In this document: positions 1 through 64,000 of the stretch, piece after piece
How positions within the stretch are numbered: position 1 is the stretch's first letter
Layout: every line of letters starts with the position of its first letter
Source: an uncultured Bacilli bacterium
GTDB taxonomy: Bacteria > Bacillota_I > Bacilli_A > RF39 > UBA660
NCBI GenBank assembly: GCA_947598395.1
Contig: CANQFG010000002.1
Coordinates: 7,813 to 71,812, forward strand
Reading direction: 5' to 3'
Length of the DNA: 64,000 bases
Translations under genes and position numbers: made by a program
The notes under the pieces: generated by a model
The model's database searches: none
The model's input: the letters and a program-made list of their open reading frames with translations, nothing else
What the model was told of the DNA's origin: nothing

Positions 1-1124
1 TAATTTTAAATGATGGTGAAGTAGCACCAGAAGATAATAAGCCAATAGATATGAATAAGATAGCCTCGATGTTTGTATGGATACCTAAATATAAATATCG
101 ATTATGGAATGTAAATGTAACTAATCCATTATATACAGTGCATTCTATAGAAATAGAATTTGATAAAAATGATACTGAAGACGTAGAAGGAGTATCATGT
201 GAAACACCAATGGAAAGTGGAGATACAGGTAATTGTGATAATGGAGAGTATATGACACATCCTGCATTTAAATCATTTGGTGTAGATGGTTTTTGGGTTG
301 GTAAATTTGAAACCGGATACAAAGATGCTAGTAATGCTGATGCTGCCAATCAAATTACTGGTACATCAACTGATATAGTTGTTAAACCAGATGAATATTC
401 ATGGCGGGGAGCGAATATTAAAACTTTTTTTACTGCCGCAAAAGGCTATGATGCAAACTTAGATTCACATATGATGAAGAATACAGAATGGGGAGCAGTA
501 GCCTACCTTTCACATTCCATCTTTGGAATAAACAAAGAAATTACAATAAATAATAATAATCAATTTAAAACAGGATATGCTGCATTATCCAGTACTAATC
601 AAAGTAAATATCCTGGCGAAGGTGGAGACGGATCAAATTATAATACTAAATGGAACACGACGAATGGATTTACAGCCAGTACCACGGGAAATACAACCGG
701 TATATATGATATGAGTGGCGGGTCTTGGGAATACATGGCAGCTTATGTTGAGAATACCCTAGGTGGCAGTGGGTTTGCTTCTGAATCAGATGGAATGGAT
801 ACTTTAAAAAAATATTTTGATGTATATAAGAGTGATAGTAATGATACTTCTTATACTAATATGATATTAGGAGATGCTACTGGCGAGATGGGACCATTTA
901 AAAATTTTGCTGATAGTGATAACACTAATAGGTATCATAATAGTTGGTATATGGATAGTTCGTATTTTGTTAGCTCCACACAACCGTGGTTTAATCGCGG
1001 TGGCAGCAGTGCTGATGGCTATCTTGGTGGTCAATTTCATTTTTCTCGTCGTTCGGGTTCAGATAAAAGTAACTCAAGTAATCAAAATCAGAGTTTCCGT
1101 CTCGTACTTGCTCCATCTAATTAA
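1..1124 (+). CDS. 3' part of a long family paralog; FGE-sulfatase/SUMF1-like (C-type-lectin-fold) domain; ORF open to the left window edge
   Basis: Frame 3 is open from nt 3 (ILNDGEVAPEDNKPID precedes the tracked Met at 51). It aligns block for block with the C-terminal ~350 aa of the 19794..21569 product (WIPKYKY, GEYMTHPAF, WVGKFETGYK, HMMKNTEWGAVAYLSHSIFGINKE, YDMSGG.WE, ILGDATGEMGPF, FRL.LAPSN). The motif order mirrors FGE-sulfatase domains (fW.gKyEvT / EWEyAA / yDMsGNvWEW / RGGs / GFR). Confidence 0.75.
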   Translation, partial: ILNDGEVAPEDNKPIDMNKIASMFVWIPKYKYRLWNVNVTNPLYTVHSIEIEFDKNDTEDVEGVSCETPMESGDTGNCDNGEYMTHPAFKSFGVDGFWVGKFETGYKDASNADAANQITGTSTDIVVKPDEYSWRGANIKTFFTAAKGYDANLDSHMMKNTEWGAVAYLSHSIFGINKEITINNNNQFKTGYAALSSTNQSKYPGEGGDGSNYNTKWNTTNGFTASTTGNTTGIYDMSGGSWEYMAAYVENTLGGSGFASESDGMDTLKKYFDVYKSDSNDTSYTNMILGDATGEMGPFKNFADSDNTNRYHNSWYMDSSYFVSSTQPWFNRGGSSADGYLGGQFHFSRRSGSDKSNSSNQNQSFRLVLAPSN

Positions 1125-1145
1125 ACGCTTTAATGCGTTTTTTTT
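1124..1145 (+). terminator. rho-independent terminator
   Basis: AACGC (1124-1128) pairs with GCGTT (1135-1139), followed by a T run to 1145, directly after the stop codon. Confidence 0.6.
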
Positions 1146-1245
1146 AGCATGTGTCAAAATATGACAAAATTCTTAATTTCTATGTGTTACTTTAGAGACA
1201 TTTAGTAAAAAAAAGTTTACATTGCAAAGAACTAGGGGGGATAAA

Positions 1246-2097
1246 ATGGTTGCAATAGAAACGAAAGATGTCTCTACTAAAATAGAAGAAATAAATCTCT
1301 TAAATGATGCGATATTTAAAGTTATATTTCGAAGTAAAGAGACGAGAGAAGGAGTTGCTAAGTTTTTAAGTCGTGTAACGAAGGTTCCGGAATTGGATAT
1401 ACAAAATGCGCATTTTTTCGGAGGCGAACTTATCAAGACAAATAGTAAAGAAAAAACCAAGATTTCCGATGTCATAATTAGTTTGGAAAATGATATATTG
1501 ATAGTCGTTGAAATGAATCAACATAAACACTATAATCAATTTCTAAAGAATGCCAGTTATGCGATGCGGTTATTTTCGGAATTGACACCGATAAATACGC
1601 AGACATATCCCACGATATACTTAATAAATATCGATAACTTTAGGGGGCTTAAGACAAAGAAGGGAATTTCAGCATTTCAATTTTTAAATGATGAAGGAGA
1701 AAGTGAATTTGATAATTATAAATCGATACATATAGTAATTGAAAATATCTTGAAAGACGATTATAATGGAGATGAGGAGATCAAGAAGATGATAACCTTT
1801 TTGACAACAAAGAATCTGACGGAATTGCGAAAAAAATTTAAAGGGGAGAGGGTATATATGAGAATGGTAGAGAAAGTTGAACAATTGATGGAGGGACCAG
1901 AGATGCTCGGTTACTACGATTTAGAAGAAAAGCAAAAATGGGAACTCGAATCGATGAAAATAACGGGGCTACTTGAAGGAAAAGCTGCCGAAAAAGCTGA
2001 AGTATTAAAGAATATGCTCGATAATGGTTTTAAGAAAAAGACCATATTAAAAATATTAAATATTACTGATCAAGAATATAAACAATTGCAAAATTAA
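1246..2097 (+). CDS. Rpn / PD-(D/E)XK (PDDEXK_2) family putative recombination-promoting nuclease/transposase
   Basis: N-terminal LNDAIFKVIF motif and a nuclease-like block ISDVIISLENDILIVVEMNQ (D..E.Q). The ATG at 1246 follows a GGGGGG Shine-Dalgarno-like run; the tracked TTG at 1222 has no RBS. Confidence 0.6.
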   Translation: MVAIETKDVSTKIEEINLLNDAIFKVIFRSKETREGVAKFLSRVTKVPELDIQNAHFFGGELIKTNSKEKTKISDVIISLENDILIVVEMNQHKHYNQFLKNASYAMRLFSELTPINTQTYPTIYLINIDNFRGLKTKKGISAFQFLNDEGESEFDNYKSIHIVIENILKDDYNGDEEIKKMITFLTTKNLTELRKKFKGERVYMRMVEKVEQLMEGPEMLGYYDLEEKQKWELESMKITGLLEGKAAEKAEVLKNMLDNGFKKKTILKILNITDQEYKQLQN

Positions 2098-2231
2098 ATA
2101 TTTAATATTCAAATTTTTACAAAAAAATTTTAATAAATAGCCTATAAATAAATAATAATTTGGCCTTGTCAAAAAAATGTCATATGTTAGACATTTTTTT
2201 AAATCCTTGTTATAATGATTTAGGTGATGAT

Positions 2232-4730
2232 ATGAATACAACAGATGAAATCATGAAAAAAATTCACAACTTTGCCTTAGAAGATATCATGGGTGAACGT
2301 TTCGGAAGATATTCAAAATATATTATCCAAGATCGGGCTATTCCCGATGTTCGCGATGGATTGAAACCCGTACAAAGAAGAATTATCTTTGCGATGTATC
2401 GCGATAAAAATACATATGATAAACCCTTTAAGAAATGTGCCAATGCCGTTGGTAATGTCTTAGGTAAATTTCATCCTCATGGCGATACATCAGTCTATGA
2501 TGCCTTGATTCGCATGAGTCAAGATTGGAAACAAAATCATATATTAGTCGAAGTCGATGGCAATAATGGATCTATTGATGGCGATCCACCAGCAGCAATG
2601 CGTTATACGGAGACCAGATTATCTAAAATATCGGAAGAATTATTAAAAGATTTGGATAAGGGAACCGTTAAGATGGCTCTAAACTATTCAGATACTATTT
2701 GGGAACCGACGGTTTTACCAGCAAAATTTCCCAATCTATTAGTCAATGGTACGACGGGTATTTCGGCAGGATATGCCACGAATATTCCGCCTCATAACTT
2801 AAATGAAATAATTGATGCCACGATTAAGCGCATCGATTCACCTAATTGTCGCATTGATACCATTTTAGAAATTGTCAAAGGTCCGGATTTTCCAACGGGA
2901 GCCATTGTCGAAGGCATCGATGGTATCAGAAGTGCTTTGGAAACGGGCCGCGGTAAAATTATCGTTACGTGTCGTTATGAATTTGCCAAAAATAAGGGCA
3001 AAGAGCAAATTATCATCAGTGAGATTCCCTTCGAAGTCAATAAACAATTGCTCGTTAAAAAGATCGATGATATTCGTTTAGAACGTAAGATCGATGGGAT
3101 TGGCGAGATTCGCGATGAATCGGATAAAGATGCGGCGGTGCGCATCGTCATCGATTTAAAGACGGGGGCCGATAAAAACCTCGTCATGAATTATCTTTTA
3201 AAGAATACCGAATTACAATGTAACTATACATATAATATGGTAACAATTGTCAATCGTCGACCAAAATTACTTGGAATAATTGGCATATTAGATGCCTATA
3301 TTGCCCATATCAAAGAAGTTATAAAGCTGCGCAGTGAATATGATTTAAATGTGGCCAAGAAAGAAGTTCATATCTTAGAAGGACTTATCAAGGCGATCTC
3401 GGTTCTCGATGAAGTCATTAAAATAATTCGGGGCAGCAAAAATAAAGCGGATGCCAAGATCAATTTATCGAAAAGATTTGGATTCTCCGATTTGCAAACG
3501 GAAGCTATCGTGACGATGCAACTATATAAACTTACGAATACCGATATTACCGATTTAGAGGAACGTCTTGCCAATTATCGCAAGATTATCGAAGGCTTAG
3601 AGGCCATCTTAGCCGATGAAAATAAGCTTTCTGGCGTCGTCAAAGATGAACTAAGAAAAATTAAGAAGGAATATGGTATTCCACGAAAGACGGAAATTCG
3701 CGATAATGTCACCGAGATAAATATTTCTGCCGAGGATTTGATCGTCAAAGAAAATGTCATGGTCGTCTTAACTAATGAAGGATATATTAAAAAGGTGCCA
3801 ATGAAGTCGTACTTGGCAGCTAAAGATGAAGAGACGACGGTCAAACAAGGGGATTATTGCCTCCATATCTTTGAAACGACGACCTTAAATAAATTGCTCG
3901 TATTTACGGCTATGGGTAACTATATCTATGTTCCCGTCAATGATCTTCCATGGTGCAAATGGAAGGATTTGGGCAAACACATCAGCAATGTCGTTACTTT
4001 AAATCCCGATGATTCCGTCATCGGAGCATATATCATCAATGAAAATGGCGATAATGGTCAAGTGGTGATGTTTACGAGCGATGGTATGGTCAAACAAACG
4101 AACTTGAACGACTTTATTGTCAGTCGGTATACCAAATTATATACGGCGATGAAGTTAAAAGAGGGAGCGCGCCTCGTGAGTGTCGTACCGGCCCATGAAA
4201 ATTGCTTGATCGTCACGAAAACGGGATACTTCTTAAACTATAAAACCTCGGAAATTCCGCTTTTATCGGCTAAAGCTAGTGGAGTCAAGGGTATCAACTT
4301 AAAAGACGATGAAGTCATCGGGGGTCTTTCCTATGATGAAACGAGTGAATATTTGACGATATTTACGAATCAAAAGACGGCTAAGCGCATCAAGATTGCC
4401 GAACTTACGCCACTCAGTCGGGCCAAACGTGGTCTTACCCTCATCAAGAAGGTCAAGACGACTAACTATGAAATTGTCACGGCCTTAATTGCCCATAATA
4501 AGACGATGATTGGTCTTGTCAGTGGGGAAGATATTGGCATTTTAAAGAATACCGATATTGCCATTATGGATATAGCCTCGACGGGTTCAAATATCGCCAA
4601 GAAAAAATTCAGTCGGGCCTTTGCCTTCGCCGATATAACTACTATATCCGAACCAAAGGAAGAGAAGAAAAAAGACATAGAAGACAATCCTTCTACCGAT
4701 GATAATTTTATCGATGAATTTAAAATATAG
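2232..4730 (+). CDS. parC: DNA topoisomerase IV subunit A
   Basis: ERFGRYSKYIIQDRAIPDVRDGLKPVQRRIIFAM is the ParC/GrlA-type N-terminus. Catalytic-Tyr motif AAMRYTE is present. The ATG at 2232 is preceded by AGGTGA. Size and C-terminal beta-pinwheel-like repeats fit. Confidence 0.85.
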   Translation: MNTTDEIMKKIHNFALEDIMGERFGRYSKYIIQDRAIPDVRDGLKPVQRRIIFAMYRDKNTYDKPFKKCANAVGNVLGKFHPHGDTSVYDALIRMSQDWKQNHILVEVDGNNGSIDGDPPAAMRYTETRLSKISEELLKDLDKGTVKMALNYSDTIWEPTVLPAKFPNLLVNGTTGISAGYATNIPPHNLNEIIDATIKRIDSPNCRIDTILEIVKGPDFPTGAIVEGIDGIRSALETGRGKIIVTCRYEFAKNKGKEQIIISEIPFEVNKQLLVKKIDDIRLERKIDGIGEIRDESDKDAAVRIVIDLKTGADKNLVMNYLLKNTELQCNYTYNMVTIVNRRPKLLGIIGILDAYIAHIKEVIKLRSEYDLNVAKKEVHILEGLIKAISVLDEVIKIIRGSKNKADAKINLSKRFGFSDLQTEAIVTMQLYKLTNTDITDLEERLANYRKIIEGLEAILADENKLSGVVKDELRKIKKEYGIPRKTEIRDNVTEINISAEDLIVKENVMVVLTNEGYIKKVPMKSYLAAKDEETTVKQGDYCLHIFETTTLNKLLVFTAMGNYIYVPVNDLPWCKWKDLGKHISNVVTLNPDDSVIGAYIINENGDNGQVVMFTSDGMVKQTNLNDFIVSRYTKLYTAMKLKEGARLVSVVPAHENCLIVTKTGYFLNYKTSEIPLLSAKASGVKGINLKDDEVIGGLSYDETSEYLTIFTNQKTAKRIKIAELTPLSRAKRGLTLIKKVKTTNYEIVTALIAHNKTMIGLVSGEDIGILKNTDIAIMDIASTGSNIAKKKFSRAFAFADITTISEPKEEKKKDIEDNPSTDDNFIDEFKI

Positions 4731-4775
4731 CATAAAAATCACCATTAAAAATACAATTTAATAGGTGGTTTTTTA

Positions 4776-5123
4776 ATGGATGATAAGAAGACGCAATTTA
4801 AAACATTTGTCAGTGCTCATCCCGAATTAGTGAGTTTTGTCAAAAATAAAGAGATGTCGTGGCAGGATTTTTACGAAATATATGACATCTATGGCGAAGA
4901 ATCATCGGCCTGGGAACAATACTTTGCTACGCGCGATAGTTCGGGAACACAGGAAAAACTTGCCGAATTAGCCGGTATTTTCAAAAATATCAATATGGAT
5001 ACGGTTCAAAAATATGTCAATAATGCCCAAAAGGCCATCAATATTATTCAAGAACTAACGAAGAAAGGACCCGAGACGGTCGTCAAATCGGCTCGACCAA
5101 TAACGAAGTTCTATGGAGATTAA
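4776..5123 (+). CDS. ylbD: YlbD-like protein (putative spore coat protein family)
   Basis: Pattern FKTFVSAHPELVSFVKNKEMSWQDFYEIYDIYGEE matches my recollection of B. subtilis YlbD. It is adjacent to a YlbE-like gene, as in Bacillus. Confidence 0.55.
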   Translation: MDDKKTQFKTFVSAHPELVSFVKNKEMSWQDFYEIYDIYGEESSAWEQYFATRDSSGTQEKLAELAGIFKNINMDTVQKYVNNAQKAINIIQELTKKGPETVVKSARPITKFYGD

Positions 5124-5334
5124 TATCGTCTTTGAATTAGAAAAAGATAAAAAACTTCACGAATATTTAAAGAACCATTCCTATTGGTATCGCTTTTTAA
5201 ATCGCGATAGTGAAGCATTAAGGGACTTATTAAAAGAATATAAAAATTATAAGCGGGAAAATAATTTAAATAAAGTCAATGATATGGTCGAAAATATCGA
5301 AATGGTAAGTAGCATTATGAAAGTTATGGAATAA
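5113..5334 (+). CDS. ylbE: YlbE-like small protein
   Basis: HSYWYRFLNRDSEAL... resembles the YlbE family. It overlaps the preceding gene by 11 nt (operon). Confidence 0.5.
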   Translation: MEINIVFELEKDKKLHEYLKNHSYWYRFLNRDSEALRDLLKEYKNYKRENNLNKVNDMVENIEMVSSIMKVME

Positions 5335-5357
5335 AGAGTCTGCGGGCTCTTTTTTTC

Positions 5358-5386
5358 TTGAAAAAGCTGCTGAGTTATTTTATAAT
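5358..5386 (+). promoter_or_regulatory. sigma-A type promoter (TTGAAA-17-TATAAT)
   Basis: TTGAAA at 5358-5363, a 17-nt spacer, and TATAAT at 5381-5386, about 30 nt upstream of the 5418 start. Confidence 0.65.
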
Positions 5387-5417
5387 AATTTATAGAATAG
5401 AAAGATAGGTAAAGGGT

Positions 5418-7169
5418 ATGGATAATAAAAAGAAGGGTTTTACTTTAATTGAGTTATTAGCTGTTATTATAATCTTAGCTTTGATAATGGTTATAGCTGT
5501 TCCTGCGGTTTTAGAGACGATGCGATCAGCACAAAAAGAATCGTTATATCTCTATGCGCAAAGTTTGCAATCGAAGGCCATCGCGAGATATACGCAAGAT
5601 CTCGATATGAATAAGGAAAATACGGATTGTGCTGTTTACGATATTTCCAAGAATTTGGATCTATCGGGAACCGGCGATTATGAGGGCTGGGTCAAAGTCA
5701 GTCGGACGCCAACTAATTCGGGTAAACGGACGGCGCGCATCGAACTAAGTCATTCCGATACATTGCGCTATGTCAAATACTGCGTAGCTAAAGGTAGCTC
5801 TTGTACGCCCAATACCGCTTTTAATGCGGGCGAGGATAATAAAAAGGCCGTTATCGAAAGAAGTCTTGAAGCGGGCGAAGTCCTTTGTGCCAATTATCAA
5901 TATGCCGATAGCAATAAAGTCTTAAAGACGGCAGACACCCAATGTGTAACATACGATAAGGGGACGACGCTCAACGATACTTATACCTATAATGTCAATG
6001 TAACTTTAAAAGATGATACGTATGCGGTCGAAAATGTCCTCTTTAAAGAGGATATGTCCCGCGATGAATTCTTTGCGGCGATCGAAGACTATAATCAAAA
6101 ACATAAAAATGATGCCAATAAGTTAGCTATTGCCTCGCCTAGTTGTACGGCCGAGGAAAGTGTCAAGGGAACGACAACGCGAGGAACGACGGAAGTTACC
6201 AATAATGAGGCGACGACGCGAGGAACGACGGAGGCGTCAAGTAAGACGACATCGACGCGTTCGACGAATGTCATCGATCCAAGCAGCAACACGACAAGGG
6301 GCACGAGTGAGGTCATCACCAGTTCCTCGACGACGCGGGCGACGACGACCGAGACGACCACGACGATCAATGTCGAAGATCGGAGCTTATTACTCACGAG
6401 TTTGAATATTGCTGGCTATAACATTAACTTCGACCCTCTCAAATTTTACTATACCCTCGATGTACCATATAATGTCACGAATTTAAATATCAGTGCTACG
6501 GCCGAGCGACCTGATGTAAGCGTCGTTCAAGTAGCCGGAAATGATTACTTAGGTGTCGGCGATAATCCCGTAATCGTCACTGTCTTTAATCAAACGACGG
6601 GCGCCAAAGCCAATTATCGCATCAACGTCACGCGCTTCAATGAAACTGGAGTACGGCCAACGAGTCCAACTAATCCAATCGTCGATCCAAACAATAACGA
6701 AGAAGGTAAACCGGATCCAACAATTGAAGAGAGTAATGCGGCTCTTGCCTATTTGGCGATATCTGGATATGACCTCGACTTCGATCCTGATGTCTACGAA
6801 TACACATTGACGACCAAGGGCGAAAGTAAATTATATGTCAATTATCGTGCAGCCAGTGAAAATGCCGTCGTAGCTCTTTATGGCAATGAAGAAGTCAAAG
6901 ATGGCGGCGAAATAACCCTCTTCGTTCAAAGTGAAAATGGCTACTATAATAAGACCTATAAGATTAAGATTCAATTTGAACAAGTTGCCTCGACGGGAAC
7001 AAAAGTCCTAAGGGGAGTTGCCGTTGGCTTGGGCGTCTTGCTCATAATTCTTTTGATAATAATCAGTTTAAATAAGAAAAAGCGCAGTAATAATAATTCG
7101 GATACGGTTGAAGACAAAGAAAATAATTCGGAACCAGATAATAACTCGACGAATGCGAATAGTGTGTAA
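5418..7169 (+). CDS. prepilin-type N-terminal domain protein fused to a Thr-rich linker, two cadherin-like beta-sandwich domains and a C-terminal TM anchor
   Basis: MDNKKKG|FTLIELLAVIIILALIMV is a class III (type IV pilin) signal with Glu at +5. Two domains begin LLTSLNIAGYNINFDP..YYTL and LAYLAISGYDLDFDP..YEYTL (cadherin-like beta-sandwich pattern). The C-terminus GVAVGLGVLLIILLIIISLNKKKR is a TM segment plus a basic stop-transfer. Confidence 0.8.
   Translation: MDNKKKGFTLIELLAVIIILALIMVIAVPAVLETMRSAQKESLYLYAQSLQSKAIARYTQDLDMNKENTDCAVYDISKNLDLSGTGDYEGWVKVSRTPTNSGKRTARIELSHSDTLRYVKYCVAKGSSCTPNTAFNAGEDNKKAVIERSLEAGEVLCANYQYADSNKVLKTADTQCVTYDKGTTLNDTYTYNVNVTLKDDTYAVENVLFKEDMSRDEFFAAIEDYNQKHKNDANKLAIASPSCTAEESVKGTTTRGTTEVTNNEATTRGTTEASSKTTSTRSTNVIDPSSNTTRGTSEVITSSSTTRATTTETTTTINVEDRSLLLTSLNIAGYNINFDPLKFYYTLDVPYNVTNLNISATAERPDVSVVQVAGNDYLGVGDNPVIVTVFNQTTGAKANYRINVTRFNETGVRPTSPTNPIVDPNNNEEGKPDPTIEESNAALAYLAISGYDLDFDPDVYEYTLTTKGESKLYVNYRAASENAVVALYGNEEVKDGGEITLFVQSENGYYNKTYKIKIQFEQVASTGTKVLRGVAVGLGVLLIILLIIISLNKKKRSNNNSDTVEDKENNSEPDNNSTNANSV
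6165..6370 (+). repeat. Thr/Arg/Ser-rich low-complexity coding repeat (TTRGTTE units)
   Basis: ACG/ACGACG-rich stretch encoding GTTTRGTTE..ATTRGTTE..NTTRGTSE..TTRATTTETTTT. It also creates the spurious overlapping ORFs 6095..6397(-) and 6130..6405(+). Confidence 0.8.
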
Positions 7170-7206
7170 GAAACGTGAAAATTCCCGAATATGTTTATAA
7201 AGAGTA

Positions 7207-7235
7207 TTGACTAAAGAAAAGATAAAATATATAAT
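7207..7235 (+). promoter_or_regulatory. sigma-A type promoter (TTGACT-17-TATAAT)
   Basis: TTGACT at 7207-7212, a 17-nt spacer, and TATAAT at 7230-7235. Confidence 0.65.
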
Positions 7236-7259
7236 TTAAGTATGATAGAAAGAGGATTT

Positions 7260-7793
7260 ATGATGAAGAAGAAAAATGGTTTTACATTAGTAGAATTACT
7301 AGCGGTTATCGTCATATTAGCAATTATAATGGTCATTGCCATTCCTGCCGTATTAGATGTTATGAACCGTTCAAGAAAAAGTGCATTTGTGCTCTATGCG
7401 CAAAAGGTTATTCGTGATACAAAAACTCAATATTCCTATGATGCTGGTTTAGGAGCAGCAACGGGAGCGGGATACTTTGTATACAGTATTGTCGATGATT
7501 TAGATTATGATTCGACTGGTGATTATCAAGGGTATGTCGTCGTCAATGCTACTAACGTTGATAAACCAGAATATATATTATTCTTATATGATAATAATTA
7601 TATGATTTTAAATTATAATGTAACTGATTTTGGAATGCCGACGACAAGTGATAGTGCCATTCAAGCTTATTCGGCAAGTGCTGTTGGAACGCAAGCTAAT
7701 AATGCTAAAGATGCTTGTACAGCAGCGGGAGCTGTCGGTGGTGTCGAATGTTATAATCGCGATGGTTTCGTAATTGTTAAAAAGGATGAATAA
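7260..7793 (+). CDS. prepilin-type N-terminal cleavage/methylation domain protein (small pilin/pseudopilin-like)
   Basis: MMKKKNG|FTLVELLAVIVILAIIMVIAIPAV. It shares post-helix blocks with the 5418 product (YAQK/YAQS, STGDYQGYVVV vs GTGDYEGWVKV). The ATG at 7260 follows AAGAGGA. Confidence 0.8.
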   Translation: MMKKKNGFTLVELLAVIVILAIIMVIAIPAVLDVMNRSRKSAFVLYAQKVIRDTKTQYSYDAGLGAATGAGYFVYSIVDDLDYDSTGDYQGYVVVNATNVDKPEYILFLYDNNYMILNYNVTDFGMPTTSDSAIQAYSASAVGTQANNAKDACTAAGAVGGVECYNRDGFVIVKKDE

Positions 7794-7857
7794 GACAACG
7801 TAAAGTTGTTTTTTTCTTGTCCTAATTTATGATATAATCTCTTATAGGGTGAAGTGT

Positions 7858-8754
7858 ATGTTAATAATTGGAAGTCACGTTTCCTATAAAAATGAAAATC
7901 AATTAGCTGGTTGTGTTATGGAAACGTTGGAATATGGGGCCAATGCCTTTATGTTTTATACGGGGGCACCACAAAATGTCTTAAGAACACCTATCGATGA
8001 TTTTAAGACGATTAAGGCCTTAGAGATGATGAAAGAGAATAATATCTTACTCGAAAATGTCATCTGTCATGCACCATATATTATCAATTTGGCGAACAAT
8101 AGCGATATGGAAAAATATCAATTTGCCATGCGTTTTTTACGGCAAGAGATCGAAAGATGTATGACGCTTGGGGTTCGGTACTTGGTATTGCATCCCGGAA
8201 GTGCTACGAAATTAGATCGGGAATATGCCATTTCGAATATCATCAAAGCCTTAAATAACGTATTGATTCCCGAAGATAATATCGTCATCTTACTCGAGAC
8301 GATGGCGGGAAAAGGCAGCGAATGTGGCATTAATTTAGAGGAGATAGCAACGATTATCGATAATGTTAGATTAAAGGATAAAGTGGGCGTATGCTTAGAT
8401 ACCTGTCACTTAAATGATTCGGGCATCGATATTAAAGAATTTGATGCTTACTTAGAAGCCTTTGATAAGCGCATTGGCCTAAAAAAAATTGGCTGTGTCC
8501 ACGTCAATGATTCGAAAAATGGCATCGCTTCCCATAAGGATCGACATGAAAATATCGGCTATGGAACGATTGGCTTTGAAAATCTTTTGAATGTCATCTA
8601 TCATCCACTTTTGGAAAATGTCCCTAAAATTTTGGAGACGCCATATGTCGATCGCGAATATCCTCCATATAAATTCGAAATTCAAATGATTAAAGAAAAA
8701 AAATTTAATCCCCATCTCTATGCCGATATTATAGAATATTATAAAAATAAATAG
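7858..8754 (+). CDS. nfo: endonuclease IV (deoxyribonuclease IV)
   Basis: IGSHVS...GANAFMFYTGAPQN, HAPYIINL, LVLHPGS, ETMAGKG, CLDTCH, VHVNDSKN: the typical Nfo TIM-barrel metal-ligand blocks. Confidence 0.9.
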   Translation: MLIIGSHVSYKNENQLAGCVMETLEYGANAFMFYTGAPQNVLRTPIDDFKTIKALEMMKENNILLENVICHAPYIINLANNSDMEKYQFAMRFLRQEIERCMTLGVRYLVLHPGSATKLDREYAISNIIKALNNVLIPEDNIVILLETMAGKGSECGINLEEIATIIDNVRLKDKVGVCLDTCHLNDSGIDIKEFDAYLEAFDKRIGLKKIGCVHVNDSKNGIASHKDRHENIGYGTIGFENLLNVIYHPLLENVPKILETPYVDREYPPYKFEIQMIKEKKFNPHLYADIIEYYKNK

Positions 8755-8762
8755 GTGATATT

Positions 8763-9932
8763 ATGTTAAATAATGTTTCCGTTAAGGAAAGTAAAAAAGT
8801 CGCGATAGCTTCTGATGTCCATGATTTTTTAAATCCCGATCGCGTCTATGTTCCCATTCCCGAAGGTTATAAGATCATCATTAAGAATAATGAACTCATC
8901 AATAAGGAGCAAGCCGTCTTAAAGTATGATGATAAGAGTATTTATAGTCCCATATCGGGGCGTATTATTGGCATAAGTGATTCGCTATGTATCAAAAATC
9001 AAAAAGTTGTCTCTTTAGTTATCGAAAATGATTATCGCGAACACGTGGCTAAAAGGCATGGCTGTGTTAAGAATATCGGATCATATACCCTCGAAGAATT
9101 TACGAATATTATTGCCAAATATAATGCCTATGATAAGGAAATCAATTATGAAGCTGAGACCATGATCATCAACGGCGTCGATAAAGATCCCTTTGAAAAG
9201 GCGACGAGTTTTTTGATCGATAAATATTCGGCTCAAATATTGGAAGCTATCGATGCCATAAGTAATATTTTAAAGATCGATAATACGATCTTAGCTATCA
9301 ATAATAATGATTCATTAAATGTCTTGAATTTGACGAATAATATTGGAACATATCCCAATATTCATTTAAAACTTGTTCCCGATATATATCCCATTGGCTT
9401 TAAAGAAGTCTTGATTAAGAATTTAATTAGTAAGAGACAAGAGGAAAAGGGGTATATATATTTTACGGTTATGGATATTTTTAATATATATAATGCCTTA
9501 AAGAGACAAAAACCCAAGACGGAGAAATTTATTACTTTAAGTGGCGATGCCATAAGTGAAAATATGGTCGTCAATGTCAAACTGGGTTCGACTTTAAATG
9601 ATCTAATTAAGGATTGTTGTGAAATCGTCAAGGAAAACTATTTTGTCGTAATCAATGGCCTTATTGCTGGAACGACGATTGAATCTCTAAATACGATAAT
9701 TACGGATGATATTCGCAGTGTATTTCTATGTACGCGGCAGAAGGAAAAGGAACAAGTCTGTATTAACTGTGGATTATGTACGAATAAATGTCCCGTTGGG
9801 TTAAATCCCAAATATATCAAAGAACATCGCAAGGCTTCGTTTGAAGCGTGTCTCGGATGTGGACTATGTACGTACATCTGTCCATCGAAGATCAATTTTA
9901 AAAAATATTTAAATGAACCCCGAGAAGATTAG
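8763..9932 (+). CDS. RnfC-like protein with two 4Fe-4S ferredoxin motifs
   Basis: C-terminal CINCGLCTNKCP and CLGCGLCTYICP. The middle block MIINGVDKDPFEKATSFLI parallels RnfC vIINGAECEPYLt.D but with the Cys/Glu replaced. It lies immediately upstream of an RnfD-like gene. Confidence 0.6.
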   Translation: MLNNVSVKESKKVAIASDVHDFLNPDRVYVPIPEGYKIIIKNNELINKEQAVLKYDDKSIYSPISGRIIGISDSLCIKNQKVVSLVIENDYREHVAKRHGCVKNIGSYTLEEFTNIIAKYNAYDKEINYEAETMIINGVDKDPFEKATSFLIDKYSAQILEAIDAISNILKIDNTILAINNNDSLNVLNLTNNIGTYPNIHLKLVPDIYPIGFKEVLIKNLISKRQEEKGYIYFTVMDIFNIYNALKRQKPKTEKFITLSGDAISENMVVNVKLGSTLNDLIKDCCEIVKENYFVVINGLIAGTTIESLNTIITDDIRSVFLCTRQKEKEQVCINCGLCTNKCPVGLNPKYIKEHRKASFEACLGCGLCTYICPSKINFKKYLNEPRED

Positions 9933-9941
9933 GAGGCAATT

Positions 9942-10850
9942 ATGAAAAATAATGTCTATGTTCGCAGCAATAAATCGATATATTCGATAACTCTAATGCG
10001 ACTCGCATCTTTAATACCGATGTTTTTATATGGATTTTATAAAAATGGTATCTATCTCTATCAAAATCATTATGGCGATCTTTTAGATATGATGCGGCCC
10101 TTAATATTCTTGATCAGTGGTGGTTTGATGGGAGCGTTAGTTAATTTTTTATGGGAAAAATTGATTAAACATAATAAGGGCGATTTAAAGAGTATCTTAT
10201 TTTCTTCCTTTACCATCGAATATGGCGTCTTTTTAGGAGCGATATCGAGTATTAATACCAATCTATTGGTCTTTTTGAGTGTCGTCTTCATCGGCTTATT
10301 GGCAACACGCCTTTTTAATAATCGCCTGAATGTCACGGCTGTATGTTTTATTGCTTTATATCTCATATCCAATTTTATCAGTCCCTATGACTTTGCCAAT
10401 ATCTATGAAAAGTCCAAAGTATTCTCGCTTACGCTTATGGATTATTTAATTGGTCGGGGGATCGGGGGCATCCATAGTACGCATATCATCTTTTTGTTTA
10501 TCGCCTTGCTCATCTGCTTTCTGACGAATAATAACAAAACGACGATTACCATAAGTGCGATTGGAACCTGGTCTATCCTCTTGGGCCTTTTCTGCCTTAT
10601 CAAAGGTCAAGATTTCTTAAGTCCCTTTTTTGCCAACAACTATTTATTTATCTTTGGCTTTATTGCTACGGATATGGTGAGCAGCTGCTATACCAAAAAT
10701 GGGGAACTGGCCTTTGGAATTCTCCTCGGTATCTTGACTTTTGCCCTTTATTTTGTAAATCCCGTCTTGGCACCATTCATTGCTTTAATCATCGTAAGTA
10801 TTCTCAATAATTTACTCGATCGCCTCATGAAGCCATTGAAAAAACATTAA
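9942..10850 (+). CDS. RnfD/NqrB-like polytopic membrane protein
   Basis: Multi-TM protein. FGFIATDMVSSCYTKNGELAFGILLGILT parallels the RnfD/NqrB block F.ATD.VTsP.T..G...fG...G.lT. Strong RBS AGGAGG. Confidence 0.55.
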   Translation: MKNNVYVRSNKSIYSITLMRLASLIPMFLYGFYKNGIYLYQNHYGDLLDMMRPLIFLISGGLMGALVNFLWEKLIKHNKGDLKSILFSSFTIEYGVFLGAISSINTNLLVFLSVVFIGLLATRLFNNRLNVTAVCFIALYLISNFISPYDFANIYEKSKVFSLTLMDYLIGRGIGGIHSTHIIFLFIALLICFLTNNNKTTITISAIGTWSILLGLFCLIKGQDFLSPFFANNYLFIFGFIATDMVSSCYTKNGELAFGILLGILTFALYFVNPVLAPFIALIIVSILNNLLDRLMKPLKKH

Positions 10851-10886
10851 AGAAATAATATAATAAATTTAATAGAGGTGAAGATA

Positions 10887-11243
10887 ATGAGCAAATTCTG
10901 TACGAATTGTGGTCAAAAGGTCAGCGATGATCAAGAGACGTGTTTAAATTGTGGCAAGATTTTAAAGGAACCGGTAAAGAATGAAGGATCGGGAAGTAAT
11001 CAATCCTATACGCCGAAGAAGAGCAAGATTGTGGCCGGTCTATTGGGCATCTTTTTGGGAATGTTTGGCGTTCATAATTTCTATTTGGGATATACGGGTA
11101 AGGCCGTTGCCCAACTATTGATTACGGTCTTATCTTGCTGTGTCCTTTCCGAAGTATCGGCTATTTGGGGCTTTATCGAAGGTATTTTAATCCTCTGTGG
11201 CAATATCAATAAAGATGCCCAAGGCAATGATTTAGTTGATTAA
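10887..11243 (+). CDS. zinc-ribbon + TM2 domain membrane protein
   Basis: N-terminal CTNCG...CLNCG zinc ribbon. TM2-type block KSKIVAGLLGIFLGMFGVHNFYLGYTGKAVAQLL. Confidence 0.75.
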   Translation: MSKFCTNCGQKVSDDQETCLNCGKILKEPVKNEGSGSNQSYTPKKSKIVAGLLGIFLGMFGVHNFYLGYTGKAVAQLLITVLSCCVLSEVSAIWGFIEGILILCGNINKDAQGNDLVD

Positions 11244-11313
11244 GTAGTCAAATAACATAAAAACATATTAAAAATATGTTTTTTTTATGATAAGATAATA
11301 ATATGGTGAGAGT

Positions 11314-12459
11314 ATGAAGAGAATAATACGTGGTATTGATATTCCATTATTGATTACTAGTTCATTATTATGCCTATTGGGTTTAGTTATGATCTTCAGT
11401 GCATCTTCTATTTCATCAGTCTTACAATATGGTCAATCCGAATATTATTATTTGATTCGCGAAGTTATCTTTGTCTTGATGGGCGTATTCATCTCGTTTA
11501 TCGTCATTCGCGTTCCCCTTCGCGAGTATAATGTCATATCGCGTTTGGGAATGATTGGAATTATTATCTTATTGTTGGCTTTAAAGACTTATGGTACGGT
11601 TGTCAATTCGGCTAATAGTTGGTTTCGCATCGGATCTTTTTCCCTTCAACCTAGTGAATTTGCCAAATCGATTATCATTTTATATTTGGCCAGTTGGTAT
11701 GGCCATAAAAAGAATTTTAAATCGATATATGATTTATTTTTGCCCTTATCGTTATGCGTCGTCATCTTTGGGCTTGTCGCGTTAGAACCGGATTTAGGAA
11801 CGGCGATTATCATTGCCGTCATATGTATGTTTATCTTTTTTTCGCTACCCATTCAAAAAAATAAGATAATGAATATCCTAAAGGCGAGCGTGGCCATCGT
11901 CATCCTCTTGGGCATCTTTATGTTGCAATTCAATCAAGAATATTTGACGGATTCCCAAGCTAGTCGGTTTATCTTTAAACATCCGTGTGATCGTTATTTA
12001 GAGGAGACGGGGTATCAAGTATGCAATGGCTATATCGCGATTAATAATGGGGGCTTATTTGGCGTTGGCCTCGGCAAATCGACGCAGAAGTATCTATATT
12101 TACCGGAAGCCCATACGGACTTTATCTTTCCAATTATCGTCGAAGAGTTGGGTCTCGTCGGGGGTGGATGTGTCTTGCTTTTATATATAATATTGCTGTA
12201 TCGCATCTTGGCCATTGCGCGCAATGCGACGAATTTGACAGCTTCGATCATTGCCTTTGGAACATTTGCCTATATCTTGACCCATATCGTCGTCAATCTC
12301 GGTGGTTTGCTAGCGCTCATTCCTCTAACGGGTGTACCACTTCCATTCTTGAGCTATGGTGGTAGTTTTATGATCAATTTGATCTTCATGTTGACGCTTA
12401 CCCAAAGGGTGGCAATCGAAACTAAGATGCGGAAGACGCAGATTCAAAGGAGAGGATAA
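11314..12459 (+). CDS. SEDS family peptidoglycan polymerase (FtsW/RodA)
   Basis: FSLQPSEFAK, PEAHTDFIFPIIVEELG, LIPLTGVPLPFLSYGGS. Confidence 0.9.
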   Translation: MKRIIRGIDIPLLITSSLLCLLGLVMIFSASSISSVLQYGQSEYYYLIREVIFVLMGVFISFIVIRVPLREYNVISRLGMIGIIILLLALKTYGTVVNSANSWFRIGSFSLQPSEFAKSIIILYLASWYGHKKNFKSIYDLFLPLSLCVVIFGLVALEPDLGTAIIIAVICMFIFFSLPIQKNKIMNILKASVAIVILLGIFMLQFNQEYLTDSQASRFIFKHPCDRYLEETGYQVCNGYIAINNGGLFGVGLGKSTQKYLYLPEAHTDFIFPIIVEELGLVGGGCVLLLYIILLYRILAIARNATNLTASIIAFGTFAYILTHIVVNLGGLLALIPLTGVPLPFLSYGGSFMINLIFMLTLTQRVAIETKMRKTQIQRRG

Positions 12460-12460
12460 T

Positions 12461-13138
12461 ATGGCGGTTAATTATGAAAAATTGAATATCTTGATCGATG
12501 GCAATTATATTACCAATCAAGAAGATTTAATTCGGGCAATCAATGAACTAACATATGAATTTAATACCCGCGAATATCTCGAATTGATGGCCAATAATCT
12601 ACGTTATAGTAATCTTTCTAATAAAGATGAATTAGAAGATGCCATCAATTTAAAATTATTTGAATTTCTTAATATCGAAGCGCAAGCGGATAAGAAAGTA
12701 GTTGGTCAAGTAATTAATAGGGGGGATTTTAATAATTTACTTACTAAACAAAATACGTACAATGAAGAATTAAGTACTTTAGAGAAAAAGAGATTAAATA
12801 TGTATGTCGAAATCCTTTTAACAAAAGAAGCCGATCATACCATAACCGAAGAGGAACAAGGCTTATTAAATGCCTATGTCAATCCTTTACTAAGTATTTA
12901 TGACGATGCCTTGGAAGTTGTAGAGAATCATCCTTTAGATGATATAACGATGCGCCAAATTAGATCTTACTTAGCTAATCGCGAATCTTTGCATAATAAA
13001 TATAAGAAGGATATACCAACTTTAAAAAAGGAATATCATGATCGGGATTTTTCCAATGGCGTTGCCAATGTCATTATCCTCTTATCGATTGGCATTATAG
13101 CAATATTTGCAATTATGATTTTATCTCTTGCGAAGTAA
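12461..13138 (+). CDS. hypothetical tail-anchored protein
   Basis: Helical, acidic 200-aa region followed by a single C-terminal TM (VANVIILLSIGIIAIFAIMILSL). The start lies 1 nt after the SEDS gene stop. Confidence 0.5.
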   Translation: MAVNYEKLNILIDGNYITNQEDLIRAINELTYEFNTREYLELMANNLRYSNLSNKDELEDAINLKLFEFLNIEAQADKKVVGQVINRGDFNNLLTKQNTYNEELSTLEKKRLNMYVEILLTKEADHTITEEEQGLLNAYVNPLLSIYDDALEVVENHPLDDITMRQIRSYLANRESLHNKYKKDIPTLKKEYHDRDFSNGVANVIILLSIGIIAIFAIMILSLAK

Positions 13139-13177
13139 AAATAAGTCAAGTATAATTAATCTTAAGGGAGAGAAAAA

Positions 13178-13720
13178 ATGGATTATATAGAAGAAACAGA
13201 ATTAAGCATGATGAAGGCTTTAGAAAATTTAGAAGCGCGTTTAATTACAGTTCGAGCTGGACGAGCTAATGCTAGTATGCTCAATGGGATTATGGTCGAT
13301 TATTATGGAACCCCAACGGCTATCAATGCCCTTGCCAACATTACCGTACCGGAAGCTCGGCAATTGTTTATTAAACCTTTCGATCGAAGTGCCTTAAAAG
13401 ATATCGAAAGAGCGATCAATGAGGCAAATATTGGTATTACACCTACTAATAATGGCGAAATTATTATTTTAACGATTCCTCAACTTACGGAAGAGACGCG
13501 TAGAAATTATGTCAAACAAGTTCATGAGATGGGTGAACAAGCTAAGGTAGCTTTACGCAATGCTCGGGCGAATGCCAATAATGCCATTAAAAAGGATGAA
13601 TCGTTAACCGAAGATAATGAAAAAGCCTTGATGAATGATATTCAAGATTTAATCAATGAATATAATAAAAAAGTCGATGAAATGATTAAAGAAAAGGAAA
13701 ATGAGTTAATGAGTGTTTAG
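13178..13720 (+). CDS. frr: ribosome recycling factor
   Basis: Full-length match to the RRF pattern (LITVRAGRANASMLNGIMVDYYGTPT..., IPQLTEETRRNYVK). Confidence 0.95.
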   Translation: MDYIEETELSMMKALENLEARLITVRAGRANASMLNGIMVDYYGTPTAINALANITVPEARQLFIKPFDRSALKDIERAINEANIGITPTNNGEIIILTIPQLTEETRRNYVKQVHEMGEQAKVALRNARANANNAIKKDESLTEDNEKALMNDIQDLINEYNKKVDEMIKEKENELMSV

Positions 13721-13853
13721 CTCGTTTTCTTTTTTAGAAAATAATTTGCTTAAACTATGTAAATCTTGTCAAATTAATTGACATTTTTGCTTGCCATTAT
13801 TGCATGAAGTAGGGCTTTTGGTTATACTAAAAAATATAGAATAGAGGTAAATT

Positions 13854-14486
13854 ATGACAAAGAAAACGACAAAAACAAATAGCAAAATACCCCAAAACCG
13901 AAAAATACGCGGGGGGGGGTCACATAGCTCATCTCGTGAAAAACAAAGAACAGGGATAGCTATTGCAATATTATTAATGGCCATTGGTTTCGCAGCCGTA
14001 ACGACGACATTGACGATCAATGGAACCATTAAATATGGATATGATAAGGACAAATTTATCGTAAAGTTTACTGCTGCAACATTAGATGAAACGGAAGCTG
14101 GTGAGGGTGTTGAAAATCCTAAGATCGATGAAAGTGGTCAATCGATAACTTATACGACTAAGGATTTAAAGACGATTGGTGAATCTAGTGTTTTGGATTT
14201 TACGGTTACCAACCAATCGACTCAATATGATGCCAGTGTAACAATTGAATGTAAAGAAAGTGACGCTGAATTACCTAAAACAAAGCTTGTTGATAGTTAT
14301 GTAACCCTTACTGAAAAGTTTGGTGAAGATGATGCTGAAACTCCGGTTACAATAACGGCCAATGGTGGAACCGCTAAAGGCAAAATTACAGTTACTTTAA
14401 TAAAAGCAACTACGGAAGCTAGGGATACGACATTTAAATGTACTCTAACTGCTACTCCAGTTGAAATAACTAGTCGAGCTAATTAA
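13854..14486 (+). CDS. family paralog 1 (small): basic tail + signal-anchor + two-Cys N-module
   Basis: SREKQR-TGIAIAILLMAIGFAAVTTTLTINGTIKYGYDKDKFIVKFT, ...YTTKDLKTIG.SSVL.FTVTN.STQYDASVTIEC..., ...FKCTLTATPVE. RBS GAGGT. Contains an in-frame G9. Confidence 0.8.
   Translation: MTKKTTKTNSKIPQNRKIRGGGSHSSSREKQRTGIAIAILLMAIGFAAVTTTLTINGTIKYGYDKDKFIVKFTAATLDETEAGEGVENPKIDESGQSITYTTKDLKTIGESSVLDFTVTNQSTQYDASVTIECKESDAELPKTKLVDSYVTLTEKFGEDDAETPVTITANGGTAKGKITVTLIKATTEARDTTFKCTLTATPVEITSRAN
13911..13919 (+). repeat. G9 homopolymer inside the CDS (codons 20-22, GGG GGG GGG)
   Basis: Read directly: cgc ggggggggg tca. G8 or G10 would produce stops within 3-16 codons, before the hydrophobic segment. 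Confidence 0.95.
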
Positions 14487-14554
14487 TATACTAATGATTA
14501 AATTATCATATCCATAAAAATGTATATCATTAATATTATGGAAGAGGTTAAATT

Positions 14555-15226
14555 ATGACAAAGAAAACTACAAAAAAATCGACAACTAAAAAAGCTCCAA
14601 TAACCCAAAAAGTAACAGGAGCAAGTAGACATAGTACATCACGTGAAAAACAAAGAATGGGGATTCTCATCGCCATTCTATTAATGGCAATCGGATTTGC
14701 CACGGTTACAACAACTTTAACAATTAATGGAACTATTAAATATGGATATGATAAAAATGACTTTATCGTAAAATTTACGCAAGCAGCAGTTGATGAAGTT
14801 GAATCAACAGCAAGTGAAGGAAATAAACCAACAATTGGTGATGATGGTAAGACAATCACATATACGACAAAAGATTTGAAATCATTAAATGATAAGAGTG
14901 TTTTGACATTTACTGTTTCAAATGGAAGTAGTCAATATGATGCTAGTGTTACTATATCTTGCGAAGCGGTAACTAATGCTGAAACCGAAGAAACCGAAAC
15001 AACGACGGCAGCAACTTCTAAAAACGTTAAGGATTATGTAACTGTTGAAGCAAAAATAAATGGTCAAACGGCTTCTGAAGCTGTTCAAATTGACGCAAAA
15101 GGTAATAAACAAGGAACAGTAACTGTTACTTTAAATAAAGTTTCCATCGACGAAATGACTGGTAAGGTAACTTGTAAACTAAATGCAACGCCAGTTGAAA
15201 GAAATAGCGCAGCTACTGGTGAATAA
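14555..15226 (+). CDS. family paralog 2 (small)
   Basis: Same architecture and motifs as 13854..14486 (SREKQRMGILIAILLMAIGFATVTTTLTINGTIKYGYDKNDFIVKFT; QYDASVTISC; VTCKLNATPVE). Confidence 0.8.
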   Translation: MTKKTTKKSTTKKAPITQKVTGASRHSTSREKQRMGILIAILLMAIGFATVTTTLTINGTIKYGYDKNDFIVKFTQAAVDEVESTASEGNKPTIGDDGKTITYTTKDLKSLNDKSVLTFTVSNGSSQYDASVTISCEAVTNAETEETETTTAATSKNVKDYVTVEAKINGQTASEAVQIDAKGNKQGTVTVTLNKVSIDEMTGKVTCKLNATPVERNSAATGE

Positions 15227-15253
15227 TCGTAAAAAGCAGATGGAGGAAATATT

Positions 15254-15889
15254 ATGGCACAAACGAATTCTAAAAAGAAAACGACAGCTAAAAATACTAA
15301 AACAAGAAAAATAACAAATAATAATCATAATACTTCTCGTGAAAAGCAAAGAACTGCTATTGCCATTGCCATTTTACTTATGGCCGTTGGCTTTGCAGCC
15401 GTTACGACAACATTAACAATAAATGGAACAATTAATTATGGATATGATAAAGATAAATTCATCGTTAAATTTACTGAAGCATCATTAGATGGCGTAAACT
15501 CGAACGACGTAGAAGAAGGTAAACCTACAATTGATTCTGAAGGACATACGATTACTTATACATCAAAAGAATTAAAGACGATAAATGAAGAAAGTGTGTT
15601 AACTTTTAAGGTTCAAAATCAATCAACCCAATATGATGCTACTGTTAATATTAAATGTGAAGAAGTTGATGATCGTGGTGAGAATTCTACTACAAAATTA
15701 GTTAATAAATACATTACTCTTAATGGAAAACTCGGTGAAAATGAGCAACCTACTAGGATTGATGCTGGTAGTACTGCTGATGGTACAGTAACCGTTAAAT
15801 TGATTAAAGCTACTGTTGATGAACAAAGTACAAATATCAAGTGTACTTTAGAGGCTACGCCATTAGAAAGAACATCATCAACTCAATAG
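15254..15889 (+). CDS. family paralog 3 (small)
   Basis: Same architecture (SREKQRTAIAIAILLMAVGFAAVTTTLTINGTINYGYDKDKFIVKFT; QYDATVNIKC; IKCTLEATPLE). RBS GGAGG. Confidence 0.8.
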   Translation: MAQTNSKKKTTAKNTKTRKITNNNHNTSREKQRTAIAIAILLMAVGFAAVTTTLTINGTINYGYDKDKFIVKFTEASLDGVNSNDVEEGKPTIDSEGHTITYTSKELKTINEESVLTFKVQNQSTQYDATVNIKCEEVDDRGENSTTKLVNKYITLNGKLGENEQPTRIDAGSTADGTVTVKLIKATVDEQSTNIKCTLEATPLERTSSTQ

Positions 15890-15892
15890 TAT

Positions 15893-15912
15893 AGAGCATA
15901 TGCTCTTTTTTT
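15893..15912 (+). terminator. rho-independent terminator after the paralog triplet
   Basis: AGAGCA/TGCTCT palindrome followed by a T run. Confidence 0.6.
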
Positions 15913-15931
15913 ATAAAATAAAACCATTAGT

Positions 15932-16117
15932 TTACGAATTACTAATGGTTCTAATTAAATAATATACTAGTGGAGCTAGGAAAGATGCTAGCATTGCTAT
16001 AAACATAAACCAGATAAATACTTTAGTTATAAAGGGAGTATCACTGGTTTTTTTCTTTTTTGATTTATGTTTCTTTTGGGCAATTTTTATATTTCCAACT
16101 TCATTTTTATCATCCAT
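15932..16117 (-). CDS. small membrane protein, unknown function
   Basis: The ATG at 16117 lies 8 nt after GGTGA. Lys-rich N-terminus followed by one TM (VFIWFMFIAMLASFLAPLVYYLI). Confidence 0.5.
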   Translation of the reverse strand: MDDKNEVGNIKIAQKKHKSKKKKTSDTPFITKVFIWFMFIAMLASFLAPLVYYLIRTISNS

Positions 16118-16197
16118 AATATTTATCACCTATCTAAAATTATATCTTAAATGTCATATAAAATAAAGATAAAAATATATTTAAATAGGTGAGAATT

Positions 16198-16743
16198 GTG
16201 AAAAATAATCGTCATATTATTATCTTTGTAAGTATTTTAGTAATAGCCTCTATAATAACGGGATATATCTATGGAATTAATAATTATTATGATCTAACGG
16301 AATATATTAAACAATTGACGACTCATAATAATCAATTTTTACCACATATTGCTATTTTATGTGCCTTTTTATTTTCGACAATATCATTAGCAGGTATTAT
16401 CTTTGAAGTTATATATATTGGTTTTGAAAGTATAAGTATTGGTTATTTATTGGCAATATTTTATAGTAATTTTAAATTTAAGGGGATAATATTTAGTTTA
16501 GCAGTTATTGGAATTAATAAACTTTTCTTTTTAATTATCTTATTTTATTTATTCTATGTAAGTTGTCATTATATACGTAAGAGTATTAGAAATATATTAG
16601 GTATGAATAAAGATTATATTGAAGTAGTTACTAAACCATTATTACTTAAATATGCTATTATGTTTGGTTTTTTAATTATCTATGATCTATTTGTCTATCT
16701 TTTTGGCAATAATATTTTAAATTATTTGACTTTTATGCTATAA
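16198..16743 (+). CDS. polytopic membrane protein (possibly SpoIIM/DUF95-like, tentative)
   Basis: 4-5 predicted TM segments. The GTG at 16198 follows AGGTGA. Start uncertain (the tracked start 16189 lies inside the RBS). Confidence 0.45.
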   Translation: MKNNRHIIIFVSILVIASIITGYIYGINNYYDLTEYIKQLTTHNNQFLPHIAILCAFLFSTISLAGIIFEVIYIGFESISIGYLLAIFYSNFKFKGIIFSLAVIGINKLFFLIILFYLFYVSCHYIRKSIRNILGMNKDYIEVVTKPLLLKYAIMFGFLIIYDLFVYLFGNNILNYLTFML

Positions 16744-16765
16744 TGCCTTTTGGAAGTGGTTCTTT

Positions 16766-17875
16766 ATGGCTAAAAAGGTCGTTGTTGGGATGTCAGGGGG
16801 CGTTGATTCATCAGTTGCCGCTTATCTTTTAATTAAAGAGGGTTATGAAGTAATAGGTTTATTTATGCGGAACTGGGACAGCATGTTAAATAATGATATT
16901 GAAGGTAATCCCAATTTAGGAAATAATATTTGTCCTCAAGAACAAGATTATAATGATGCTTTGGCGGTCTGTGAAAAATTGGGTATTCCTCTATATCGTG
17001 TTGATTTTATTAAAGAATATTGGGATAATGTCTTTACTTATTTTTTAGATGAATTAAAAAAGGGAAGAACGCCTAATCCCGATTTGATGTGTAATAAATA
17101 TATTAAATTTGATTCTTTTATTAAGGAAGCAAGAAAACTGGGTGCTGATTATATAGCTACGGGTCATTATGCCCGAATTAAAGGTTGTAAATTATATCGA
17201 GGGATAGATAGTAATAAGGATCAATCGTACTTTTTGGCGCAATTGGCACCTGATCAATTAAAGGATGTCTTATTTCCTGTAGGAGATTTAAAAAAGGAAG
17301 AGGTACGGGAAATTGCTGAGTCTTTGGATTTGATAACGGCTAAGAAAAAGGATTCGACGGGTATATGTTTTATTGGAGAGCGTAATTATCAAAAGTTTAT
17401 TCAAAATTATTTAAAACCTAATCCTGGTGATATTATCAATGTCGATACGTTAGAAGTAATTGGCAAACATAGTGGACTTATGAATTATACGATTGGGCAA
17501 CGAAGAAATGTAGGCGTAAGTGGTTTTCAATATAAGCATTTTGTCGTTGGTAAGAATGTCAAAGATAATATTTTATATGTTGCTTTTGGCGATGATCCTG
17601 AGACATTGTATTCCGATGAGTGTATTATCGATAATGTCAATTTTATATCACCTAATCATCCGGCTTTTTGTACGGCAAAGTTCCGTTATCGAGGACCTGA
17701 TAATGAAGTAATGCTCGAATATCTTGACAATAATGAAATACGCGTCCGTTATCCTCAAAAAGTTAAAGCAGTTACTCCTGGGCAAGCATGTGTTTTATAT
17801 TTAGGAGAGCAATGTTTAGGCAGTGGCATTATCAAAGAAGTTCGCAAAAATAATGAAAAATTATGGTATCTATAA
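16766..17875 (+). CDS. mnmA: tRNA 2-thiouridine(34) synthase
   Basis: VVVGMSGGVDSSVAAYLL PP-loop, DQSYFL, and a full-length MnmA pattern. Confidence 0.95.
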   Translation: MAKKVVVGMSGGVDSSVAAYLLIKEGYEVIGLFMRNWDSMLNNDIEGNPNLGNNICPQEQDYNDALAVCEKLGIPLYRVDFIKEYWDNVFTYFLDELKKGRTPNPDLMCNKYIKFDSFIKEARKLGADYIATGHYARIKGCKLYRGIDSNKDQSYFLAQLAPDQLKDVLFPVGDLKKEEVREIAESLDLITAKKKDSTGICFIGERNYQKFIQNYLKPNPGDIINVDTLEVIGKHSGLMNYTIGQRRNVGVSGFQYKHFVVGKNVKDNILYVAFGDDPETLYSDECIIDNVNFISPNHPAFCTAKFRYRGPDNEVMLEYLDNNEIRVRYPQKVKAVTPGQACVLYLGEQCLGSGIIKEVRKNNEKLWYL

Positions 17876-17876
17876 A

Positions 17877-17898
17877 CGTCGATTATTCGACGCTTTTT
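17877..17898 (+). terminator. rho-independent terminator of mnmA
   Basis: CGTCG (17877-81) pairs with CGACG (17888-92), followed by CTTTTT. Confidence 0.6.
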
Positions 17899-17970
17899 AT
17901 GTTGAAAAAAATGCAACTGGGGGGGGGTGCAATACAATAGAGAAAATGGAAAATAGGAGCAGAGATTGAC
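17899..17970 (+). promoter_or_regulatory. conserved leader/promoter element, copy A (contains G9 and a TACAAT box)
   Basis: 72 nt nearly identical to 19723..19793. TTGAAA at 17902-07, G9 at 17919-27, TACAAT at 17933-38, AGGAG at 17955-59. Confidence 0.6.
17919..17927 (+). repeat. G9 homopolymer 43 nt upstream of the start codon
   Basis: Read directly: actg ggggggggg tgcaaTACAAT. Confidence 0.95.
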
Positions 17971-19359
17971 ATGAAAAAGAGATGGATACTAGTAACTATA
18001 TTATTTCTTAGTATTGGATTTGCATCCGTAACAGCAGTCTTAACGATAACCGGAAAAGTAAATATAAACTTTGATGACGAAGATTATCAAGTATACTTTT
18101 CCGATGCTTATTTAGATGATGTAAGACATATGGAATTTATTGATGATACGAGAAAGAAAATAACATTCACAACTAATGCCTTAACCTCAGTAGGCGATAC
18201 AAGTATTTTAAAATATGAAGTAACGAATAATAGTAAACAATATGATGCGGAAGTAAGTGTCGAATGTACGCCAAGTGAAACTGACTATTATAGTGTAAGT
18301 AATAGTTTAACAGAAAGAATAAATGCGCAAAGTCGAGAAAGTGGAACGATAACTATTGAGTTAAAGAAAGTTGTGTTAGAGGAAACAGAAGAAACATTTA
18401 CTTGTAATCTAACAATAAATGCTACGTCGAGAGAAGATGTAGAAGAATCATTGCTATGTGAAAATGAAATAAATCATATTTGGAATTTTGATTATACAGG
18501 AGGAGAACAAGAATTTATCCCTGACTGTGCAGGAAATTATAAATTAGAAGTATGGGGAGCACAAGGAGGAATTGATACTACTTCGTCTTTTACTTTTCAA
18601 GGTTATGGTGGCTATGCCATAGGAAATGTAAAATTAGAAGCCAATCAACGAATATATATCAATGTTGGAGGACAAGGAGAAGGTTACACTGGAGTAGGAG
18701 AAAAAATAAATCGTGACTATAAAGGCGGTTATAATGGAGGTGGAAATGGTGGATCTAAAAGTTCTCAATATGGCTTTGGCGGAGGTGGAGCAACGCATAT
18801 CGCTTTAGAAATGGGATTGCTCAGTGAATTTGAAAGTAAAAAAGAAAATCTTTTAATCGTTGCTGGAGGTGGCGGTGGAAATTCTTCTTATGAAAATAAA
18901 GTGTTTGGGGGCTCTGGAGGTGGAATCCAAGGCGGTAATGGGAATAATATTGTTGTTAATTCTGCTGACCGCTACTATGGAACAGGTGGAACTCAAGAAC
19001 AAGGTGGAGATGATAGTACTAGTGGTTTTCAAAATGATCGTGCTTTAGGAACATTCGGTCAAGGAGGAATCTATTATCGCGATCCATATAAAGAGTTTAA
19101 CTATGTTAGTGGTGCTGGAGGCGGAGGCGGTTACTATGGCGGAGGCGGAAGTTCTCGTGGGCATGCCAGTGCCGGTGGTGGATCTGGTTATATTGGAAAT
19201 GATTTATTAAGTGAAAAAGCTATGTACTGCTATAATTGTGAACCCAATGGAGAAGTAAAAACGAAAACGATTACTACCGAAAGTTTTAGTCAAGAAGCTC
19301 AAAGTATGTTTGCCAAACAAGGCAATGGGTATGCTAGAATAACTTATTTAGGAAAATAA
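17971..19359 (+). CDS. family paralog 4 (long): signal-anchor + two-Cys N-module + ALK/LTK-type glycine-rich domain
   Basis: MKKRWILVTILFLSIGFASVTAVLTITGKVNINF; QYDAEVSVEC; FTCNLTINA. The C-terminal part reads YKLEVWGAQGG..GYGGYAIGNV..IYINVGGQG..GGGGATHIAL..LLIVAGGGGG..GGSGGGIQGG..SGAGGGGGYYGGGG..AGGGSGYIG (bacterial glycine-rich domain pattern). Confidence 0.8.
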   Translation: MKKRWILVTILFLSIGFASVTAVLTITGKVNINFDDEDYQVYFSDAYLDDVRHMEFIDDTRKKITFTTNALTSVGDTSILKYEVTNNSKQYDAEVSVECTPSETDYYSVSNSLTERINAQSRESGTITIELKKVVLEETEETFTCNLTINATSREDVEESLLCENEINHIWNFDYTGGEQEFIPDCAGNYKLEVWGAQGGIDTTSSFTFQGYGGYAIGNVKLEANQRIYINVGGQGEGYTGVGEKINRDYKGGYNGGGNGGSKSSQYGFGGGGATHIALEMGLLSEFESKKENLLIVAGGGGGNSSYENKVFGGSGGGIQGGNGNNIVVNSADRYYGTGGTQEQGGDDSTSGFQNDRALGTFGQGGIYYRDPYKEFNYVSGAGGGGGYYGGGGSSRGHASAGGGSGYIGNDLLSEKAMYCYNCEPNGEVKTKTITTESFSQEAQSMFAKQGNGYARITYLGK

Positions 19360-19400
19360 AAAAACTTGCTAAGCAAGAGTAAATTTAATATAATGAATGT

Positions 19401-19464
19401 AGGAGGACTTAAGTCAGTTAAGTCGCCTATATTGTATAAGCTACCTTAAAAGGTAGTTTTTTTT
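19401..19464 (+). ncRNA. possible small RNA convergent with the mini-ORF (speculative)
   Basis: TTGCTA-17-TATAAT (19366..19394) lies immediately after the 17971 CDS stop. No start codon follows the AGGAGG at 19401. It ends at the hairpin CTACCT/AGGTAG plus T8 (19441..19464), which overlaps the stop codon of the minus-strand mini-ORF. Confidence 0.25.
19441..19464 (+). terminator. rho-independent terminator
   Basis: CTACCT (19441-46) pairs with AGGTAG (19451-56), followed by T8. Confidence 0.7.
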
Positions 19465-19537
19465 ATATTAGGCCTACAACGTAGAGCACTAAAATAAAAA
19501 TAATGATCAATAAGAAAGAAATAATAAAATCCTTCAT
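19463..19537 (-). CDS. 24-aa hydrophobic peptide MKDFIISFLLIIIFILVLYVVGLI (type I toxin-like)
   Basis: Not in the ORF track (under 60 aa). The ATG at 19537 lies 5 nt after GGAGGTGA (19543-19550, minus strand). A single TM-length hydrophobic core. A TATAAT box on the minus strand at 19637-19642 would give a ~90-nt structured leader. Confidence 0.4.
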   Translation of the reverse strand: MKDFIISFLLIIIFILVLYVVGLI

Positions 19538-19700
19538 TACTATCACCTCCACTACTTTCTATAGATTAAACTGGTCAACCAGCAACCCCCTGAAAATAAT
19601 GGCAACTACAAACTCAGTGGTCCTCCTGAGGGTAATATTATAGATGGTAAAAAATAAAAGGAAATAGACCTGACAAAAAAAGACAAAAGATTTCAAAAAT

Positions 19701-19721
19701 GCCGTATTTTCGGCTTTTTTT
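19701..19721 (+). terminator. rho-independent terminator preceding leader copy B
   Basis: GCCG/CGGC hairpin followed by T7. Confidence 0.45.
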
Positions 19722-19722
19722 C

Positions 19723-19793
19723 ATGTTGAAAAAAATGCGACTGGGGGGGGTGCAATACAATAGAGAAAATGGAAAATAGGAGCAGAGATCGAC
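19723..19793 (+). promoter_or_regulatory. conserved leader/promoter element, copy B (contains G8 and a TACAAT box)
   Basis: Differs from copy A by 2 substitutions and the G-run length. TACAAT at 19756-61. Confidence 0.6.
19743..19750 (+). repeat. G8 homopolymer 43 nt upstream of the start codon
   Basis: Read directly: actg gggggggg tgcaaTACAAT. Confidence 0.95.
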
Positions 19794-21569
19794 ATGAAAA
19801 AAAGATGGGTATTATTAACTGTATTATTTTTAACTATTGGATTTGCATCAGTAGCAACAATACTAACAATAACGGGAAGAGTAAATATAAATTTTAATGA
19901 AGAAGATTATCAAATATACTTTAGTAAAGCTGTAGTAGATAGTATAGATAAGAGTTATGAAGTAATAGATCCAGATACGAGAAGGTCAATAAAATATTCA
20001 ACAAAAGATTTAAGTAAAGTAAGTGATACAAGTGTCTTGGAATATGAAGTAACAAATAATAGTACCCAATATGATGCAACAGTAGAGGTAGTATGTGAAG
20101 CAAAGACTGAAGATAAGGAAAAAGCTACTGAATATGTAACGATAACAAATGAAATGAAAAATAATACTATCAAAGCTCAGACGAGAGAAACTGGAACTGT
20201 AAGTGTTCAATTAAAGAAAGTAACAGTGGACCCAATTGATATAGAATTTACTTGTACATTAACAGTAAATCCTGTAGGAAATGATGTATTAAAAGAACCA
20301 GAATTAGCTGAGAATAGTTGTCGAGATATCGGAATACCAAGTTTGGGAGAAGGAGACAAATTAATACCGATAGTATTAGATGATGAAGGAAAAGCAACGC
20401 GAGTAGAGAAAACGGATACTAATTGGTATGACTATTGCAAGAGAGAATGGGCGAATGCGGTCATATTAAATGAAGATGCAGATTTACCAGATGTTGGTGA
20501 AGAAATACCAGAAGCATCAATCGAAAGTTATTTTGTGTGGATACCAAAATACAAATATAAATTATGGAATGTTGAAACAGATAATACAGAAGTTGGAAAA
20601 CATAGTATAGAAATAATATTTGATACGCAAGATACAACAAATGTTCCAGGAGAATCATGTGAAACACCAAAGACTAGTGGAAATATTGGAGATTGTAAAG
20701 ATGGCGAATATATGACGCACCCAGCATTTATCTCATTTGGCGTAGATGGCCTCTGGGTTGGTAAATTTGAAACGGGTTATAAAGGAGCAAACGATAAAAC
20801 AAGTGCTGAACAAGATAATAATGAATCAAGTCATATAATAATAAAACCAAATGCTTATTCATGGCGAAAGATTACTGTCAAAAATATTTTTGAAGCATCA
20901 AAAAAATATAAAGAAAATTTACAATCACATATGATGAAGAACACGGAATGGGGAGCAGTAGCCTATCTATCGCATTCGATATTTGGTATAAATAAAGAGG
21001 TAACGATAAATAACAATAATAAATATAAGACTGGATATGCGGCTTTACCTACTACAGATCAAAGTAAAAATCCTGGTGAAGAAGGTGATGATGGAAATTC
21101 TAATACAGCATGGAATACTCAAAATGGAGTTACAGCTAGTACGACGGGAAATATTACTGGTGTTTATGATATGTCTGGTGGAGCATGGGAGATTATGGCG
21201 GCTTATGTAGCAGAAGTTCCAAATGATCAAAGTGGATTTCAAGCTGAAGAATTGAAAAAAATAGATGCAAGATATGTTGATGTATATGAAAAAACAAGTA
21301 CAGGAATATCGTATGGAAAAATGATCTTAGGTGATGCCACGGGAGAAATGGGGCCTTTCGATAATTATGAAGATGGAGATAAAATAACAAGAGGGCACAA
21401 TCGTTGGTATGCCGACGTTTCTGTTTTCATTTACGCTTTGTCCCCTTGGTTCGGACGAGGCAGCTATAGCGGCGGCGGAGTTGTAGCTGGACAGTTCTAC
21501 TTCGATAGGTCCGCTGGTGCAGCCCGTGGAGGCGATGGCTTTCGCCTCGCTTTAGCTCCATCTAATTAA
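19794..21569 (+). CDS. family paralog 5 (long): signal-anchor + two-Cys N-module + linker + FGE-sulfatase-like domain
   Basis: MKKRWVLLTVLFLTIGFASVATILTITGRVNINF; QYDATVEVVC; FTCTLTVNP. The C-terminal ~350 aa is homologous to the partial ORF 1..1124. Confidence 0.8.
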   Translation: MKKRWVLLTVLFLTIGFASVATILTITGRVNINFNEEDYQIYFSKAVVDSIDKSYEVIDPDTRRSIKYSTKDLSKVSDTSVLEYEVTNNSTQYDATVEVVCEAKTEDKEKATEYVTITNEMKNNTIKAQTRETGTVSVQLKKVTVDPIDIEFTCTLTVNPVGNDVLKEPELAENSCRDIGIPSLGEGDKLIPIVLDDEGKATRVEKTDTNWYDYCKREWANAVILNEDADLPDVGEEIPEASIESYFVWIPKYKYKLWNVETDNTEVGKHSIEIIFDTQDTTNVPGESCETPKTSGNIGDCKDGEYMTHPAFISFGVDGLWVGKFETGYKGANDKTSAEQDNNESSHIIIKPNAYSWRKITVKNIFEASKKYKENLQSHMMKNTEWGAVAYLSHSIFGINKEVTINNNNKYKTGYAALPTTDQSKNPGEEGDDGNSNTAWNTQNGVTASTTGNITGVYDMSGGAWEIMAAYVAEVPNDQSGFQAEELKKIDARYVDVYEKTSTGISYGKMILGDATGEMGPFDNYEDGDKITRGHNRWYADVSVFIYALSPWFGRGSYSGGGVVAGQFYFDRSAGAARGGDGFRLALAPSN

Positions 21570-21570
21570 T

Positions 21571-21589
21571 AAGGGATAATCCCTTTTTT
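21571..21589 (+). terminator. rho-independent terminator
   Basis: AAGGGA/TCCCTT hairpin followed by a T run. Confidence 0.6.
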
Positions 21590-21712
21590 GTTTGCTTAAA
21601 AGGTTATTTTGCTTTATTTTACCCATTTTTTGTAAAAAAATGACTAAAAAGTGTAAAAAAATAAAGGAAATTAGCAATTATCGGTAATAAATAATAGTAG
21701 AGGGTGAAAAAT

Positions 21713-23437
21713 ATGGCATTATCCAGTGAAGAAATAATGAATATTCAAAAAACTGCTAATATCGTCGATATCATTGGGTCATATGTCAGTTTAGAAAAAA
21801 AGGGTAAAAATTATTTTTGTATATGTCCCTTTCATGACGATCATAACCCTTCGATGTGCGTCAACGAACAACGGCAACTATATACATGTTTTGTCTGTCA
21901 TGCTACGGGTAATGTCTTCAATTTTGTTCAAAATTATGAAAATATATCCTTTATCGAAGCCGTTAAGGTTGTTGCCGATAAGATTGGCATAACTTTATCC
22001 GAAGGATATAAGACGGTATCGAAATATGAAAAGCATTATGAAGCTACGGAATTGGCCCTTAAATTTTATCAAAATAATTTAAAAAGTAAAGATGGCTCTT
22101 ATGCTCGAGCTTATTTGAAAGAACGGGGTTTAAGTGATGAGACAATTCAAGAATTTGGCATTGGCTATGCGCCACGGGAAAATGATGCCTTATCGAAATT
22201 ATTGATCAATAAGGGTTATGATGAAAATCTTCTCATGAGTATTGGCCTATCTAGTAAGGGCAATGTCTTGTATGATTTATTTCGCGATCGGATAACATTC
22301 CCGATACATAATGCCTCGGGAAGAGCTGTTGGATTTTCAGCTCGCATCTTCTATGAAAGTGATGATGCTAAATATATCAATACGAAGGAGACCGTAATCT
22401 TTAAAAAGGGCGAGATTCTTTTCAATTATCATCGCGCCCAGACGGAAGCGCGGCGCTTAAAATATATCGTCGTCGTCGAGGGGCAAATGGATGCCATTCG
22501 GATCTATGAATCGGGCATCAAAAATGTCGTTGCGACGATGGGAACCGCTTTGACGATGGAACATGTCAAACTTCTAAAGAAACTCAATGTCAAAGTCGTC
22601 TTATGTATGGATTCCGATAATGCTGGCGAAAAAGCGACGGTAACGAATGGCGAATTATTGGAGCAAAATGATGTCGATTTAGCTATTCTGCGCCTTTCGG
22701 GAACAAAAGATCCCGATGAATATATCTTAAAATATGGCATTGAGGCCTTTAATACGGCCGTTAGCAATGCCGTAAGTTACTTCGATTTTAAACTAAACTA
22801 TTTGAAAAAAGATAAGAATTTAAATAAAGTCGATGATGTCACCAATTATATCAATCAAGTAATTGCTGAACTAAATAAGACGAAGGATGATGTCCTCATT
22901 AATCTCACGATTAATAAATTAAGTGAAGATTATGGAATTGACCGCAATATTCTCTTGAATAAAGTGATAAAAGTCGAACCAAAGAAGACGAAGGTCATCG
23001 AACATCAAGAACGCGAGAAGTTAAAGAAAAATCAACGATTGTCGGAAATATTATTATATTATTTGATGAATGAGGAAAAATATATAAAGCTATATGAACA
23101 AGAATTATCATATATTCCCGATGAAACCTATATGAATATAGCTCAAGATATTCTTGCATTTTTTATCAAATACAATTATATTAATATAGCAGATTTTATT
23201 ACATATGAGATCAATTCCGATTATTATACTAATGTATTAAATATTATCGATAAATATGCCAATATGGAACTCAATGATGGGGATTTTATTGGCATAATCG
23301 ATAAGATAAAGACATGGATTAATGAAAAGAAGATAATGGAGTTAAAGAATAGATTAAAAGTAGTTACCGATATGAATGAGAAATTATCGATTACGGATGA
23401 AATAGCAAAGTTAAAAAAAGGATGTGTTAATCAATGA
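21713..23437 (+). CDS. dnaG: DNA primase
   Basis: Zinc finger [11 protein letters not shown]...CFVCHATG, a TOPRIM block ([14 protein letters not shown]), and position upstream of sigA. Confidence 0.95.
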
Positions 23438-24528
23438 AGAAAGTAAAGGAAATTAAATCATTTGATGAGAGAAAAAAAGAATTATTAGAGGAAGGTAAGA
23501 AGAAAGGTTTTATAACTTTTGAAGAATTGGCGCAAGCTCTACAAGGGTTAGATTTAGATGCCGATACCTTAGATGGTTTATATAATACCTTTGTCGAAGC
23601 TGGCATAAGCGTTATTACGGAAGAAGAGGCTAGTGATGGTGGCCAAGCTAAGACCGAAGAAGTCATCTTAGATGATGAGGATTTAACTAAAGATGTCAAT
23701 ATCAACGACCCCGTAAGAATGTATTTAAAGGAAATTGGACGGATATCTTTGTTATCACCGGAAGAGGAGATGGAATTATCGATTCGCGTAGCTAATGGGG
23801 AAGAGGAAGCACGCAATATTTTAGCTGAGTCGAACTTGCGGTTAGTCGTTTCCATTGCCAAGCGATATGTGGGCCGGGGTTTATTATTCCTCGATCTCAT
23901 TCAAGAGGGCAATATCGGTTTGATGAAGGCCGTTGAGAAATTCGATTTTGGCAAGGGTTATAAATTCTCGACATATGCGACATGGTGGATTAGACAAGCC
24001 ATAACGCGGGCCTTAGCTGATCAAGCGCGGACGATTCGGGTACCAGTTCATATGGTCGAGACGATTAATAAAATGGCACGGATTCAACGACAAATGACGC
24101 TCGAGTTAAATCGGGAGCCAAGCGATGAAGAACTTGCCAAAAAGATGGGCATCAGCGTCGATAAGGTGCGCGAAGTTATTAAGATCAGTCAAGATCCCGT
24201 TTCATTGGAGACGCCAATTGGCGAAGAGGATGATTCCCATTTAGGTGATTTTATCAAAGATGAGAGCAGTCTATCGCCCGAAGAATATGCGACTAATGAA
24301 ATTTTAAAAGAGGAGATTCGTTCAGTTTTATCGACCCTTCAACCTCGGGAACAACAAGTCCTCGAACTTCGCTTTGGTCTCGTTGATGGAACGAGTTATA
24401 CTTTGGAAGAAGTCGGCAAGCGCTTCAATGTCACACGGGAGCGCATTCGGCAAATCGAGGCTAAAGCTTTGAGAAAGTTAAGACATCCATCACGGGCTAA
24501 AAAATTAAAAGATTTTATGGTGGAATAA
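23434..24528 (+). CDS. sigA: RNA polymerase primary sigma factor
   Basis: Regions 1.2-4.2 are all recognisable ([71 protein letters not shown]). Confidence 0.97.
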
Positions 24529-24529
24529 G

Positions 24530-25186
24530 ATGTTGAGTATTAGATTAGAATCATTAGCAAAACATATCAAATTTAACGATAAAGTTATCGATATCGGGTG
24601 CGATCATGCCCTTTTAGATATCTATTTAGTCAAGAATAATGTCGTCAAGAAGATAATGGCCTCGGATATTCATGAGCAAGCCTTAGATGCGGGTATTGCC
24701 AATATCAAACGGGAAAATTTGGAAGAAAAAATTACCACGCGTTTGGGCGATGGATTAGATGTTTTAACCGATAAAGATAATATCGATACGATTTTGATCT
24801 CGGGTATGGGAACGTCGACCATTCTAAAAATTTTGGATCATCCCTATTTGAGTAAGATAAATAAGCTAGTAATTCAATCTAATAATGATCACTTTCTTTT
24901 GCGCAATTCAATATGTCGCTTGGGCTTTATAATTAAAGCTGAGGATTTTCTCGTCGATAATCATAAACATTATATCAATATCGTCTTTATTCGCGGTAAG
25001 GCTAAATATCGTAAAAGGGAATTGATGTATGGACCAATATTGATTCATAATACGAATTATTTAAATTTTGAATTAAATAATTGTCTAAAAATATATCATT
25101 TAATTCCCAAGATGAAACTGCGTTATCGTCTTAAATTAGGACGGGAAATAAGATTGCTAAAATATTTATTAAAGAAGGGTCGATAA
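24530..25186 (+). CDS. trmK: tRNA (adenine(22)-N1)-methyltransferase
   Basis: VIDIGCDHALLDIYLV SAM-binding start. Position after sigA, as for B. subtilis yqfN/trmK. Confidence 0.8.
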   Translation: MLSIRLESLAKHIKFNDKVIDIGCDHALLDIYLVKNNVVKKIMASDIHEQALDAGIANIKRENLEEKITTRLGDGLDVLTDKDNIDTILISGMGTSTILKILDHPYLSKINKLVIQSNNDHFLLRNSICRLGFIIKAEDFLVDNHKHYINIVFIRGKAKYRKRELMYGPILIHNTNYLNFELNNCLKIYHLIPKMKLRYRLKLGREIRLLKYLLKKGR

Positions 25187-25252
25187 AGACCTTTTTTACT
25201 TGCCTTAAATGGCATATAATAATAAAATGATTTATTGAAAGCAGGTTTAAGG

Positions 25253-26584
25253 ATGGCAGAAATAAAGGATGTAATGGTTCTCGAAAGTATTCAAGTTGAT
25301 GGGGAGACGTATTTAAAACCATTAAAAATAGCTAGTGGGGAAATTAAAGATGGCAAAGTTATTATCGAAAATGAAGCCATTTCCCTTTTGGATAGTTGGA
25401 ATCAAGTGGGTGACGTAGCAGTAATAAAGAATTCTAGTAATGGTCTATTATTCGATTATTTTATAGATAATGTCGAAAAGTATTACAAAGTAGTCGCCGA
25501 TAATTTTTTAGTAATGCTCTCCGAAGAAGAGGCCAAGCGGATAAAAGAATTGTTTTCATTTTCCATTCCGACAAAGAGTTTGGCCGAGCAATTTATCGAA
25601 TATTGTAAGAATGGTGAGCAAAGGCAACCTTTTAAGTTAAATTCTTTGGTCAAAAATGAAGCCGAACAAAGGAAACCCGTCAATTTTAATATTGGCGATA
25701 TCTATGAATATGCCCAAAAGTATATCGTGGGTCAAGATGAACAACTGAAGACCTTTATTGCCAATTTATATATCAATTATCAATTAAATAAGCGCGAGGT
25801 TCCCAAAAATAAACTCGTGGATTTGCGGAAGACGATTTTAATTACGGGCTTTTCGGGTGTCGGCAAAACCTTGATGATGAAGACCGTCGCGCAAGCCTTA
25901 CATATTCCTTATGTCATCGAAGATATTACGCGCTATAGCAAGACGGCCTATGTCGGGCAAGATATCGATGCCATGTTTGAAAATTTATATCATGCCGCCG
26001 GCGATGATCGAGAAGAGGCCGAGAAGGGGATAATATTCATCGATGAGTTTGACAAGTGCTGCAATAATGATGAAGAACATGGCAAAGTAACGACAGTTGC
26101 CCTCCAAGAAGCCCTTTTAAAAAAGATCGAAGGGGTGACATTTAATTTGGAAATGGGTTCGCCCCTCAATCGGGAACATATTTCCTTTGATACTAGTCGG
26201 ATAACGTTTGTCTTAGCGGGTTCCTTCGCCAATTTGTCGCGTCAAAATGTCATAATCGATGATGAGACGTTGATGCGGGCTGGATTGATTCCCGAATTAG
26301 CTGGTCGCATCTCGACGACTATCAAGTTAAATACCCCGGATAAAGAGGACTTAAAGGCCTTCATTCAATTGCCGGATGGGTATTTTCAAAGTTATTTGGC
26401 CTTTTTAAGAGAGCTTGATGTACAAGTCGAATATGATGATGAATTTATCGATTATATTGCCGAAAAAGCAATTGAACTCGACCTTGGCTATCGCGGTGTC
26501 AAGAAGGTCTTGGAGAGTTTGATGGCCGACAACTTATATGATTCCCTTACGGGGAATATCTCGATATTGAAATTAAAAAAATAA
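25253..26584 (+). CDS. ClpX-like AAA+ ATPase lacking the zinc-binding N-domain
   Basis: YIVGQDEQLK, Walker A GFSGVGKT, pore-loop-like AYVGQD, Walker B IIFIDEFDK, ALQEALLKKIEG, IPELAGRI. The ~155-aa N-terminal region has no CxxC pairs. Start uncertain (25235 TTG or 25253 ATG). Confidence 0.65.
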   Translation: MAEIKDVMVLESIQVDGETYLKPLKIASGEIKDGKVIIENEAISLLDSWNQVGDVAVIKNSSNGLLFDYFIDNVEKYYKVVADNFLVMLSEEEAKRIKELFSFSIPTKSLAEQFIEYCKNGEQRQPFKLNSLVKNEAEQRKPVNFNIGDIYEYAQKYIVGQDEQLKTFIANLYINYQLNKREVPKNKLVDLRKTILITGFSGVGKTLMMKTVAQALHIPYVIEDITRYSKTAYVGQDIDAMFENLYHAAGDDREEAEKGIIFIDEFDKCCNNDEEHGKVTTVALQEALLKKIEGVTFNLEMGSPLNREHISFDTSRITFVLAGSFANLSRQNVIIDDETLMRAGLIPELAGRISTTIKLNTPDKEDLKAFIQLPDGYFQSYLAFLRELDVQVEYDDEFIDYIAEKAIELDLGYRGVKKVLESLMADNLYDSLTGNISILKLKK

Positions 26585-26613
26585 ATATGATAAAATGATG
26601 AGAGGTGACAGAT

Positions 26614-28410
26614 ATGGATTTAAGTCATTTTCGCAATTTTAGTATCATTGCCCATATTGATCATGGCAAGAGTACGTTGGCCGATCGCATTTTGGAGTTG
26701 ACGGGGGCCATAAATAAACACGATATGAAAGATCAAATCTTGGATAATATGGATTTGGAACGCGAACGAGGGATTACGATTAAGCTCAATGCCGTCGAGT
26801 TACATTATAATTATCGCGGTGAGGAATATCTCTTGCATTTGATCGATACGCCTGGACATGTCGATTTTTCCTATGAGGTGAGTCGGAGTTTGGCGGCCTG
26901 TGAAGGGGCCATCTTGCTCGTCGATGCGGCACAGGGAATCGAAGCTCAGACGCTTGCCAACCTCTATTTGGCCTTGAATAATAATTTGACGATTATTCCC
27001 GTTATCAATAAGATCGATCTACCCAATGCCGATGTCCCGAAGATTACTTCGGAACTCGTCGATGTCCTTGGCTTTAAGAAAGAGGATATCCTCCTCTGTA
27101 GTGGGAAAACGGGAGCTGGAGTACCCGAATTATTGGCTGCCATTATCGAGCGCATTCCCGCACCCAAAGTGGATACTTCTACGGAGACGAAGGCGATGAT
27201 TTTCGATTCCTATTTTGATCCCTATCGGGGCGTTATTGCCTCAGTGCGCGTCTTCAGTGGCGAGATAACGAAAAAAGACGTCATTAAATTGATGGCGAGC
27301 AATGCGACCTATGAAGTCGTCGAACTCGGCGTCAATACGCCCAAGAGCAAGAATGAAGATAAGCTCGTGGCCGGCCAAGTTGGCTGGATAAATGCCTCGA
27401 TTAAGACGATCGATACGATCAAAGTGGGGGATACGATAACGACCATAAAAAATCCGGCATCTAAACCTTTGCCGGGCTATCAACCGATGAAACCCATGGT
27501 CTATTCGGGTCTTTTTCCCATCGAACCGAATAAATTTGAAGCCCTTAAGGAAGCTTTGGAGAAATTAAAACTCAACGATGCCTCATTGGTGTTTGAACCG
27601 GAGACATCTGAGGCCTTGGGCTTTGGGTTCCGTTGTGGCTTTTTAGGCCTTTTACATATGGAGATTATTGAGGAGCGCATTACGCGCGAATTTGGCATCG
27701 ATATCATCGCGACTAGTCCCTCGGTCATCTATGAAGTTAGCCTTACAGATGGCGAGGAAATATTAATCGATTCGCCGACAAAGATGCCCGACCGTGCGAG
27801 TATCAAGGAGATTCGCGAACCCTTTATCACGACGAATATCTTCGTTCCAAGCGAATATATTGGAGCCATTATGGAACTCTGTCAAGATAAGCGCGGCATA
27901 TATAAGTCTTTGGAATATATCAATGAAAATCGCGTCAACATTCATTATGATTTGCCATTATCGGAAATCGTCTATGATTTTTTCGATCGCTTGAAATCGA
28001 GTACGCGGGGATACGCTTCCTTTGACTATGAGCTATGTGGTTATAAGGCCCAAGATCTCGTCAAAATGGATATCTTGATCAATGGCGAAGCGGTCGATGC
28101 CTTGAGTTTAATCGTCCATAAGGATTTTGCCTATGAACGCGGCAAGAGAATCGTCGAAAATTTAAAGGAGATCATTCCCCGGCAATTGTTTCAAGTTCCT
28201 CTCCAAGCGAGTATTGGTTCCAAGGTCATTGCCCGCGAAACGATAAGTCAAATGCGCAAGAATGTCCTTGCCAAATGTTATGGTGGCGATATTTCGCGGA
28301 AGCGGAAATTATTGGAAAAACAAAAAGAAGGTAAGAAGCGCATGAAGATGGTCGGCAGCGTCGAGATTCCACCGGAGGCCTTTTTAAGCGTCTTGAAGAC
28401 CGAAAAGTAG
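26614..28410 (+). CDS. lepA: elongation factor 4
   Basis: [29 protein letters not shown], and a LepA-specific C-terminus. Confidence 0.97.
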
Positions 28411-28461
28411 ACAAAACTGCGCATATATGTTAAAATAATTCCCCGTTAAAGGGGTGTTTTA

Positions 28462-29025
28462 ATGACTTATCAAAAGGAATATATCGAATATTTAAGGTCA
28501 ATTGGCAAGTTAGAGATGAGTGCTGAAGAAATCCGCAAGGCCATCGTCTTAAAGAACAAAAATTGGCATAATATCAAATCGACGAATTGTTATGCCTTTG
28601 CCTTAGGTTTAGATATCGATGAAGAGGATATCGCTCCCGATGCCTATCAATTGGGAATAATGAGTTATTTTATCAATAATTATCCGAATAGTACGGAGTG
28701 GTGGGAAAAGTCTTTAAGCGAACTATTGCTGATGGATTTGGATACTTTGCGCATTTACCACTGCGAGGTCGATCCCAAGGAGGTCGTACCCGATGATTGT
28801 TGGAAGATTGCCTATATGGAAGCCGATTATGACTTTCACTTTGCCCGCCAAGCTAAAAATGGCATTTGGTATCATAAACAAGGCTTTTTGACGCCGACAT
28901 GCTATGATGATTCGGGTTCTGTTATAACCGATATCTGTCAGGCCGATATCGAAGATTATCAATTAAAGAAAGTAATGTGTCTTTCTTTGCGTAACATAAA
29001 TAAAAAGAATAAGCATAAACATTAA
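28462..29025 (+). CDS. hypothetical protein, possible Cys/His (papain-like fold?) enzyme
   Basis: STNCYAFALG and, later, DFHFARQ..WYHKQG could be a Cys...His pair. No confident family recognition. Confidence 0.4.
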   Translation: MTYQKEYIEYLRSIGKLEMSAEEIRKAIVLKNKNWHNIKSTNCYAFALGLDIDEEDIAPDAYQLGIMSYFINNYPNSTEWWEKSLSELLLMDLDTLRIYHCEVDPKEVVPDDCWKIAYMEADYDFHFARQAKNGIWYHKQGFLTPTCYDDSGSVITDICQADIEDYQLKKVMCLSLRNINKKNKHKH

Positions 29026-29096
29026 TAAGGCAACTATTAAATTAGTTGTTTTTTTTCACCCTTTATTATAAAATTTTGTTATAGGGTGGTGTAGTA

Positions 29097-30179
29097 ATGG
29101 AGTCCGTTTATATTCATGTTCCCTTTTGTGCCAATATCTGTTCCTATTGTGATTTTCCCAAAGTATTGCATATCGATACCTTTGTCGAAGATTATTTGGA
29201 AGCATTGCGGCGCGAAATTGAAAATAGTTATGATGGCGAACGAATTAAGACGATTTATATTGGTGGGGGAACGCCATCGTGTTTAAATCATCGGGAACGC
29301 CTGAAACTCTTGCGCATTATCGAAATATTTAATCGGACCCCGGATTGTGAATATACGATCGAATGCAATCCCGAAGATATCACGGAAGAACTTCTCGATG
29401 ATATCGTGAGTGGTGGCGTCAATCGCATCAGCATGGGAATCGAATCCTTTGACGAGGAAAACAATCGCCTACTCAAACGCCATATCAATTATGAGGATAT
29501 CGAACACAAGATAGAAATGATTCGCCGGCGGGGAATAAGCAACATCAACTTGGATTTGATGTATGCCATTCCGGGAGAGAAAATGCCAACTTTAAAAAAG
29601 GACTTGAGCAAGCTATTAAAGCTCAATCCTACCCATATATCGACGTATTCGCTCATCTTAGAAGAACATACGAAGTTAAATAATGATGGTGCCAAGTATA
29701 TCAGTGAAGATCTCGATTACAAGATGTATCAAACGATATGTGAGAGACTAAAAAAAGCCGGCTTTGTGCATTACGAAGTCAGCAATTTTGCCTTACCGGG
29801 ATATGAATCGTTACATAATCTCAATTATTGGAATAATGGCGAATATTATGGCTTTGGCATGGGGGCTTCCGGTTATAAAGATGGTTTCCGTTATGAAAAT
29901 ACCAAGAATTTACATGAATATATCGCCTTGCATTTTCGAGCTAGTGAAAATTTAATGACGCATAAAGAGCAGATGGATAATGAAATAATGCTCGGGTTGC
30001 GAAAGATCGAGGGAATCAATGTCGATACCTTTTATGAAAAATATGGTCAAAATATTCAAGACGTCTATCCCGTAAAAGAATTGATTAAGAGTGGGGAATT
30101 AGTCTATAAGAATGGCTATTTGGCTATCCCAATTAATAAAATTTATGTCATGAATGCCATTTTAGTTAAGTTAATTTAA
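29097..30179 (+). CDS. hemW: radical SAM heme chaperone HemW (HemN-like)
   Basis: YIHVPFCANICSYCDF radical-SAM CxxxCxxC, IYIGGGTPS. Position after lepA, as in Bacillus. Confidence 0.9.
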   Translation: MESVYIHVPFCANICSYCDFPKVLHIDTFVEDYLEALRREIENSYDGERIKTIYIGGGTPSCLNHRERLKLLRIIEIFNRTPDCEYTIECNPEDITEELLDDIVSGGVNRISMGIESFDEENNRLLKRHINYEDIEHKIEMIRRRGISNINLDLMYAIPGEKMPTLKKDLSKLLKLNPTHISTYSLILEEHTKLNNDGAKYISEDLDYKMYQTICERLKKAGFVHYEVSNFALPGYESLHNLNYWNNGEYYGFGMGASGYKDGFRYENTKNLHEYIALHFRASENLMTHKEQMDNEIMLGLRKIEGINVDTFYEKYGQNIQDVYPVKELIKSGELVYKNGYLAIPINKIYVMNAILVKLI

Positions 30180-30236
30180 TCTTGAATTTACTACTACTCT
30201 TTGCTATAATTCAAGATAGAATAGAAGGGATTAATT

Positions 30237-31835
30237 ATGAAGCGAGGATTTAAATCCTTATTAATGATTTTAGGTGTCTTTTGGATTTTATCCGCACCAC
30301 AAAATGTCTGGGCTGCCGAATATAAATTAGGCAAAGCCGAAAAGTCAGAAAATATAACGAAAATACCAGTAACGATACATATTGGCGATAACGAAAGTAT
30401 TACGCAAGCCAAGCTTACGTGTGATGCCAAAAATTCCGATGTCGATTGCCGCATCGAGATTATCGAAGGGTTAGGATTTACGGCCAATGAGAGTGCCAAT
30501 GGCATCGTATTGAGCTATATCAATAGTTCTGATCCGAGCGATAACAATTTTCCAAAGGGCGATACGGTAGTTGCCAATGTCATCTTGACCAATAATTCGA
30601 CGTCAGCGTTGAGCAATGTGCGCGTCGATTTAGAGGGCTCGACGATTGGCGATGTAGCTCAAAGTGATTATACTGATGCCTCATTGGGAGCTAAGCCCGT
30701 TGAAAAACCTAAATCTGGGGATGCCACTTTAAAGAGTCTCAAGGTCTCGCAAGGAAAGATGAGTCCCGAATTTAAAAATGATGTCTATGATTATACGATT
30801 TATGATATTGCCGATACCATCAATAGCGTCAAGATAACCTATGAATGTAATGCGCCAGCCGATGAAGGCGAGTGTTCCGATTCGGGATTCCATGGTGGAA
30901 AGAGTACCAATGGTTCGACCGTTACTTTAAATCAAGGGGAAAATAAAGTCTATTTTGAAATTACGAGTCCCGATGGCAATAACCATGTCACCTATAATTT
31001 AACGATCTATCGTGGGGAATCGACTTTTAACTCCGATAAGTTGAGTTCCCTAAGTGTTGGCGACTATACTTTGACGCCTGCCTTCAGTGCCGATGTCGTC
31101 TCCTATAACTTGACTGTTCCAAATACGATATCGAGCATTAAAGATCTTATTGCTTATACCCTCCAAGATGAAAAGGCCAAAGTCGATGTTCAAGGGGCCG
31201 AAAATTTAATCGTCGGTTTGAATCGCGTCACCTTAAAGGTCGATAATGTCAATGGCGATTCTTCGAAGACATATGTCATCAATGTCACGCGGTTATCCGA
31301 AGAAAATATTGAAATTGTCAGTTATAAAAACAATATCGTCACCTATAAAGATGAAAATGGCATCGAATCCAAGATCGAAATGACCGAATTCGAAAAACAA
31401 TATCCAACCGAAGCGGCCAAGATTAAAAATGGAATTTATAAATTCGATGAAGAGGGAAATCTCATCGTCGAAAATACCAATCCAACGGTTACGGAAGAAC
31501 CCGAGGCCGACGAAGAGAAAAAAGATAATAAAGTATGGTTAATCGTCGTCTTAGTTATCGTCGGTTTAGCTATTATTATCGTTTCGGGTATCCTCATCTT
31601 CCGCAAGAAGGATAAAAAGGAAGAGTTGAGTGATGCCAAAGAGGAAAATATCGAAAAACATGAAGACAAGGCACCAGCTGAAGAAGAAGATGAAAACTAT
31701 AGTGAAGATGGCATCGAAGAAGCCGTCATCGGTGGGGAATTTTCCGATGATCTCGATACGACGGTCGATGTCGATATTGCCCTTAATGATTTGATGAATA
31801 CCAAACAATATGAATTTGATGATGATCAAGAATAG
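30237..31835 (+). CDS. surface protein: signal peptide + N-domain + two cadherin-like beta-sandwich domains + C-terminal TM anchor + acidic tail
   Basis: Signal peptide LLMILGVFWILSAPQNVWA|AE. LKSLKVSQGKMSPEFKNDVYDYTIY and LSSLSVGDYTLTPAFSADVVSYNLTV are cadherin-like starts. TM segment WLIVVLVIVGLAIIIVSGILIF followed by RKKDKK. Confidence 0.75.
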   Translation: MKRGFKSLLMILGVFWILSAPQNVWAAEYKLGKAEKSENITKIPVTIHIGDNESITQAKLTCDAKNSDVDCRIEIIEGLGFTANESANGIVLSYINSSDPSDNNFPKGDTVVANVILTNNSTSALSNVRVDLEGSTIGDVAQSDYTDASLGAKPVEKPKSGDATLKSLKVSQGKMSPEFKNDVYDYTIYDIADTINSVKITYECNAPADEGECSDSGFHGGKSTNGSTVTLNQGENKVYFEITSPDGNNHVTYNLTIYRGESTFNSDKLSSLSVGDYTLTPAFSADVVSYNLTVPNTISSIKDLIAYTLQDEKAKVDVQGAENLIVGLNRVTLKVDNVNGDSSKTYVINVTRLSEENIEIVSYKNNIVTYKDENGIESKIEMTEFEKQYPTEAAKIKNGIYKFDEEGNLIVENTNPTVTEEPEADEEKKDNKVWLIVVLVIVGLAIIIVSGILIFRKKDKKEELSDAKEENIEKHEDKAPAEEEDENYSEDGIEEAVIGGEFSDDLDTTVDVDIALNDLMNTKQYEFDDDQE

Positions 31836-31869
31836 CCTAGAAACCCTAGGCTTTTTCTCATGAAAAGGC

Positions 31870-31898
31870 TTGCAATGAATAATAAAGTGTATTATAAT
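31870..31898 (+). promoter_or_regulatory. sigma-A type promoter (TTGCAA-17-TATAAT) for rpsU
   Basis: TTGCAA at 31870-75, a 17-nt spacer, and TATAAT at 31893-98. Confidence 0.6.
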
Positions 31899-31927
31899 AC
31901 TAGTGAATTGAGAGGAGGGAAGCAAAA

Positions 31928-32113
31928 ATGACGAAAGTTGAAGTAAAAAATGGCGATGTCAATGGAGCCTTAAAGAGATTTAAAATGAAAGTTGCTAAAA
32001 GCGGTGTCCCTTCTGAACTTAAAAAACATAAACATTATTCAAAACCAGGAGTAAAGAGACGCGAAGCTAAGAAAGAAATGATTAAAAATTCGCGCAAGAG
32101 ACATAGAGGATAG
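31928..32113 (+). CDS. rpsU: 30S ribosomal protein S21
   Basis: ALKRFKMKVAKSG...YSKPGVKRREAKKE... matches the S21 pattern. RBS GAGGAGGG. Confidence 0.95.
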   Translation: MTKVEVKNGDVNGALKRFKMKVAKSGVPSELKKHKHYSKPGVKRREAKKEMIKNSRKRHRG

Positions 32114-32179
32114 GCCATATCCTTTTTTCTTTGCAGTGTTTTTTTTATCCTTGAGTCATATAATTTATTGGTGAATATT

Positions 32180-32413
32180 ATGCTAGATATTATCAAGTCG
32201 TATGTTAAGGATGAAAAATACTATGTCGTAATTATGGAAAAGGGCGTATATATCAAGAATGTCGAGAATCTCATCAGCGTCCGCGATGAGGAAGTCTTAC
32301 TTCGCATCGATAAGCATATTTGGAAGATTACGGGATCGAATTTTGTCTTGACGAAGAGCATGGATCGAGAAATTAGCATTGCCGGTCATGTCGAGGGCTT
32401 TAATCAATTATGA
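32180..32413 (+). CDS. yqfC: sporulation protein YqfC
   Basis: Small protein with ...VEN.ISV.DEEVLLRI...I.G.NF.L... . Precedes yqfD and follows rpsU, as in B. subtilis. The ATG at 32180 follows GGTGA. Confidence 0.75.
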   Translation: MLDIIKSYVKDEKYYVVIMEKGVYIKNVENLISVRDEEVLLRIDKHIWKITGSNFVLTKSMDREISIAGHVEGFNQL

Positions 32414-33546
32414 TTTTAATTAAAGTTACAAATGAAGAAAAACGCTTTATCGATAAATGCCTAAAATATCACATCAATCTCCTAAATATCACCAAGAAAA
32501 AAAACTATCTATTAGTCAAAGTCAATGATGCGGATTTAGATAATATCGTGCGCCTCAATTATTATTCGAAGATCGAAATCGTCAAATATTATGGCATCAA
32601 GGGCTTTGTGCATCATCTCAAGAGTTATGCCTTCGATTATCTATTGCTGCTAATTTTTTTTATTTGTCTATACTTGATTAGCAATGTCATCGTCGAAGTT
32701 CGCATCAGTCATGAGAGCAAGGAACTGCGCGATCGCGTCAAAGCCATCTTAATTGATAAGGGGATAAAACCATTAAGCTACCGCAAGAGCTTGCGGGAAT
32801 TGAGTGAAATATCCGAAAGTATTTTAGAGGAAAATAAAGATTTTCTCGATTTTATCAGCATCAATCGCGTCGGCATGAGCTATGAAGTGGCCTTTGAAGA
32901 ACGCATTATCAATCCTCCAGTAGCGGAAGAGGGGTTCTGTCATGTCGTGGCCAAGAAGGATGGTATCATCAAGCGTATCGTGGCCTCTTCCGGCGTTACG
33001 ATGGTCGAGACGGCCCAATTTGTCCATAAGGGCGATATCTTGATAAGTGGCGATATCATGTTAAATGAAGAAGTCAAGGATCACACCTGTGCCAAAGGCG
33101 AAGTCATCGGAGAGACGTGGTACCGCGTCAATTTGACGATTCCCCTAAAATATGAGGAGAAGAAATATACGGAGAAGAGCCGCTATAACTTTATCTTAAA
33201 TGGCAATTATCTCTATCGGAAGAACTACGAACATTATGATGAATTCATCATCTCGAAGATCGACTTATTTGGCCAACAATTCAAGATTATCAAGCAGCAA
33301 GAATTTGTGAGCACTGACCATATTCGAAGTGTCGATGAAGTGCATCAATTGGCAACGGATGCCATACTGCAACATCTTCGGGAAAAAAGTGGCGAAAATA
33401 TTCAGATATTAGAGCAAAATGTTTTGAAAGAAACGAAAAATGATAGTACAATAGATTTAGAAGTGTTTGTTGCCGTCTTAGAGAGTATCGGTGAGACACA
33501 AGAATTTGAAGTGGGTGAAGAAAGTGATACCGAACCGAGCCATTAA
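32410..33546 (+). CDS. yqfD: sporulation protein YqfD
   Basis: ~380 aa with one central TM (FDYLLLLIFFICLYLISNVIV). Overlaps yqfC by 4 nt. Conserved synteny. Confidence 0.75.
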   Translation: MILIKVTNEEKRFIDKCLKYHINLLNITKKKNYLLVKVNDADLDNIVRLNYYSKIEIVKYYGIKGFVHHLKSYAFDYLLLLIFFICLYLISNVIVEVRISHESKELRDRVKAILIDKGIKPLSYRKSLRELSEISESILEENKDFLDFISINRVGMSYEVAFEERIINPPVAEEGFCHVVAKKDGIIKRIVASSGVTMVETAQFVHKGDILISGDIMLNEEVKDHTCAKGEVIGETWYRVNLTIPLKYEEKKYTEKSRYNFILNGNYLYRKNYEHYDEFIISKIDLFGQQFKIIKQQEFVSTDHIRSVDEVHQLATDAILQHLREKSGENIQILEQNVLKETKNDSTIDLEVFVAVLESIGETQEFEVGEESDTEPSH

Positions 33547-34054
33547 TATCCTTTTCGATCTAGTTCCCATGGTCGTCCTCTTTTCCGTCGTCATGATAAC
33601 CGTTCGCGTAATGTTTAGTCTCATTGCCAAGGAAAAGATCAATATTTATCAAGAATTAAAGAAATTGCTTTATGTTATCTATTGTTTTGCCTTATTTAAG
33701 TTGGTAACGACGACCGATTTTGAAAGTTTTTCGAATAATTTTATGCCCTTTCGGGAAATGACGCGTTATGAAGTCAGCAGTCCCTTATTCTTTCGAAATG
33801 TCTTGGGAAATATCTGTCTATTCATTCCCTTTGGCTATCTAATAACGGATATGTTTTGGGAACGGACGAAGAAGGCCACGGTTTTCATTCCCCTAATCGT
33901 GGTCGTGATTACCAGTTTGACCATCGAAATCATTCAGATGTATATTGGGCGCAGCTTCGATATCGACGATATTATTTTAAATTTTATCGGCGGTCTCGTC
34001 GGCTATCTTTTCTTTGTCGTCCTTCATAAGATAATGGATATATTAAAGAGGTAA
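33524..34054 (+). CDS. VanZ-like membrane protein
   Basis: NVLGNICLFIPFGYLI and DIDDIILNFIGGLVGY are VanZ-family blocks. Start uncertain: the GTG at 33524 follows GGTGA, and the tracked start is 33491. Confidence 0.7.
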   Translation: MIPNRAINILFDLVPMVVLFSVVMITVRVMFSLIAKEKINIYQELKKLLYVIYCFALFKLVTTTDFESFSNNFMPFREMTRYEVSSPLFFRNVLGNICLFIPFGYLITDMFWERTKKATVFIPLIVVVITSLTIEIIQMYIGRSFDIDDIILNFIGGLVGYLFFVVLHKIMDILKR

Positions 34055-34056
34055 GT

Positions 34057-34500
34057 ATGAATAATTATGATATAATCGATGAATTTGGCTATCATGAAGA
34101 TTATAGCTATTTAGATGAGGTATTTGCTCATTGCTTAAAAAAGCTCGATATAAAAAAGGCATCTTTTTCCGTCATATTGATTGGCGATGAAGAGATGCAG
34201 GCTTTGAATAAGAACTATCGGGGCATCGATCGCTCGACGGATGTCTTGAGTTTTGCGCTCGAAGATAATCAGACTTTTACAACGGATATTCGCATTCTGG
34301 GCGATATCTATATCTCGATTCCCAAGATGCGCAAGCAGGCGGTAGAATATGGGCATTCGGAAAAGCGCGAACTTTCCTTTTTGGCCCTTCATGGACTGTT
34401 GCACCTTTTGGGGTATGATCATACGAAGAGTTTAGAGGAAGAAAAACGCCAATTTGGCTTACAAGAGACTATTTTGCAAGAATTAAATATTGTGTTATAA
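34057..34500 (+). CDS. ybeY: rRNA maturation endoribonuclease YbeY
   Basis: HGLLHLLGYDH zinc motif, DVLSF, and matching size. Confidence 0.95.
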   Translation: MNNYDIIDEFGYHEDYSYLDEVFAHCLKKLDIKKASFSVILIGDEEMQALNKNYRGIDRSTDVLSFALEDNQTFTTDIRILGDIYISIPKMRKQAVEYGHSEKRELSFLALHGLLHLLGYDHTKSLEEEKRQFGLQETILQELNIVL

Positions 34501-34527
34501 TAATTATTATAGTAAGGAGTAGTAAAT

Positions 34528-35406
34528 ATGCGCAGTGGTTTTGTTAGTATAATAGGACGTCCTAATACCGGTAAGAGTACGTTGATAAATACGTTGATCA
34601 ACGAAAAAATTGCCATCGTTTCCAGTGTTGCGGGTACGACGCGGAATACGATTCAAGGCGTCTATAATGAAGCCGATACGCAGATTGTCTTTGTCGATAC
34701 TCCCGGAATTCATCGTGCAACCGATCGCTTAGGCAAACATTTGAATAAGCAATCCTATGAGTCCCTTGAAGATATCGATGCCATCCTCTTCGTCGTCGAT
34801 GCGGCGGCCGGATTAGGGCGGGGCGATAAATTCATCATCGAAGCCTTGAAGCATACGAGTGTTCCCGTAATTCTCGTCTTAAATAAGATCGATAAGATTA
34901 CTCAAGAGGGAATCTATAAGGCCATCTTAAAGTATAAAGATCTCTACAAATTTGCCGATATTATTCCGATAAGTGCCTTAAAACACGATAATGTCGATCG
35001 CTTAATCGAAGTCATTAAACCATATTTAAAGGATTCGATCCGTTATTATGAAGACGATGTCGTCACCAATAACGATAAGTCGTTTATGATAAGTGAATTA
35101 GTGCGCGAAAAAATTCTCAATATGACGGCCGAAGAAGTGCCGCATGCCGTAACTTGTGTCTTGACTTCCTACCAAGAAAAGAGCAATATCGTCGATATCA
35201 TGGTCGACATCATCGTCAGTCGCGATTCCTTAAAGAAGATTCTCATCGGCAAACAGGGAAGTATGCTCAAAAATATTGGAACCGAGGCCCGCAAGGATAT
35301 CGAGAAGATGTTGGGGAAAGCCGTATATTTAGAGCTTTATGTCAAGACGGTTAAAAATTGGCGCAATAAAGAACGTTATTTACAAGAGTTAGGATTTGAT
35401 GATTAA
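34528..35406 (+). CDS. era: GTPase Era
   Basis: GRPNTGKSTL, DTPG, NKID, and a KH-domain C-terminus. Confidence 0.97.
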   Translation: MRSGFVSIIGRPNTGKSTLINTLINEKIAIVSSVAGTTRNTIQGVYNEADTQIVFVDTPGIHRATDRLGKHLNKQSYESLEDIDAILFVVDAAAGLGRGDKFIIEALKHTSVPVILVLNKIDKITQEGIYKAILKYKDLYKFADIIPISALKHDNVDRLIEVIKPYLKDSIRYYEDDVVTNNDKSFMISELVREKILNMTAEEVPHAVTCVLTSYQEKSNIVDIMVDIIVSRDSLKKILIGKQGSMLKNIGTEARKDIEKMLGKAVYLELYVKTVKNWRNKERYLQELGFDD

Positions 35407-36767
35407 TGGCGGATACACGAATTGACTATCTAACAATAAAGAAATTGGCGCGCGAAAGGGAAATATTGGCGGCCTATATCGCCCATCATGGACGCATAAC
35501 GGATTTAGGATATCTATGCGATAAATATACGAAAGAGGACGATGGAAAAATCTTTTCCTTGCGCATCCTTTACAACCATCTAAATGATTATCTTGCAAGT
35601 CCATATATTACCGAAAAAGAATTGGATAGTTATAAAAAAGCCAATCGCCTTCCCAAGAGTCTCGTTCTAAAGCGGGGCGAAGAATTGGTCGATACCTTTT
35701 TAAAGAGTGGCAGATGGAATGATTGCCTCAAATTTAGAAATATATATGCCCAAGAAGATGGTAAATTGTGGCGCTATGACCGCGAGGTTTTAGAAAAATA
35801 CATCAGTTATTTTTTAAATCATACGATGGATACGGAAAAGGTCATGAATTATAAATGGTGGTATGTCGCTCGAACGAAGAGCTATAATGCCCCTTATAAT
35901 ATGCAAAATATCGATGAGCTTTTGAGCCTCAAAGAAATGGATCAACGACGTGCCTATATCGAAGAATTGGGAATATCCAAGACCAATCTCCATAATATGA
36001 TAAATATTGCCTCCTTAGTCGCTCCGGAAAAGCGCCCGGCTTTGGCCACCCTCGAACCCTTACTTGCCCAACTTCCTAAACCCGAACATCGCGATTATGA
36101 TTATAAGGATTATCGAAAAAAGAATGAATCATCCGAAGAAAGCTATTCAGAGCGCCTTAAAAGACGTCGCGAGGAATTTATCGCCGCTTTAGACGAATAC
36201 ATGAGCGTCGATGAGCAAGATTTCTACGAATGGATCTATCTCAAACATGGATTTACGCTTGAACAAACGAGATATAATCTCGACCATTTTCGCAAGTACA
36301 GTCCCGAGTATGTCCCCTTAATAAATGACGTCCTAGCTAAACATCGCGCTTATGTCGATAAACATATGGCCGAACTTGAAAGCTTTCGCATCATGCTCGA
36401 AGAGGGAATAATGAAGAATGGCAAGTTGACAAGTCCGACGGCCTATGACTATTATCAAACCGTTACGATACCGCCGAAGGATGCCCTCGAGATGATCTTC
36501 CGGGAAAGGCGATGGAGCAACTTGGAATCCGTTCACCATTTTATTACGGCCAAAGTCTTGGGTCGGATATATCCTAATCGGGAAGAATTAAAAGCTAAAG
36601 TCAATTTTATCTATGAGAATAGCGAACCTACCGAAGCGGAAAAAGATGCCGCCATCGATTATATTATCTATCGCCAATGGCCCTTGACGGATTCTTTATA
36701 TATTGCCATCTTAAAGGAACATATTATCAATAATTTAGATTTAGATCATCAAAAATCACTCTTGTGA
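35406..36767 (+). CDS. hypothetical 453-aa helical protein, translationally coupled to era
   Basis: TAATG overlap with the era stop (35404-35408). No recognisable motifs. Occupies the era-yqzL interval, which is short in B. subtilis. Confidence 0.55.
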   Translation: MADTRIDYLTIKKLAREREILAAYIAHHGRITDLGYLCDKYTKEDDGKIFSLRILYNHLNDYLASPYITEKELDSYKKANRLPKSLVLKRGEELVDTFLKSGRWNDCLKFRNIYAQEDGKLWRYDREVLEKYISYFLNHTMDTEKVMNYKWWYVARTKSYNAPYNMQNIDELLSLKEMDQRRAYIEELGISKTNLHNMINIASLVAPEKRPALATLEPLLAQLPKPEHRDYDYKDYRKKNESSEESYSERLKRRREEFIAALDEYMSVDEQDFYEWIYLKHGFTLEQTRYNLDHFRKYSPEYVPLINDVLAKHRAYVDKHMAELESFRIMLEEGIMKNGKLTSPTAYDYYQTVTIPPKDALEMIFRERRWSNLESVHHFITAKVLGRIYPNREELKAKVNFIYENSEPTEAEKDAAIDYIIYRQWPLTDSLYIAILKEHIINNLDLDHQKSLL

Positions 36768-36816
36768 ATAAATAAGCGAAAATATTCCCACTATATTAAT
36801 AGAAAGGAATATTTTT

Positions 36817-36894
36817 ATGGATAAGAAAAAAGCTTGGGAAATGTTTAAAAAAACGGGAAAAATCGAATACTATTTGGAATATAAAAAGAAGTGA
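36817..36894 (+). CDS. yqzL: YqzL-like small protein (25 aa, MDKKKAWEMFKKTGKIEYYLEYKKK)
   Basis: Not in the ORF track. The W..F..TG.IE.YL.YK pattern and the position directly upstream of recO match B. subtilis yqzL. Confidence 0.65.
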   Translation: MDKKKAWEMFKKTGKIEYYLEYKKK

Positions 36895-36898
36895 TTAT

Positions 36899-37627
36899 AT
36901 GCTTAAAACAATTCGTGGCATCGTCGTCAATGAAACGCCCTATAGTGAAACTTCCAAGATCTTAAATATTCTTACGGAAGAGGGGATTGTCGGCGTAATT
37001 GCCAAGGGAGCTAAGAGTTTAAAGAGTCCCTTGCGCGTTATTGCCTGTAAATTTACCTATGCCGATTTTACGATCTATTACAATGAAGGTAAATTATCGA
37101 CTCTTAAAGAGGGAAGTATCGTCGATAATTTCAATCATGTCAAGACCGATTTAGTCTTAATTTCCTATCTATCATATATTACGGAGTTAGTCGTTCAAGT
37201 GATAAAACAACAGATGGCTCCCCAAATATTTCATCTCTATATCAGTACGATTAAAAAGCTCGATGAGGGTCTAAATCCCATGGTTATGATGAATATTTTG
37301 GAAATCAAACTCTTGGATTATTTGGGCGTCGGCATCGAACTCAATAGCTGCTGTGTCTGTGGCAGTACGAAAAATATTATCACGATCGATCCCGATCGTG
37401 GGGGATATATCTGTAGTAAATGTTATACGAATGAGATTATCTATGATGAAAAAACAAGAAAAATGCTTCGAATGTATTACCTCGTCGATATCGATTCGAT
37501 AACAGAACTCAAGATAAAGGACTATATCGTAACGAATATTAATCGCTTTTTAAATATCTATTATGATCGTTATACGGGATTATATCTTCAAAGTAAGAAT
37601 TTCTTAAATAATAATATTAATTTTTAA
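36899..37627 (+). CDS. recO: DNA repair protein RecO
   Basis: OB-fold N-terminus, zinc motif CCVCGS...CSKC, and synteny with era. Confidence 0.9.
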   Translation: MLKTIRGIVVNETPYSETSKILNILTEEGIVGVIAKGAKSLKSPLRVIACKFTYADFTIYYNEGKLSTLKEGSIVDNFNHVKTDLVLISYLSYITELVVQVIKQQMAPQIFHLYISTIKKLDEGLNPMVMMNILEIKLLDYLGVGIELNSCCVCGSTKNIITIDPDRGGYICSKCYTNEIIYDEKTRKMLRMYYLVDIDSITELKIKDYIVTNINRFLNIYYDRYTGLYLQSKNFLNNNINF

Positions 37628-37747
37628 AGGCTTTTATAAGTCTTTTTCTTTTGCTATAATAGAGGCAAGTGTTAATTAGGCATAAATTAGTTGCTGATTA
37701 TTTAGCTAATTATGTTATAATATGGAAATGAAAGCAAGGAAAATGAT

Positions 37748-39499
37748 ATGAATTTAAAAGACTTATATATAAATTTTTTTGTCAGCAAGGGGCATAAGCA
37801 AATTCCAAGTGCGCCCGTCGTTCCGGAAAATGATCCTTCAGTTCTCTTTAATACGGCAGGTATGCAGCCGCTTATTCCCAATCTCTTAGGGGCACCACAT
37901 CCTTATGGAACGCGGTTATGTGATTATCAAAAGTGCATTCGGACGGTCGATTTGGATGCCATTGGCGATACCTATCATCATACTTTCTTTGAGATGCTTG
38001 GCAATTGGAGTTTAGGAGATTACTTTAAAAAGGAAGCTATTACGTGGAGTTTTGAATTTTTAACGGAAGTGTTAAATATTCCCCTAAAACGTTTAGCCGT
38101 AACTGTCTTTGCGGGCAATGATGATGTTCCCTTTGATGAAGAGGCCTATAATATATGGCGGTCACTCGGGGTAAGTGAAGCGCGGATTGCCAAGACAGTC
38201 GATGATAATTTTTGGATTGCCGGCGATATTGGACCATGTGGTCCGGATACGGAGATGTACTATTGGCGCAGCAACGATCCAATTCCCGAAAATTTTAATC
38301 CCGAAGATAACCGTTGGGTAGAAATTTGGAACGATGTCTTCATGCAATATGTCCGTCATGAGGATGGAACGTTTACCGAACTTCCCAAGAAGAATGTCGA
38401 TACCGGAATGGGCGTCGAACGGACGACGGCCATCTTGGAAGGCAAAAACGATAATTATGAAGCAAGTATTTGGCAACCGATAATCAAGGAAATCGAAGAT
38501 ATCAGCCAAAAATCTTATTATGGCCACGAGGAGAGTATGCGCATCATTGCCGATCACTTGCGTACCGCCGTCTTTATTGCTGCCGATCCAGCCGGCATTA
38601 AGCCGAGCAATATTGATCAAGGTTATATCTTGCGGCGCATTATCAGACGGGCTATTCGTCATGCCAAAAAATTGGGCATCGATATCAATACGAATTGGGA
38701 AGAGCGCATCGCCAAACGCATTATGGATGAATATCAAGAATATTATCATGAACTCGTTACCAATCGCGATGTCGTCATTCAAGTATTGGAAACGGAAAAG
38801 AATAAATTTAATCGAACTCTCGAAAAAGGATTGCGCGAATTTTCTAAATTGACGGAAAATTTAACGGATAAAGTATTAAATAAGGATATCGCCTTTAAAT
38901 TATACGATACGTATGGTTTTCCCATCGAACTAACCGAAGAGTTGGCCTCCGAAAAGGGCATTACCGTCGATATCGAAGGCTTTAAGGAGAAGTTTAAGGC
39001 CCATCAAGAGTTATCGCGAACGAATTCACAAGGTAAATTTAAAGGTGGTCTTGCGGGAAATTCGGAAATTGAAACGAAGTATCATACGGCTACGCATTTG
39101 CTCAATGCTGCCTTAAAGGAAGTCATCAGCAAGGATATTCATCAAAGGGGTTCGAATATTACGGCCGAACGCATGCGCTTTGACTTTAACTGCGATCATA
39201 AACTTACGGATGAAGAGAAGGCTAGTGTCGAGAATTTAGTCAATAAATGGATTAATGATAAATTAGATGTCGTCGTTACGGAGATGGATAAGAATGAAGC
39301 TATTGCTTCGGGAGCCGAGTGTATGTTTATCGAAAAATATCCCGATCGCGTAACGGTATATACGATTGGCGATATATCGAAGGAATTATGTGGGGGCCCA
39401 CATGTCAAAAATACGGGAGAACTCGGACACTTTAAGATCGTCAAGGAAGAGGCTAGTTCAGCGGGTGTTCGACGCATTAAAGCCGTCTTGGAAGATTAG
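37748..39499 (+). CDS. alaS: alanine--tRNA ligase, short form (583 aa)
   Basis: FFVSKGHKQIPSAPVVP.NDPSVLFNTAGMQP, HHTFFEMLGNWSLGDYFK, GPCGPDTEMYY, WNDVFMQY, VDTGMGVERT, ADHLR, GYILRRIIRRA, YDTYGFP, then the editing-core motifs HTATHLL and CGGPHV. Ends at GVRRIKAVLED. Confidence 0.85.
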   Translation: MNLKDLYINFFVSKGHKQIPSAPVVPENDPSVLFNTAGMQPLIPNLLGAPHPYGTRLCDYQKCIRTVDLDAIGDTYHHTFFEMLGNWSLGDYFKKEAITWSFEFLTEVLNIPLKRLAVTVFAGNDDVPFDEEAYNIWRSLGVSEARIAKTVDDNFWIAGDIGPCGPDTEMYYWRSNDPIPENFNPEDNRWVEIWNDVFMQYVRHEDGTFTELPKKNVDTGMGVERTTAILEGKNDNYEASIWQPIIKEIEDISQKSYYGHEESMRIIADHLRTAVFIAADPAGIKPSNIDQGYILRRIIRRAIRHAKKLGIDINTNWEERIAKRIMDEYQEYYHELVTNRDVVIQVLETEKNKFNRTLEKGLREFSKLTENLTDKVLNKDIAFKLYDTYGFPIELTEELASEKGITVDIEGFKEKFKAHQELSRTNSQGKFKGGLAGNSEIETKYHTATHLLNAALKEVISKDIHQRGSNITAERMRFDFNCDHKLTDEEKASVENLVNKWINDKLDVVVTEMDKNEAIASGAECMFIEKYPDRVTVYTIGDISKELCGGPHVKNTGELGHFKIVKEEASSAGVRRIKAVLED

Positions 39500-39514
39500 T
39501 AAAGGAGTAAACTT

Positions 39515-39979
39515 ATGGAAAAGAAGGAAACGAAGAAGAAAATTGTCAAGGAGGAAATATCCGTCGTTCAAGGGAAATGTACGGGCTTTATCAATGAATT
39601 TAAGAGCTTTATCCTTCGGGGTAATGTCATGAATCTCGCCGTCGGCGTCTTAATTGGTGCCTCATTTCAAGGCTTAGTTACCAGCTTGACGGATAATATT
39701 ATCTCGCCGATCTTGGGAAGCTTTAGCAAAGTCGATTTCAGTGAATTTGCCTTAAATATCGGCAATCTTCATTTGAGTTATGGAGCTTTTATAACCGATG
39801 TCATCAATTTCATCATCATGGCCTTTGTCATCTTCTTATTGGTAAAGATGTTTGCCCAACTTGAAAATATTGGCAAGAAAAAGGAAGTCGTCGAAAGCGA
39901 TACTGTCAAAGAGAAGAAGAGCGATGAAGTAATCCTCTTAGAGGAAATTCGCGATTTATTAAAGAATAATAAAAAATAA
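39515..39979 (+). CDS. mscL: large-conductance mechanosensitive channel
   Basis: FKSFILRGNVMNLAVGVLIGASFQGLVTSLTDNIISPILG is the canonical MscL N-terminus. Confidence 0.95.
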   Translation: MEKKETKKKIVKEEISVVQGKCTGFINEFKSFILRGNVMNLAVGVLIGASFQGLVTSLTDNIISPILGSFSKVDFSEFALNIGNLHLSYGAFITDVINFIIMAFVIFLLVKMFAQLENIGKKKEVVESDTVKEKKSDEVILLEEIRDLLKNNKK

Positions 39980-40062
39980 CCGATTGAGGTTATTTTTTAT
40001 TGAAAGTATTTAAAAGAAAGCGATTGTATGCTATAATTTTAGTATAATTGGAGACTGATACT

Positions 40063-41301
40063 ATGAACATGGTCGATATCATTATGCGCAAGAAAAATAA
40101 GCATGCTCTATCGTATGATGAGTTGGAGTTTGCCTTCCTTGGCTATCTCAAGAAGGAGATACCGGATTATCAGATGAGTGCTCTATTGATGGCAATTGCC
40201 CTAAATGGCATGAATATTACGGAGACGATTGCCTTAACCGATATCTTCATAAAGAGTGGGGATCGGTACAATTTAGGCGAAAAGATGCGCTATGTCGTCG
40301 ATAAGCATTCGACGGGAGGAGTTGGCGATACGACGACGTTGATCGTTGGGCCCCTTTGTGCTTCCTTGGGCTTAAAGATGGCCAAGATGAGTGGCCGCGG
40401 CTTGGGAACGACGGGTGGAACCATCGATAAGGTCAAGAGTATTCCCGGCTTTAATGTCGATTTAGATGAGGAGACGTTCGTCAAACAAGTTTCCGATCTG
40501 GGTTTTGCCCTTTCGAGTCAGACGCCAACCCTCGTTCCCTTGGATAAAGTCATCTATGAACTGCGCGATGTCACCGGAACGACGGAGTCAATTCCCCTTA
40601 TCGCCTCGAGCATCATGTCAAAAAAGATCGCCGTTGGCGCTAAGGATATCTTGATCGATATCAAAGTTGGAAGTGGGGCTCTCATTAAAAATCGGGAAGA
40701 TGGCAAGCTCTTAAGCGAGTGGCTTACGACGATTGGCGAGTCCTTTCATTGCCATGTCAAGACGATCCTTTCGGATATGAATAGTCCCTTATCGCGCGCG
40801 GTCGGCAATGCCTTGGAGGTCGCCGAAGCCGTCGGCGTACTTCATGGCAAAGTATCGCCCCTTTATTATACTTCGGTGGAAATTGCCGCCAATTTGCTGG
40901 CGATGGCCAAGAATATGAGCTATGAAGAAGCCCAAATTCGTACCGAAAAGGCAATCAAGGATGGAACGGCTTTGAAATATTTTTATAAGTTTGTGAAAGC
41001 CCAAGGCGGGGATTTGAGCCAATTGACGTTGGCAGAGCATATCGTCAAAGTCAAGGCCCAAGAAGATGGGACGATCTTAGAACTAGACGCCTTAGGAGCT
41101 GCTAAGCTCGCCGCCAAATTGGGGGCTGCCCGAATGAAATTGGACGATGATATCGATTATGGTGTCGGCCTATATTTCAAGCGCTTTGTCGGCGATGAAG
41201 TTCATAAAGGGGATACGATTTTGTATTTATATATTAATGATTTAAAAATTAAATTTAATCAAAGTGATTTTGATTTTATAAAGATAAATAATATGGTATA
41301 A
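40063..41301 (+). CDS. pdp: pyrimidine-nucleoside phosphorylase
   Basis: DKHSTGGVGDTTTL, SGRGLGTTGGTIDK, and a full-length pattern. Confidence 0.9.
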   Translation: MNMVDIIMRKKNKHALSYDELEFAFLGYLKKEIPDYQMSALLMAIALNGMNITETIALTDIFIKSGDRYNLGEKMRYVVDKHSTGGVGDTTTLIVGPLCASLGLKMAKMSGRGLGTTGGTIDKVKSIPGFNVDLDEETFVKQVSDLGFALSSQTPTLVPLDKVIYELRDVTGTTESIPLIASSIMSKKIAVGAKDILIDIKVGSGALIKNREDGKLLSEWLTTIGESFHCHVKTILSDMNSPLSRAVGNALEVAEAVGVLHGKVSPLYYTSVEIAANLLAMAKNMSYEEAQIRTEKAIKDGTALKYFYKFVKAQGGDLSQLTLAEHIVKVKAQEDGTILELDALGAAKLAAKLGAARMKLDDDIDYGVGLYFKRFVGDEVHKGDTILYLYINDLKIKFNQSDFDFIKINNMV

Positions 41302-41327
41302 TGATTTAAGATAAAGAGGTTGGTTTT

Positions 41328-43082
41328 ATGTTTGGAAAAATAAAATATATTGATGATATAACGGCCGTTGTCGAGATTCATAAGGAGAATATGGTCGTTC
41401 CTAATTTGATGAATTTGCATGTCGTCTTTGAAACGGAAGATTTAAAATTATTGGGAGAAGTCAAGAAGGCCGATGAAGAGACCGTCAGCATCGATTTGAT
41501 GGGGCAATTTGTGGGCAATCGCTTTATTGCTGGTACGATAAAAAAGCCAACGCTCGATAGCAAGGTTCGCATTATCAATGATGAAGAGTTGAATATTATC
41601 TTGGGCTCTAATCAATTGGGTTCGATGTATTTGGGCAAATCGGCCATCTATGGTGGCAAAGATGTCTTTGTCGATATTAACGATATGTTTTCCAATCATC
41701 TATCGATTTTTGGTAATACTGGTTCCGGTAAGAGTTGTTCGGTAGCCCGCATCATTCAAAATATCTTCTTAAATAAAAACTTTTTGACCTTTAATGCCAA
41801 TTTATTTATCTTTGATGCCTATGGCGAATATAAGACGGCCTTCAAGGCTCTCAATCAATTTAATCCGAACTACCAATATAAATTTATAACCTCTAATCCG
41901 ACGGATCCAACGGATGTCTTGCTAAAGATTCCGGTCTTCCTTTTGACGATTGATGATGTCTGTCTCTTGCTCGAAGCGGATAACCACCATCAATATACGA
42001 TCGTCGAACGGATGTTAAAGTTAGCTAAATTATTTTCCAAGGACGATGATGATACGCGAAAGCTAAAAAATCATCTCATTGCCAAGGCGATCATGTCGGT
42101 CTTGTTTTCCAATCAAAATGCCTCGGGTAAGAAAAATGATATCTTTACGATTATTGCCGATTGTTCGACGCCGGAATTCAATGTCGATACGGATATTCAA
42201 GGAATTGGCTATACGCGTAAATTCTCCGAATGTTTTGGCATCGACCGCAATGGTGAATTTGGCGAATCTGTCCTCATTAACGAATATTTATTGAAGTTTA
42301 TCGATGATGAATTGGAAATGCGCATGGAGGCACCAAAAGATGCCTATTATACCTTAGATGATTTGGAACGGGCGTTATCGTTTACCTTGATCGGCGAGGG
42401 ATTTTTGAATAATCGCATCATGCAAGATAATGCCGTCATATTACAAGTTCGGCTTCATTCTTTAAACAATTCTTCAAACCGCAAATTCTTTGAAATTCCG
42501 AATTATATTACCCTCGAAAGTTATATATCGAGTTTAATTGTCTTAAATAATCGGCGTAGTCAAATCGTCAATATCAATCTCGAAGATGTCGACGATAACC
42601 TTGCTAAGACGATGGTCAAGATCTTTTGTAAGATGATTTTTGACTTTGCCAAAGGGCGCAAGGAAAGAGCGGCGATACCATTCCATTTGTTCATCGAAGA
42701 GGCGCACCGTTATGTCGTATCCGATAACGATCACTTCTTGCTTGGCTATAATATCTTTGAACGGATTGCCAAGGAAGGTCGGAAATATGGCGTCATGCTC
42801 GATTTAGTCAGTCAACGGCCAGTTGAAATATCCGAAACGGTTATTGCCCAAATGAGTAATTTCTGTATTCTCAAAATGACCCATCCGCGCGATCTCGATT
42901 ATATCAATAAGATGTTGCCAAATATTTCGGGGGATATTATCGAAAAATTGACGTCCTTACAAAGTGGAACGATGGTAGCCTTCGGCAATGCCTTCAAAAT
43001 TCCTTTGATCGTCAAAATGGATATGCCCAATCCAGCACCATATTCTTCAAACTGTAATGTCGTCGAACGTTGGAAAGCCTAA
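41328..43082 (+). CDS. HerA-like (DUF87) ATPase with N-terminal HAS-barrel
   Basis: Walker A GNTGSGKS, Walker B HLFIEEAHRY, GRKYGVMLDLVSQRP. A ~110-aa N-terminal barrel-like region. Confidence 0.75.
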   Translation: MFGKIKYIDDITAVVEIHKENMVVPNLMNLHVVFETEDLKLLGEVKKADEETVSIDLMGQFVGNRFIAGTIKKPTLDSKVRIINDEELNIILGSNQLGSMYLGKSAIYGGKDVFVDINDMFSNHLSIFGNTGSGKSCSVARIIQNIFLNKNFLTFNANLFIFDAYGEYKTAFKALNQFNPNYQYKFITSNPTDPTDVLLKIPVFLLTIDDVCLLLEADNHHQYTIVERMLKLAKLFSKDDDDTRKLKNHLIAKAIMSVLFSNQNASGKKNDIFTIIADCSTPEFNVDTDIQGIGYTRKFSECFGIDRNGEFGESVLINEYLLKFIDDELEMRMEAPKDAYYTLDDLERALSFTLIGEGFLNNRIMQDNAVILQVRLHSLNNSSNRKFFEIPNYITLESYISSLIVLNNRRSQIVNINLEDVDDNLAKTMVKIFCKMIFDFAKGRKERAAIPFHLFIEEAHRYVVSDNDHFLLGYNIFERIAKEGRKYGVMLDLVSQRPVEISETVIAQMSNFCILKMTHPRDLDYINKMLPNISGDIIEKLTSLQSGTMVAFGNAFKIPLIVKMDMPNPAPYSSNCNVVERWKA

Positions 43083-43152
43083 AAGGGCTTTTTTTGTCAA
43101 ATAAATGCTAATTACTTTACTAATTAATGAATAATATGATATATTTAATGTA

Positions 43153-43322
43153 CCTAAGAGAGGTTTATACTATAAAACCGACTAATTGTGATATCTTGGG
43201 AATCTAATTACCTTGCGGTGTCGAAGACCTTGTCTTTTTTAAAGAATGTAGGGATCCTGAAGTAGGGTATGTGATGCCCACCTCGTGTGAGCGGGTCTTT
43301 TATCACGCAGACTTCTCTTAGG
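43153..43322 (+). ncRNA. ssrS: candidate 6S RNA (alternatively a cis-acting leader of tcdA)
   Basis: The 5' CCTAAGAGA (43153-61) pairs with the 3' TCTCTTAGG (43314-22). Further 5'/3' pairing (GTGATA 43189-94 with TATCAC 43301-06) gives a long irregular rod. A T run follows. B. subtilis 6S-1 (bsrA) lies next to yrvM/tcdA, as I recall. Confidence 0.45.
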
Positions 43323-43366
43323 CTTTTTATTTGTAATTTTTTCTTTATGAAGGGAAGTACTAAGAG

Positions 43367-44038
43367 ATGTTTGAACGCACGATTGCTTTAATTGGCCAAG
43401 ATAATTTTCAAAAATTGCAAAATAGCAAAGTCTTGCTCATCGGAGTAGGTGGCGTAGGGTCATATGCTTTAGAGGCCTTAGTCCGCAACGGCATTGGGCA
43501 TATTACGATAATCGATGCCGATAAAATTGAATTGTCGAATCTCAATCGGCAATTGATGACTTGCCAAGATAATATTGGCACGTCAAAAGTCGAAGCGGCC
43601 ACTCTTCGTGCTCGGGCGATTAATCCCGATATCGATATTGCCGGTTATGAAGTATTTTTAGATAAAAGTAATATCGAAGAATATATAGACTCTAATTATG
43701 ATTATATCATCGATGCCTGCGATACGATTGAAGTCAAGTTTATGCTCATGGAATTATCCTTAAAGTATTCCTATAAGTTGATATCGGCTATGGGAACTGC
43801 TAAGAAGATCGATCCTACCAAGTTGGAAATAACGACGCTCGATAAAACGCGCAATGACCCGTTGGCCCGTATCTTGCGTAAAAAAGTTAAAGACGCCCAC
43901 ATTAATAAGAAGTTGATGGTCGTCTCCAGTACGGAAAACCCCGTAAAAATGGTCCCTTTGGGTAGCAATAATCTCGTTCCCAGTGTTGCTGGTCTTTTAT
44001 GCGTATCCTTCATTATAAACGATATTTTAAAGCATTAA
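43367..44038 (+). CDS. tcdA: tRNA threonylcarbamoyladenosine dehydratase (ThiF/MoeB-like)
   Basis: VLLIGVGGVGSYALEALVRNGIGHITIIDADKIELSNLNRQ; size ~225 aa (YrvM-like). Confidence 0.85.
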   Translation: MFERTIALIGQDNFQKLQNSKVLLIGVGGVGSYALEALVRNGIGHITIIDADKIELSNLNRQLMTCQDNIGTSKVEAATLRARAINPDIDIAGYEVFLDKSNIEEYIDSNYDYIIDACDTIEVKFMLMELSLKYSYKLISAMGTAKKIDPTKLEITTLDKTRNDPLARILRKKVKDAHINKKLMVVSSTENPVKMVPLGSNNLVPSVAGLLCVSFIINDILKH

Positions 44039-44065
44039 ATATCGTTTTTTTTCATATGCTTTATT

Positions 44066-45109
44066 ATGAATAAAGAACTAATATATGAAATTGCCAAATA
44101 TACAAATGATATCACAATCTTGAAAATCATCTTTAAATTGCCTTTAAAGGAACAAGACGATTTACTAAGAATTGTCAAATATATCAAATTTATCGATAAA
44201 ATTTATCATTTTGAAGAATCTTTTATAAATGAAGTAATTCGATTATTTTGTCAAAATGAACATCGCGATGCAATTATGACATTGTTATTGGAAACACCCA
44301 TATTAGAAGACGCGGATATCATGGAAATAAGGGCCTATATCTATTACCTAAAGGCCTTTAATCATCCCCTTTTATTAAATAGCTATCTCATCGCCCATTA
44401 TCATGGCGAAAGACACTGGCAATTGATAAGATATTTAGTGGAACGCGAAATAGAAGGGGAAGAACTTCATATTTCCGATATTTTACTTCAACATCGAAGT
44501 CCAGCCGAGATCATATCTTTATGCGAACTTATGGGCAAATATCCATATTCCAATGAATTGCGCGATAAGACCATCTTTTTATCTTATGAAAGCCAATTTA
44601 CCATTATCCAATTCTATCTCAATGCTTCGCCGGAGATGCAAGCTCTCATCGATTATCTTTTAAATGATTCATTATGTTTGAGCATTCCCGATACGATGTT
44701 TTTAGATATTATCAGGGCCTGTGATAAGTATTTCATAAATAAAGAAATGGATTTTAAATGGTTAGAAGGCTTCATTAAAAAAGCGCCAGCAGAAGTGGGA
44801 AAACGAATGCAAATTTGGGCCATCTGCGATTATCGAGAAGAAGTATATCAATTGTTGACGGATCGGCGCTTTGATAAGCTTTCATTAAAGGATATCGGGT
44901 ACCTCATCATGTATTACCAAGGGCATCTCTATGATATGCGAATATTTAATATTATAAAACAATATAGCTGTGTCGGTGCGGAAGCTATCATGCGCGAACT
45001 TGAACATCTGACATATAATGACTCCGCCCAGAATTATCTCGATAAAGCCATAGATATCAAAACTTTATTGCCACTTTTAGATAAAGAGAAAAAGTTAATT
45101 TTAAAATAA
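44066..45109 (+). CDS. hypothetical helical protein (347 aa)
   Basis: Long ORF with coding-like composition and no recognisable motifs. Confidence 0.45.
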   Translation: MNKELIYEIAKYTNDITILKIIFKLPLKEQDDLLRIVKYIKFIDKIYHFEESFINEVIRLFCQNEHRDAIMTLLLETPILEDADIMEIRAYIYYLKAFNHPLLLNSYLIAHYHGERHWQLIRYLVEREIEGEELHISDILLQHRSPAEIISLCELMGKYPYSNELRDKTIFLSYESQFTIIQFYLNASPEMQALIDYLLNDSLCLSIPDTMFLDIIRACDKYFINKEMDFKWLEGFIKKAPAEVGKRMQIWAICDYREEVYQLLTDRRFDKLSLKDIGYLIMYYQGHLYDMRIFNIIKQYSCVGAEAIMRELEHLTYNDSAQNYLDKAIDIKTLLPLLDKEKKLILK

Positions 45110-45121
45110 AAAAAAGAAAAA

Positions 45122-46099
45122 TTATTTCTTTTTCATTAAAAATTCAGCTAATTTAGTAGGATCAGTATCTTTCATGACGATGTTATAGATGAGATCGATT
45201 ACTGGCATCTTTATTTGCCGTTTGCGCAAGAGAGCATAGATACTTTTAAGGGTATAATAGCCCTCGACGGTCGTCGTCTCGATGTAGCGTTTGGCTTCTT
45301 CTAATTTTCGTTGGCCGAGCAAGACGCCATAGGTGTAATTGCGCGATTTGGTACTCGTTGCCGTCAAGAGTAAATCGCCAACGCCGGCAAATGATAGGAT
45401 CGTCAATTTGTTGCCATTTAAACCGCGGATTAGCTCCTTGATATCGTGTAGGGATTCCGTAATTAGAAAAGCACGCGTCGATTCTGAGTAACCGAGGCCT
45501 TCCAAGATGCCAGCGGCTACGGCTATGACATTTTTGATGGCGCCACAGGTTTCGATGCCGACTAAATCATTGGATTCTCGCAATTTGATATTCGTTCCTT
45601 TATAGGCCTTTAAAAGGACCTTTAGAGTCTCCTTATTTTTGGTACCGACAGCTAGACCGATGGGCTCTAAATTGGCAATATCGATGGCAAAAGAGGGCCC
45701 CGAGATAACGGCGATATGCCGCGTATTGATGTGGTTTAAAAACACTTCGTGAACGAAGCGACACGTTCCCTGTTCGATGCCCTTGGAGCCGATGATAAAG
45801 TGCATCTTCTTATCGATAAATGGGCGCATGGCTTCGGCCACATTGCCGACATATTGGGCCGCCGTTAGAATGAATACTAATTCGCGTCCTTCGAGGGCTT
45901 CCCGGTAATCGGTCGTAAATTTTATCGTTTCGGGAATATCCAAATTATTTAATTTGGGATAATTCTTGCGCATCTTGATGACTTCATCGATGACGGCTTG
46001 ATTTTCAGCCCACATGATGATATCGTTCGTCTTATTTTGACTGAGGGATCGCGCCATGGCAAGGCCATAGACGCCCGTACCTATTATTGCTATTTTCAT
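45122..46099 (-). CDS. gpsA: NAD(P)H-dependent glycerol-3-phosphate dehydrogenase
   Basis: MKIAIIGTGVYG Rossmann start (ATG 46099 after GGAG, in a TAATG overlap with the rarA stop). GAIKNVIAVAAGI. Confidence 0.9.
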   Translation of the reverse strand: MKIAIIGTGVYGLAMARSLSQNKTNDIIMWAENQAVIDEVIKMRKNYPKLNNLDIPETIKFTTDYREALEGRELVFILTAAQYVGNVAEAMRPFIDKKMHFIIGSKGIEQGTCRFVHEVFLNHINTRHIAVISGPSFAIDIANLEPIGLAVGTKNKETLKVLLKAYKGTNIKLRESNDLVGIETCGAIKNVIAVAAGILEGLGYSESTRAFLITESLHDIKELIRGLNGNKLTILSFAGVGDLLLTATSTKSRNYTYGVLLGQRKLEEAKRYIETTTVEGYYTLKSIYALLRKRQIKMPVIDLIYNIVMKDTDPTKLAEFLMKKK

Positions 46100-47292
46100 T
46101 ATTTCTTCATCTCCTGATTGATATTCCATAAATTCATTTCATATTTATTGTTACATGGTTCATAATACTTTTTATGTTTTATTTTATCGGGCAAGTATTG
46201 TTGTTTAACCCAGTGCTTGGGATAATCGTGGGGATATTTATAGAGTGGGGAAGTGGTCTTTAACCACGCTGGTACTTCGCCCGTATCGCCCGCTTCGATA
46301 TCGGCCATAATCTTATCTAAGGCCACGTGGGCACTGTTGGATTTGGGACTGCTAGCCAGTTCGGCCACGACGACACTTAGGGGAATGCGCGCTTCCGGTA
46401 ATCCAAGCATCTCCGAGGCTTCAATGGCCGCGCGCACTTTGGGACCCATCCCCGGATTGGCAAGGCCGATATCCTCATAGGCAATGACCATCATCCGGCG
46501 ATAGATGATATCCAAATCGCCGATCATCAAGAGTCGCCCCAGATAATACAGAGCGGCATCGATATCCGAACCGCGGATACTCTTTTGAAACGCACTTATC
46601 AAATCGTAATGGCCCGTCTCATTAGCATCGCCTGCCATGATAGGCTTGCTATTTATTAAAGTAATGGTTTCATCGGTAATATGCCCATCCTTTGAGCCAT
46701 AATAAGCTACTTCGAGTAAATTGATGGCTGCTCGATAATCGCCACCACTCAACTTGGCAATGTGCTCAAGTGATTCATCCGTTACCTCAATATTTTTTAA
46801 CTTTTTTAAAACACGTTTGAGGCCACTCACAATTTCCGAATTTGTTAGATTGTGCAGTTCAAATATTTGACAGCGGCTCCGAATTGCCGGATTGATCTTA
46901 TAATACGGGTTGGCCGTCGTAAGCCCAATTAAGATTATTTGCCCATTTTCCAGATAGGGAAGGAGGATATCCTGTTTATCTTTATTCATGCGATGTATTT
47001 CATCGACGATTAAGACCATTTCGCCATACATCTTGGCCTCTTCGATGACGATATCGAAATCACTTTTGTTGTTGATAACCGCATTGAGGAAGCGATATTG
47101 CACGCCCAATTCATGGACGATGGCCGAAGCGATGGAAGTCTTGCCAATGCCAGGATTGCCATAGAGTATCATGCTAAATAGCTTCTTATTTTGGACTAAA
47201 TTATAAAGAATCTTACCCTCACCAACGAGATGCTGTTGCCCGATGATATCGGCTAATGTCGTCGGTCTATTTTGATCTGCTAATACTTCCAT
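46099..47292 (-). CDS. rarA: replication-associated recombination protein A (AAA+)
   Basis: MILYGNPGIGKTS, LIVDEIHR, SIRGSD, and a MgsA C-terminal pattern. Confidence 0.92.
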   Translation of the reverse strand: MEVLADQNRPTTLADIIGQQHLVGEGKILYNLVQNKKLFSMILYGNPGIGKTSIASAIVHELGVQYRFLNAVINNKSDFDIVIEEAKMYGEMVLIVDEIHRMNKDKQDILLPYLENGQIILIGLTTANPYYKINPAIRSRCQIFELHNLTNSEIVSGLKRVLKKLKNIEVTDESLEHIAKLSGGDYRAAINLLEVAYYGSKDGHITDETITLINSKPIMAGDANETGHYDLISAFQKSIRGSDIDAALYYLGRLLMIGDLDIIYRRMMVIAYEDIGLANPGMGPKVRAAIEASEMLGLPEARIPLSVVVAELASSPKSNSAHVALDKIMADIEAGDTGEVPAWLKTTSPLYKYPHDYPKHWVKQQYLPDKIKHKKYYEPCNNKYEMNLWNINQEMKK

Positions 47293-47353
47293 AAGCTCAC
47301 CATATCCATTATATCATGTTTATCTGTGAACTGGTAAACTTGCCGCCAAATAA

Positions 47354-47382
47354 TTGTAAAAGTTTCAAATTGCGCGTATAAT
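47354..47382 (+). promoter_or_regulatory. sigma-A type promoter (TTGTAA-17-TATAAT)
   Basis: TTGTAA at 47354-59, a 17-nt spacer, and TATAAT at 47377-82. Confidence 0.55.
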
Positions 47383-47401
47383 CTACTTAGAAGGTATCTT
47401 T

Positions 47402-48271
47402 ATGAATGAAACATATATTGCCAATTTTTTAGCTTATTTAGAAGTCGATTTAAACTATGCCGATAATACGATCGTAACCTATCAACATGCCTTAGATAAG
47501 TTTAGTACGTATTTTAAAAAAGATATCTTAAAAATTACGAGCAAAGAAATCGATAATTATCTAAAGACCTTGAATGATCTGGCACCAGCTAGTCTTGCCA
47601 ATAATATTTCGGCTCTCAGGGCCTTCTATAATTATCTATGTAAGACGGAAAAGCTAGCTTCTAACCCCTGTGATAGCATTAAACAACCCAAATTAGCCGC
47701 CAAATTGCCCGTCTATTTGACGATTGAGGAAATCGATAATCTCTTAGATATTCCCATTGAAAATGCCTACGATGCACGCAATAAAGCACTTTTAGAGCTC
47801 ATGTATGGTACGGGTTTACGGATCAGTGAAGTCGTTTCCTTAAAGATGTCCAATGTCGACTTTGAAGACTGTATCGTCCGCGTCGTCGGGAAGGGGAGTA
47901 AGGAGCGTATCGTTCCCATCAATGACTATGCCTTAAAGGCCCTAAGGGATTATCTCGATAATTATCGACCCGCCCTCTTAATTAAAGGACCCATCAATGA
48001 AATATTTGTCAATAATCATGGTACGCTTATGACGCGACAAGGGGTATTCAAAATGCTCAAAAACGAATGCCTAAAACACCACATAACGAAAAATGTTGGT
48101 CCCCATACGCTGCGTCATACTTTTGCCACCCATCTCTTGCAAAATGGTGCCGACTTACGCGTCATTCAAGAACTCCTCGGACATTCGGATATTTCGACTA
48201 CCCAAATATATACTCATCTATCCAATGAGCAATTAAAAAATGATTATTTTGAATATCATCCCCGCAAATAA
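47402..48271 (+). CDS. tyrosine recombinase XerC/XerD family
   Basis: HTLRHTFATHLLQNGADLRVIQELLGHSDISTTQIYTH (R..H..R..Y catalytic C-terminus), an ARNKALLELMYGTGLRISE box, and ~290 aa. Confidence 0.9.
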   Translation: MNETYIANFLAYLEVDLNYADNTIVTYQHALDKFSTYFKKDILKITSKEIDNYLKTLNDLAPASLANNISALRAFYNYLCKTEKLASNPCDSIKQPKLAAKLPVYLTIEEIDNLLDIPIENAYDARNKALLELMYGTGLRISEVVSLKMSNVDFEDCIVRVVGKGSKERIVPINDYALKALRDYLDNYRPALLIKGPINEIFVNNHGTLMTRQGVFKMLKNECLKHHITKNVGPHTLRHTFATHLLQNGADLRVIQELLGHSDISTTQIYTHLSNEQLKNDYFEYHPRK

Positions 48272-48272
48272 A

Positions 48273-48310
48273 AACAGATACATAAATAGCATCGTATCTG
48301 TTTCCTTTTT
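48273..48310 (+). terminator. rho-independent terminator
   Basis: AACAGATAC pairs with GTATCTGTT, followed by a T-rich run. Confidence 0.6.
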
Positions 48311-48313
48311 TAA

Positions 48314-48448
48314 TTATTCAGCACTAAATTCATTCATAGAGTTTCTTGCTTTATTAGCTTTATTGGCTTTATTAGCACGATTACAACTTTTTGAAGACTT
48401 ATTAGCTTGTTGTCTATTAGCTGAATTATTAGCTCTATTATTTTTCAT
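48314..48448 (-). CDS. 44-aa Asn/Lys/Ala-rich small protein (MKNNRANNSANRQQANKSSKSCNRANKANKANKARNSMNEFSAE), minor-SASP-like composition
   Basis: Not in the ORF track. The ATG at 48448 lies 6 nt after GGGAGGT. The tracked + strand ORF 48240..48488 is its Leu/Ala-rich antisense shadow. Confidence 0.5.
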   Translation of the reverse strand: MKNNRANNSANRQQANKSSKSCNRANKANKANKARNSMNEFSAE

Positions 48449-48534
48449 AATTTTACCTCCCTTAGTATTATGGTCTATTATTGAATAATTATGATATCTA
48501 TGTTATGATATTTCTAACAATAGGAAGTGGAAGT

Positions 48535-50088
48535 ATGAAAATTAATTGGAAAAAATTAGCTATATTTGGGGTCATCGTTTTTCTCTTTGTCATAGGTGGA
48601 TATGCTTTTTCAATTAATCGTAGTTATTCATATGGACTTATGTTAAATGTCACGGGTTCTAAAGGAAATCATGTCTTGAAGTATTATGATGCCGATACGA
48701 ATACGGAAGTTGATATCGATACGGCTATCAAATATTATGGAGCGCGGGCTTACATGGCCATCTATAAAGATGATTATTTGTATTTCTATCGCGGTAAAGA
48801 AATTAGCAAGTCGGAATATGAAAAGGGTTCAGTTGCCGAAGAGGCTGACATTCGGGCCCAAAATATCGGGGATGCGGCCTATCGCGTCAAGAATACGGCC
48901 GAAATAAAAAAAGCTTTCGATGATATCTATAAAAAATTAAAAATTGGCACTTTTTATCTCGAATTTTCGACATATGAATCGTCACACGATATCAATTGGG
49001 ATGAAGTATATGCTTACTATAAGGATAATTATGGTCTCAATGATGTCCGGCAAAATTATTATTCTTATAATGTAAAGGGCAACTTTGAACCCGATCGGTT
49101 TATGACCTTAGATAGTCAAAATAAGAGCAATGGCGAACTCGAAATAAGTTCGAAAAATATTCGCATTACGGGCAATGAGATGAATATTGTCAATAAATTC
49201 TTAGAGGAATTACTGCCTTTGATGCAAGGGGATGGCAGCGATTATCAAAAGATCTTGGCAGCCTATACATATATAAAGAGTACGACCTCTTACTTAACCG
49301 ATGATGGCTTTGTCAATGATCTATTAGCTAGTAATACTTCGGTATATGATGCCTTGATTAATCGCAAAAGTGTCTGTATTGGTTACTCGATAGCTTTTTC
49401 GTATCTCATGGATAAGATGGGTATCGAATCCTATATCGTCGATCAGATAACTAGTGTCGATGAGAACAAACAGACCTTCAATTCCGTTCATACATATAAT
49501 ATCGTCAAGTTAGATGGCAAATTTTATAAAGTCGATACGACGGGAAGTATCTTCTTAGCGGGTATTGGCAGTAATGATCTTTATAACTCTAAATTACCGA
49601 TATCGACGAGTGCCTATAATCGCAGTGGCAAGAGTACCACTTACTATTTTGATTATAATAAGATCAATACGATTTTAAATAAAGCCAAGAGCACGAAGAC
49701 GACCACGACGGCGGAAATCAGAAGGACTTCGACGGCAACGAAGACGACTTCGATTAAGACGACTAAGGGTAACAATACGACCCAAAAAGTCGATGATCCA
49801 ATTCCTTATAATCCAAGTACTAATCCAACTAATCCCTCTAATACCAATGAACCGACGACCAGTGGTACTCCTAATTCAGGGGAAACGAATACGACGAACA
49901 ATGCTTCAAATAATGGGGAAGGGAAGGGCAAGACAACCAAACAAAGCAATAGCAATGGACAAGATAAAGTCGAAGATATCGATATGACGAATGAGGAAGA
50001 AGATAAGAGTGGGGGAAATATCTTCTTGGGCCTTATTGCCGTCTTCGTAACGGGTATTTTTATCGTCTATAAGCTCGTATTTAAATAA
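48535..50088 (+). CDS. membrane-anchored transglutaminase-like (papain-fold) protein with Thr/Asn-rich stalk and C-terminal TM
   Basis: N-terminal TM (LAIFGVIVFLFVIGGY). Core RKSVCIGYSIAFSYLMDKMGIESYIV...VHTYNIVKLDGKFYKVD (Cys-His-Asp order). Low-complexity T/N/P stalk. C-terminal TM IFLGLIAVFVTGIFIVYKLVF. Confidence 0.7.
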   Translation: MKINWKKLAIFGVIVFLFVIGGYAFSINRSYSYGLMLNVTGSKGNHVLKYYDADTNTEVDIDTAIKYYGARAYMAIYKDDYLYFYRGKEISKSEYEKGSVAEEADIRAQNIGDAAYRVKNTAEIKKAFDDIYKKLKIGTFYLEFSTYESSHDINWDEVYAYYKDNYGLNDVRQNYYSYNVKGNFEPDRFMTLDSQNKSNGELEISSKNIRITGNEMNIVNKFLEELLPLMQGDGSDYQKILAAYTYIKSTTSYLTDDGFVNDLLASNTSVYDALINRKSVCIGYSIAFSYLMDKMGIESYIVDQITSVDENKQTFNSVHTYNIVKLDGKFYKVDTTGSIFLAGIGSNDLYNSKLPISTSAYNRSGKSTTYYFDYNKINTILNKAKSTKTTTTAEIRRTSTATKTTSIKTTKGNNTTQKVDDPIPYNPSTNPTNPSNTNEPTTSGTPNSGETNTTNNASNNGEGKGKTTKQSNSNGQDKVEDIDMTNEEEDKSGGNIFLGLIAVFVTGIFIVYKLVFK

Positions 50089-50142
50089 GACGTTTAGGCG
50101 TCTTTTTTAGTATATTTTAGCCTTTCAACCATATATTTTAAT

Positions 50143-50877
50143 ATGAATATTTTAATACCTCTATTAATTAGTACGATTGCCGGTTTGGGAACGATGATCG
50201 GCAGTTTATTAGTCTTTTTACCCATAAAAGATACCAAGAAGTTGATAACAGTCTCCTTGGCATTTTCGGGGACTGTAATGATCTTGATATCTATCCTCGA
50301 TCTATTGCCACCCAGTATCATAAATATTTGGAGTCAATTTTCGCTTCTCAAAGCCGGATTATTGATTATCATACCCTTTATATTGGGCATGTTATTGATC
50401 AATTTGATGGATAAAAAGATAAGCGAGGAGAGTAGTCTATATAAAGTTGGCATCTTGGCCTTAGTAACTTTGATGTTGCATAATTTTCCCGAGGGAATTG
50501 CAACCTTCATGACATCTTATGTCAATACGCAGTTGGGATTAAAGTTATCGCTCGCCATCATGTTACACAATATTCCCGAAGGAATATGTATTGCCATACC
50601 GATTGCCAAAGCCACCCACTCTATCAAGCGTGGAGTAGGGTATGCCTTGCTATCGAGCATTGCCGAACCATTGGGTGCTATTACGGCCTATATCTTCCTA
50701 AAAAACTATATCAATAATTTGACGATAAGCATTATCTTGATATTTGTTGCCGGAATTATGATAACTTTAAGTATCAATAATATCTATAAGGAATCATTAA
50801 AATCCCATATGCGTAAATATTTTTATCTGGGTATTATCTTATCCATCGTCTATATATTTATCTCTTTTGCAATCTAA
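50143..50877 (+). CDS. zupT: ZIP family zinc transporter
   Basis: HNFPEGIATF and HNIPEGICIA metal-binding helices; 8 TM. Confidence 0.88.
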   Translation: MNILIPLLISTIAGLGTMIGSLLVFLPIKDTKKLITVSLAFSGTVMILISILDLLPPSIINIWSQFSLLKAGLLIIIPFILGMLLINLMDKKISEESSLYKVGILALVTLMLHNFPEGIATFMTSYVNTQLGLKLSLAIMLHNIPEGICIAIPIAKATHSIKRGVGYALLSSIAEPLGAITAYIFLKNYINNLTISIILIFVAGIMITLSINNIYKESLKSHMRKYFYLGIILSIVYIFISFAI

Positions 50878-51056
50878 TTTTATATTAGGACCCCTATCGC
50901 TTATGTATTTAATTAAAAGGGGAGTTATGGAATATTTACAGGGGATATATAAAGATTATGATAAATATGGAAAACTTGTGGTATAATTATCTCGTCATAT
51001 TAATAATTACATTTCGCAAGGTGAAGAATTACTAATCTTTAAAACAAAAATACCCA

Positions 51057-51084
51057 ACTTCATATAATATGTATTATGTTAACT
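51057..51084. other. dif: dif-like XerC/D chromosome dimer resolution site
   Basis: ACTTCATATAATATGTATTATGTTAACT matches 24/28 to the B. subtilis dif as I recall it (ACTTCCTAGAATATATATTATGTAAACT). The right arm TTATGTTAACT matches 10/11 to the E. coli dif XerD arm. It lies at the +/- gene-orientation switch. Confidence 0.75.
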
Positions 51085-51230
51085 TCTATATTATATTAAA
51101 TTAGATGATTAGTTCTTAAGGTTTACCTTCCTTTAAATATATAATACTGATTTGAATATCTACTTAGATAGATATTTTTTTATTTATAAGTATATAATTT
51201 ATATATAGTACATTTGTTTTATATAAATAA

Positions 51231-51258
51231 TGATTGATAAGTAATTAGTTATCAATCA
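51231..51258. repeat. perfect 10-bp inverted repeat with 8-nt spacer
   Basis: TGATTGATAA gtaattag TTATCAATCA. Confidence 0.9.
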
Positions 51259-51278
51259 AAAATTGCTAAATTAAAAAT

Positions 51279-51320
51279 AGGGGTTATTACATATCTCTAT
51301 CCCCTACTTTTTTTATTTTT
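51279..51320. terminator. bidirectional hairpin terminator
   Basis: AGGGG (51279-83) pairs with CCCCT (51301-05), flanked by an A run upstream and a T run downstream. Serves the minus-strand HTH gene and possibly + strand transcripts. Confidence 0.5.
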
Positions 51321-51356
51321 TAGAAGAGGGGACTTGTGCCAAAAAAAAAGAAAAGA

Positions 51357-52130
51357 TTAAACTTTTCTCGATTGTATTTCGGCAATTTTTTCAAATACTT
51401 CGGCAGCATTATCTGTCGTAATATTATTATAGCCAAGTTCGCGTAAGGCTTGAATACGAACCGTATTTAATTGTTGCGTACGGGATAATTTTTCTTCGTT
51501 GCGCGATTCAATTTCTTGAACAAAGCGATTGCGACATTCGATAACCTTATTTTTATTGGCACTACCACTATTATAAAGGGTAAATGCCGAATGAATTATT
51601 CCTTCAAAAGTATATTGACGATCTTCATTGAAGCGGAAGACATTGGGCGCTGTAAAGCCCGTCGCTTTCGATATATATGCCAACATATACTTGATTTCGG
51701 GAACATTATCCATACTTTGAAGTAAATGATAGACATATTGTAACGCATAGAAGTTTTCCTCGTGATTATCACTTTCAACTAACTTCTCTTTAATCAAGAA
51801 CGTAATATCACTTATGAGCGTATGTTCTTCCTTCTTTAAACCTTTGAGATCTAAATAATCATTTTCCGTCGCCTCTTTGACGCCTTCCGTCAAACGATTC
51901 TCGACAGCTAGTAAATACTCCGTTGTAACTTTGATATTTTCGATCGTATCCTCTTCGCCATCTTCTATATCTAATAATTTTAATAATAATATTTTCTTCT
52001 CTTTTGGCCATTTATTGATGTTTTCGAGTTCTAAATAGTTATAGACCATTTGGCGGGAAACACCTAAATATTTGGCTAATCTTACTTTTGAAATTCCGAG
52101 TTCTTGCAACAAATCATTCAATTGTTTCAT
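51357..52130 (-). CDS. XRE-type HTH domain protein with ~190-aa uncharacterised C-terminal region
   Basis: LGISKVRLAKYLGVSRQMVYNYLE helix-turn-helix. Strong RBS GGAGGG. Confidence 0.7.
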   Translation of the reverse strand: MKQLNDLLQELGISKVRLAKYLGVSRQMVYNYLELENINKWPKEKKILLLKLLDIEDGEEDTIENIKVTTEYLLAVENRLTEGVKEATENDYLDLKGLKKEEHTLISDITFLIKEKLVESDNHEENFYALQYVYHLLQSMDNVPEIKYMLAYISKATGFTAPNVFRFNEDRQYTFEGIIHSAFTLYNSGSANKNKVIECRNRFVQEIESRNEEKLSRTQQLNTVRIQALRELGYNNITTDNAAEVFEKIAEIQSRKV

Positions 52131-52158
52131 CTCTTTCCCTCCTCTATTTTACATATTA

Positions 52159-52187
52159 ATCATATCAATTTACTTTTCAAGTGTCAA
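52159..52187 (-). promoter_or_regulatory. sigma-A type promoter (TTGACA-17-TATGAT)
   Basis: Minus strand: TTGACA at 52187-82, a 17-nt spacer, and TATGAT at 52164-59. Confidence 0.6.
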
Positions 52188-52222
52188 TAGTTTACATTAA
52201 AAACCCATTAAAAAAAGAGCCC

Positions 52223-52783
52223 TTAAGCTCTTCCTGCATATTTACCATCACTAGTTGAGATGATAATCTTTTCTCCTTGATTTATAAATAATGGAACTTT
52301 AACGATATATCCCGTTTCGATCTTGGCATCTTTTTGAGCATTATTAGTCGTATTGCCCTTTACTGCTTCGGTCGTTTCAATAATTTCATATTCTACTTTT
52401 TCTGGTAAAGTAATGCCAATTATTTCGCCTTCATACATCGTTATCGTAATTTCTAATCCTTCTTTTAAGAATTTGATTTGATCGCCTAATTTACTAGCTG
52501 GGACTTCTAATTGTTCATACGTTTCATTATTCATGAAGACATATGAATCGCCCATCGAATAAAGATATTGCATTGGTAAATGGTCGACGCGAGCACGTTC
52601 AATTTTAATATTCGTATTATATGTCTCTTCGACGAGAGCACCCGTTCTTAAATTGCGCAATTTCATTTTCATGAATGCCGATCCCTTACCAGGTTTGACA
52701 TGTTGAAATTCTTCGATGAGACATAATTTGCCATCGATGATAATCGTCATGCCATTTTTGATATCATTAATATTAATATTCAT
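52223..52783 (-). CDS. efp: elongation factor P
   Basis: Full-length EF-P pattern (FQHVKPGKGSAFMKMKLRNLRTG...). Confidence 0.97.
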   Translation of the reverse strand: MNININDIKNGMTIIIDGKLCLIEEFQHVKPGKGSAFMKMKLRNLRTGALVEETYNTNIKIERARVDHLPMQYLYSMGDSYVFMNNETYEQLEVPASKLGDQIKFLKEGLEITITMYEGEIIGITLPEKVEYEIIETTEAVKGNTTNNAQKDAKIETGYIVKVPLFINQGEKIIISTSDGKYAGRA

Positions 52784-52797
52784 GCGTTTACTCCTTT

Positions 52798-52995
52798 CTA
52801 TAAGGCCATTTTTTTGATTAATTTCTTGCGCATATGTTTATTAGTATGATTATAATGCTTGTGTTGGTTCTTATAATAGATAGCTTTTCGATAACCAACG
52901 ATCTTATGATACGTCATAGCATTATGGGCTTGATGTGCGACTAAAGCATTATAATTATATGAGTCGATAAACATTCCGTGATTGATTATTGTCAT
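52798..52995 (-). CDS. small His/Tyr/Asn/Lys-rich protein, unknown function
   Basis: The ATG at 52995 lies 8 nt after AGGAG. Located between rpmG and efp. No family recognised. Confidence 0.4.
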   Translation of the reverse strand: MTIINHGMFIDSYNYNALVAHQAHNAMTYHKIVGYRKAIYYKNQHKHYNHTNKHMRKKLIKKMAL

Positions 52996-53022
52996 ATGCT
53001 TTTCTCCTTTGTTGTCAATATT

Positions 53023-53199
53023 TTATTTGCCAATTTTAGCTTCTTTAAATACTTGTACTGATTTACATTTCTTACAATACTTTTTTAATTCTAATTTATC
53101 GGTGGTATTTTTACCTTTTTCGGTATGTCTAATCATAAAACCGCAATTAGAACATTTTAAGCCAACTGGCGCACGACCATCTGCTTTACTTTTAGCCAT
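53023..53199 (-). CDS. rpmG: 50S ribosomal protein L33
   Basis: CSNCG...DKLELKKYCKKCKSVQVFKEAK (zinc-ribbon L33 pattern). The ATG at 53199 follows GAAGGAGG. Confidence 0.85.
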   Translation of the reverse strand: MAKSKADGRAPVGLKCSNCGFMIRHTEKGKNTTDKLELKKYCKKCKSVQVFKEAKIGK

Positions 53200-53250
53200 A
53201 TAAAAGCCTCCTTCATTCGTCAAACTACATGTATTTTAGCATATAACAGT

Positions 53251-55170
53251 CTATTTTTCAAATAAAATATATGTTATTTTCTTGGATAAATGACTATTTA
53301 CAGGATATTTATAATGATTGGGACTATTGCTATAGCCGATATGGGGCGAAATGATGATCATACTATATTCGGGATTGTCATAGGGAGCATACATGATGAA
53401 GGATTTCGTGGTCGTTTGTATGTCGTTAAAATAGGTCTCACTCGTTCCCGTCTTACCGGCTGGTTTATACTTCTTGGGGACATAGCCGGCTCCGGTTCCC
53501 GAATTCGATACCTTGATAAAACCTTGTTGGATGCGACTTAAGTATTTTTTATCGATATCGATGGTATTTAGGACTTCCTTTTTATTGATTTCTTCCCTTT
53601 CGCCACTTTCCGTGATGCGATATTTGGCGAGGCGCATCTTATACCGCGTTCCCCCATTGGCGAGCGTACTGATATATTGGCTCAACATTAGAGGGGTATA
53701 GGTATCATATTGACCGATACTCAAATTGAGAAGGAGATCGCCCGTAATCGTCTTCCCCGTTATGCCCAGCTGTTCTTCGGCAATATCGATCTCTGTCTTC
53801 GTACCGAGGCCATAAGATTTGAAGATATCGCGATATTTATTAAAGTCGACGAGCGTTGGCTTAAAGTTCATATTATAGGTATACTTTTGACCGCTCACTT
53901 TGATGGCACTCATAAATTGCCAATAATTGCTCGAATAAGCGAGGGCATCGATATCATTTAACGAACCCAAGCGCTTCCACGAACATTTTTCATTCTGCGA
54001 ATATAATTTAATACAGCCGTCGACGAGGCGCGTTTTTTCATCGATGGCCCCATATTTATAGGCCACTGTCTGACTGGCACCCTTGACGACACTTCCCACC
54101 GTATAGGAATTGGCCAGGAGCCCAACGACATCACTTGCAAAGGTGGATCCATCGTATTTTAAGGCAACTAAAGCGATGATGTCGCCATTTTGGGGATTGG
54201 CAATGACGATATAGGAACCCGTATAATATTTGCTACTGGGATATTTTTTGGCGGCCAATATCTCTTCCTTTAGGGCACTTTCGATAGCCAACTGGGTATC
54301 GATATCGATAGCTAAGATGATATCACTACCCCGCTTCTCTTCGCTAATCTTTTCCAAAGTATAGTTATCGCGGACTTTATACCGTGCTTTTTCCCCACGT
54401 AGGGTTTCCTCATAATATTTTTCTAAAAAGGAAACGCCGACGATGTCATCCATCTTATAGCCCTTATTTAAAAACGCTTCGATATCTTCCTTGGCAATCG
54501 GACCGACACTTCCAAATAAGACATTTAGACACGTATCATAATTGAATTTGCGAACCCAGCGAATATCAAAGCGAATACCCGGTAAATCGAGTTCATTGAT
54601 GCGCGTAAATTCTTCGGCACTGATATTGCTCTTTAAGACCTTATCTTGATAGAGATAGCCCCGGTTCATCTCATTATATAGATAAGCGGCCGTCTTATTG
54701 ATATTAGCTAAGATATCTTCATCGATTAGGGAATATTTATAATCTAAAAATTGATCAGCTCCGATTTGGCGCTTGTGATACTTTTCCAAGATTGTATTAT
54801 CGACTAATTTATCGATTTCGTGCTTATTTAAATCATAATAAAATTTGCGCAAGATCTTACCTCCGACTTCGGCATCGATCGTTATGACTTCGGCCAATTT
54901 GGTAGCAATGTATAACTCATCTTCTTCTTTGATATCGGGTATTTTATTATATACTAAGATCTTGATACCCTGATTATCGACTAAGATATGGCCCTTATCA
55001 TCGATAATGCGCCCTCTAGGAGCCGAATACCCCTCGACTTCGCGATTGGCAAGAGACGCATATTTTTCGGTATAATATTGATGTTTTAAAATCGTAATAT
55101 TATATATGCGATATAGCAAGATCAAGTTTAAAATAATAATGATAATTTTTAAAATATGGCCTTTTTTCAT
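53251..55170 (-). CDS. class B penicillin-binding protein (PBP2-type transpeptidase)
   Basis: N-terminal TM, GSVVKG (SxxK), SSN, KTGT. Start is either ATG 55170 or TTG 55188. Confidence 0.88.
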   Translation of the reverse strand: MKKGHILKIIIIILNLILLYRIYNITILKHQYYTEKYASLANREVEGYSAPRGRIIDDKGHILVDNQGIKILVYNKIPDIKEEDELYIATKLAEVITIDAEVGGKILRKFYYDLNKHEIDKLVDNTILEKYHKRQIGADQFLDYKYSLIDEDILANINKTAAYLYNEMNRGYLYQDKVLKSNISAEEFTRINELDLPGIRFDIRWVRKFNYDTCLNVLFGSVGPIAKEDIEAFLNKGYKMDDIVGVSFLEKYYEETLRGEKARYKVRDNYTLEKISEEKRGSDIILAIDIDTQLAIESALKEEILAAKKYPSSKYYTGSYIVIANPQNGDIIALVALKYDGSTFASDVVGLLANSYTVGSVVKGASQTVAYKYGAIDEKTRLVDGCIKLYSQNEKCSWKRLGSLNDIDALAYSSNYWQFMSAIKVSGQKYTYNMNFKPTLVDFNKYRDIFKSYGLGTKTEIDIAEEQLGITGKTITGDLLLNLSIGQYDTYTPLMLSQYISTLANGGTRYKMRLAKYRITESGEREEINKKEVLNTIDIDKKYLSRIQQGFIKVSNSGTGAGYVPKKYKPAGKTGTSETYFNDIQTTTKSFIMYAPYDNPEYSMIIISPHIGYSNSPNHYKYPVNSHLSKKITYILFEK

Positions 55171-55211
55171 ATTATTAATATTCCCCAAAATACATATAAT
55201 ATAATGGTGAT

Positions 55212-55469
55212 ATGATGTATAATTTAATTGAAGCTTTTGTAAATAAGATGAAACGGGAGGATATCATTAACTTTGCCCATAAGAATAATTTGACGATTAC
55301 GGACCATGAGATCGATTTTGTCTATTCCTTCATCAAGTCGAATTATCAAAGTGTCTTAAAGAATCCCAATTCCTTTGATCTAGCGCTTTATAAGAATGAA
55401 TTTTCGGTCGATAATTATCATTTTCTCGAAAATCTTATCAATAAATATAAAAAAATGGTTATTAGGTAA
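55212..55469 (+). CDS. small conserved hypothetical protein (DUF2624-like, tentative)
   Basis: 85-aa helical protein following GGTGA. Family assignment is from memory only. Confidence 0.4.
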   Translation: MMYNLIEAFVNKMKREDIINFAHKNNLTITDHEIDFVYSFIKSNYQSVLKNPNSFDLALYKNEFSVDNYHFLENLINKYKKMVIR

Positions 55470-55475
55470 CCATTT

Positions 55476-55943
55476 TTATGTGGCCGGAATTGTCACTTCC
55501 TCATCGGGATCAATTTTTGGAGTTTCCTCCCCTTCTTTGATCTCTTCGATTACTAAGTCGCGATTTTCATCTAAATAACCACGGTATCGCGCGACAGCTA
55601 CGGATTTATTGCCGCCTTTAAGTTCGCCCATCATCGAAAAATAACGGTGATAGTTGATTAGAGTTATCTGATTGCCATTGACGCTTACGGATACTTCATC
55701 GGCTTCATAGCCCCGCCTTTGAAAACTATTGATGGCCTTGACTTTTAAATTGCTCATATCTTCGCCTAAGACCAATTCCCTTAAGACGTCTTTGGCGACA
55801 TTTTTAAAAGCCATCTCGTTATAGACGCGCAAGCCAAAATCGATGATAAAAAATAATATTAGCATGCCAATGGGAATTAAGATAAAAAAGATCTTCGGAC
55901 TTTGATACATTTGTCGACTTTCAATATCAGCCATATTCATCAC
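55476..55943 (-). CDS. membrane-anchored hypothetical protein
   Basis: Single N-terminal TM (IFFILIPIGMLILFFIIDF) followed by a ~110-aa soluble domain. Confidence 0.45.
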   Translation of the reverse strand: MMNMADIESRQMYQSPKIFFILIPIGMLILFFIIDFGLRVYNEMAFKNVAKDVLRELVLGEDMSNLKVKAINSFQRRGYEADEVSVSVNGNQITLINYHRYFSMMGELKGGNKSVAVARYRGYLDENRDLVIEEIKEGEETPKIDPDEEVTIPAT

Positions 55944-55959
55944 ACTCTCTATTTAAATT

Positions 55960-57753
55960 TTATAATAAATTGGTCTTATCTTCAATGTTTTTCTTATTAT
56001 ATTCGCTTAAAAAGTCATGGAGTTTTAAGGCGACATTTTCGGGAACGATGGTCTTTAATTCATCTAGGGATGCCTCACTCATCTTTTTGACGGAACCAAA
56101 GTGCTTAATTAACTCCTTTTTGCGGACATTGCCAATACCTTCGATATTATCTAAGACACTCGAGATCGACCCCTTAGAACGGATCGTTCGGTGGTAGTTG
56201 ATCGTATAGCGGTGCACTTCATCTTGGATGCGCGTTAAATAGTGGAACAGATTCGACTGTTTATCGATGGGAATGACTTCGAGGGTATCGCCATCTAATA
56301 ATTCGTTGGTCCGGTGGCGATCATTTTTGACGAGGCCACAGACCTTGATGTTAAGCTTGAGTTCCTCTAAAGTATCCTTGCAAGCCCGGATTTGGCTCTT
56401 TCCCCCATCGACTAATATCAAATCGGGAAGTTCACTTTTTTCGATTAGGGCCCGAAAATACCGGCGATATGTGACCTCTTTCATCGTATGATAATCGTCG
56501 TTCATCTCGACACTTACCTTGTATTTGCGATAGTCGTTCTTGCTCGGCAAGCCATCTTTAAAGACGACCATGCCCGAGACGGAAAAGTTGCCAAAGAGAT
56601 TCGAGTTATCGAAAGAATCGATGCGATGAATCTTCATCTTGAGAATATTTTCGAGCTCTTCATTGGCCCCACTCGTGCGCATGATATCCTTTTGGATCGT
56701 CTCAAATTTATTGTGAAGATTTATCTTGGCATTGGTCTCGGCCATCGTCAAGAGTTTCTTCTTATTGCCCTTGGTAACGGTTATAAACTTCGTCCCTACG
56801 ACTTCGCTTAAGACATCTAAATTGAGGGCCGGATTAGTAACGATTTCATGTGGTATTTCATTGCGACTATAAAATAAGGCAATATAGGATTCGATATCAT
56901 CGAGATAATTATCGAAAACGGGCATGATCGTATTTTTACCACCGACGAGTTTGCCATTGCGGATAAAAAAGATTTCGATGGAGATAAAGCCATTTTCAAA
57001 ATAGAAATTGATGACATCGCGGTTGACGAAATCGTGTAGTTCGACCTTTTGTTTCTCTAGGACGACGCGAATATAATCGAGCTCTTTTTTTAGTTCTAAG
57101 GCCACTTCATAATTCATCTCATTTGCATGACGCTCGATACTTTCCATCAATTTATTCGTAATTATCTCATCATTTCCATTGAGGAAGGAAAGAATTTCTT
57201 TTTCCATCTTATCGATGGCGGCCGGATCGATTTTCTTTTGACAATATCCCAAACATTCATGAATATGGTAATATAGACATACTTCTTTCGGTAAGCCCTC
57301 GCACTTCTTTAAGGGATAGAGCCGATTGATGAGATTGACAATGCGCCTTGCGGCATAGGCATTGACATAGGGACCAAAGAGATTGCGGTCCTTATGCTTT
57401 TTAATATTTAAATATCTGACGACTTTGACGGTTGGATATGGATGCCGCGTATATTCGATATAAGGGTATGACTTATCATCTTTGAGTAATATATTATATT
57501 TGGGATCATATTTCTTAATCAAATTAATTTCGAGGATAAAGGATTCGAGTTCACTATTGGTGACGATATATTCAAAATCGGCAATTTCCGAGACTAATTT
57601 AGCCGTTTTGCCCGTAACTCGTCCCGTAAAATACGAACTAAGGCGATTCTTTAAATCCTTGGCTTTGCCGACATAGATGATGGTGCCATTTTTATCCTTC
57701 ATTTGATAAGATCCCGGTAAGTGTGGAACTAGACGCAATTTTTCCTTAAACAT
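55960..57753 (-). CDS. uvrC: excinuclease ABC subunit C
   Basis: GIY-YIG start PGSYQMKDKNGTIIYVGKAKDLKNRLSSYF, a UvrBC domain, an Endo V-like region, and a C-terminal (HhH)2. The ATG at 57753 follows GGTGG. Confidence 0.95.
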   Translation of the reverse strand: MFKEKLRLVPHLPGSYQMKDKNGTIIYVGKAKDLKNRLSSYFTGRVTGKTAKLVSEIADFEYIVTNSELESFILEINLIKKYDPKYNILLKDDKSYPYIEYTRHPYPTVKVVRYLNIKKHKDRNLFGPYVNAYAARRIVNLINRLYPLKKCEGLPKEVCLYYHIHECLGYCQKKIDPAAIDKMEKEILSFLNGNDEIITNKLMESIERHANEMNYEVALELKKELDYIRVVLEKQKVELHDFVNRDVINFYFENGFISIEIFFIRNGKLVGGKNTIMPVFDNYLDDIESYIALFYSRNEIPHEIVTNPALNLDVLSEVVGTKFITVTKGNKKKLLTMAETNAKINLHNKFETIQKDIMRTSGANEELENILKMKIHRIDSFDNSNLFGNFSVSGMVVFKDGLPSKNDYRKYKVSVEMNDDYHTMKEVTYRRYFRALIEKSELPDLILVDGGKSQIRACKDTLEELKLNIKVCGLVKNDRHRTNELLDGDTLEVIPIDKQSNLFHYLTRIQDEVHRYTINYHRTIRSKGSISSVLDNIEGIGNVRKKELIKHFGSVKKMSEASLDELKTIVPENVALKLHDFLSEYNKKNIEDKTNLL

Positions 57754-57841
57754 ATTACCACCTATTCGCATTATACTACATTTTATTATAAACCCCAAAT
57801 ATTCTTTTTAAAACGATTATTTTTAATGCTATAATGATACT

Positions 57842-58207
57842 GTGATTATTATGAAACTTTATCGGACAAGTACATATGAACAAAAGAAATCGAAATTTAT
57901 TGCCTATTATTATGATATCGATGATGTAAATGAAGTAGCCGATATCTTGGCAATTTTAAAAGATGAACACAAGAAGGCGCGTCATATACCCTATGCCTAT
58001 AAAGTGGGAACGGCCATAAAAAAATGTGATGATGGCGAACCTAGTGGCACGGCAGGAAATCCCCTCTTAAATGTCATCATGCATAAAAATTTAGATCACA
58101 TCTTAATCGTCGTCGTGCGGTATTTTGGCGGAGTAAAGTTGGGAACTGGTGGCCTAACACGGGCCTATAGCCATGCGGCCAGTGCCCTCTTTCAAGAAGA
58201 GTTATAA
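57842..58207 (+). CDS. IMPACT/YigZ family N-terminal domain protein (short, 121 aa)
   Basis: KKSKFIAYYY..., ARHIPYAYKVG, DDGEPSGTAGNPLL, VVVRYFGGVKLGTGGLTRAY. Lacks the usual C-terminal DUF1949 half. Start is GTG 57842 or ATG 57851. Confidence 0.75.
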   Translation: MIIMKLYRTSTYEQKKSKFIAYYYDIDDVNEVADILAILKDEHKKARHIPYAYKVGTAIKKCDDGEPSGTAGNPLLNVIMHKNLDHILIVVVRYFGGVKLGTGGLTRAYSHAASALFQEEL

Positions 58208-58245
58208 AAAAATTTGGAACTAATATAATTTACTAGGTGATTGAT

Positions 58246-58593
58246 TTGAAAAAATACTTAAAAATTATCTTAGTGCCAACGATATCAATTATAATTATTC
58301 CCCTCTTGTTTTCCATATTTAATCTCTTTTCGATAGCCGTATATCCCCTATTTTATCTGATGGTTACGGTGATAACGATGTTTGTAACGGGTCTTTTAAC
58401 GGGCTTTATATCGAAGGAAAAAGCTTATCAAAAGGGCTTACTAGTTGGCGTTATGACCTCTTTAATCATGTTTATCCTAAGTCTCATCTTAGCTGCCCAT
58501 TTAAGCATATATATGCTCATCTATTATCTCATCTTAATTGCCAGTTCGACCCTTGGAGCAATGATTGGTGTAAACAAAAAGGACGCTAAATAA
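58246..58593 (+). CDS. small 4-TM membrane protein
   Basis: Hydrophobic throughout. The TTG at 58246 lies 5 nt after GGTGA (the tracked GTG 58237 lies inside the RBS). Confidence 0.5.
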   Translation: MKKYLKIILVPTISIIIIPLLFSIFNLFSIAVYPLFYLMVTVITMFVTGLLTGFISKEKAYQKGLLVGVMTSLIMFILSLILAAHLSIYMLIYYLILIASSTLGAMIGVNKKDAK

Positions 58594-59037
58594 CTAGCGT
58601 TCTTTTGAATCGATAATAATCGTGATGGGACCATCATTTTGAATACTAACTTGCATGTCGGCGCCAAAGATACCGGTATATGTCGGAACTATTTGGCTCA
58701 ATTTTTGATTGAAGTCATCGTATAAGACTTTAGCCTCTTCGCCTTTCATGGCCTTAATATAACTGGGCCGATTTCCATGACTAGTCTCGGCTTGAAGCGT
58801 AAACTGACTGATGGAAAGAATTTCGCCTCCGACATCGATGATCGATTTATTCATGATGCCCTTTTCGTCATCGAAGATGCGAAGATTGAGAATTTTTCGC
58901 ACGAGATAGTCGACATCGGCAATGGTATCCTCGCGCATGATGCCGAGGAGAACGACGAGACCGGATTTGATCGAACCCTTGATTTCCCCAGCGACAGAGA
59001 CGCTGGAATTTTTACTTCTTTGAATTACGGCTTTCAT
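58594..59037 (-). CDS. dtd: D-aminoacyl-tRNA deacylase
   Basis: MKAVIQR..., SQFTL, NDGPIT. Position after relA, as in Bacillus. Confidence 0.95.
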   Translation of the reverse strand: MKAVIQRSKNSSVSVAGEIKGSIKSGLVVLLGIMREDTIADVDYLVRKILNLRIFDDEKGIMNKSIIDVGGEILSISQFTLQAETSHGNRPSYIKAMKGEEAKVLYDDFNQKLSQIVPTYTGIFGADMQVSIQNDGPITIIIDSKER

Positions 59038-61194
59038 CTAGTACCTCTTGACATTGGTCACAAACTTTAACGTCTTTAAATCGCCGATAAAGAGATCTAA
59101 GTCATCCTTATTGTGAACCTTGACGATGATATCATAGTAAAGACCATTATTGTGATTCGATTCATTTATGCTATTGACGACGACATTCCGGACCGTCGCC
59201 TTGGTGACGATATCCAATAAGTTGCTCTTGAGGCCATTCGTATAGACTCCGAGTTTAGCAATATATTGTTTATCGATATCATCATTGCGGTTGGGATTCC
59301 AGCTTACTTCGATGAGGCGTTCGTTTAAGTCGTGGATATTCGGACAATCCTTTTTATGGACGGCAATTCCTTGCCCCTTTGTGATATAGCCGATGATCTC
59401 ATCGCCATAGACGGGCTTACAGCAGCTGGCCAAATTGACTAAGATGTCATCACATCCCGAGACGATGATGTCATTTTTATAATTGTTTTTAGCCAAATTG
59501 GGATTGTTGACAATCTTATCCAAGAGGACGTCTTGAACGTCCTTTTTATCTTCAAATAATAGATCGACGATATAGACGGGCGTAAAGCGCGACGAACCGA
59601 TGAGCAAATATATTTCATCGAGGGATCCTACCTTTAAATCTTTGATTAACTTGTTTTGCCGCTCTTCCGTTAGGGCATCGGCAAATGATATCTTTTGGCG
59701 CCGCAGCTCGCGTTCGAGCAAGACTTTTCCCCGTTCGATATATTCTTCGCGATCTTTTTTCGAGAAGAAGGCCTTGATCTTCGTCTTGGCTGCCGTCGTC
59801 TTGACAAAGTTGAGCCAATCCTTATTCGGACTCGAATTGGGGTTAGTCATAACTTTGACGATATCGTTATCTTGTAATTTATAATCGAGGGGCACCATTT
59901 GATCGTTGACGATGGCCCCGACGGTCGTATCTCCGACGCGCGAATGAATGCGATAGGCAAAGTCGATGGGACTGGCATCTTTCGGCAGTTCGACGACATC
60001 GCCTTTTGGCGTGAAGACATAGATCGTTTGACTTAAAAGCTCTAAGGAGACATTGTCGACGAAGAGATCGTCATCGACGACTTCATCTTGATTGGCATCG
60101 ATGATATTGCGAAACATTTGCAATTTTTGTTCCATGACATTTTGAATATGGCGGGAATTTTTTTCCTTATATGACCAATGGGAGGCCACGCCATGTTCGG
60201 CAATCTCGTTCATCTCTTTGGTGCGCACTTGAACTTCGATGGGAAAGCCATTGATGCCGAAGACCCCCGTATGGAGGGATTGATACGAATTGCCCTTGGG
60301 CATCGCGATATAATCCTTAAAACGCTTCGGAATGGGTCGGTAAAGGGAATGAATTAAACCGATAATTAAATAGCATTCGCTCACCTCTTCACAGATGATT
60401 CTGATTCCCAAAATATCGTAGATATCGCTCCATTTTTTGCCATTCGATAATTTGTTGTGCAGGCTCGAGACACTCTTGACGCGGCCCTTAATTTCAAATT
60501 TTATATTATTGGCGCGTAAGAGTTCGCTGACGTCGTCCATCATCGCATTTAAGACGTCATTAAGTTCGGCCCGTGGTGCTGGCAAATCATTTTCTATTTG
60601 CTCATAGATATCCGGCTTTAGAAATTTAAAGCAGACATCTTCGAGTTCGCTTTTCAAGTAATTGATGCCCAAGCGATGGGCGATGGGAATTAAGACATTC
60701 CACGTCTCCAAGGCATTGCGCCGTTGTTTATCGGGGGGCAAGACCTCGTTCGAGCGCATATTGTCGAGTCTTCCGGCGAGCTTTAAGATGATGACGCGCA
60801 CGTCTTCCGATAAGGCGACTAACACTTTGCGCAGATACAGGCTTGCATGTTCGGAGTCATCGAGCAAATGCAGGCGATTGACCTTCGTCAGCGAGGCGAC
60901 GATATTTTTGACATCCGTACCAAATAATTCTTCCAATTCCTCGAGCGATGACGAACCCCTTTCGATCGTCTCATGAACGAGCGCCGATATGACGGTCGTA
61001 GCGTCGCTATTGATCTCGGTGACGATCAAGGCGACATTCAGAGGATGGACGATTAAATCATCCCCATTTTTGCGCTTCATCCCCGCATGTTGTTTACAAG
61101 CATAGGCATAAGCTTCTTTGATCTTGGCTATCTCTTCCTCTTTATAGCCATTCTCTAACGATTTTTCTAAAACTTTATTCCATAATTCATCCAT
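59038..61194 (-). CDS. relA: bifunctional (p)ppGpp synthetase/hydrolase (long RSH)
   Basis: HD domain (HPLNVA...), synthetase block (YRPIPKRFKDYIAMPKGNSYQSLHT, EVQVRT), and TGS and ACT-like C-terminal domains. Confidence 0.97.
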   Translation of the reverse strand: MDELWNKVLEKSLENGYKEEEIAKIKEAYAYACKQHAGMKRKNGDDLIVHPLNVALIVTEINSDATTVISALVHETIERGSSSLEELEELFGTDVKNIVASLTKVNRLHLLDDSEHASLYLRKVLVALSEDVRVIILKLAGRLDNMRSNEVLPPDKQRRNALETWNVLIPIAHRLGINYLKSELEDVCFKFLKPDIYEQIENDLPAPRAELNDVLNAMMDDVSELLRANNIKFEIKGRVKSVSSLHNKLSNGKKWSDIYDILGIRIICEEVSECYLIIGLIHSLYRPIPKRFKDYIAMPKGNSYQSLHTGVFGINGFPIEVQVRTKEMNEIAEHGVASHWSYKEKNSRHIQNVMEQKLQMFRNIIDANQDEVVDDDLFVDNVSLELLSQTIYVFTPKGDVVELPKDASPIDFAYRIHSRVGDTTVGAIVNDQMVPLDYKLQDNDIVKVMTNPNSSPNKDWLNFVKTTAAKTKIKAFFSKKDREEYIERGKVLLERELRRQKISFADALTEERQNKLIKDLKVGSLDEIYLLIGSSRFTPVYIVDLLFEDKKDVQDVLLDKIVNNPNLAKNNYKNDIIVSGCDDILVNLASCCKPVYGDEIIGYITKGQGIAVHKKDCPNIHDLNERLIEVSWNPNRNDDIDKQYIAKLGVYTNGLKSNLLDIVTKATVRNVVVNSINESNHNNGLYYDIIVKVHNKDDLDLFIGDLKTLKFVTNVKRY

Positions 61195-61219
61195 TAATAA
61201 TCTCTACTCTCCTAAGTTG

Positions 61220-61468
61220 TCAACGATATTCTTCTAACTTCTTCAATACATAGTCCTTATAAGCTGTATCATCAGTATTTAAGATGTCATCGACGATTGA
61301 TGCCAAAGTAAGTCCGGTTTTATTCTTCCAATTATTATTTTTATTATAATTCCAAATATCGATCTCTTTAACATAGTTTATTCCCTTGCGAGCTAGTTCA
61401 TGTTTGCGAGTTCTGATGGCTGGCAAGACTTTATTAAATAATTCTTGTTGACTGGTAAATTTTTCCAT
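61220..61468 (-). CDS. comN: post-transcriptional regulator ComN/YrzD-like
   Basis: 82-aa helical protein divergent from spoVB, the same neighbourhood as B. subtilis yrzD. Weak motif similarity (..IW.Y....W......L..IV.DIL). Confidence 0.5.
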   Translation of the reverse strand: MEKFTSQQELFNKVLPAIRTRKHELARKGINYVKEIDIWNYNKNNNWKNKTGLTLASIVDDILNTDDTAYKDYVLKKLEEYR

Positions 61469-61558
61469 AATAAGGAATCTTCCTTCCCCTTTTAATAATT
61501 AGAATTTTTCTTCATATATTATTATATAACATTTTAGTTCGTATTTAAAGGAGAATCC

Positions 61559-62845
61559 ATGAAAAACGTTTTTATTAAGTCAACCTTAATCCTCATGATG
61601 GGAACCCTTATGACCAAGATCTTGGGGTTTTTTATTCGCATAATATTTACGCGCATTATCGGTCCCGATGGCATTAGTTTATATTCGATCATCATGCCAA
61701 CTTATTCCCTTTTAATCGCAGTTACCCAATTGGGGCTTCCCTATGCGATTAGTGCCATTATGGCTCGGGGTCAACGCCGGGGAATTAATATCTTTTCCTC
61801 CATTATTCCCTGTGCCCTTATCTTCGATGTCATCATCATTGCTCTAATATATTTTACGGCGCCCTTTTTAGCCAACGAATTACTTAAGAATCCCGCCAGT
61901 TATTACCCCATTGTGGCCATATGCTTTGTCATTCCATTTACGACTATTTCGGGGATTATCAAGGGCTATTATTTCGGCAAGCAAAATATGTTTCCCAATG
62001 CCATCAGCAACGTCTTCGAGCAACTAGCAAGACTGATAATTTTAGTAACCGTTATTCCCCTTCTTTTGAAAACTTCAACCGTCTTAGCGGTAACGGGTTA
62101 TATCGTCACTTCGGCCATAAGCGAGATCGTTCAAATTGTCGTCTATCTCTTCTTTGCCCCCAAAAATTTCAAGATTCATATCAATGATCTAAAGCCGCAA
62201 AAGGGCATCGTCAAAGAAGTATTTGGCCTTTCCATTCCCAATGTATCGGGTCATATAATTGGCAATATTTCATACTTTTTTGAACCGATAATTCTCACCC
62301 ATGTTCTCTTATTTGCCGGCTATTCGACGGGGTTTATTACGGGCGAATATGGCATCTATAATGCCTACGTCATTCCCATATTGACGATGCCATCGTTTTT
62401 TACGCAGGCCTTGAATACGACTTTGATTCCCGAAGTTTCCAAACATTACAAAGATCGAAAATATGTGCGCAAAAGATATCTGCAAAGTTCGGGGATTTCC
62501 CTCCTCATCGGCCTAATATTTTGCATATTTATCTATTATAATGGCCATGCGATCTTGAAATTGATGTACAATACGAGCGATGGCTTTGATTATTTGATGC
62601 TTTTAACCGTCTTCTTTCCCCTATTCTATCTTGAAGGACCATTAGTTGCCGTTCTCCATGGTTTAAATCAAGCCAAATATACGATGCAAACGACGTTGAT
62701 TGCCTGTATTTTAAAATTGCTCGTCATGACTATCTTGAGCCTATTCAGCATTGGCATATATGGCCTCGTCATATCCGAAATCGTCGATATATTTACGGTA
62801 ATCTATTTAAATATGGCCCGCCTTCATAAGTTAAAATACATATAA
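61559..62845 (+). CDS. spoVB: MOP-superfamily flippase, SpoVB/MurJ-like
   Basis: 12+ TM. N-terminal GTLMTKILGFFIRIIFTRIIG and overall polysaccharide-biosynthesis-protein pattern. Synteny with comN. Confidence 0.7.
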   Translation: MKNVFIKSTLILMMGTLMTKILGFFIRIIFTRIIGPDGISLYSIIMPTYSLLIAVTQLGLPYAISAIMARGQRRGINIFSSIIPCALIFDVIIIALIYFTAPFLANELLKNPASYYPIVAICFVIPFTTISGIIKGYYFGKQNMFPNAISNVFEQLARLIILVTVIPLLLKTSTVLAVTGYIVTSAISEIVQIVVYLFFAPKNFKIHINDLKPQKGIVKEVFGLSIPNVSGHIIGNISYFFEPIILTHVLLFAGYSTGFITGEYGIYNAYVIPILTMPSFFTQALNTTLIPEVSKHYKDRKYVRKRYLQSSGISLLIGLIFCIFIYYNGHAILKLMYNTSDGFDYLMLLTVFFPLFYLEGPLVAVLHGLNQAKYTMQTTLIACILKLLVMTILSLFSIGIYGLVISEIVDIFTVIYLNMARLHKLKYI

Positions 62846-62859
62846 AAAAAGGTAAAGTT

Positions 62860-63468
62860 TTACCTTCGCCAATTTTTTTTAATATTAGGATCATCCAAGA
62901 TCTCCTGAGCTCGTATCATCATCTTCATATAGGGTTCATCGCCGGCATAGATGGTTCTCATCTTCTCGATATCGCGCGTCGTTAAGAAGGTAATCATCTT
63001 TTTAATGGCTGGATCTTCATCGAACTCATCTTTTAAGACATTTTCAATTTCGACATGAATAGCTTCATAGGAGTCATCTTCCAATATTCCCTCTTCGTTG
63101 CGCGATTGCATATGCATGACATAATCATCGATATAGTAGTATTTGACCTTATCGATATAGATTTCAAAGAGTTTTGGAACTTCGTCGACATGCCCCAATT
63201 TAAAATAGAGGATTTGTATGACATTGTGATCCAATAGGGAAATATAGGCGGCCGGACCATCCTTCTTATTTTCAAAGTCCTCGATGAGTCCCGTCTTTAT
63301 ATCCGCTTTCCGCAGTAAAGATTCCTCGATATGCGTCAGGCGATTTATAAAGCGCGCGAGAGCATCCCGAGCTAGTGGACTTTTAAAGAGTTCCTTAAAA
63401 GCCACATTTTCTAATAAATCGATTTGTCCCCTTTTGGGTTTCATGATAACTAAATCTGTTGCAAACAT
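62860..63468 (-). CDS. degenerate Rpn/PDDEXK_2-family paralog
   Basis: C-terminal half aligns with the 1246..2097 product (HV/IVIENVLKDE/D, IKKMITFLTT). The nuclease block is replaced (YISLLDHNVIQILYFKLG versus ISDVIISLENDILIVVEMNQ). The ATG at 63468 follows AAGGGAGGAG. Confidence 0.5.
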   Translation of the reverse strand: MFATDLVIMKPKRGQIDLLENVAFKELFKSPLARDALARFINRLTHIEESLLRKADIKTGLIEDFENKKDGPAAYISLLDHNVIQILYFKLGHVDEVPKLFEIYIDKVKYYYIDDYVMHMQSRNEEGILEDDSYEAIHVEIENVLKDEFDEDPAIKKMITFLTTRDIEKMRTIYAGDEPYMKMMIRAQEILDDPNIKKNWRR

Positions 63469-63571
63469 AAATATTCTCCTCCCTTGTGCAACGTACTGCA
63501 TATTTTTCTTCACTCGCGCCTTACCTTAGCACTTCATAAGCGCGAATTTTGTCACATTTGGGGGAATGCTT

Positions 63572-63592
63572 AAAAAAAACACCATATGGTGT
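63572..63592 (-). terminator. rho-independent terminator of tig
   Basis: ACACCATATGGTGT palindrome followed (on the minus strand) by T8. Confidence 0.7.
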
Positions 63593-63594
63593 CT

Positions 63595-64000
63595 TTAAGC
63601 TTTGATAATATCGACGGCCTTTTGCATTTGCAAGTCATATTTGATCATTTCAAGACCACCGATGGCATTTAGGAATTCCTCTTCGCTCATGTTATATTTG
63701 CTAGCTTGTTCCGTAGCCTCCCGTTTGGCATCGTCATCGCTAACTTCGATGTTTTCGGCTTTGACAATTTCCTCTAAGAGATACCGCGTTTTCATGCGCG
63801 CGAGAGCTTGGGGCTTCATCATCGTTTTTAAATCTTCGGACTTTGTTCCTGTTAGGGATAGGTATTGTTCAAGCGTAACGCCTTGCATGGCAAGTTCTTG
63901 CTTAAATTGTTCTAACATCCGTTCGATTTCCGAATCGATAATCTCGTTATTGATATCGACTTCCATATTATCAGTAGCCTTATGTAATAATTCATCGATA
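63595..64000 (-). CDS. tig: trigger factor, C-terminal part (runs off the right edge)
   Basis: C-terminal domain pattern ...MKPQALARMKTRYLLEEIVKAENIEVSDDD...; the ORF is open to the window end. Confidence 0.85.
   Translation of the reverse strand, partial: IDELLHKATDNMEVDINNEIIDSEIERMLEQFKQELAMQGVTLEQYLSLTGTKSEDLKTMMKPQALARMKTRYLLEEIVKAENIEVSDDDAKREATEQASKYNMSEEEFLNAIGGLEMIKYDLQMQKAVDIIKA

Follow-up and report, generated by a model that had tools for sequence, protein, structure and literature searches.

A probable type IV pilin paralogue with a second, C-terminal membrane anchor in uncultured gut Bacilli

The window, that is, the whole stretch of 64,000 nucleotides analysed here, encodes a 583-residue protein, referred to as the big pilin, which begins as a type IV pilin and ends in a transmembrane helix followed by a polybasic cluster. 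This two-anchor architecture and the topological puzzle that comes with it are real and conserved. The reading we favour, at a probability of about 0.45, is that the big pilin is a genuine type IV pilin paralogue joined to a stalk-and-anchor cassette, and that it acts as a membrane-tethered pilus anchor or length limiter. The cassette, composed of a Thr-rich linker, two cadherin-like domains, a transmembrane helix and a polybasic tail, would have been derived from the type-I surface proteins of the lineage.

Locus and domain organization of the big pilin

Features of the gene and of its surroundings are as follows (positions in the window, strand, description).

5333..5352, +, terminator-like hairpin between ylbE and the big pilin gene
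5358..5386, +, sigma-70-like promoter of the big pilin gene (TTGAAA-17-TATAAT, 11 of 12 matches; a consensus match only)
5418..7169, +, big pilin open reading frame, 583 aa plus stop, complete and without internal stop
5418..5438, +, leader MDNKKKG (aa 1-7), matched by PF07963 and TIGR02532; prepilin peptidase cut predicted after Gly7
5439..5609, +, alpha-1 helix (aa 8-64) with F+1, E+5 (E12) and P+22 (P29), the N-terminal half serving as the first membrane segment
5610..5795, +, remaining part of the pilin module (aa 65-126), comprising an alpha-beta loop and four strands, with invariant C71 and C122
5796..6152, +, extra beta-rich module with one helix (aa 127-245) and invariant C129, C157, C176 and C243
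6153..6371, +, Thr/Ser-rich disordered linker (aa 246-318), pLDDT < 50
6372..6647, +, cadherin-like beta-sandwich 1 (aa 319-410), from PF12733 (aa 326-406), AF2 and Foldseek matches to cadherin EC
6648..6725, +, interdomain linker with G-x-P-D-P (aa 430-434), of constant length (26-27 aa)
6726..6983, +, cadherin-like beta-sandwich 2 (aa 437-522), from the second PF12733 stretch and AF2
7011..7073, +, C-terminal transmembrane helix (aa 532-552, RGVAVGLGVLLIILLIIISLN), Kyte-Doolittle value 3.04, within AF2 helix 526-557
7074..7166, +, polybasic stop-transfer KKKR and low-complexity tail (aa 553-583), the tail cytoplasmic by prediction
7207..7235, +, sigma-70-like promoter of the small pilin gene (TTGACT-17-TATAAT)
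7260..7793, +, partner small pilin, 177 aa counted from the Met after the ribosome-binding site AAGAGGA

The gene order ylbE, big pilin, small pilin, nfo is invariant wherever the big pilin was found. The mature small pilin has 170 aa and carries F+1, E+5, P+22 and a C-terminal pair of cysteines. The source genome is 95% complete and consists of 84 contigs. Genome size across the genus, which comprises reduced, uncultured gut Bacilli, ranges from 0.9 to 2.0 Mb.

The N-terminus had been described in a first-pass annotation as a canonical prepilin-peptidase substrate with glutamate at position +5. Matches above the cut-offs bear this out, both to Pfam N_methyl PF07963 at aa 3-27 (E 7.8e-8, 32 bits, cut-off 21.2) and to NCBIfam TIGR02532, IV_pilin_GFxxxE (27.5 bits, cut-off 16.3). 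Scores for ComGC (29.1, cut-off 75), ComGE (27.7, cut-off 49) and GspG (26.6, cut-off 88.9) fell far below the curated cut-offs and concerned alpha-1 only. Throughout 38 aligned relatives, which are just 36-58% identical to the big pilin of the window, G7 (G-1), F8 (F+1) and E12 (E+5) are invariant and P+22 nearly so. Mean pairwise identity is highest at aa 8-35 (0.71), making this the best-conserved region, and amounts to 0.61 at aa 36-64. AF2 predicts a helix of 55 residues at aa 10-64 in the full-length and head-only models alike. Comparison of the family profile with solved pilins disclosed similarity through alpha-1 only, the top match being S. sanguinis PilE1 (E 1.3e-6).

The pilin-like head was originally estimated at ~110 aa on the basis of its resemblance to the neighbouring small pilin. 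The resemblance stands for the first ~100 aa only (47% identity over the first 97 aa, E 7e-24), the part at aa 65-126 being common to both proteins up to about aa 97, while the extent has to be revised: the conserved head is ~240 aa long and combines a pilin module of ~125 aa with the extra beta module, including six invariant cysteines. The module at aa 127-245 belongs to no Pfam family and gave no significant fold match in the PDB. In the head-only AF2 model, four strands (aa 71-125) follow alpha-1, with a mean pLDDT of 85. A Foldseek search of the PDB with this model gave no significant match, solved pilins included (best E 3.8e-3, TM 0.12), and the case for a pilin fold past alpha-1 therefore rests on the AF2 prediction and the resemblance to the small pilin.

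Downstream of the head, the proposed Thr-rich stalk with two cadherin-like domains was recovered by sequence and structure comparisons. PF12733 matched in two stretches (E 7.8e-9, 36.3 bits, cut-off 24.2) and is present in all 38 relatives as well. The full AF2 model (mean pLDDT 72; structured blocks ~72-92, with minima at domain edges and in both helices) places after the alpha-1 helix a beta head at aa 71-228, disorder at aa 246-316, sandwiches at aa 322-410 and 437-522, a helix at aa 526-557 and a disordered tail. Foldseek matches of this model were mostly tandem Ig/cadherin structures, represented by EC domains of cadherins and protocadherins. The Thr/Ser-rich linker is 73-129 aa or longer in relatives, and Flg_new domains are inserted there in 15 of the 38. 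P432 and D433 of the G-x-P-D-P motif never vary, and G430 and P434 do so rarely.

Kyte-Doolittle analysis with a 19-aa window revealed exactly two membrane-grade segments, at aa 10-28 (3.28) and aa 533-551 (3.04). The latter, coinciding with the AF2 helix, agrees with the C-terminal transmembrane segment, KKKR stop-transfer and tail suggested previously, and the layout is kept without exception: a K/R cluster comes after a second hydrophobic segment in 38/38 aligned relatives. The tail is divergent (identity 0.16), with a length of 3-43 aa in an alignment of 18 sequences and of 7-100 aa among the 38 relatives.

Distribution, origin and related architectures

A search for the same architecture in other genomes, recommended in the first-pass annotation, showed that 19 of 21 further genomes from the genus carry an orthologue, as does a second genus; synteny is kept, and the orthologues of the genus have no internal stops. 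An exhaustive search with a head-only profile through 1.84 billion representatives yielded 36 at E<=1e-30. The retrieved relatives with a full head that are not cut by a contig end or in mid-domain all terminate with a cadherin-like domain, a transmembrane helix and a polybasic cluster. Across two very large protein libraries, both hydrophobic ends are retained by every complete relative, and none has the big pilin head without the anchor. A contig scan of a genome collection using the single big pilin protein as a query gave no matches. Scanning the genome collection by patterns of the pilin-signal peptide was abandoned, as the matches were generic pilins of many different phyla, uninformative about taxonomy and context.

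Such an unusual layout could, at first sight, evoke an artefact, either a pilin ORF wrongly joined to the ORF of a type-I surface protein or a decaying pseudogene. This explanation, of which the fusion of two ORFs had been foreseen, is already refuted, and its probability is negligible. The window and 19 further genomes of the genus have the gene in a single, stop-free frame, and the two-anchor layout recurs in ~37 library relatives. Furthermore, the architecture is the same in independent assemblies from ENA, Logan, NCBI and JGI, and purifying selection was detected in all regions except the linker and the tail (alignment of 18 sequences).

N-termini of big and small pilins separate into two clades (100/100 support) of parallel topology, a pattern that points to one old duplication as the probable source of both genes. 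Concerted evolution or gene conversion between the two N-termini, which would have suggested co-assembly of big and small pilins, was discarded given the clean clades and the nearly equal identity within (0.45) and between (0.44) genomes.

Proteins with a Sec signal, cadherin-like domains, a transmembrane segment and a polybasic tail are encoded in the window (30237-31835) and in other genera. The big pilin shares with these type-I surface proteins of the same bacterial family the order of C-terminal domains and the type of anchor, and its aa 303-559 are 34% identical to one of them. The difference lies at the N-terminal side, where type-I surface proteins combine a cleavable Sec signal with a variable non-pilin head, whereas the head of the big pilin is a pilin module with a hydrophobic alpha-1N.

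Among known modular pilins, the big pilin is a new variant. Modular pilins are exemplified by S. sanguinis PilB (vWA module) and PilC (lectin module), and 264 architectures were recorded in an InterPro survey, in a paper with 0 occurrences of a transmembrane segment (Raynaud et al. 2021, PMC8179133). The big pilin resembles them in having a class III pilin module, a linker and non-pilus domains, in its monoderm host, and in being encoded beside ordinary pilins. The combination that defines modular pilins, IPR012902/PF07963 with a non-T4P domain, is represented by PF07963 and PF12733 in 38/38 relatives, 15 of which carry Flg_new too. However, modular pilins as described stop after the extra module and can leave the membrane, while every complete relative of the big pilin has a transmembrane segment and a polybasic cluster in place of a free C-terminus for module display; these parts, together with the tail, are obligatory. 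In addition, the extra domains of the big pilin look more like a stalk than like a terminal binding head. A C-terminal transmembrane segment is lacking in the other modular pilins recovered by the same search. We found no description in the literature of a pilin with a C-terminal membrane anchor, and the "C-terminal transmembrane" of papers on archaeal T4P concerns S-layer-like products of the loci rather than pilins.

Pilus machinery and the fate of the C-terminal anchor

Genes for the pilus machinery, which the first-pass annotation had proposed to locate, lie elsewhere in the source genome:

contig C61, 2889-3668, PilD (A24_N + A24)
contig C61, 3677-5251, PilC (T2SSF)
contig C4, 13245-15365, PilB (T2SSE, 402 bits)

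For the ATPase and the platform protein, PilB/GspE and GspF/PilC outscore ComGA and ComGB, respectively. About eight further pilin-like proteins are encoded in the source genome. All 22 genomes of the genus encode one PilB-type ATPase, and 21 of them one CpaF-like ATPase; the genome with PilB alone is 84% complete. PilT was not found in any of the 22. PilM is represented in the source genome by a sub-threshold match only (14.7 bits), and the machinery is thus only partly defined. A separate set of three minor-pilin genes, on contig C28, includes one subunit that lacks E5, and the role at the filament tip is in this way probably already filled.

On these grounds, the following sequence of events can be envisaged. 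The class III signal would put the N-terminus into the membrane in the N-in orientation, ~500 residues would be exported, and the C-terminal helix with NKKKR would halt transfer, leaving both ends cytoplasmic. PilD would then cut off MDNKKKG, and the PilB/PilC machine would take the pilin module into the filament, with the C-terminal helix remaining embedded in the membrane all along. The tether, comprised of 73 disordered residues, two domains of ~4 nm and a 26-residue linker, would have a contour length of ~40-45 nm, and an incorporated subunit could rise by that distance at most; the filament would be tied to the membrane by an unbroken polypeptide and/or its elongation stopped. The big pilin may thereby represent a built-in pilus anchor or length limiter in a monoderm bacterium without secretin or PilT. 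Depending on the relative, the leash would measure ~40 to 100 nm. Among relatives the tether differs about three-fold in length, an argument against a precise ruler. As in T2SS and Com systems, a tethered big pilin would hold the filament to a pseudopilus-like length; a single-ATPase system and weak N-terminal matches to ComGC, ComGE and GspG are further traits in common with the T2SS pseudopilins and Com pilins (GspG-K, ComGC-GG).

It is conceivable, if less likely than not, that such proteins make up a new functional class of "tethered pilins", in which the N-terminal module is polymerised, the C-terminal helix never leaves the membrane, and the leash fastens the pilus and/or stops its growth.

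A protein with two membrane-grade segments and positive-inside flanks at both ends would adopt a hairpin-like topology as its stable default. The stalk-and-anchor cassette is common to ordinary type-I surface proteins of the lineage, and pulling out a subunit fixed at its other end is mechanically awkward. These features are in accord with a big pilin that is never polymerised and uses its PilD-processed N-terminus as an anchor only, forming a doubly anchored surface loop protein, for instance an adhesin or a protein that works with the pilus base. We consider this explanation unlikely. A simple anchor would be expected to vary far more than a protein in which E+5, a Glu buried within the hydrophobic segment, is invariant, P+22 nearly so and the 55-residue alpha-1 the best-conserved part. 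The pilin module and the ordinary pilin next to it have also diverged in parallel from a single old duplication, and the gene is confined to genomes with a T4P machine, the PilB-type ATPase being present throughout the genus. Conservation of E+5 and alpha-1N would, on the other hand, also follow from a mere need for recognition and methylation by PilD, or from binding to other pilins within the membrane.

As a partner of the pilus base, the big pilin would make lateral in-membrane contacts with other pilins or with PilC. Such an unpolymerised protein can be compared with the sugar-binding proteins of the Sulfolobus bindosome, cell-surface proteins exported with a class III signal (reviewed in PMC3387779). 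The likeness consists of a prepilin-type signal on a large exported surface protein that does not look like a pilin. The bindosome proteins differ in having no second anchor or pilin head, and they are archaeal and dependent on PibD and the Bas system.

The anchor could also be short-lived. If a rhomboid or other protease removed the C-terminal helix, an ordinary modular pilin would be left to show its cadherin-like domains from the pilus on the Thr-rich stalk, and modular pilins with adhesive modules are well established (PMC8179133). The source genome encodes one rhomboid protease (125 bits) and has four sortase matches above the cut-off, so removal of the anchor after export is possible; the idea of a lineage without sortase was dropped because of these four matches. 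Rhomboid proteases are, however, near-universal (14/14 control genomes), and the presence of one says little. Transmembrane segments rich in small residues are typical of rhomboid substrates. The outer third of the transmembrane helix follows the pattern G-x-x-x-G-x-G in the big pilin of the window and in about half of its relatives, but this pattern is missing from the whole subgroup bearing Flg_new, and we rejected it as general support for cleavage. No LPXTG-type sorting signal precedes the helix, where the consensus is S-x-(S/T)-T-K-x-L-R without a conserved P or G, and no NCBIfam CTERM model (GlyGly-CTERM/rhombosortase, PEP-CTERM) matched. No cleavage motif conserved across the family was found either, and the tails reach 100 aa. 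Moreover, a discarded anchor should be lost in some lineages, and it is kept in every complete relative. Release by proteolysis is therefore regarded as improbable.

Invariance of E+5, best conservation of alpha-1 and the lack of a conserved cleavage motif together favour an assembly-competent, membrane-tethered pilin. The first-pass annotation had offered three readings of the protein, which our results rank rather than settle. A tethered component of a pilus or pseudopilus is favoured by the invariant G-1, F+1 and E+5 and by the strongest conservation in alpha-1N, proteolytic release finds no support in motifs, and use of the pilin signal for insertion only is the least consistent with the pattern of conservation.

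Implications for monoderm type IV filaments

The big pilin bears on two questions concerning type IV filaments of monoderm bacteria: what holds them in the envelope, and what sets their length. To our knowledge, all current assembly models take the N-terminal helix as the sole contact of a pilin with the membrane. A conserved pilin unable to leave the membrane would break this assumption. The family is small, limited to about two genera, and its biological reach is accordingly narrow unless the principle recurs elsewhere. Each of the outcomes would be informative, whether the big pilin is a cap or anchor of the filament, a machine-bound, non-polymerising protein with a pilin signal, or a case of C-terminal processing not yet seen for pilins.

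In C. diphtheriae, SpaB is the basal pilin of sortase-assembled pili, a minor subunit that, once incorporated, terminates polymerisation and secures the fibre to the cell. The likeness is limited to the proposed role of the big pilin: SpaB is an unrelated protein and is attached by unrelated chemistry, a transpeptidation onto the cell wall by sortase. If the tethered model is true, one pilin would do the job that basal pilins and sortase perform in sortase pili. More generally, the genus invests heavily in modular surface fibres, with stalk and adhesin cassettes shuffled among pilins, TasA-like subunits and type-I membrane proteins.

Architecture of the large pilin

The gene for the 583-aa modular pilin studied here (the large pilin) follows ylbE, which is closed by a terminator-like hairpin. 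The regions of the protein listed below are those of an AlphaFold2 (AF2) model, for which 38 relatives served as input (mean pLDDT 72).

5358: promoter TTGAAA-17-TATAAT, near-consensus match
5418-7169, + strand: large pilin, open frame of 583 codons with a good RBS
aa 10-64: 55-residue helix
aa 71-228: beta-rich head
aa 246-316: Thr-rich disordered stretch
aa 322-410 and 437-522: two beta-sandwiches with a short disordered linker between them
aa 526-557: long helix, then a disordered tail

Two Pfam families exceed their gathering scores: the prepilin N-methylation motif PF07963 (aa 3-27) and, over two stretches, the cadherin-like beta-sandwich PF12733. The NCBIfam IV_pilin_GFxxxE domain model is also above cut-off, while all named pilin equivalogs of NCBIfam (ComGC, ComGE, GspG and others) matched only the first 30-70 residues, far below their cut-offs. 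A hydropathy scan disclosed exactly two membrane-grade segments, at aa 10-28 and, near the C-terminus, aa 533-551, and Foldseek matched the model to tandem cadherin and protocadherin EC domains. Together, these results bear out the prepilin signal, stalk, cadherin-like domains and C-terminal transmembrane (TM) helix described in the first-pass annotation. A pilin-like head of ~110 aa was proposed there; the conserved head is longer, ~240 residues, and only over its first ~100 is it similar to the neighbouring small pilin (E 7e-24, with 47% of residues identical in aa 1-97). An extra beta module occupies aa 127-245, and six invariant cysteines are found in the pilin sheet and this module combined. 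For the module, Foldseek with a model of the head gave no significant match in the PDB. From the charges flanking the two segments, KKK before the first and NKKKR after the second, both termini are predicted to lie in the cytoplasm, with ~500 residues outside.

Modular pilins are well documented, including PilB and PilC of S. sanguinis, with > 1,200 proteins in 264 architectures (PMC8179133). A transmembrane segment is never mentioned there, whereas the large pilin has one at its C-terminus. Full-text literature searches found no pilins with C-terminal anchors; in papers on archaeal type IV pili (T4P), “C-terminal transmembrane” refers only to S-layer-like proteins whose genes lie in the loci. 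Sequence tests identify the large pilin as a type IV pilin and as a modular pilin, and as neither a sortase substrate, a CTERM sorting-domain protein nor a Com/T2SS equivalog. Since it has these pilin characters and lacks the free C-terminus implicit in modular pilins, we class it, on sequence, as a putative C-terminally anchored form of the known modular pilins.

Occurrence and origin of the family

Among 5.8 billion proteins, a word-indexed search revealed ~38 full-length relatives combining PF07963 and PF12733. Both hydrophobic ends are present in all of them, the second always followed by a K/R cluster, and Flg_new repeats are inserted in the linker of 15 of the 38. Other modular pilins in the same match list carry different C-terminal modules, without a C-terminal TM. 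With a head-only profile of the family, HMMER was run exhaustively against 1.84 billion cluster representatives and retrieved 36 proteins at E <= 1e-30, of which ~31 span the whole head. Apart from those truncated at a contig end or within a domain, all full-head relatives terminate in one or more cadherin-like domains followed by TM helix and polybasic cluster; no head without the anchor was found among those retrieved.

Of the 21 other species in the genus, 19 have the gene in their genomes, free of internal stops; outside the genus, it occurs in one other genus only (151 genomes, 87 genera of the order). The locus order is constant: parC-like, ylbD, ylbE, large pilin, small pilin, nfo, rnfC-like, rnfD-like. 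The two-anchor relatives and stop-free copies exclude the fusion of two ORFs that had been considered earlier and, with the head-profile search, leave an artefact or pseudogene a negligible probability.

Cleavage of the C-terminal helix, releasing a normal modular pilin, is unlikely. A rhomboid protease is encoded in the genome, and the outer TM is Gly-rich in half of the members, but there is no family-wide motif, LPXTG is absent despite sortases in the genome, tails reach 100 aa, and the anchor has been lost in no lineage.

In a maximum-likelihood tree built on mature residues 1-95 of 13 large/small pairs, large and small pilins form two clades (100/100 support) with parallel internal topologies, and identity between them is no higher within genomes (0.45) than between genomes (0.44). 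Concerted evolution of the two N-termini is thereby ruled out, and the pair arose, as the sequences indicate, by one old duplication, with vertical inheritance and no gene conversion.

Sec-dependent type-I surface proteins from the same bacterial family have a stalk and anchor to which the C-terminal half of the large pilin is similar; one of these proteins is encoded in the window.

30237-31835, + strand: 532-aa type-I surface protein (PF12733, E 2e-19)

This protein has a Sec signal, a variable head, two PF12733 domains, then a C-terminal TM and, after RKKDKK, a long acidic tail, and shares the stalk-and-anchor cassette with the large pilin. Similar proteins occur in other genera (491 aa, L102; 605 aa, L110), one with 34% identity over aa 303-559 of the large pilin. 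Given this likeness, the family looks like a duplicated pilin gene joined to a type-I cassette, later fixed in one genus and in its neighbour.

Pilus machinery and other surface proteins

The source genome is 1.30 Mb in size (84 contigs, 95% complete); its relatives, whose genomes measure 0.6-2 Mb, are uncultured gut “Bacilli”. Its counterparts of pilD, pilC and pilB, proposed for a search, were all located, scattered over two contigs, and pilus machinery is thus present.

Contig C61: prepilin peptidase (A24_N plus A24)
Contig C61: platform protein, two T2SSF domains
C4:13245-15365 (L002): PilB/GspE-type ATPase, 402 bits
C28:4662-6960, - strand (L014, outside the window): three consecutive pilin-like ORFs of 328, 182 and 254 aa

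The PilB-type ATPase, one per genome in 22/22 genomes of the genus, is unusually long, with low-complexity extensions at both the N- and C-terminus; it has 706 aa here, and the other complete copies in the genus are open frames of ~680-1090 aa. PilT has no homologue in any of the 22 genomes, and no PilM above cut-off was found in the 95%-complete source genome. A CpaF/VirB11-like ATPase occurs once each in 21 of the 22, the remaining, 84%-complete genome showing only PilB. On contig C26 (13179-15932, L003) it stands at the contig end after two RcpC/CpaB-like proteins, a set kept across the genus that may be a second filament system, Tad-type or related to conjugation.

Seven ORFs of the source genome carry PF07963, one of them from the C28 cluster, for whose three ORFs no Pfam family is given. 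The 328-aa protein of this cluster has Ser instead of Glu at +5 (relative to the predicted cut), and absence of this Glu is a hallmark of the first (tip) subunit. The trio may form the minor-pilin complex for the tip or for priming in the same T4P system as the large pilin.

A second large modular pilin (C21:912-2960, + strand, L012; 682 aa) has Tyr at +22, many Cys and no C-terminal TM; downstream are a membrane-anchored protein of 671 aa and one that is transglutaminase-like. Other surface proteins and paralogues were observed in the window.

3-1124 and 13854-21569 (+): multigene family with a common signal-anchor (…IGFAAVTTTLTINGT…) and two-Cys N-module; payloads FGE-sulfatase-like or glycine-rich
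48481-50088 (+): 535-aa protein with N-terminal TM, transglutaminase-like core, Thr/Asn-rich stalk and C-terminal TM; paralogue at C21:5028-6293
1222-2097 (+) and 62860-63513 (-): two paralogous, putatively Rpn/YhgA-like ORFs near opposite window ends, in opposite orientation, with a common conserved C-terminal block (…EIKKMITFLTT…)

The FGE-like payload is also fused to pilin signals in other organisms (e.g. P0045 and P0110, both ending …GFR(V/L)VL(S/A)P).

Conservation and a proposed tether model

Mean pairwise identity within the large pilin family, by module
alpha-1N: 0.71
alpha-1C: 0.61
Pilin sheet: 0.51
Cadherin-like domains: ~0.45
Interdomain linker: 0.41
TM helix: 0.40
Extra beta module: 0.38
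Thr-rich linker: 0.29
Tail: 0.16

Among the relatives, G-1, F+1 and E+5 are invariant, and P+22 nearly so. To a plain membrane anchor, a proline that kinks the helix is costly, as is a buried glutamate. In established pilin biology, docking into the growing filament requires such residues (PMC10191384). Because they are kept at this cost and needed for docking, we favour the large pilin as a probable assembly-competent subunit. That it is never polymerised, a doubly anchored surface protein using the pilin signal for insertion and lateral contacts, agrees with the two-anchor topology and with use of the same cassette in type-I surface proteins, but is made doubtful by the alpha-1 conservation. 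As an assembly-competent subunit, it would be placed in the filament's body or at its base, not at its tip, given the minor pilin set lacking E5 elsewhere and a module closest to an ordinary pilin.

The tether is made up of a disordered stretch of 73 residues, two domains of ~4 nm each and a linker of 26 residues. By arithmetic from the alignment and AF2, its contour length is ~40-45 nm, and up to ~100 nm in relatives with longer linkers; a Gram-positive wall is about as thick. From architecture and conservation, and with a mechanism that we infer, we assign a probability of about 45% to the large pilin being a pilus tether, anchor or length limiter. Incorporated into a filament, it could rise only by the length of its tether, and would thus either keep the filament attached to the membrane or arrest its further growth.

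Follow-up and report, generated by a model that had tools for sequence, protein, structure and literature searches.

In the Fim and Pap pili, an incomplete beta-sandwich is completed by the N-terminal strand of a neighbouring subunit, and two-domain adhesins join the polymer through their pilin domain. The TasA scaffold of Bacillus subtilis is reportedly assembled by donor-strand exchange as well (PMC9674648). In this system (TasA/SipW/TapA; PDB 8AUR, 5OF1; Peptidase_M73), TasA is secreted as a matrix subunit and has a dedicated S26B peptidase of the SipW type for its cleavage. AbpX from Pyrodictium abyssi (PDB 9SJ2, 9RHP) is a fibre protein of the TasA superfamily that polymerises by donor-strand complementation, and AbpX loci encode a ten-helix signal peptidase I (two membrane helices being typical of prokaryotic signal peptidases I), DUF5305, minor subunits and tip proteins; membership of the AbpX-like clade was assigned by BLAST clustering and HHpred at >90% (bioRxiv 10.64898/2026.01.04.697558). 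In the Tat-fimbriae (tafi) of Haloarcula hispanica, which are assembled by strand donation, the gene cluster comprises major and minor subunits, the dedicated peptidase TafD, which is needed for processing of TafA, and the DUF5305 protein TafG (PMC11821415, PMC12337348). Below we compare these systems with a gene family found in a window of 64 kb, a term that we use for the whole stretch of DNA analysed.

Five genes with a common N-terminal module

Five complete ORFs within 13854-21569, all on the plus strand, have in common a beta-rich N-terminal module of ~165 aa (hereafter N-module). Three have nothing but the module, whereas in the other two it is followed by an ALK/LTK glycine-rich domain in one and by a weakly FGE-sulfatase-like domain in the other. 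In their N-module alignment, 36 columns are invariant, among them GFA, L..I.G, N.S.QYDA and two Cys, and the other members are 36-60% identical to the first. An exhaustive profile search with the N-module recovered 2136 cluster representatives at E<=1e-3 and 885 at E<=1e-10, a similarity far beyond chance that spans the whole domain rather than the signal peptide only, and no catalogued family in Pfam or NCBIfam, nor any PDB sequence, matched it. The multigene family that an earlier note on this DNA had described is therefore upheld, and so are its three small members, made of the module alone and preceded by a basic N-tail of 30-35 aa with the motif SREKQR.

The first module-only member (210 aa, 13854..14486) begins with a 47-aa leader, in which the basic tail is followed by a hydrophobic segment and then G-F-A, and continues into a predicted mature beta-sandwich with Cys133 and Cys196 (AF2 model). 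The second (223 aa, 14555..15226) has the site G-F-A|T-V, so that the motif IGFA(A/S) given earlier holds in general but has to be widened to IGFA(A/S/T). A CBM_6 match of this second protein is sub-threshold (25.3 bits against a cutoff of 28.9) and reflects only the beta-sandwich. The third (211 aa, 15254..15889) is the last of the three-gene tandem, which ends at a terminator-like hairpin (15893-15906). Between this trio and mnmA lies a gene for a 184-aa membrane protein with 5-6 predicted helices (16189..16743, plus strand), which matches no known family and is unrelated to the N-terminal domain of the cassette peptidase described below.

Both long members have an 18-aa leader, ending in G-F-A in the first of them. 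This protein (462 aa, 17971..19359) carries the N-module at approximately residues 19-170 and an ALK/LTK glycine-rich domain at 187-460 (PF12810 ALK_LTK_GRD, E=4.7e-36). The other (591 aa, 19794..21569) carries a C-terminal domain of ~420 aa that matches no PDB sequence and whose FGE-sulfatase match is weak (E=0.0079, 16.3 bits, under the cutoff of 23.3); hence, of the two appended domains proposed beforehand, the ALK/LTK type is secure whereas the FGE-sulfatase type is only a faint likeness. A further paralogue on the plus strand is cut by the window edge (3' part, 1..1124), and its visible product, 59% identical to the C-terminal domain of the 591-aa protein, comprises that FGE-sulfatase-like domain only. 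Its N-module is not visible because it would lie outside the window, so that the supposed sixth copy is borne out as a paralogue of the C-terminal domain but not, within the window, as a carrier of the module; on a related contig (L072, P0006), an N-module does precede the orthologue of this domain.

Among the matches, the N-module is always N-terminal, in proteins of 146-1766 aa. Most members are long and carry varied C-termini of adhesin type, with passenger domains that include ALK-type glycine-rich, FGE-sulfatase-like, Flg_new, DUF285, LRR and lectin-type domains. Paralogues are many per genome, diverse in their C-termini and scattered among housekeeping genes.

The putative cleavage site and the segment that follows it

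Across 155 representatives, the G-F-A motif is near-invariant (G at -3 in 152, F at -2 in 154, A at -1 in 153), in agreement with the -3/-1 rule, and it aligns with the known sites of TasA and AbpX. The immediate context is W-A|A-F in TasA, Y-A|Q-W in AbpX and F-A|A-V in the family, TasA and the family having in common an aromatic-Ala | Ala-hydrophobic arrangement. Leaders are mostly short and ordinary (median 19 aa up to the cleavage site), and have Lys-rich n-regions with no RR motif, unlike the twin-arginine leaders of tafi subunits.

No part of the family is better conserved than the ~15 residues after this site: V occupies +2 in 123 representatives and I in 30, +4 is T in 139, L occupies +6 in 151, I or L is found at +8, and G occupies +10 in 148. 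In the first member, the predicted site and candidate donor strand (13986..14039, plus strand) read G-F-A|AVTTTLTINGTIKYG. Hydrophobic residues recur at +2, +6, +8, +12 and +14, in phase with W2, L6, L8, A10 and I12 of AbpX, whose amphipathic N-terminal segment is likewise unstructured in the monomer. Two AF2 models of the first member agree with such a role, as pLDDT is <50 at residues 44-60 in a model that spans the whole segment, and mature residues 1-22 are without secondary structure in a model that begins past the cleavage site, while the core is confidently predicted (pLDDT 87.9, pTM 0.81). The family would consequently possess an amphipathic N-terminal donor strand of the kind expected in the AbpX-like clade, and the speculation in the earlier note that the segment after GFA acts in this way fits both its conservation and its hydrophobic phase. 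However, the family lacks two hallmarks of AbpX, its +2 and +4 positions being V/I and T instead of aromatic and acidic, and therefore the calcium-clamped donor strand of AbpX is not conserved.

A different fate of the leader can be envisaged, in which it stays uncleaved as a signal anchor, the proteins form a membrane-tethered repertoire of variable surface antigens or adhesins, and the SREKQR tail of the small members is cytoplasmic. Such an arrangement would suit the long conserved basic tail ahead of the hydrophobic segment in the three small members and the abundance in each genome of paralogues that differ in their C-termini, and in one orthologue the module is separated from its passenger domain by an in-frame stop, which would fit on/off variation. 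Yet the near-invariance of the three residues before the site, their alignment with the sites of TasA and AbpX, the shortness of most leaders and the dedicated peptidase gene directly after the small subunit in 13 loci (see below) all speak for cleavage. A long leader is itself no obstacle, as that of AbpX measures 54 aa, and a cleaved leader is for this reason the likelier of the two; we regard the signal anchor with a cytoplasmic tail, as first proposed, as quite unlikely.

A peptidase and DUF5305 cassette in related genomes

At 13 loci of uncultured gut Bacilli, a small module-only gene is followed on one strand by a gene for a peptidase of 377-392 aa and by a DUF5305 gene, and long members adjoin this cassette in three cases (L031, L038, L044). 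The peptidase is of the polytopic archaeal/SipW type (TIGR02228 at 66.8 and 96.1 bits, cutoff 51.85), with about 9-10 predicted transmembrane segments and a catalytic domain located C-terminally, after the polytopic domain. At 380 aa, the peptidase linked to AbpX in P. abyssi is of similar size and has its catalytic domain at matching coordinates, with 31-36% identity to the cassette peptidase; full-length comparison by hhalign gives 99.2% probability, although no homology between the N-terminal polytopic domains could be demonstrated (E=0.27). An adjacent TIGR02228 peptidase with about ten helices, often accompanied by DUF5305, is a mark of the AbpX-like clade that these 13 loci display.

The tafi gene cluster resembles the cassette in combining one or more subunits with a dedicated signal peptidase and a DUF5305 protein, but TafD has 4 membrane helices and an N-terminal peptidase domain. 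From the TasA system the family differs in the 9-10 helices of its linked peptidase and in its C-terminal passenger domains, and no TapA-like gene was seen. Neither the peptidase nor a DUF5305 gene was found in the 64-kb window (tblastn of the whole window, and Pfam on selected ORFs only) or in ~10 kb upstream in a related strain; in the present genome, both would lie outside the window. The cassette, with its parallels in AbpX and tafi fibres, is consistent with the proposal in the earlier note of major subunits accompanied by tip or adhesin variants.

These partners also bear on the idea that the family comprises substrates or components of the machinery of type IV pili or pseudopili. Such a system is represented 6-8 kb upstream by two pilin genes with prepilin N-methylation motifs (5418-7169 and 7242-7793), and T4P-associated secretion of a matrix protein, as is reported for Clostridium perfringens, would provide an example of such a route. 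However, the N-module lacks the G|FTLxE prepilin site present in the true pilins of the window, housekeeping genes lie in between, and the partner conserved in other genomes belongs to the S26B peptidases rather than the prepilin peptidases. Indeed, the two pilin genes match PF07963/TIGR02532 and the five module proteins do not, in keeping with the initial view that they are not type IV pilins, and we consider this connection highly improbable.

Probable relation to TasA and AbpX

The most likely affiliation of the N-module is with the TasA/AbpX fibre subunits, of which it would be a distant relative or divergent branch. Direct hhalign comparisons are not significant (1.5% probability with AbpX, 0.3% with TasA), and homology to AbpX appears only transitively, through a sister family that has F at +2 and no acidic residue at +4. 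This family matches the N-module at 98.2% probability (E=4e-14; 94.4% for the mature parts only) and AbpX at 90.5% over 145 columns (E=1.4e-6; 65.8% without leaders), against E=0.11 for reversed-sequence controls, and through it TasA is reached at 55%. Window proteins gave no match at E<=1 to PF12389 (Peptidase_M73) or TIGR04088, and AbpX itself reaches merely E=0.072 with PF12389. Compared with TasA from sequence, the N-module has the core motif G-x5-F-x-V-x-N-x-(G/S) at a comparable position. The original exclusion of TasA/camelysin is consequently correct in that the strict GGT.A.F signal is absent, but too categorical given the aligned sites and the profiles linked by the sister family.

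The fold comparison did not reveal a TasA-like fold. Searched against the PDB with Foldseek, the confident AF2 model returned nothing at E<=1e-3 and only generic beta-sandwich matches, the best of which (the PapGII pilin domain, PapE and Fim subunits; E>=1.8e-3, TM<=0.43) are weak and not significant; no jelly-roll similarity to the solved TasA and AbpX structures emerged from this search. TasA, AbpX and AbpA are absent from the top 50, although Foldseek poorly matches small beta-sandwiches without a donor strand, and TasA and AbpX, present in the PDB sequence copy, may not be in the Foldseek structure library. The family differs from Fim/Pap in lacking a chaperone, an usher and an outer membrane, and its passengers follow the pilin-like module on the C-terminal side, whereas FimH and PapG have the opposite domain order.

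These generic matches, like the missing AbpX hallmarks and the prevalence of long members whose C-termini resemble adhesins or enzymes, a layout known from ordinary modular surface proteins, could also be expected if the N-module, once freed of its leader, only served monomeric secreted or surface proteins as a common stalk, carrier or means of attachment to the cell, with the peptidase serving processing alone and no fibre being formed. That would leave unexplained why the best conserved ~15 residues are unstructured in the monomer model, why module-only proteins occur in tandem and head the peptidase cassette, and why profiles lead to AbpX via the sister family, and we think it unlikely. On balance we lean, if only slightly, towards cleaved fibre subunits that polymerise by donor strands and are accompanied by adhesin-bearing variants. 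Each protein would be exported through Sec and its leader cut after G-F-A by a dedicated polytopic S26B (SipW/archaeal-type) peptidase working with the DUF5305 accessory protein, whereupon the freed amphipathic segment A-V-(S/T)-T-T-L-x-I-N-G would slot into a neighbour's beta-sandwich as donor strand, giving a head-to-tail fibre. Bulk subunits would come from the three module-only genes, and long members would join or tip the fibre by the same N-module, displaying their passenger domains as adhesins. A bolder extension, possible but doubtful, would make the N-module a universal 'plug-in' domain for polymerisation. One uncultured gut bacterium could then co-assemble dozens of different adhesin, lectin or enzyme-like passengers within a single TasA-like donor-strand fibre or at its tip, as a combinatorial adhesive fibre, and members with long conserved basic tails, such as the three tandem genes, might escape cleavage as its membrane-anchored base.

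Unlike AbpX, most family members are fused to large passenger domains, their paralogues are numerous and scattered, and their hosts are mesophilic gut Bacilli. The first member nevertheless parallels it in size and composition as a small acidic subunit: AbpX has a mature part of 163 aa, a disulfide and a pI near 4, and the present protein, also of 163 aa when mature (predicted) and with a comparably long leader, has a pI of 4.6 and 16% Asp+Glu. Low pI, ~15% Asp+Glu and paired Cys, which characterise the AbpX-like clade, are general in the family, as complete members mostly have a pI of 4.0-5.2 and typically 13-20% Asp+Glu, and the Cys pair covaries: 215 members have both residues, 19 have neither and 2 have a single one.

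The N-module family in the window and beyond

Five complete genes on the forward strand of the window share a beta-rich N-terminal domain of ~165 aa (hereafter the N-module). Three encode the module alone (member 1, 13854-14486, 210 aa; member 2, 14555-15226, 223 aa; member 3, 15254-15889, 211 aa) and two are longer (17971-19359, 462 aa; 19794-21569, 591 aa). Over their N-terminal 165-210 residues, the five proteins align with 36 invariant columns and are 36-60% identical to member 1, following a common order in which a hydrophobic segment ending in I/V-G-F-A leads into (A/S/T)-V-x-x-x-L-T-I-x-G and then the beta-rich domain, where N-x-S-x-Q-Y-D-A and two cysteines are conserved. All three module-only proteins additionally possess a basic N-terminal tail of 30-35 residues containing SREKQR. 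The 462-aa protein carries an ALK/LTK glycine-rich domain (PF12810, E=4.7e-36), and the ~420 residues added in the 591-aa protein have no match among PDB sequences and a sub-threshold Pfam signal for FGE-sulfatase (E=0.0079). A gene truncated by the window start (1-1124) is a paralogue of this latter C-terminal domain (59% identical); its N-terminus falls outside the window, and in a related contig (L072) an N-module precedes the orthologous domain. Consequently, of the multigene family proposed in the earlier note, the five-gene N-module stands, but the module of the sixth copy is unseen in the window and the FGE-sulfatase assignment is weak. Neighbouring genes are housekeeping (frr, mnmA, dnaG, rpoD), and terminator-like hairpins lie 3' of the small-gene trio and of each long gene.

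Member 2 also yields a sub-threshold CBM_6 match (residues 83-198, E=2.1e-5, 25.3 bits where the cutoff is 28.9), which probably reflects a generic beta-sandwich rather than sugar binding.

The earlier note allowed that the module might prove to be a well-characterised family, yet no family was matched in Pfam, NCBIfam (June 2026) or PDB sequences. An exhaustive profile search recovered 2136 cluster representatives at E<=1e-3 (885 at <=1e-10, 268 at <=1e-30), with the module invariably at the extreme N-terminus of proteins of 146-1766 aa. When forty long members were scanned against Pfam, their C-terminal domains included Flg_new (12), ALK_LTK_GRD (7), DUF285 (6) and CarboxypepD_reg (5), along with several LRR types, Laminin_G_3, F5/8 type C and others, and so the suggestion of interchangeable C-terminal domains holds true on a large scale. 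Scanning of genomes identified 65 loci, mostly titled as Bacilli, Firmicutes or Erysipelotrichales MAGs from uncultured organisms in human (Hadza), mouse and other samples (19 records are titled 'uncultured Muribaculaceae' and 4 only 'uncultured bacterium'), and some assemblies contain 9-12 or more copies.

A signal peptidase cassette and the presumed cleavage site

At 13 distinct loci in related genomes, three genes lie in order on one strand: a module-only gene (172-236 aa), a gene for a 377-392-aa protein and a DUF5305 gene. In the 377-392-aa protein, ~8-9 membrane segments make up the N-terminal part, and the catalytic domain at the C-terminus matches TIGR02228, the archaeal/SipW-type signal peptidase I (66.8 and 96.1 bits, cutoff 51.85). 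Long N-module members also adjoin this cassette, at three loci (L031, L038, L044). Searching the DUF5305 literature led to two systems, Tat-fimbriae and AbpX. In the former, TafA processing needs the signal peptidase TafD, and TafG is a DUF5305 protein (PMC11821415, PMC12337348). AbpX, described in a preprint of January 2026 (bioRxiv 10.64898/2026.01.04.697558), is a TasA-superfamily subunit of Pyrodictium abyssi whose polymerisation proceeds by donor-strand complementation. Its loci also contain genes for an unusual signal peptidase I with ten helices, for a DUF5305 'accessory' protein, and for minor subunits and tip proteins; the clade, characterised by a polytopic peptidase and a DUF5305 partner, has been known only since 2026. 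The P. abyssi peptidase, encoded downstream of abpX, is 380 aa long, its catalytic domain occupies the same coordinates as in the Bacilli peptidases (31-36% identity), and full-length hhalign comparison gives a probability of 99.2%; for the polytopic N-domain alone, similarity is not significant (E=0.27).

Within the polytopic N-domains, the bacterial cassette peptidases (for example L001 10645-11790 and L068 10690-11868) and that of P. abyssi (L070 5876-7018) have in common a short collinear one-helix motif, (R/Q/E)-E-x-(V/I)-R, examples of which are VREFVRY, QEFIRE, AEEYIRG and GREMVRS. One MAG contig (L064) contains two peptidase/DUF5305 pairs (2009-4284 and 7505-9717), only the first of which is preceded by a recognised N-module gene; the DUF5305 gene of this pair is split into 91-aa and 284-aa ORFs.

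In the window itself, tblastn with the cassette peptidase and DUF5305 protein found nothing, and selected smaller ORFs gave only housekeeping matches in Pfam and none to Peptidase_S26. The ~10 kb upstream, viewed through the related contig L072, contain glycosyltransferases and no cassette; the genome of the window may carry one elsewhere.

Conservation is concentrated around the presumed cleavage site. Among 155 representatives, G occupies -3 in 152, F -2 in 154 and A -1 in 153, and the most conserved part of the family is the segment that follows, with V/I at +2, T at +4 and L at +6 (151/155), then I/L at +8, N at +9 and G at +10. An uncleaved signal anchor, displaying a variable repertoire of surface proteins, would be a rather improbable reading of this architecture. 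The type IV pilin motif is absent from N-module proteins, and a reading as type IV pilins was rejected on this ground, in line with the earlier note; that the proteins rely on the type IV pilin genes close by is highly improbable.

Aligned on this site, F-A↓A-V of the N-module corresponds to Y-A↓Q-W of AbpX and W-A↓A-F of TasA (the TasA sequence used was checked against 8AUR, in which the chain begins with residue 28). Hydrophobic positions +2, +6, +8 and +12 are in phase with W2, L6, L8 and I12 of the AbpX donor strand, but the aromatic +2 and acidic +4 that define this calcium-dependent strand are not found in the N-module. An AF2 model built from 45 sequences is a confident sandwich of 8-9 strands (pLDDT 87.9, pTM 0.81) in which mature residues 1-22 are without secondary structure, the same behaviour as in the AbpX monomer (bioRxiv 10.64898/2026.01.04.697558). 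The two cysteines covary across the family (both present in 215, both replaced by hydrophobic residues in 19, a single loss in 2), as predicted for a disulfide or tight contact.

Probable relationship to AbpX and TasA, and a possible mechanism

TasA-like donor-strand fibres are known as plain matrix scaffolds from Bacillus and from extremophilic archaea. Member 1 resembles AbpX in total length (210 against 217 aa), leader (47 against 54 aa), mature length (163 aa in both), pI (4.56 against ~4), Asp+Glu content (16% against 14.6%) and cysteines (paired, against a disulfide in AbpX). Direct comparisons fail to connect them: hhalign of the module profile gives probabilities of 1.5% with AbpX and 0.3% with TasA, and HMMER a weak match whose best local alignment is non-collinear. 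Nor did Foldseek searches of two AF2 models against the PDB, the structural check proposed earlier, return anything below E=1e-3, the best matches being generic beta-sandwich or pilin domains (chaperone-usher pilin domains, an Epf adhesin domain and adaptin ears; TM<=0.43). The PDB sequences searched included AbpX (9SJ2, 9RHP) and TasA.

A sister family of at least 747 clusters adjoins the same cassette in L068, where four paralogues (5943-10579) lie beside it. These module-only proteins (P0174-P0293) are ~190 aa long, with the N-terminus G-Y-A↓A-F-(S/T)-T-T-L-(T/N)-I-N-G-T-A and the core motif Q-P-G-D-x-V-x-F-x-L-x-V-x-N-x-G; none of the 120 listed has a Pfam assignment on record, and one is named 'DUF11 domain-containing protein' by NCBI. 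The family matches the N-module (probability 98.2%, E=4e-14; mature parts only, 94.4%, E=9e-8), AbpX (90.5%, E=1.4e-6, 145 collinear columns; mature parts only, 65.8%, E=5.7e-5) and TasA (54.7%), with reversed-sequence controls at E=0.11. At the level of sequence profiles, it is a bridge from the window's N-module to AbpX and TasA. Given this bridge and the failure of direct tests, we treat membership of the N-module in the TasA superfamily as probable but not established.

The best-supported reading is one of fibre subunits plus adhesin-bearing variants. N-module proteins would leave the cell through Sec, and the dedicated polytopic S26B peptidase, with DUF5305, would cut after G-F-A, whereupon the new N-terminus would enter a neighbouring subunit as donor strand; module-only proteins would form the bulk subunits, and long members the adhesin-bearing subunits or tips. 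Alternatively, the leader may be cut yet the module act as a monomeric carrier or stalk domain, which we consider unlikely, if a little less so than an uncleaved anchor. Fibre formation with a dedicated signal peptidase would be of an already known kind (TasA/AbpX/Tafi-type). What is new is a branch in uncultured gut Bacilli that is very large and unannotated, a putative donor segment that is neither aromatic nor acidic, the systematic fusion of a putative polymerising module to diverse passenger domains, and the many scattered paralogues per genome. The family would thereby carry the AbpX-type system into uncultured Bacilli that are abundant in the gut of humans and mice, and extend it to ~2100 clusters at 50% identity, with a polymerising module joined to many kinds of binding domain and multiplied within genomes. 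Since neither Pfam nor NCBIfam nor any structure annotates the N-module, this reading would give thousands of 'hypothetical proteins' a role that can be tested, and it suggests a route by which these bacteria might form adhesive surface structures. Neither a sortase gene nor an LPXTG motif came to attention incidentally.

Other genes of the region

Canonical prepilin N-termini (PF07963, TIGR02532) occur at 5418-7169 (KGFTLIELL) and 7242-7793 (NGFTLVELL). The former protein is unusual: its 583 aa include a Thr-rich linker and two beta-sandwich domains of cadherin-like type (PF12733), and at the C-terminus a hydrophobic segment precedes a charged tail. Immediately downstream of the small-gene trio, 16189-16743 encodes a 184-aa protein that matches no family and is predicted to have 5-6 membrane helices, and which keeps this position in two related contigs (L002, L003); it has no similarity to the N-domain of the cassette peptidase, and was rejected as a split-off copy of it.

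Directly after the truncated paralogue, 1222-2097 encodes a PD-(D/E)XK nuclease family transposase (PF12784, E=1.9e-14), and a related strain (L072) has a different gene at this position, with a weak AbiEi_4 match, which suggests local rearrangement. In the same strain, the orthologue of this truncated paralogue (10001-11785) contains an in-frame TAG (10694-10696) precisely where the N-module ends and the C-terminal domain follows, and the downstream ORF keeps the frame; possible explanations are a nonsense mutation or pseudogene, an error in the assembly, and on/off variation.

Follow-up and report, generated by a model that had tools for sequence, protein, structure and literature searches.

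A G9 tract in the 5′ coding region of a small surface-protein-like gene of an uncultured gut Bacilli bacterium: a probable slipped-strand switch among poly-G promoter cassettes

The gene designated here as ORF1, the first of three small tandem paralogs in a stretch of 64,000 nucleotides from an uncultured Bacilli bacterium (the window, as the whole stretch of DNA that was analysed will be called from now on), carries in its 5′ coding region an uninterrupted tract of nine G's, and the gain or loss of a single G puts the gene out of frame ahead of its membrane segment. We estimate at about 65% the probability that translation of ORF1 is switched by slipped-strand changes of this tract, as one part of a poly-G contingency system that spans the genome and acts, at its other tracts, through promoter spacing. 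An ON/OFF switch of this type had been proposed in an earlier note, made from the sequence alone, and the proposal stands in part: the reading frames, the codon usage, the gene family concerned and the variation of the sibling tracts all speak for it, while the length of the coding tract is constant in the assemblies compared and no OFF-type product is on record.

The coding tract and its reading frames

The elements on which the argument rests are the following.

ORF1, 13854..14486, plus strand: gene for a protein of 210 aa, first of three tandem small paralogs.
G9 homopolymer, 13911..13919, plus strand: codons 20-22 (GGG GGG GGG) of ORF1; proposed translational ON/OFF switch, currently ON.
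TAG stop reached with a G10 (or G7) tract, 13925..13927, plus strand: from the sequence, with simulated tract lengths.
TAG stop reached with a G8 (or G11) tract, 13957..13959, plus strand: from the sequence, with simulated tract lengths.
ORF2, 14555..15226, plus strand: tandem paralog of 223 aa without the tract, with GASRHS at the aligned position.
ORF3, 15254..15889, plus strand: tandem paralog of 211 aa without the tract, with NNNHNT at the aligned position.
Terminator-like hairpin, 15893-15906: located 3′ of ORF3.

The tract occurs in the context cgc-GGGGGGGGG-tca, encoding R19-G20-G21-G22-S23. Its description in the earlier note was accurate throughout, that is, the run at 13911-13919 with its cgc and tca flanks, the R-GGG-S sequence at codons 19-23, and the GASRHS and NNNHNT sequences found at the aligned positions of ORF2 and ORF3. 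The statements made there about the shifted frames were likewise borne out, every one of them, when other tract lengths were simulated. A G10 tract leads to a 24-aa product ending in ...RGGGVT-stop, and a G8 tract to a 34-aa product ending in ...RGGGHIAHLVKNKEQG-stop, i.e. ...HIAHLVKNKEQG; both stops precede the membrane segment (the export segment of the note), which is therefore absent from either product, and the reading frame is kept by G6 and G12. Length changes of +1 and of -1 thus both abolish the ORF1 product. No alternative start is present between the tract and the membrane helix of ORF1, the next in-frame start being an ATG at codon 42, inside the helix and devoid of a Shine-Dalgarno sequence.

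The tract can be placed in translated sequence because a Shine-Dalgarno sequence, AGAGGT, is found upstream, at 13843-13848, 5 nt 5′ of the ORF1 ATG, and because the K/T/S-rich N-terminal tail is conserved across ORF1-3. The nine G's are thereby located within the translated 5′ part of ORF1, in a cytoplasmic tail of low complexity that is specific to the lineage and precedes the membrane helix. As no terminator is found before 15893, ORF1-3 may form one operon or transcription unit.

Composition, codon usage and the likelihood of a chance origin

The earlier note held that a 9-nt G run is very unlikely to occur by chance in DNA so rich in A and T, and this claim needs to be taken apart. With 37.5% G+C, the window is only moderately AT-rich, and the number of runs alone is only moderately significant. 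Just three G/C runs of 7 nt or more occur in the 64 kb, namely 13911-19 (G9), 17919-27 (G9) and 19743-50 (G8), and all three are 8 nt or longer, where ~0.19 runs of that length would be expected with independent bases and ~0.4 under an order-1 or order-3 Markov model. Three such runs were reached in only 2-4 of 200 simulations (P ~0.01-0.02), a modest excess.

Placement and codon usage are stronger arguments against chance than the run count. All three long G runs lie within ~60 nt of the start codons of one five-member gene family, and the 64 kb are otherwise poor in G runs, with no G7 and three G6 (at 1235, 12720 and 60733), where 8-9 runs of 6 nt or more would be expected. GGG is the rarest Gly codon of the window (149 of 1162 Gly codons, 12.8%). 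Among the 11 runs of three or more glycines encoded by its ORFs, the one in ORF1 is the only one written entirely in GGG, the other ten using mixed codons, as do all seven Gly3-5 runs of the glycine-rich domain of ORF4, a further member of the family (see below). The tract is therefore explained neither by composition nor by codon usage, and its origin by chance is unlikely; that part of the claim stood, on codon usage and family placement rather than on the run count.

Sibling tracts lie in a repeated promoter cassette

The two other long tracts of the window, and those found on further contigs of the same samples, belong to the following elements.

Cassette 5′ of ORF4, 17877..17970, plus strand: G9 at 17919-17927 in the window.
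ORF4, 17971..19359, plus strand: paralog of 462 aa, with an N-terminal family module and the glycine-rich domain PF12810.
Second copy of the cassette, 5′ of ORF5, 19700..19793, plus strand: G8 at 19743-19750.
ORF5, 19794..21569, plus strand: paralog of 591 aa, with an N-terminal family module and an uncharacterised C-terminal region.
Further cassette tracts: L037 9837-9845; L040 7664-7671; L041 7143-7150 and 16790-16798.
Further cassette tracts: L042 8-16; L043 1714-1721, 9950-9957 and 13146-13154.

According to the earlier note, the only other G runs of 8 nt or more belong to the same family as the coding tract. This is correct inasmuch as ORF4 and ORF5 are members, but the runs themselves are not in-frame: both are intergenic, ~45 nt upstream of ORF4 and ORF5, respectively. 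Whereas the note treated them as the same kind of thing as the coding tract, they are promoter-region tracts, and their mode of action differs from that of the coding tract. Both form part of a ~95-bp repeat made of the hairpin that terminates the preceding gene, GTTGAAAAAAATGC(A/G)ACT, G8/G9, TGCAATACAAT, an AGGAG leader and the ATG. At ORF4, the order is the mnmA terminator hairpin, GTTGAAAAAAATGCAACT, G9, the -10-like TGCAATACAAT and the leader, whose Shine-Dalgarno sequence is AGGAG, and across the dispersed loci the cassette can be written as terminator, GTTGAAAAA..GCAACT, G8/G9, TGCAATACAAT and AGGAG leader. The best hexamer fit (ATGCAA/ATGCGA-16/15-TACAAT) puts the tract in the spacer, with only 8/12 matches; since the -35 hexamer (ATGCAA or TGAGCA) is weak, the promoter-spacer model is less secure in this species, and a consensus promoter scan of the window did not flag the cassette hexamers. 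The coding tract itself was also considered as a captured promoter cassette, a reading that was rejected: its flanks do not align to the cassette, and no hexamers resembling a promoter surround it (6/12 matches).

When ORF4 was used as the query, additional paralogs with 68-73% identity (P0017-P0019) came to light elsewhere in the same samples, on other contigs, each with the same cassette upstream. Contig L043 contains three more cassettes, of which one precedes the gene for a secreted protein outside the family (1760-2281), one precedes an ORF5-like gene with an in-frame TAG, and the third lies at the end of the contig. The organism thus possesses at least nine cassette loci (two in the window plus seven further ones from the same samples), all with G8 or G9. 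The cassette is a recurrent end point of metagenome contigs, which is what a dispersed repeat would lead one to expect. Exact protein look-ups for ORF4, ORF5 and P0016 returned no match.

Several observations on these loci may be added. The A run 5′ of the GCAACT of the cassette varies, with A7 in the window (17903-17909), A6 in L007 (about 13650-13670) and A8 in L043 (9935-9942), and the T run of the cassette terminator also varies (T5 vs. T7), so that the cassette contains more than one variable homopolymer. The ORF5-like paralog of L043 (10001-11785, cassette with G8) is split by its in-frame TAG (…ILNDT*TAPADGEP…) and is either a pseudogene or a candidate for read-through. On L041, a Tad/T2SSE-type locus ends at a G9 cassette, and on L037 a DDE transposase (11519-12997) lies directly 3′ of the P0017 paralog.

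Tract length across assemblies of the same organism

The ORF1-3 locus was recovered by exact-protein look-up in contigs from ERZ27060145, ERZ27249440, ERZ27249446 and ERR10663690-93. Counting the window, nine assemblies were compared (the other eight include L001-L005, L007 and L036), which represent three genotypes, come from ENA, Logan and NCBI, and cover at least four ENA samples and four Logan runs. They are consensus sequences at ~4-6x coverage, in which minority alleles are invisible. Five of the contigs match the window at 100% identity, L001 differs from it by 5 SNPs in 12.1 kb, and L007 differs at 73 positions in 13.7 kb.

A difference in tract length between strains or assemblies, one of the checks suggested in the earlier note, did not emerge at 13911: each of the nine assemblies, across the three genotypes, has nine G's in the coding tract, which is a weak test because only consensus sequences at this coverage were compared. 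OFF alleles were also sought through the neighbors ORF2 and frr, an approach that is unbiased for tract length, and every contig obtained in this way had G9. The JGI metagenomes, a collection from which the organism is absent, gave no match to gapped DNA patterns representing the coding tract or the cassette.

The promoter tracts of the same sampled material did change, while the coding tract remained constant. The tract of ORF4 is G9 in the window and in L002 and G8 in L001 and L007, and at the P0017 locus three samples have G9 while a fourth has G8. Promoter-tract length thus differs between near-identical assemblies at two cassette loci, although errors of sequencing or assembly could account for part of such G8/G9 differences.

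Poly-G runs in other gut Bacilli lineages

A scan of species-representative genomes yielded 26 loci (409 kb) from uncultured Bacilli or Erysipelotrichales-type gut MAGs, whose best aligned segments share 30-44% identity with ORF1. The scan turned up no genome belonging to the species of the window itself; the best match was 41% identical. These 409 kb contain nine G/C runs of 7 nt or more, and the runs of 8 nt or more are eight G runs, all of them on the sense strand upstream of a family gene or operon, either 41-60 nt upstream of the family gene or 639 nt upstream with one gene for a 200-aa membrane protein in between. In five of the eight, the run (G8) separates the two hexamers of a near-canonical sigma-70 promoter, TTGACA/TTGAAA/TTGCAA-16-TAAAAT, with 9-11/12 matches. 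Two paralogous loci of one MAG (L013 and L017) carry G10 and G9. None of the family genes at the 26 loci contains a coding tract; no ortholog with such a tract was found in other species, and hence there is no sign that the coding tract has been maintained over evolutionary time.

In four other MAGs (L015 9361-13813, and also L022, L025 and L031), a G8 promoter drives a two-gene unit, in which a 200-aa single-pass membrane protein that matches no known family is followed, after 1-2 nt, by an adhesin-like protein of the family with 1,268-1,735 aa and Listeria-Bacteroides repeats. The adhesin-like protein of L015 ends in a glycine-rich tail like that of ORF4.

ORF1 and its N-terminal module family

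The ORF1 protein is laid out as a K/T/S-rich cytoplasmic tail (residues 1-33), a membrane or signal helix (~34-59) and a beta-sandwich ectodomain. An invariant motif, GFAxVTTxLxINGTI, marks the end of the helix in the ORF1-3 alignment, and it could be a signal-peptidase site or a signal anchor. The AlphaFold model shows one N-terminal helix followed by a beta-sandwich, with a mean pLDDT of 68 that is higher over most of residues 61-207. From this layout, the ORF1 product is predicted to be a small membrane-anchored or secreted protein that is probably exposed at the surface. Neither Pfam nor NCBIfam gave a match for ORF1 at E <=1, and the PDB contained no sequence match; a Foldseek comparison against the PDB produced no significant match, the best being chaperone-usher pilin domains (E ~0.01, TM-score 0.3-0.45).

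Two known classes of surface protein were considered and found no support. ORF1 does not qualify as a TasA/camelysin-type, SipW-dependent fibre protein, since neither that family nor the SipW-cognate signal-peptide models gave a Pfam or NCBIfam match at E <=1 and no PDB sequence or significant fold matched, nor as a type IV pilin-like protein, because the prepilin motif PF07963 has no match in ORF1-5. Matches to PF07963 are found instead in the proteins encoded at 5418-7169 and 7242-7793, 6-8 kb upstream of ORF1; these carry prepilin-type N-methylation motifs, one of them together with a cadherin-like domain, and a further cadherin-like protein is encoded at 30237-31835.

Only 15 proteins related to ORF1 were found in a word-indexed search, while a profile search retrieved 1,557 cluster representatives at E <=1e-3 and 637 at <=1e-10, corresponding to a family of ~1,500 clusters at 50% identity. 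In this search, the module was always found at the extreme N-terminus of proteins of ~150 to 1,766 aa. It consists of the helix, the GFAxVTTxLxINGTI motif and a ~130-aa beta-sandwich with a conserved N-x-S-x-QYDA-x-V-x-I-x-C pattern, and, judged by sequence, it appears to be an undescribed domain family, with no model in Pfam or NCBIfam. The larger members carry Listeria-Bacteroides repeats, DUF285 and LRR domains; such architectures, and that of ORF4, look typical of surface adhesin-like proteins.

The comparison of the window with L007 disclosed an additional feature of the ORF1 ectodomain.

Mosaic patch in the ORF1 ectodomain, 14048..14282, plus strand: 49 of the 73 positions at which the window and L007 differ over 13.7 kb.

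Over these 235 bp, the alleles of the window and L007 are 81% identical (19% divergent), on a background that is otherwise 99.9% identical. The patch looks like the outcome of recombination with, or of diversifying selection on, an exposed loop region, and divergence so localised in the ectodomain is what diversifying selection on a surface protein would be expected to produce. Two other sources were dismissed, namely gene conversion from ORF2 or ORF3, to which the patch shows 68-70% identity as opposed to 81% to the window allele, and a diversity-generating retroelement, rejected by eye because the substitutions are of all types and are not restricted to A positions.

Alternative explanations for the coding tract

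The strongest competitor, which we consider unlikely but which has to be weighed seriously, is that the G9 tract merely encodes a fixed Gly-Gly-Gly, mutable in principle but unused as a switch, in a gene that is expressed constitutively. The run would have originated, for instance, by local G-biased mutation or as a by-product of recombination, and its frame would be kept by purifying selection. The constancy of G9 in every assembly and genotype fits this explanation, L007 with its divergent ectodomain patch included, and so do the lack of coding tracts in the family genes of other MAGs and the fact that no truncated, OFF-type ORF1 product is on record among ~15 billion proteins. However, that constancy was sampled in three genotypes and in consensus sequences, and a G9 homopolymer is intrinsically prone to slippage. 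Moreover, starting from the ORF2-like GGAGCAAGT, five substitutions toward the rarest Gly codon would be needed to generate the tract, and the genome, which otherwise avoids G runs, presents G8/G9 specifically at the 5′ ends of this family.

Far less probable is a role at the RNA or protein level, be it transcriptional slippage, ribosomal frameshifting or pausing, or anti-Shine-Dalgarno pairing, the last of which would tune the yield of ORF1 or its coupling to ORF2/ORF3. The tract is, in principle, long enough for polymerase slippage, it is monomorphic in DNA, and ORF1-3 look like one transcription unit. Nevertheless, the shifted frames end within 2-13 codons, so that nothing recognisable would be made, and neither a downstream stimulatory structure nor an alternative ORF is present; the sibling tracts, in turn, are non-coding and vary in DNA length, which points to a mechanism acting on DNA. 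Finally, a sequencing or assembly artefact (two-colour-chemistry poly-G or a collapsed homopolymer, for example), which the earlier note had named as a possible refutation and which the error-proneness of homopolymers and the ~4-6x coverage of the public contigs could suggest, is effectively refuted, as the same G9 with the same flanks recurs in nine independently assembled contigs from three sources, lies in frame and internal to the contigs, and has analogs in MAGs from unrelated studies.

A model for poly-G switching and its significance

The explanation that we favor, slipped-strand switching of the coding tract, could be integrated with the other observations in the following way. ORF1 would be a contingency gene, with the G9 in its 5′ coding region as a hypermutable site at which slipped-strand mispairing during replication adds or removes one G. 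With G10, translation would stop at codon 25, and with G8 at codon 35, in both cases before the hydrophobic export segment, and no surface protein would be made; a second slip would restore the ORF1 frame. Three or four glycines would presumably be tolerated, because the tract resides in a disordered cytoplasmic tail. If ORF1-3 are contained in one transcript, an early stop in ORF1 might, in addition, lower the expression of ORF2 and ORF3 by polarity. At nine or more other genes, which belong for the most part to the same family, the G8 or G9 between the -35-like and -10-like hexamers of the repeated cassette would set the promoter spacing, and thereby the level of transcription. Taken together, the tracts would allow a clonal population to display different combinations of surface proteins, among which host immunity or phage may select.

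In its broadest form, the model describes a two-arm contingency system of walled, spore-forming gut Bacilli, in which portable G8/G9 cassettes at nine or more loci per genome and an occasional in-frame tract would bring about the combinatorial expression of one module family; to this we assign even odds. Such a system would be previously undescribed and Mollicutes-like; its module family is fused to adhesin-type domains, and the link with poly-G recurs in several uncultured lineages from the gut of mouse and human.

The window represents housekeeping DNA of a sporulating Firmicute with a cell wall, including frr, mnmA, dnaG, rpoD, lepA, era, recO, uvrC and relA, as well as genes for a PBP, FtsW, YqfD and YlbD. 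The nearest named RpoD sequences (92% identity) belong to "Bacilli bacterium" MAGs. Scans of the window for Rfam families, tRNAs and tandem repeats gave nothing relevant. The window also contains a gene resembling PD-(D/E)XK family transposases (1222-2097) and an alanyl-tRNA synthetase-like ORF (37748-39499) of 583 aa with the class II core and the SAD domain, typical bacterial AlaS being longer; an overlapping ORF is listed at 38520-38852, within the region of the latter.

Phase variation by simple repeats has been well studied in pathogens such as Neisseria, Haemophilus, Campylobacter and Mycoplasma; for uncultured commensal Firmicutes of the gut there is, to our knowledge, hardly any documentation of it. 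If the tracts do switch, the bacterium could vary the display of at least ten surface or secreted proteins, and the same design recurs in related gut lineages. The unannotated family would then be a likely target of host immunity or phage, and the assembly breaks at the cassette loci would find an explanation. Annotators should also be warned that, in that case, frameshifted 'pseudogenes' in these MAGs may be genes in the OFF phase.

Comparison with known systems

The closest precedent is provided by the poly-G tracts at the 5′ ends of surface genes in Mycoplasma agalactiae and M. bovis. The P48-like gene of M. agalactiae has a G10 in its 5′ coding region, the P68 gene of M. bovis has a tract of G8-10, of which nine G's allow translation of the complete protein, and every spma gene of M. 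agalactiae has a poly-G in its 5′ UTR (PMC2824730). The parallels with the system described here are several: a low-G+C genome of Bacilli/Mollicutes affinity with G8-G13 at the 5′ ends of surface genes; a coding tract that precedes the signal sequence or lies inside it, as in P48-like and P68, with nine G's being the in-frame length, as in P68; and non-coding tracts upstream of a paralogous family, as in spma. In addition, DUF285, a domain of Mycoplasma surface proteins, is present in some relatives of the ORF1 family. However, unlike P48, P68 and Spma, the proteins of the ORF1 family are not lipoproteins and are not homologous to them, and their host is a gut Firmicute that has a wall and forms spores (YqfD, YlbD, PBP, FtsW). 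The present system also departs from the Mycoplasma precedents in that the non-coding tracts lie in a repeated promoter cassette and in that no strain with an OFF-length coding tract was seen among the nine assemblies.

A second group of comparable systems is found in Campylobacter jejuni and Helicobacter pylori, in which intragenic tracts of G8-G11 bring about frameshift ON/OFF switching at many loci that affect surface structures; C. jejuni, in addition, lacks MutS/MutL. An intragenic G tract in an AT-rich genome, frameshift ON/OFF control and a multiplicity of surface loci are thus shared with the case of ORF1, but these organisms are Gram-negative Epsilonproteobacteria, and their tracts are mostly in glycosyltransferase, flagellar and capsule genes.

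Each arm of the proposed system has, moreover, a mechanistic counterpart elsewhere. In Neisseria pilC, the sequence encoding the signal peptide of a surface protein contains a poly-G, a G tract in leader-coding sequence being what is also found in ORF1. In porA, opc and the vlp genes of Mycoplasma hyorhinis, a homopolymer between the -35 and -10 elements tunes transcription by its length, and it is these that the sibling cassettes resemble, especially those of related MAGs with TTGACA-16-TAAAAT promoters. The phyla and proteins concerned in Neisseria and M. hyorhinis are, however, unrelated to those considered here. In the literature consulted, tracts of this kind were not described for Erysipelotrichales-type or uncultured gut Bacilli. 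Therefore, while the type of switch is already known, the novelty lies in the host group, in the protein family, which is unannotated, and in the recurrent cassette.

Follow-up and report, generated by a model that had tools for sequence, protein, structure and literature searches.

The window (the whole stretch of 64,000 nucleotides that was analyzed, from an uncultured gut Bacilli bacterium) encodes a family of paralogous predicted surface proteins next to housekeeping genes (frr, mnmA, dnaG, rpoD). An N-terminal module is common to five open reading frames (ORFs), and a sixth member is partial (Table 1). Three small paralogs lie in tandem (13854..15889, forward strand), and two long paralogs follow the mnmA terminator. 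In an AlphaFold model of the N-terminal module (pLDDT 79), a transmembrane (TM) helix (residues 3-26) is followed by a seven-strand beta-sandwich. The module matches no family in Pfam or NCBIfam, and a fold search of the model against the PDB returns generic Ig-like sandwiches only, none at E ≤ 0.001. Exact-protein look-ups with the 462-aa, 591-aa and DnaG products and with P0122 returned no record, and literature searches turned up no account of this family or lineage. Predicted surface proteins are numerous around the family clusters. Among them are type IV pilin-like (N_methyl) proteins, one of which carries a Cadherin-like domain, and another Cadherin-like protein (L008:1565-3940, corresponding to window ~5418-7793; L003:9936-10227). 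In the 435-nt gap between the long paralogs, a small hydrophobic ORF on the reverse strand (MKDFIISFLLIIIFILVLYVVGLI, 19463-19552), with a GGAGG ribosome-binding site, might encode a small membrane peptide.

Table 1. Genes and sequence features of the paralog family in the window, followed by the cassette copies on other contigs of the same organism
Feature	Position	Strand	Remarks
Further paralog, 3' part	3..1124	+	Same C-terminal lectin-like domain as the 591-aa protein; cut by window start
Small paralog 1, 210 aa	13854..14486	+	Shared N-terminal module; carries the in-frame G9
In-frame G9	13911..13919	+	In the cytoplasmic tail (RGGGS) of small paralog 1
Small paralog 2, 223 aa	14555..15226	+	Shared N-terminal module; no tract
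Small paralog 3, 211 aa	15254..15889	+	Shared N-terminal module; no tract
Intrinsic terminator of mnmA	17877..17898	+	Stem-loop 17877-17892 and T run; terminator scan
Promoter/leader cassette, copy A	17899..17970	+	ATGTTGAAAAAAATGCAACT-G9-TGCAATACAAT...AGGAG...; downstream gene 462 aa
Putative weak -35 ATGCAA, copy A	17911..17916	+	By alignment with relatives' TTGCAA/TTGAAA; spacer 16 nt at G9
Poly-G tract G9, copy A	17919..17927	+	Run scan; also G9 in L002; G8 in L001 and L163, both nearly identical to the window
-10 box TACAAT, copy A	17933..17938	+	TA..AT constant in 7/7 cassette copies
Shine-Dalgarno AGGAG, copy A	17955..17959	+	11 nt before ATG at 17971
Family gene, 462 aa	17971..19359	+	N-terminal TM helix, Ig-like beta-sandwich, C-terminal glycine-rich domain (PF12810, E = 5e-36)
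Promoter/leader cassette, copy B	19723..19793	+	Same parts as copy A; downstream gene 591 aa
-35-like ATGCGA, copy B	19735..19740	+	Spacer 15 nt at G8
Poly-G tract G8, copy B	19743..19750	+	Spacer from ATGCGA to TACAAT 15 nt
-10 box TACAAT, copy B	19756..19761	+	Coordinates by sequence look-up
Shine-Dalgarno AGGAG, copy B	19778..19782	+	11 nt before ATG at 19794
Family gene, 591 aa	19794..21569	+	Same N-terminal module and C-terminal lectin-like domain (weak FGE-sulfatase match)
Cassette L162			G8; downstream 207-aa variant of the copy A gene
Cassette L164			G9; downstream DGR target gene
Cassette L165a / L166a			G9; downstream gene 592 aa
Cassette L165b / L166b / L167b			G9; downstream gene 716 aa
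Cassette L168			G8; downstream gene 598 aa

Each long paralog is preceded by a cassette of about 72 nt in which a poly-G tract is followed, after 5 nt (TGCAA), by a TACAAT box. The first-pass annotation had reported this arrangement, with G9 and G8 at the same position of a duplicated leader and a twin copy upstream of the second gene; its coordinates and the leader it quoted are exact. The two leaders are two substitutions and one G apart (97% identical over 72 nt), while the coding sequences behind them are about 80% identical at first and then diverge completely. Homology between the copies begins immediately 3' of the mnmA terminator, which is the 5' boundary of cassette A. Both leaders had been described as lying just after a terminator. 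This holds for copy A, where the terminator scan calls one, but not for copy B, which is preceded only by a weak 4-bp GC hairpin and T7 (19701-19722) that the scan does not call.

Are such tracts common in this DNA? In the whole 64 kb (37.5% GC), the only G or C runs of at least seven are those at 17919, 19743 and 13911, and all three are in coding-strand orientation at members of one gene family. Matches to G8 number five against 0.56 expected, and none of 100 shuffled sequences reaches five. An excess of repeat tracts concentrated in surface genes is a feature of contingency loci; here the tracts are concentrated in one TM-anchored Ig-like family.

The tract at 13911 lies within a coding sequence, that of the first tandem small paralog. 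Lengths of G6, G9 and G12 give the full protein (210 aa at G9), and G7, G8, G10 and G11 give products of 23-35 aa (by translation, 34 aa for G8 and 24 aa for G10). A change of one unit is thus a frameshift with truncation, as at intragenic SSR loci. No length polymorphism was found at this tract, which is G9 in every contig, only L001, L002 and L163 having been retrieved independently of an intact protein. Judged from its translation, this tract is a candidate switch of a second, translational kind.

Further contigs of the same organism, matching the window at 97-100% identity, come from one metagenome series (ENA ERZ27060145, ERZ27249440, ERZ27249446 and ERZ27249451; Logan ERR10663690-93). 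At least seven cassette copies were recovered from the same-organism contigs, with G8 or G9 only. In the alignment of the seven copies, the constant columns are a G8 core, T-GC-A after the tract, the T, A..A and T of the -10 box, and AAAATAG in the leader. The two middle bases of the -10 box vary (CA, GA, CG). A constant TA..AT with a variable middle is the pattern predicted by a sigma-70 -10 element. The -35 is weaker: the putative hexamers match TTGACA at three of six positions (copy A) and two of six (copy B), and there is no TGn extended -10. A consensus scan of the window does not call the cassette because its -35 is weak. With these elements, transcription from copy A would start at about 17945 and from copy B at about 19768. 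Two other boxes were considered and rejected, namely TTGAAA at 17902-17907 as the -35, which at 25 nt is too far from TACAAT, and TGCAAT as the -10, which is without A at position 2. In L165b and L168, the approximately 170 nt between cassette and gene hold a better canonical promoter (TTGTAA-17-TATAAT), and therefore the cassette cannot be the sole promoter there. The window-specific leader pattern has no match in the metagenome contig and viral contig collections.

The short-read contigs often break inside the 72-nt cassette, either at their 3' ends (L001, L002, L163) or at their 5' ends (L165, L166, L167, L161, L162). This is because the cassette is a dispersed repeat, which explains the recurrent contig breaks at family genes.

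The one-G difference between the twins had been taken as fitting slippage, and the copy A tract itself agrees with this: it is G9 or G8 among contigs with 99.5-100% identical flanks, although all contigs of this organism have about 4x coverage and an assembly error might in principle account for a difference of one G. The contig L008, which includes L001, is 99.93% identical to the window over 14.1 kb, and the single gap is the tract. L163 is 99.5% identical to the window. In the same strain (L163:13650-13670), the A7 just 5' of the putative -35 (window 17905-17911) is A6, a second small homopolymer polymorphism of the cassette. A variant of the copy A gene was observed in two samples (L161:1-1005 and L162:1-705 against window 17907-18882), with 89-92% nucleotide identity and a frameshift before the glycine-rich domain that leaves 207 aa. 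In contrast, the 7 kb upstream are 99.96-100% identical (L001, L002). The variant reflects either a recombination or diversification hot spot behind the cassette or an eighth paralog.

Comparison with related loci, which the first-pass annotation had proposed, locates the tract much more clearly. A profile search with the N-terminal module identifies 28 loci in uncultured gut Bacilli MAGs (Hadza, CAG:582, mouse). These loci contain 10 G8 tracts against 0.3 expected (324 kb, approximately 28% GC), an excess of more than 30-fold. All ten share the layout cTTGAAAatc-G8-tattaTAAAAT and stand in front of a family gene or operon, at a distance of 25-35 nt from its start codon. The best promoter called there by the consensus scan is TTGAAA-16-TAAAAT, which spans the G8. 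The window cassette has the same geometry, with 5 nt after the tract and then TAnAAT, and a 16-nt spacer if ATGCAA is the -35 and the tract is G9. The earlier suggestion that the tract occupies the -35/-10 spacer is thus supported, both by the constant TA..AT of the seven copies and by the homologous tract inside the relatives' called promoter.

A pattern scan of metagenome contigs yielded 66 gut-derived copies, 59 after seven from the VOFC01 assembly were set aside. In VOFC01 (contigs L051, L057, L058, L069, L084, L117, L122), all family promoters have G5-G7, and the coding starts hold extra A's that would shift the frame. Since these poly-A indels suggest homopolymer errors, the short G runs are probably errors of a long-read assembly, real frameshift variation being the alternative. 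Most of the remaining copies carry C followed by G8 (45 of 59). The others are G7 (two), G9 (one), CC followed by G8 (one), G8 without C (one) and interrupted alleles such as CGAGGAGGGGG or CGGTGGGGG (nine). Tract length is strongly modal, and so there is only modest variation in the relatives' assemblies. The spacer is 16 nt in 46 copies, 15 in five, 17 in three and 18 in five; none falls outside 15-18 nt. Differing alleles (G7, G9 and interrupted) are found within clusters of genes at least 95% identical, so that lengths differ between close strains in the relatives as at copy A. A single metagenome, ERZ1673743, contains at least 12 such G-tract family promoters. In the mouse MAGs and in the closest relatives (L013, L014), the promoters are of the ordinary TTGxxx-N17-TATAAT type and contain no repeat.

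One MAG, CAZWKF01, has a different homopolymer at this position. In six of its family genes, A16-A19 lies directly before (g/tgg/gtg)TAAAAT, and A17 and A19 are found in a pair of recent paralogs whose flanks are identical. The -35 may be TAGACA or TGCAAA, which would give a spacer of 17 nt at A17 and 19 nt at A19. The feature common to these promoters is therefore a homopolymer in the spacer and not a G-specific site.

We consider it likely that the poly-G tract in the cassette promoters is a slippage-prone promoter-spacer switch of each surface-protein gene. Each long paralog would have its own sigma-70-type promoter, in which the tract takes up the larger part of the spacer from a weak -35 to TACAAT. 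Slipped-strand mispairing during replication would add or remove one G, and the spacer would become 16 nt (G9) or 15 nt (G8), altering the phasing of the hexamers. Transcription of that single gene could then be switched or dialled in a heritable and reversible way. A change in tract length most likely alters promoter strength, separately at each cassette. The G9 copies are probably more active than the G8 copies, since G9 gives 16 nt, the modal spacer of the relatives, and G8 gives 15 nt. With every family member behind its own cassette and one carrying an in-frame G9, clonal cells may present different combinations of surface proteins; it is because the cassettes are separate, and an in-frame G9 is added to them, that a clonal population would make varied sets. 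The first-pass annotation had drawn this combinatorial idea from three poly-G switches. If anything this was an understatement, given at least seven cassettes plus the in-frame tract. From its sequence features, the system would be classed as homopolymer promoter phase variation: the tracts are enriched, they occupy the expected position (clearly so in the relatives, putatively in the window) and they are polymorphic in length.

Might the tract instead be a fixed, sequence-specific promoter element, such as a regulator site or a structural spacer, whose length differences are incidental and switch nothing? The strongly modal G8 of the relatives would fit such an element, as would the fact that the seven copies keep both the tract and the TGCAA on either side of it. 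A CRP-like regulator is also involved at poly-G promoters in Treponema pallidum (PMC7864442). However, poly-A takes the place of poly-G in another species, CGAGGAGGGGG and CGGTGGGGG, of other lengths, replace G8 within clusters of nearly identical genes, and G8 and G9 differ between near-identical contigs. The same family also has the in-frame G9, where only mutability makes sense. We therefore regard a fixed element as unlikely.

Less probable still, and in our opinion quite doubtful, is that the tract is a neutral passenger of a recently duplicated or gene-converted 5' cassette, without a regulatory role. The close identity of the leaders in front of diverging genes fits recent conversion, and the contigs break in the cassette since it is a repeat. 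Against this, G8 or G9 is kept in the divergent cassettes L164 and L168, and tracts are kept in species whose family proteins are only 30-45% identical. A neutral hypermutable tract should decay in an AT-rich genome, whereas these tracts are more than 30-fold overrepresented.

Could the tract act after initiation, through an upstream ORF (uORF) or the leader RNA, by translational coupling or RNA polymerase slippage? The ATG at 17899 does open a uORF of 13-22 codons (MLKKMQLGGGAIQ and a stop), and its stop moves with tract length. This ATG is without a Shine-Dalgarno sequence, however, and lies directly after the terminator, with no promoter upstream of it in the consensus scan. The uORF is absent in the relatives and in L164 and L168, and the relatives' tract, being inside the promoter spacer, would be untranscribed. 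An N-terminal extension, with the tract fusing the uORF to the gene, was rejected. At tract lengths of 6-11, all frames from ATG 17899 are closed by a stop ahead of the gene in copy A; in copy B, no upstream ATG is fused in frame to the gene. The leader tracts have no coding role, because no length joins an upstream ATG to the ORF. Rfam covariance models give no match in the window at the gathering threshold, and at E ≤ 1 the only match in 13700-20000 is an unrelated chance match (17014-17070, E = 0.4). No tRNA or tmRNA gene was found in the window. A role after initiation thus seems to us very improbable. We give equally little credence to a sequencing or assembly artefact over stable tracts, for which the low coverage and the obvious homopolymer errors of the long-read-like VOFC01 assembly would speak, since dozens of independent Illumina assemblies show tracts at this same place in the promoter, and since copy A has G8 in two samples that are independent of each other (L001, L163), with G9 in two records.

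Here we give an example where a cassette adjoins another system of variation. In L164:2063-4648 (ENA ERZ27249440 NODE_7689), a complete diversity-generating retroelement (DGR) adjoins a family paralog behind a G9 cassette. Between its variable region (VR, 2063-2220) and its template repeat (TR, 2388-2545) there are nine differences, every one at an adenine of the TR. The pair is followed by a MutS_I fragment, bAvd and a reverse transcriptase (RT). The 3' end of the 591-aa gene in the window (21408-21550) is homologous to the DGR VR and 75% identical to the L164 TR. As a DGR target this gene does not qualify: the window has no RT or Avd, 16 of the 36 mismatches to the L164 TR are at non-A positions (20 are at TR adenines), and three other samples carry the segment without any change. 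The segment seems to be an orphan or inactive VR, at present undiversified, because the window is without RT or Avd and the segment is invariant across samples. In L164, phase variation may be coupled with DGR diversification. If so, programmed surface variation in a commensal would have two tiers, independent of each other: an ON/OFF layer and hypermutation of the lectin domain.

It is tempting to see in these loci a Vlp-like contingency system of uncultured gut Bacilli, with a DGR-stacked second tier in L164. We propose this tentatively, its chances being somewhat short of even. Such a reading would bring together at least 7-12 genes per genome, anchored Ig-fold proteins, interchangeable C-terminal domains and portable homopolymer-spacer cassettes (poly-G or poly-A). 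Homopolymer promoter control appears to extend over a whole surface-protein family of uncultured human-gut Bacilli. The comparative signature is unusually clean, with the same position across species, a poly-A swap in one MAG and spacers of 15-18 nt. The cassettes are testable loci for population heterogeneity in metagenomes.

SSR phase variation is documented mainly in pathogens (Neisseria, Haemophilus, Campylobacter, Mycoplasma, Treponema), and the known switches of gut commensals are mostly invertible promoters. Among known systems, the vlp genes of M. hyorhinis, each with a poly-A tract in its promoter (Citti and Wise 1995, as quoted in PMC10502178), have several points of likeness to the present family. 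Both are multigene families of membrane-anchored surface proteins with a homopolymer in each gene's own promoter and a 5' region highly conserved between paralogs, and vlp has combinatorial ON/OFF expression. The A16-A19 before TAAAAT in CAZWKF01 is almost a copy of the vlp design. In contrast to vlp, the window uses poly-G, and the system is known here from sequence alone, in a lineage of uncultured gut Bacilli. The Vlp proteins are lipoproteins with repetitive C-termini, whereas those of the window have a TM helix, an Ig-like module and varied C-terminal domains.

In T. pallidum, the promoters of tpr genes and tp0126 carry poly-G of 7-12; that of tp0126 is placed between the -35 and the -10, with an optimum spacer of 17 nt, and tprL has one modal tract length with minority variants (PMC7864442). 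The likeness to the gut Bacilli lies in paralogous predicted surface proteins, promoter poly-G and a dominant modal length accompanied by minority variants. However, T. pallidum is a spirochaete with outer-membrane porins, and in tprE/G/J/L the tract is just 5' of the transcription start and not clearly in the spacer. In N. meningitidis, opc has a poly-C tract. The poly-G of porA in the same species lies between -35 and -10 (PMC7864442). In porA and opc, as may be the case here, a spacer homopolymer sets promoter strength, which makes it a volume control and not an on/off switch in the strict sense; in contrast to the present family, these are single genes of a Gram-negative pathogen, with no cassette common to a gene family. 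Intragenic poly-G is found in pilus genes of Bifidobacterium breve, a gut commensal using G-tract slippage (PMC9187656). The in-frame G9 at 13911, with its frameshift ON/OFF, resembles the intragenic tracts of B. breve and C. jejuni, whereas the two cassette tracts are noncoding and act, if at all, on transcription. Most likely, this is a known type of switch, newly found in a bacterial lineage and a gene family without earlier description.
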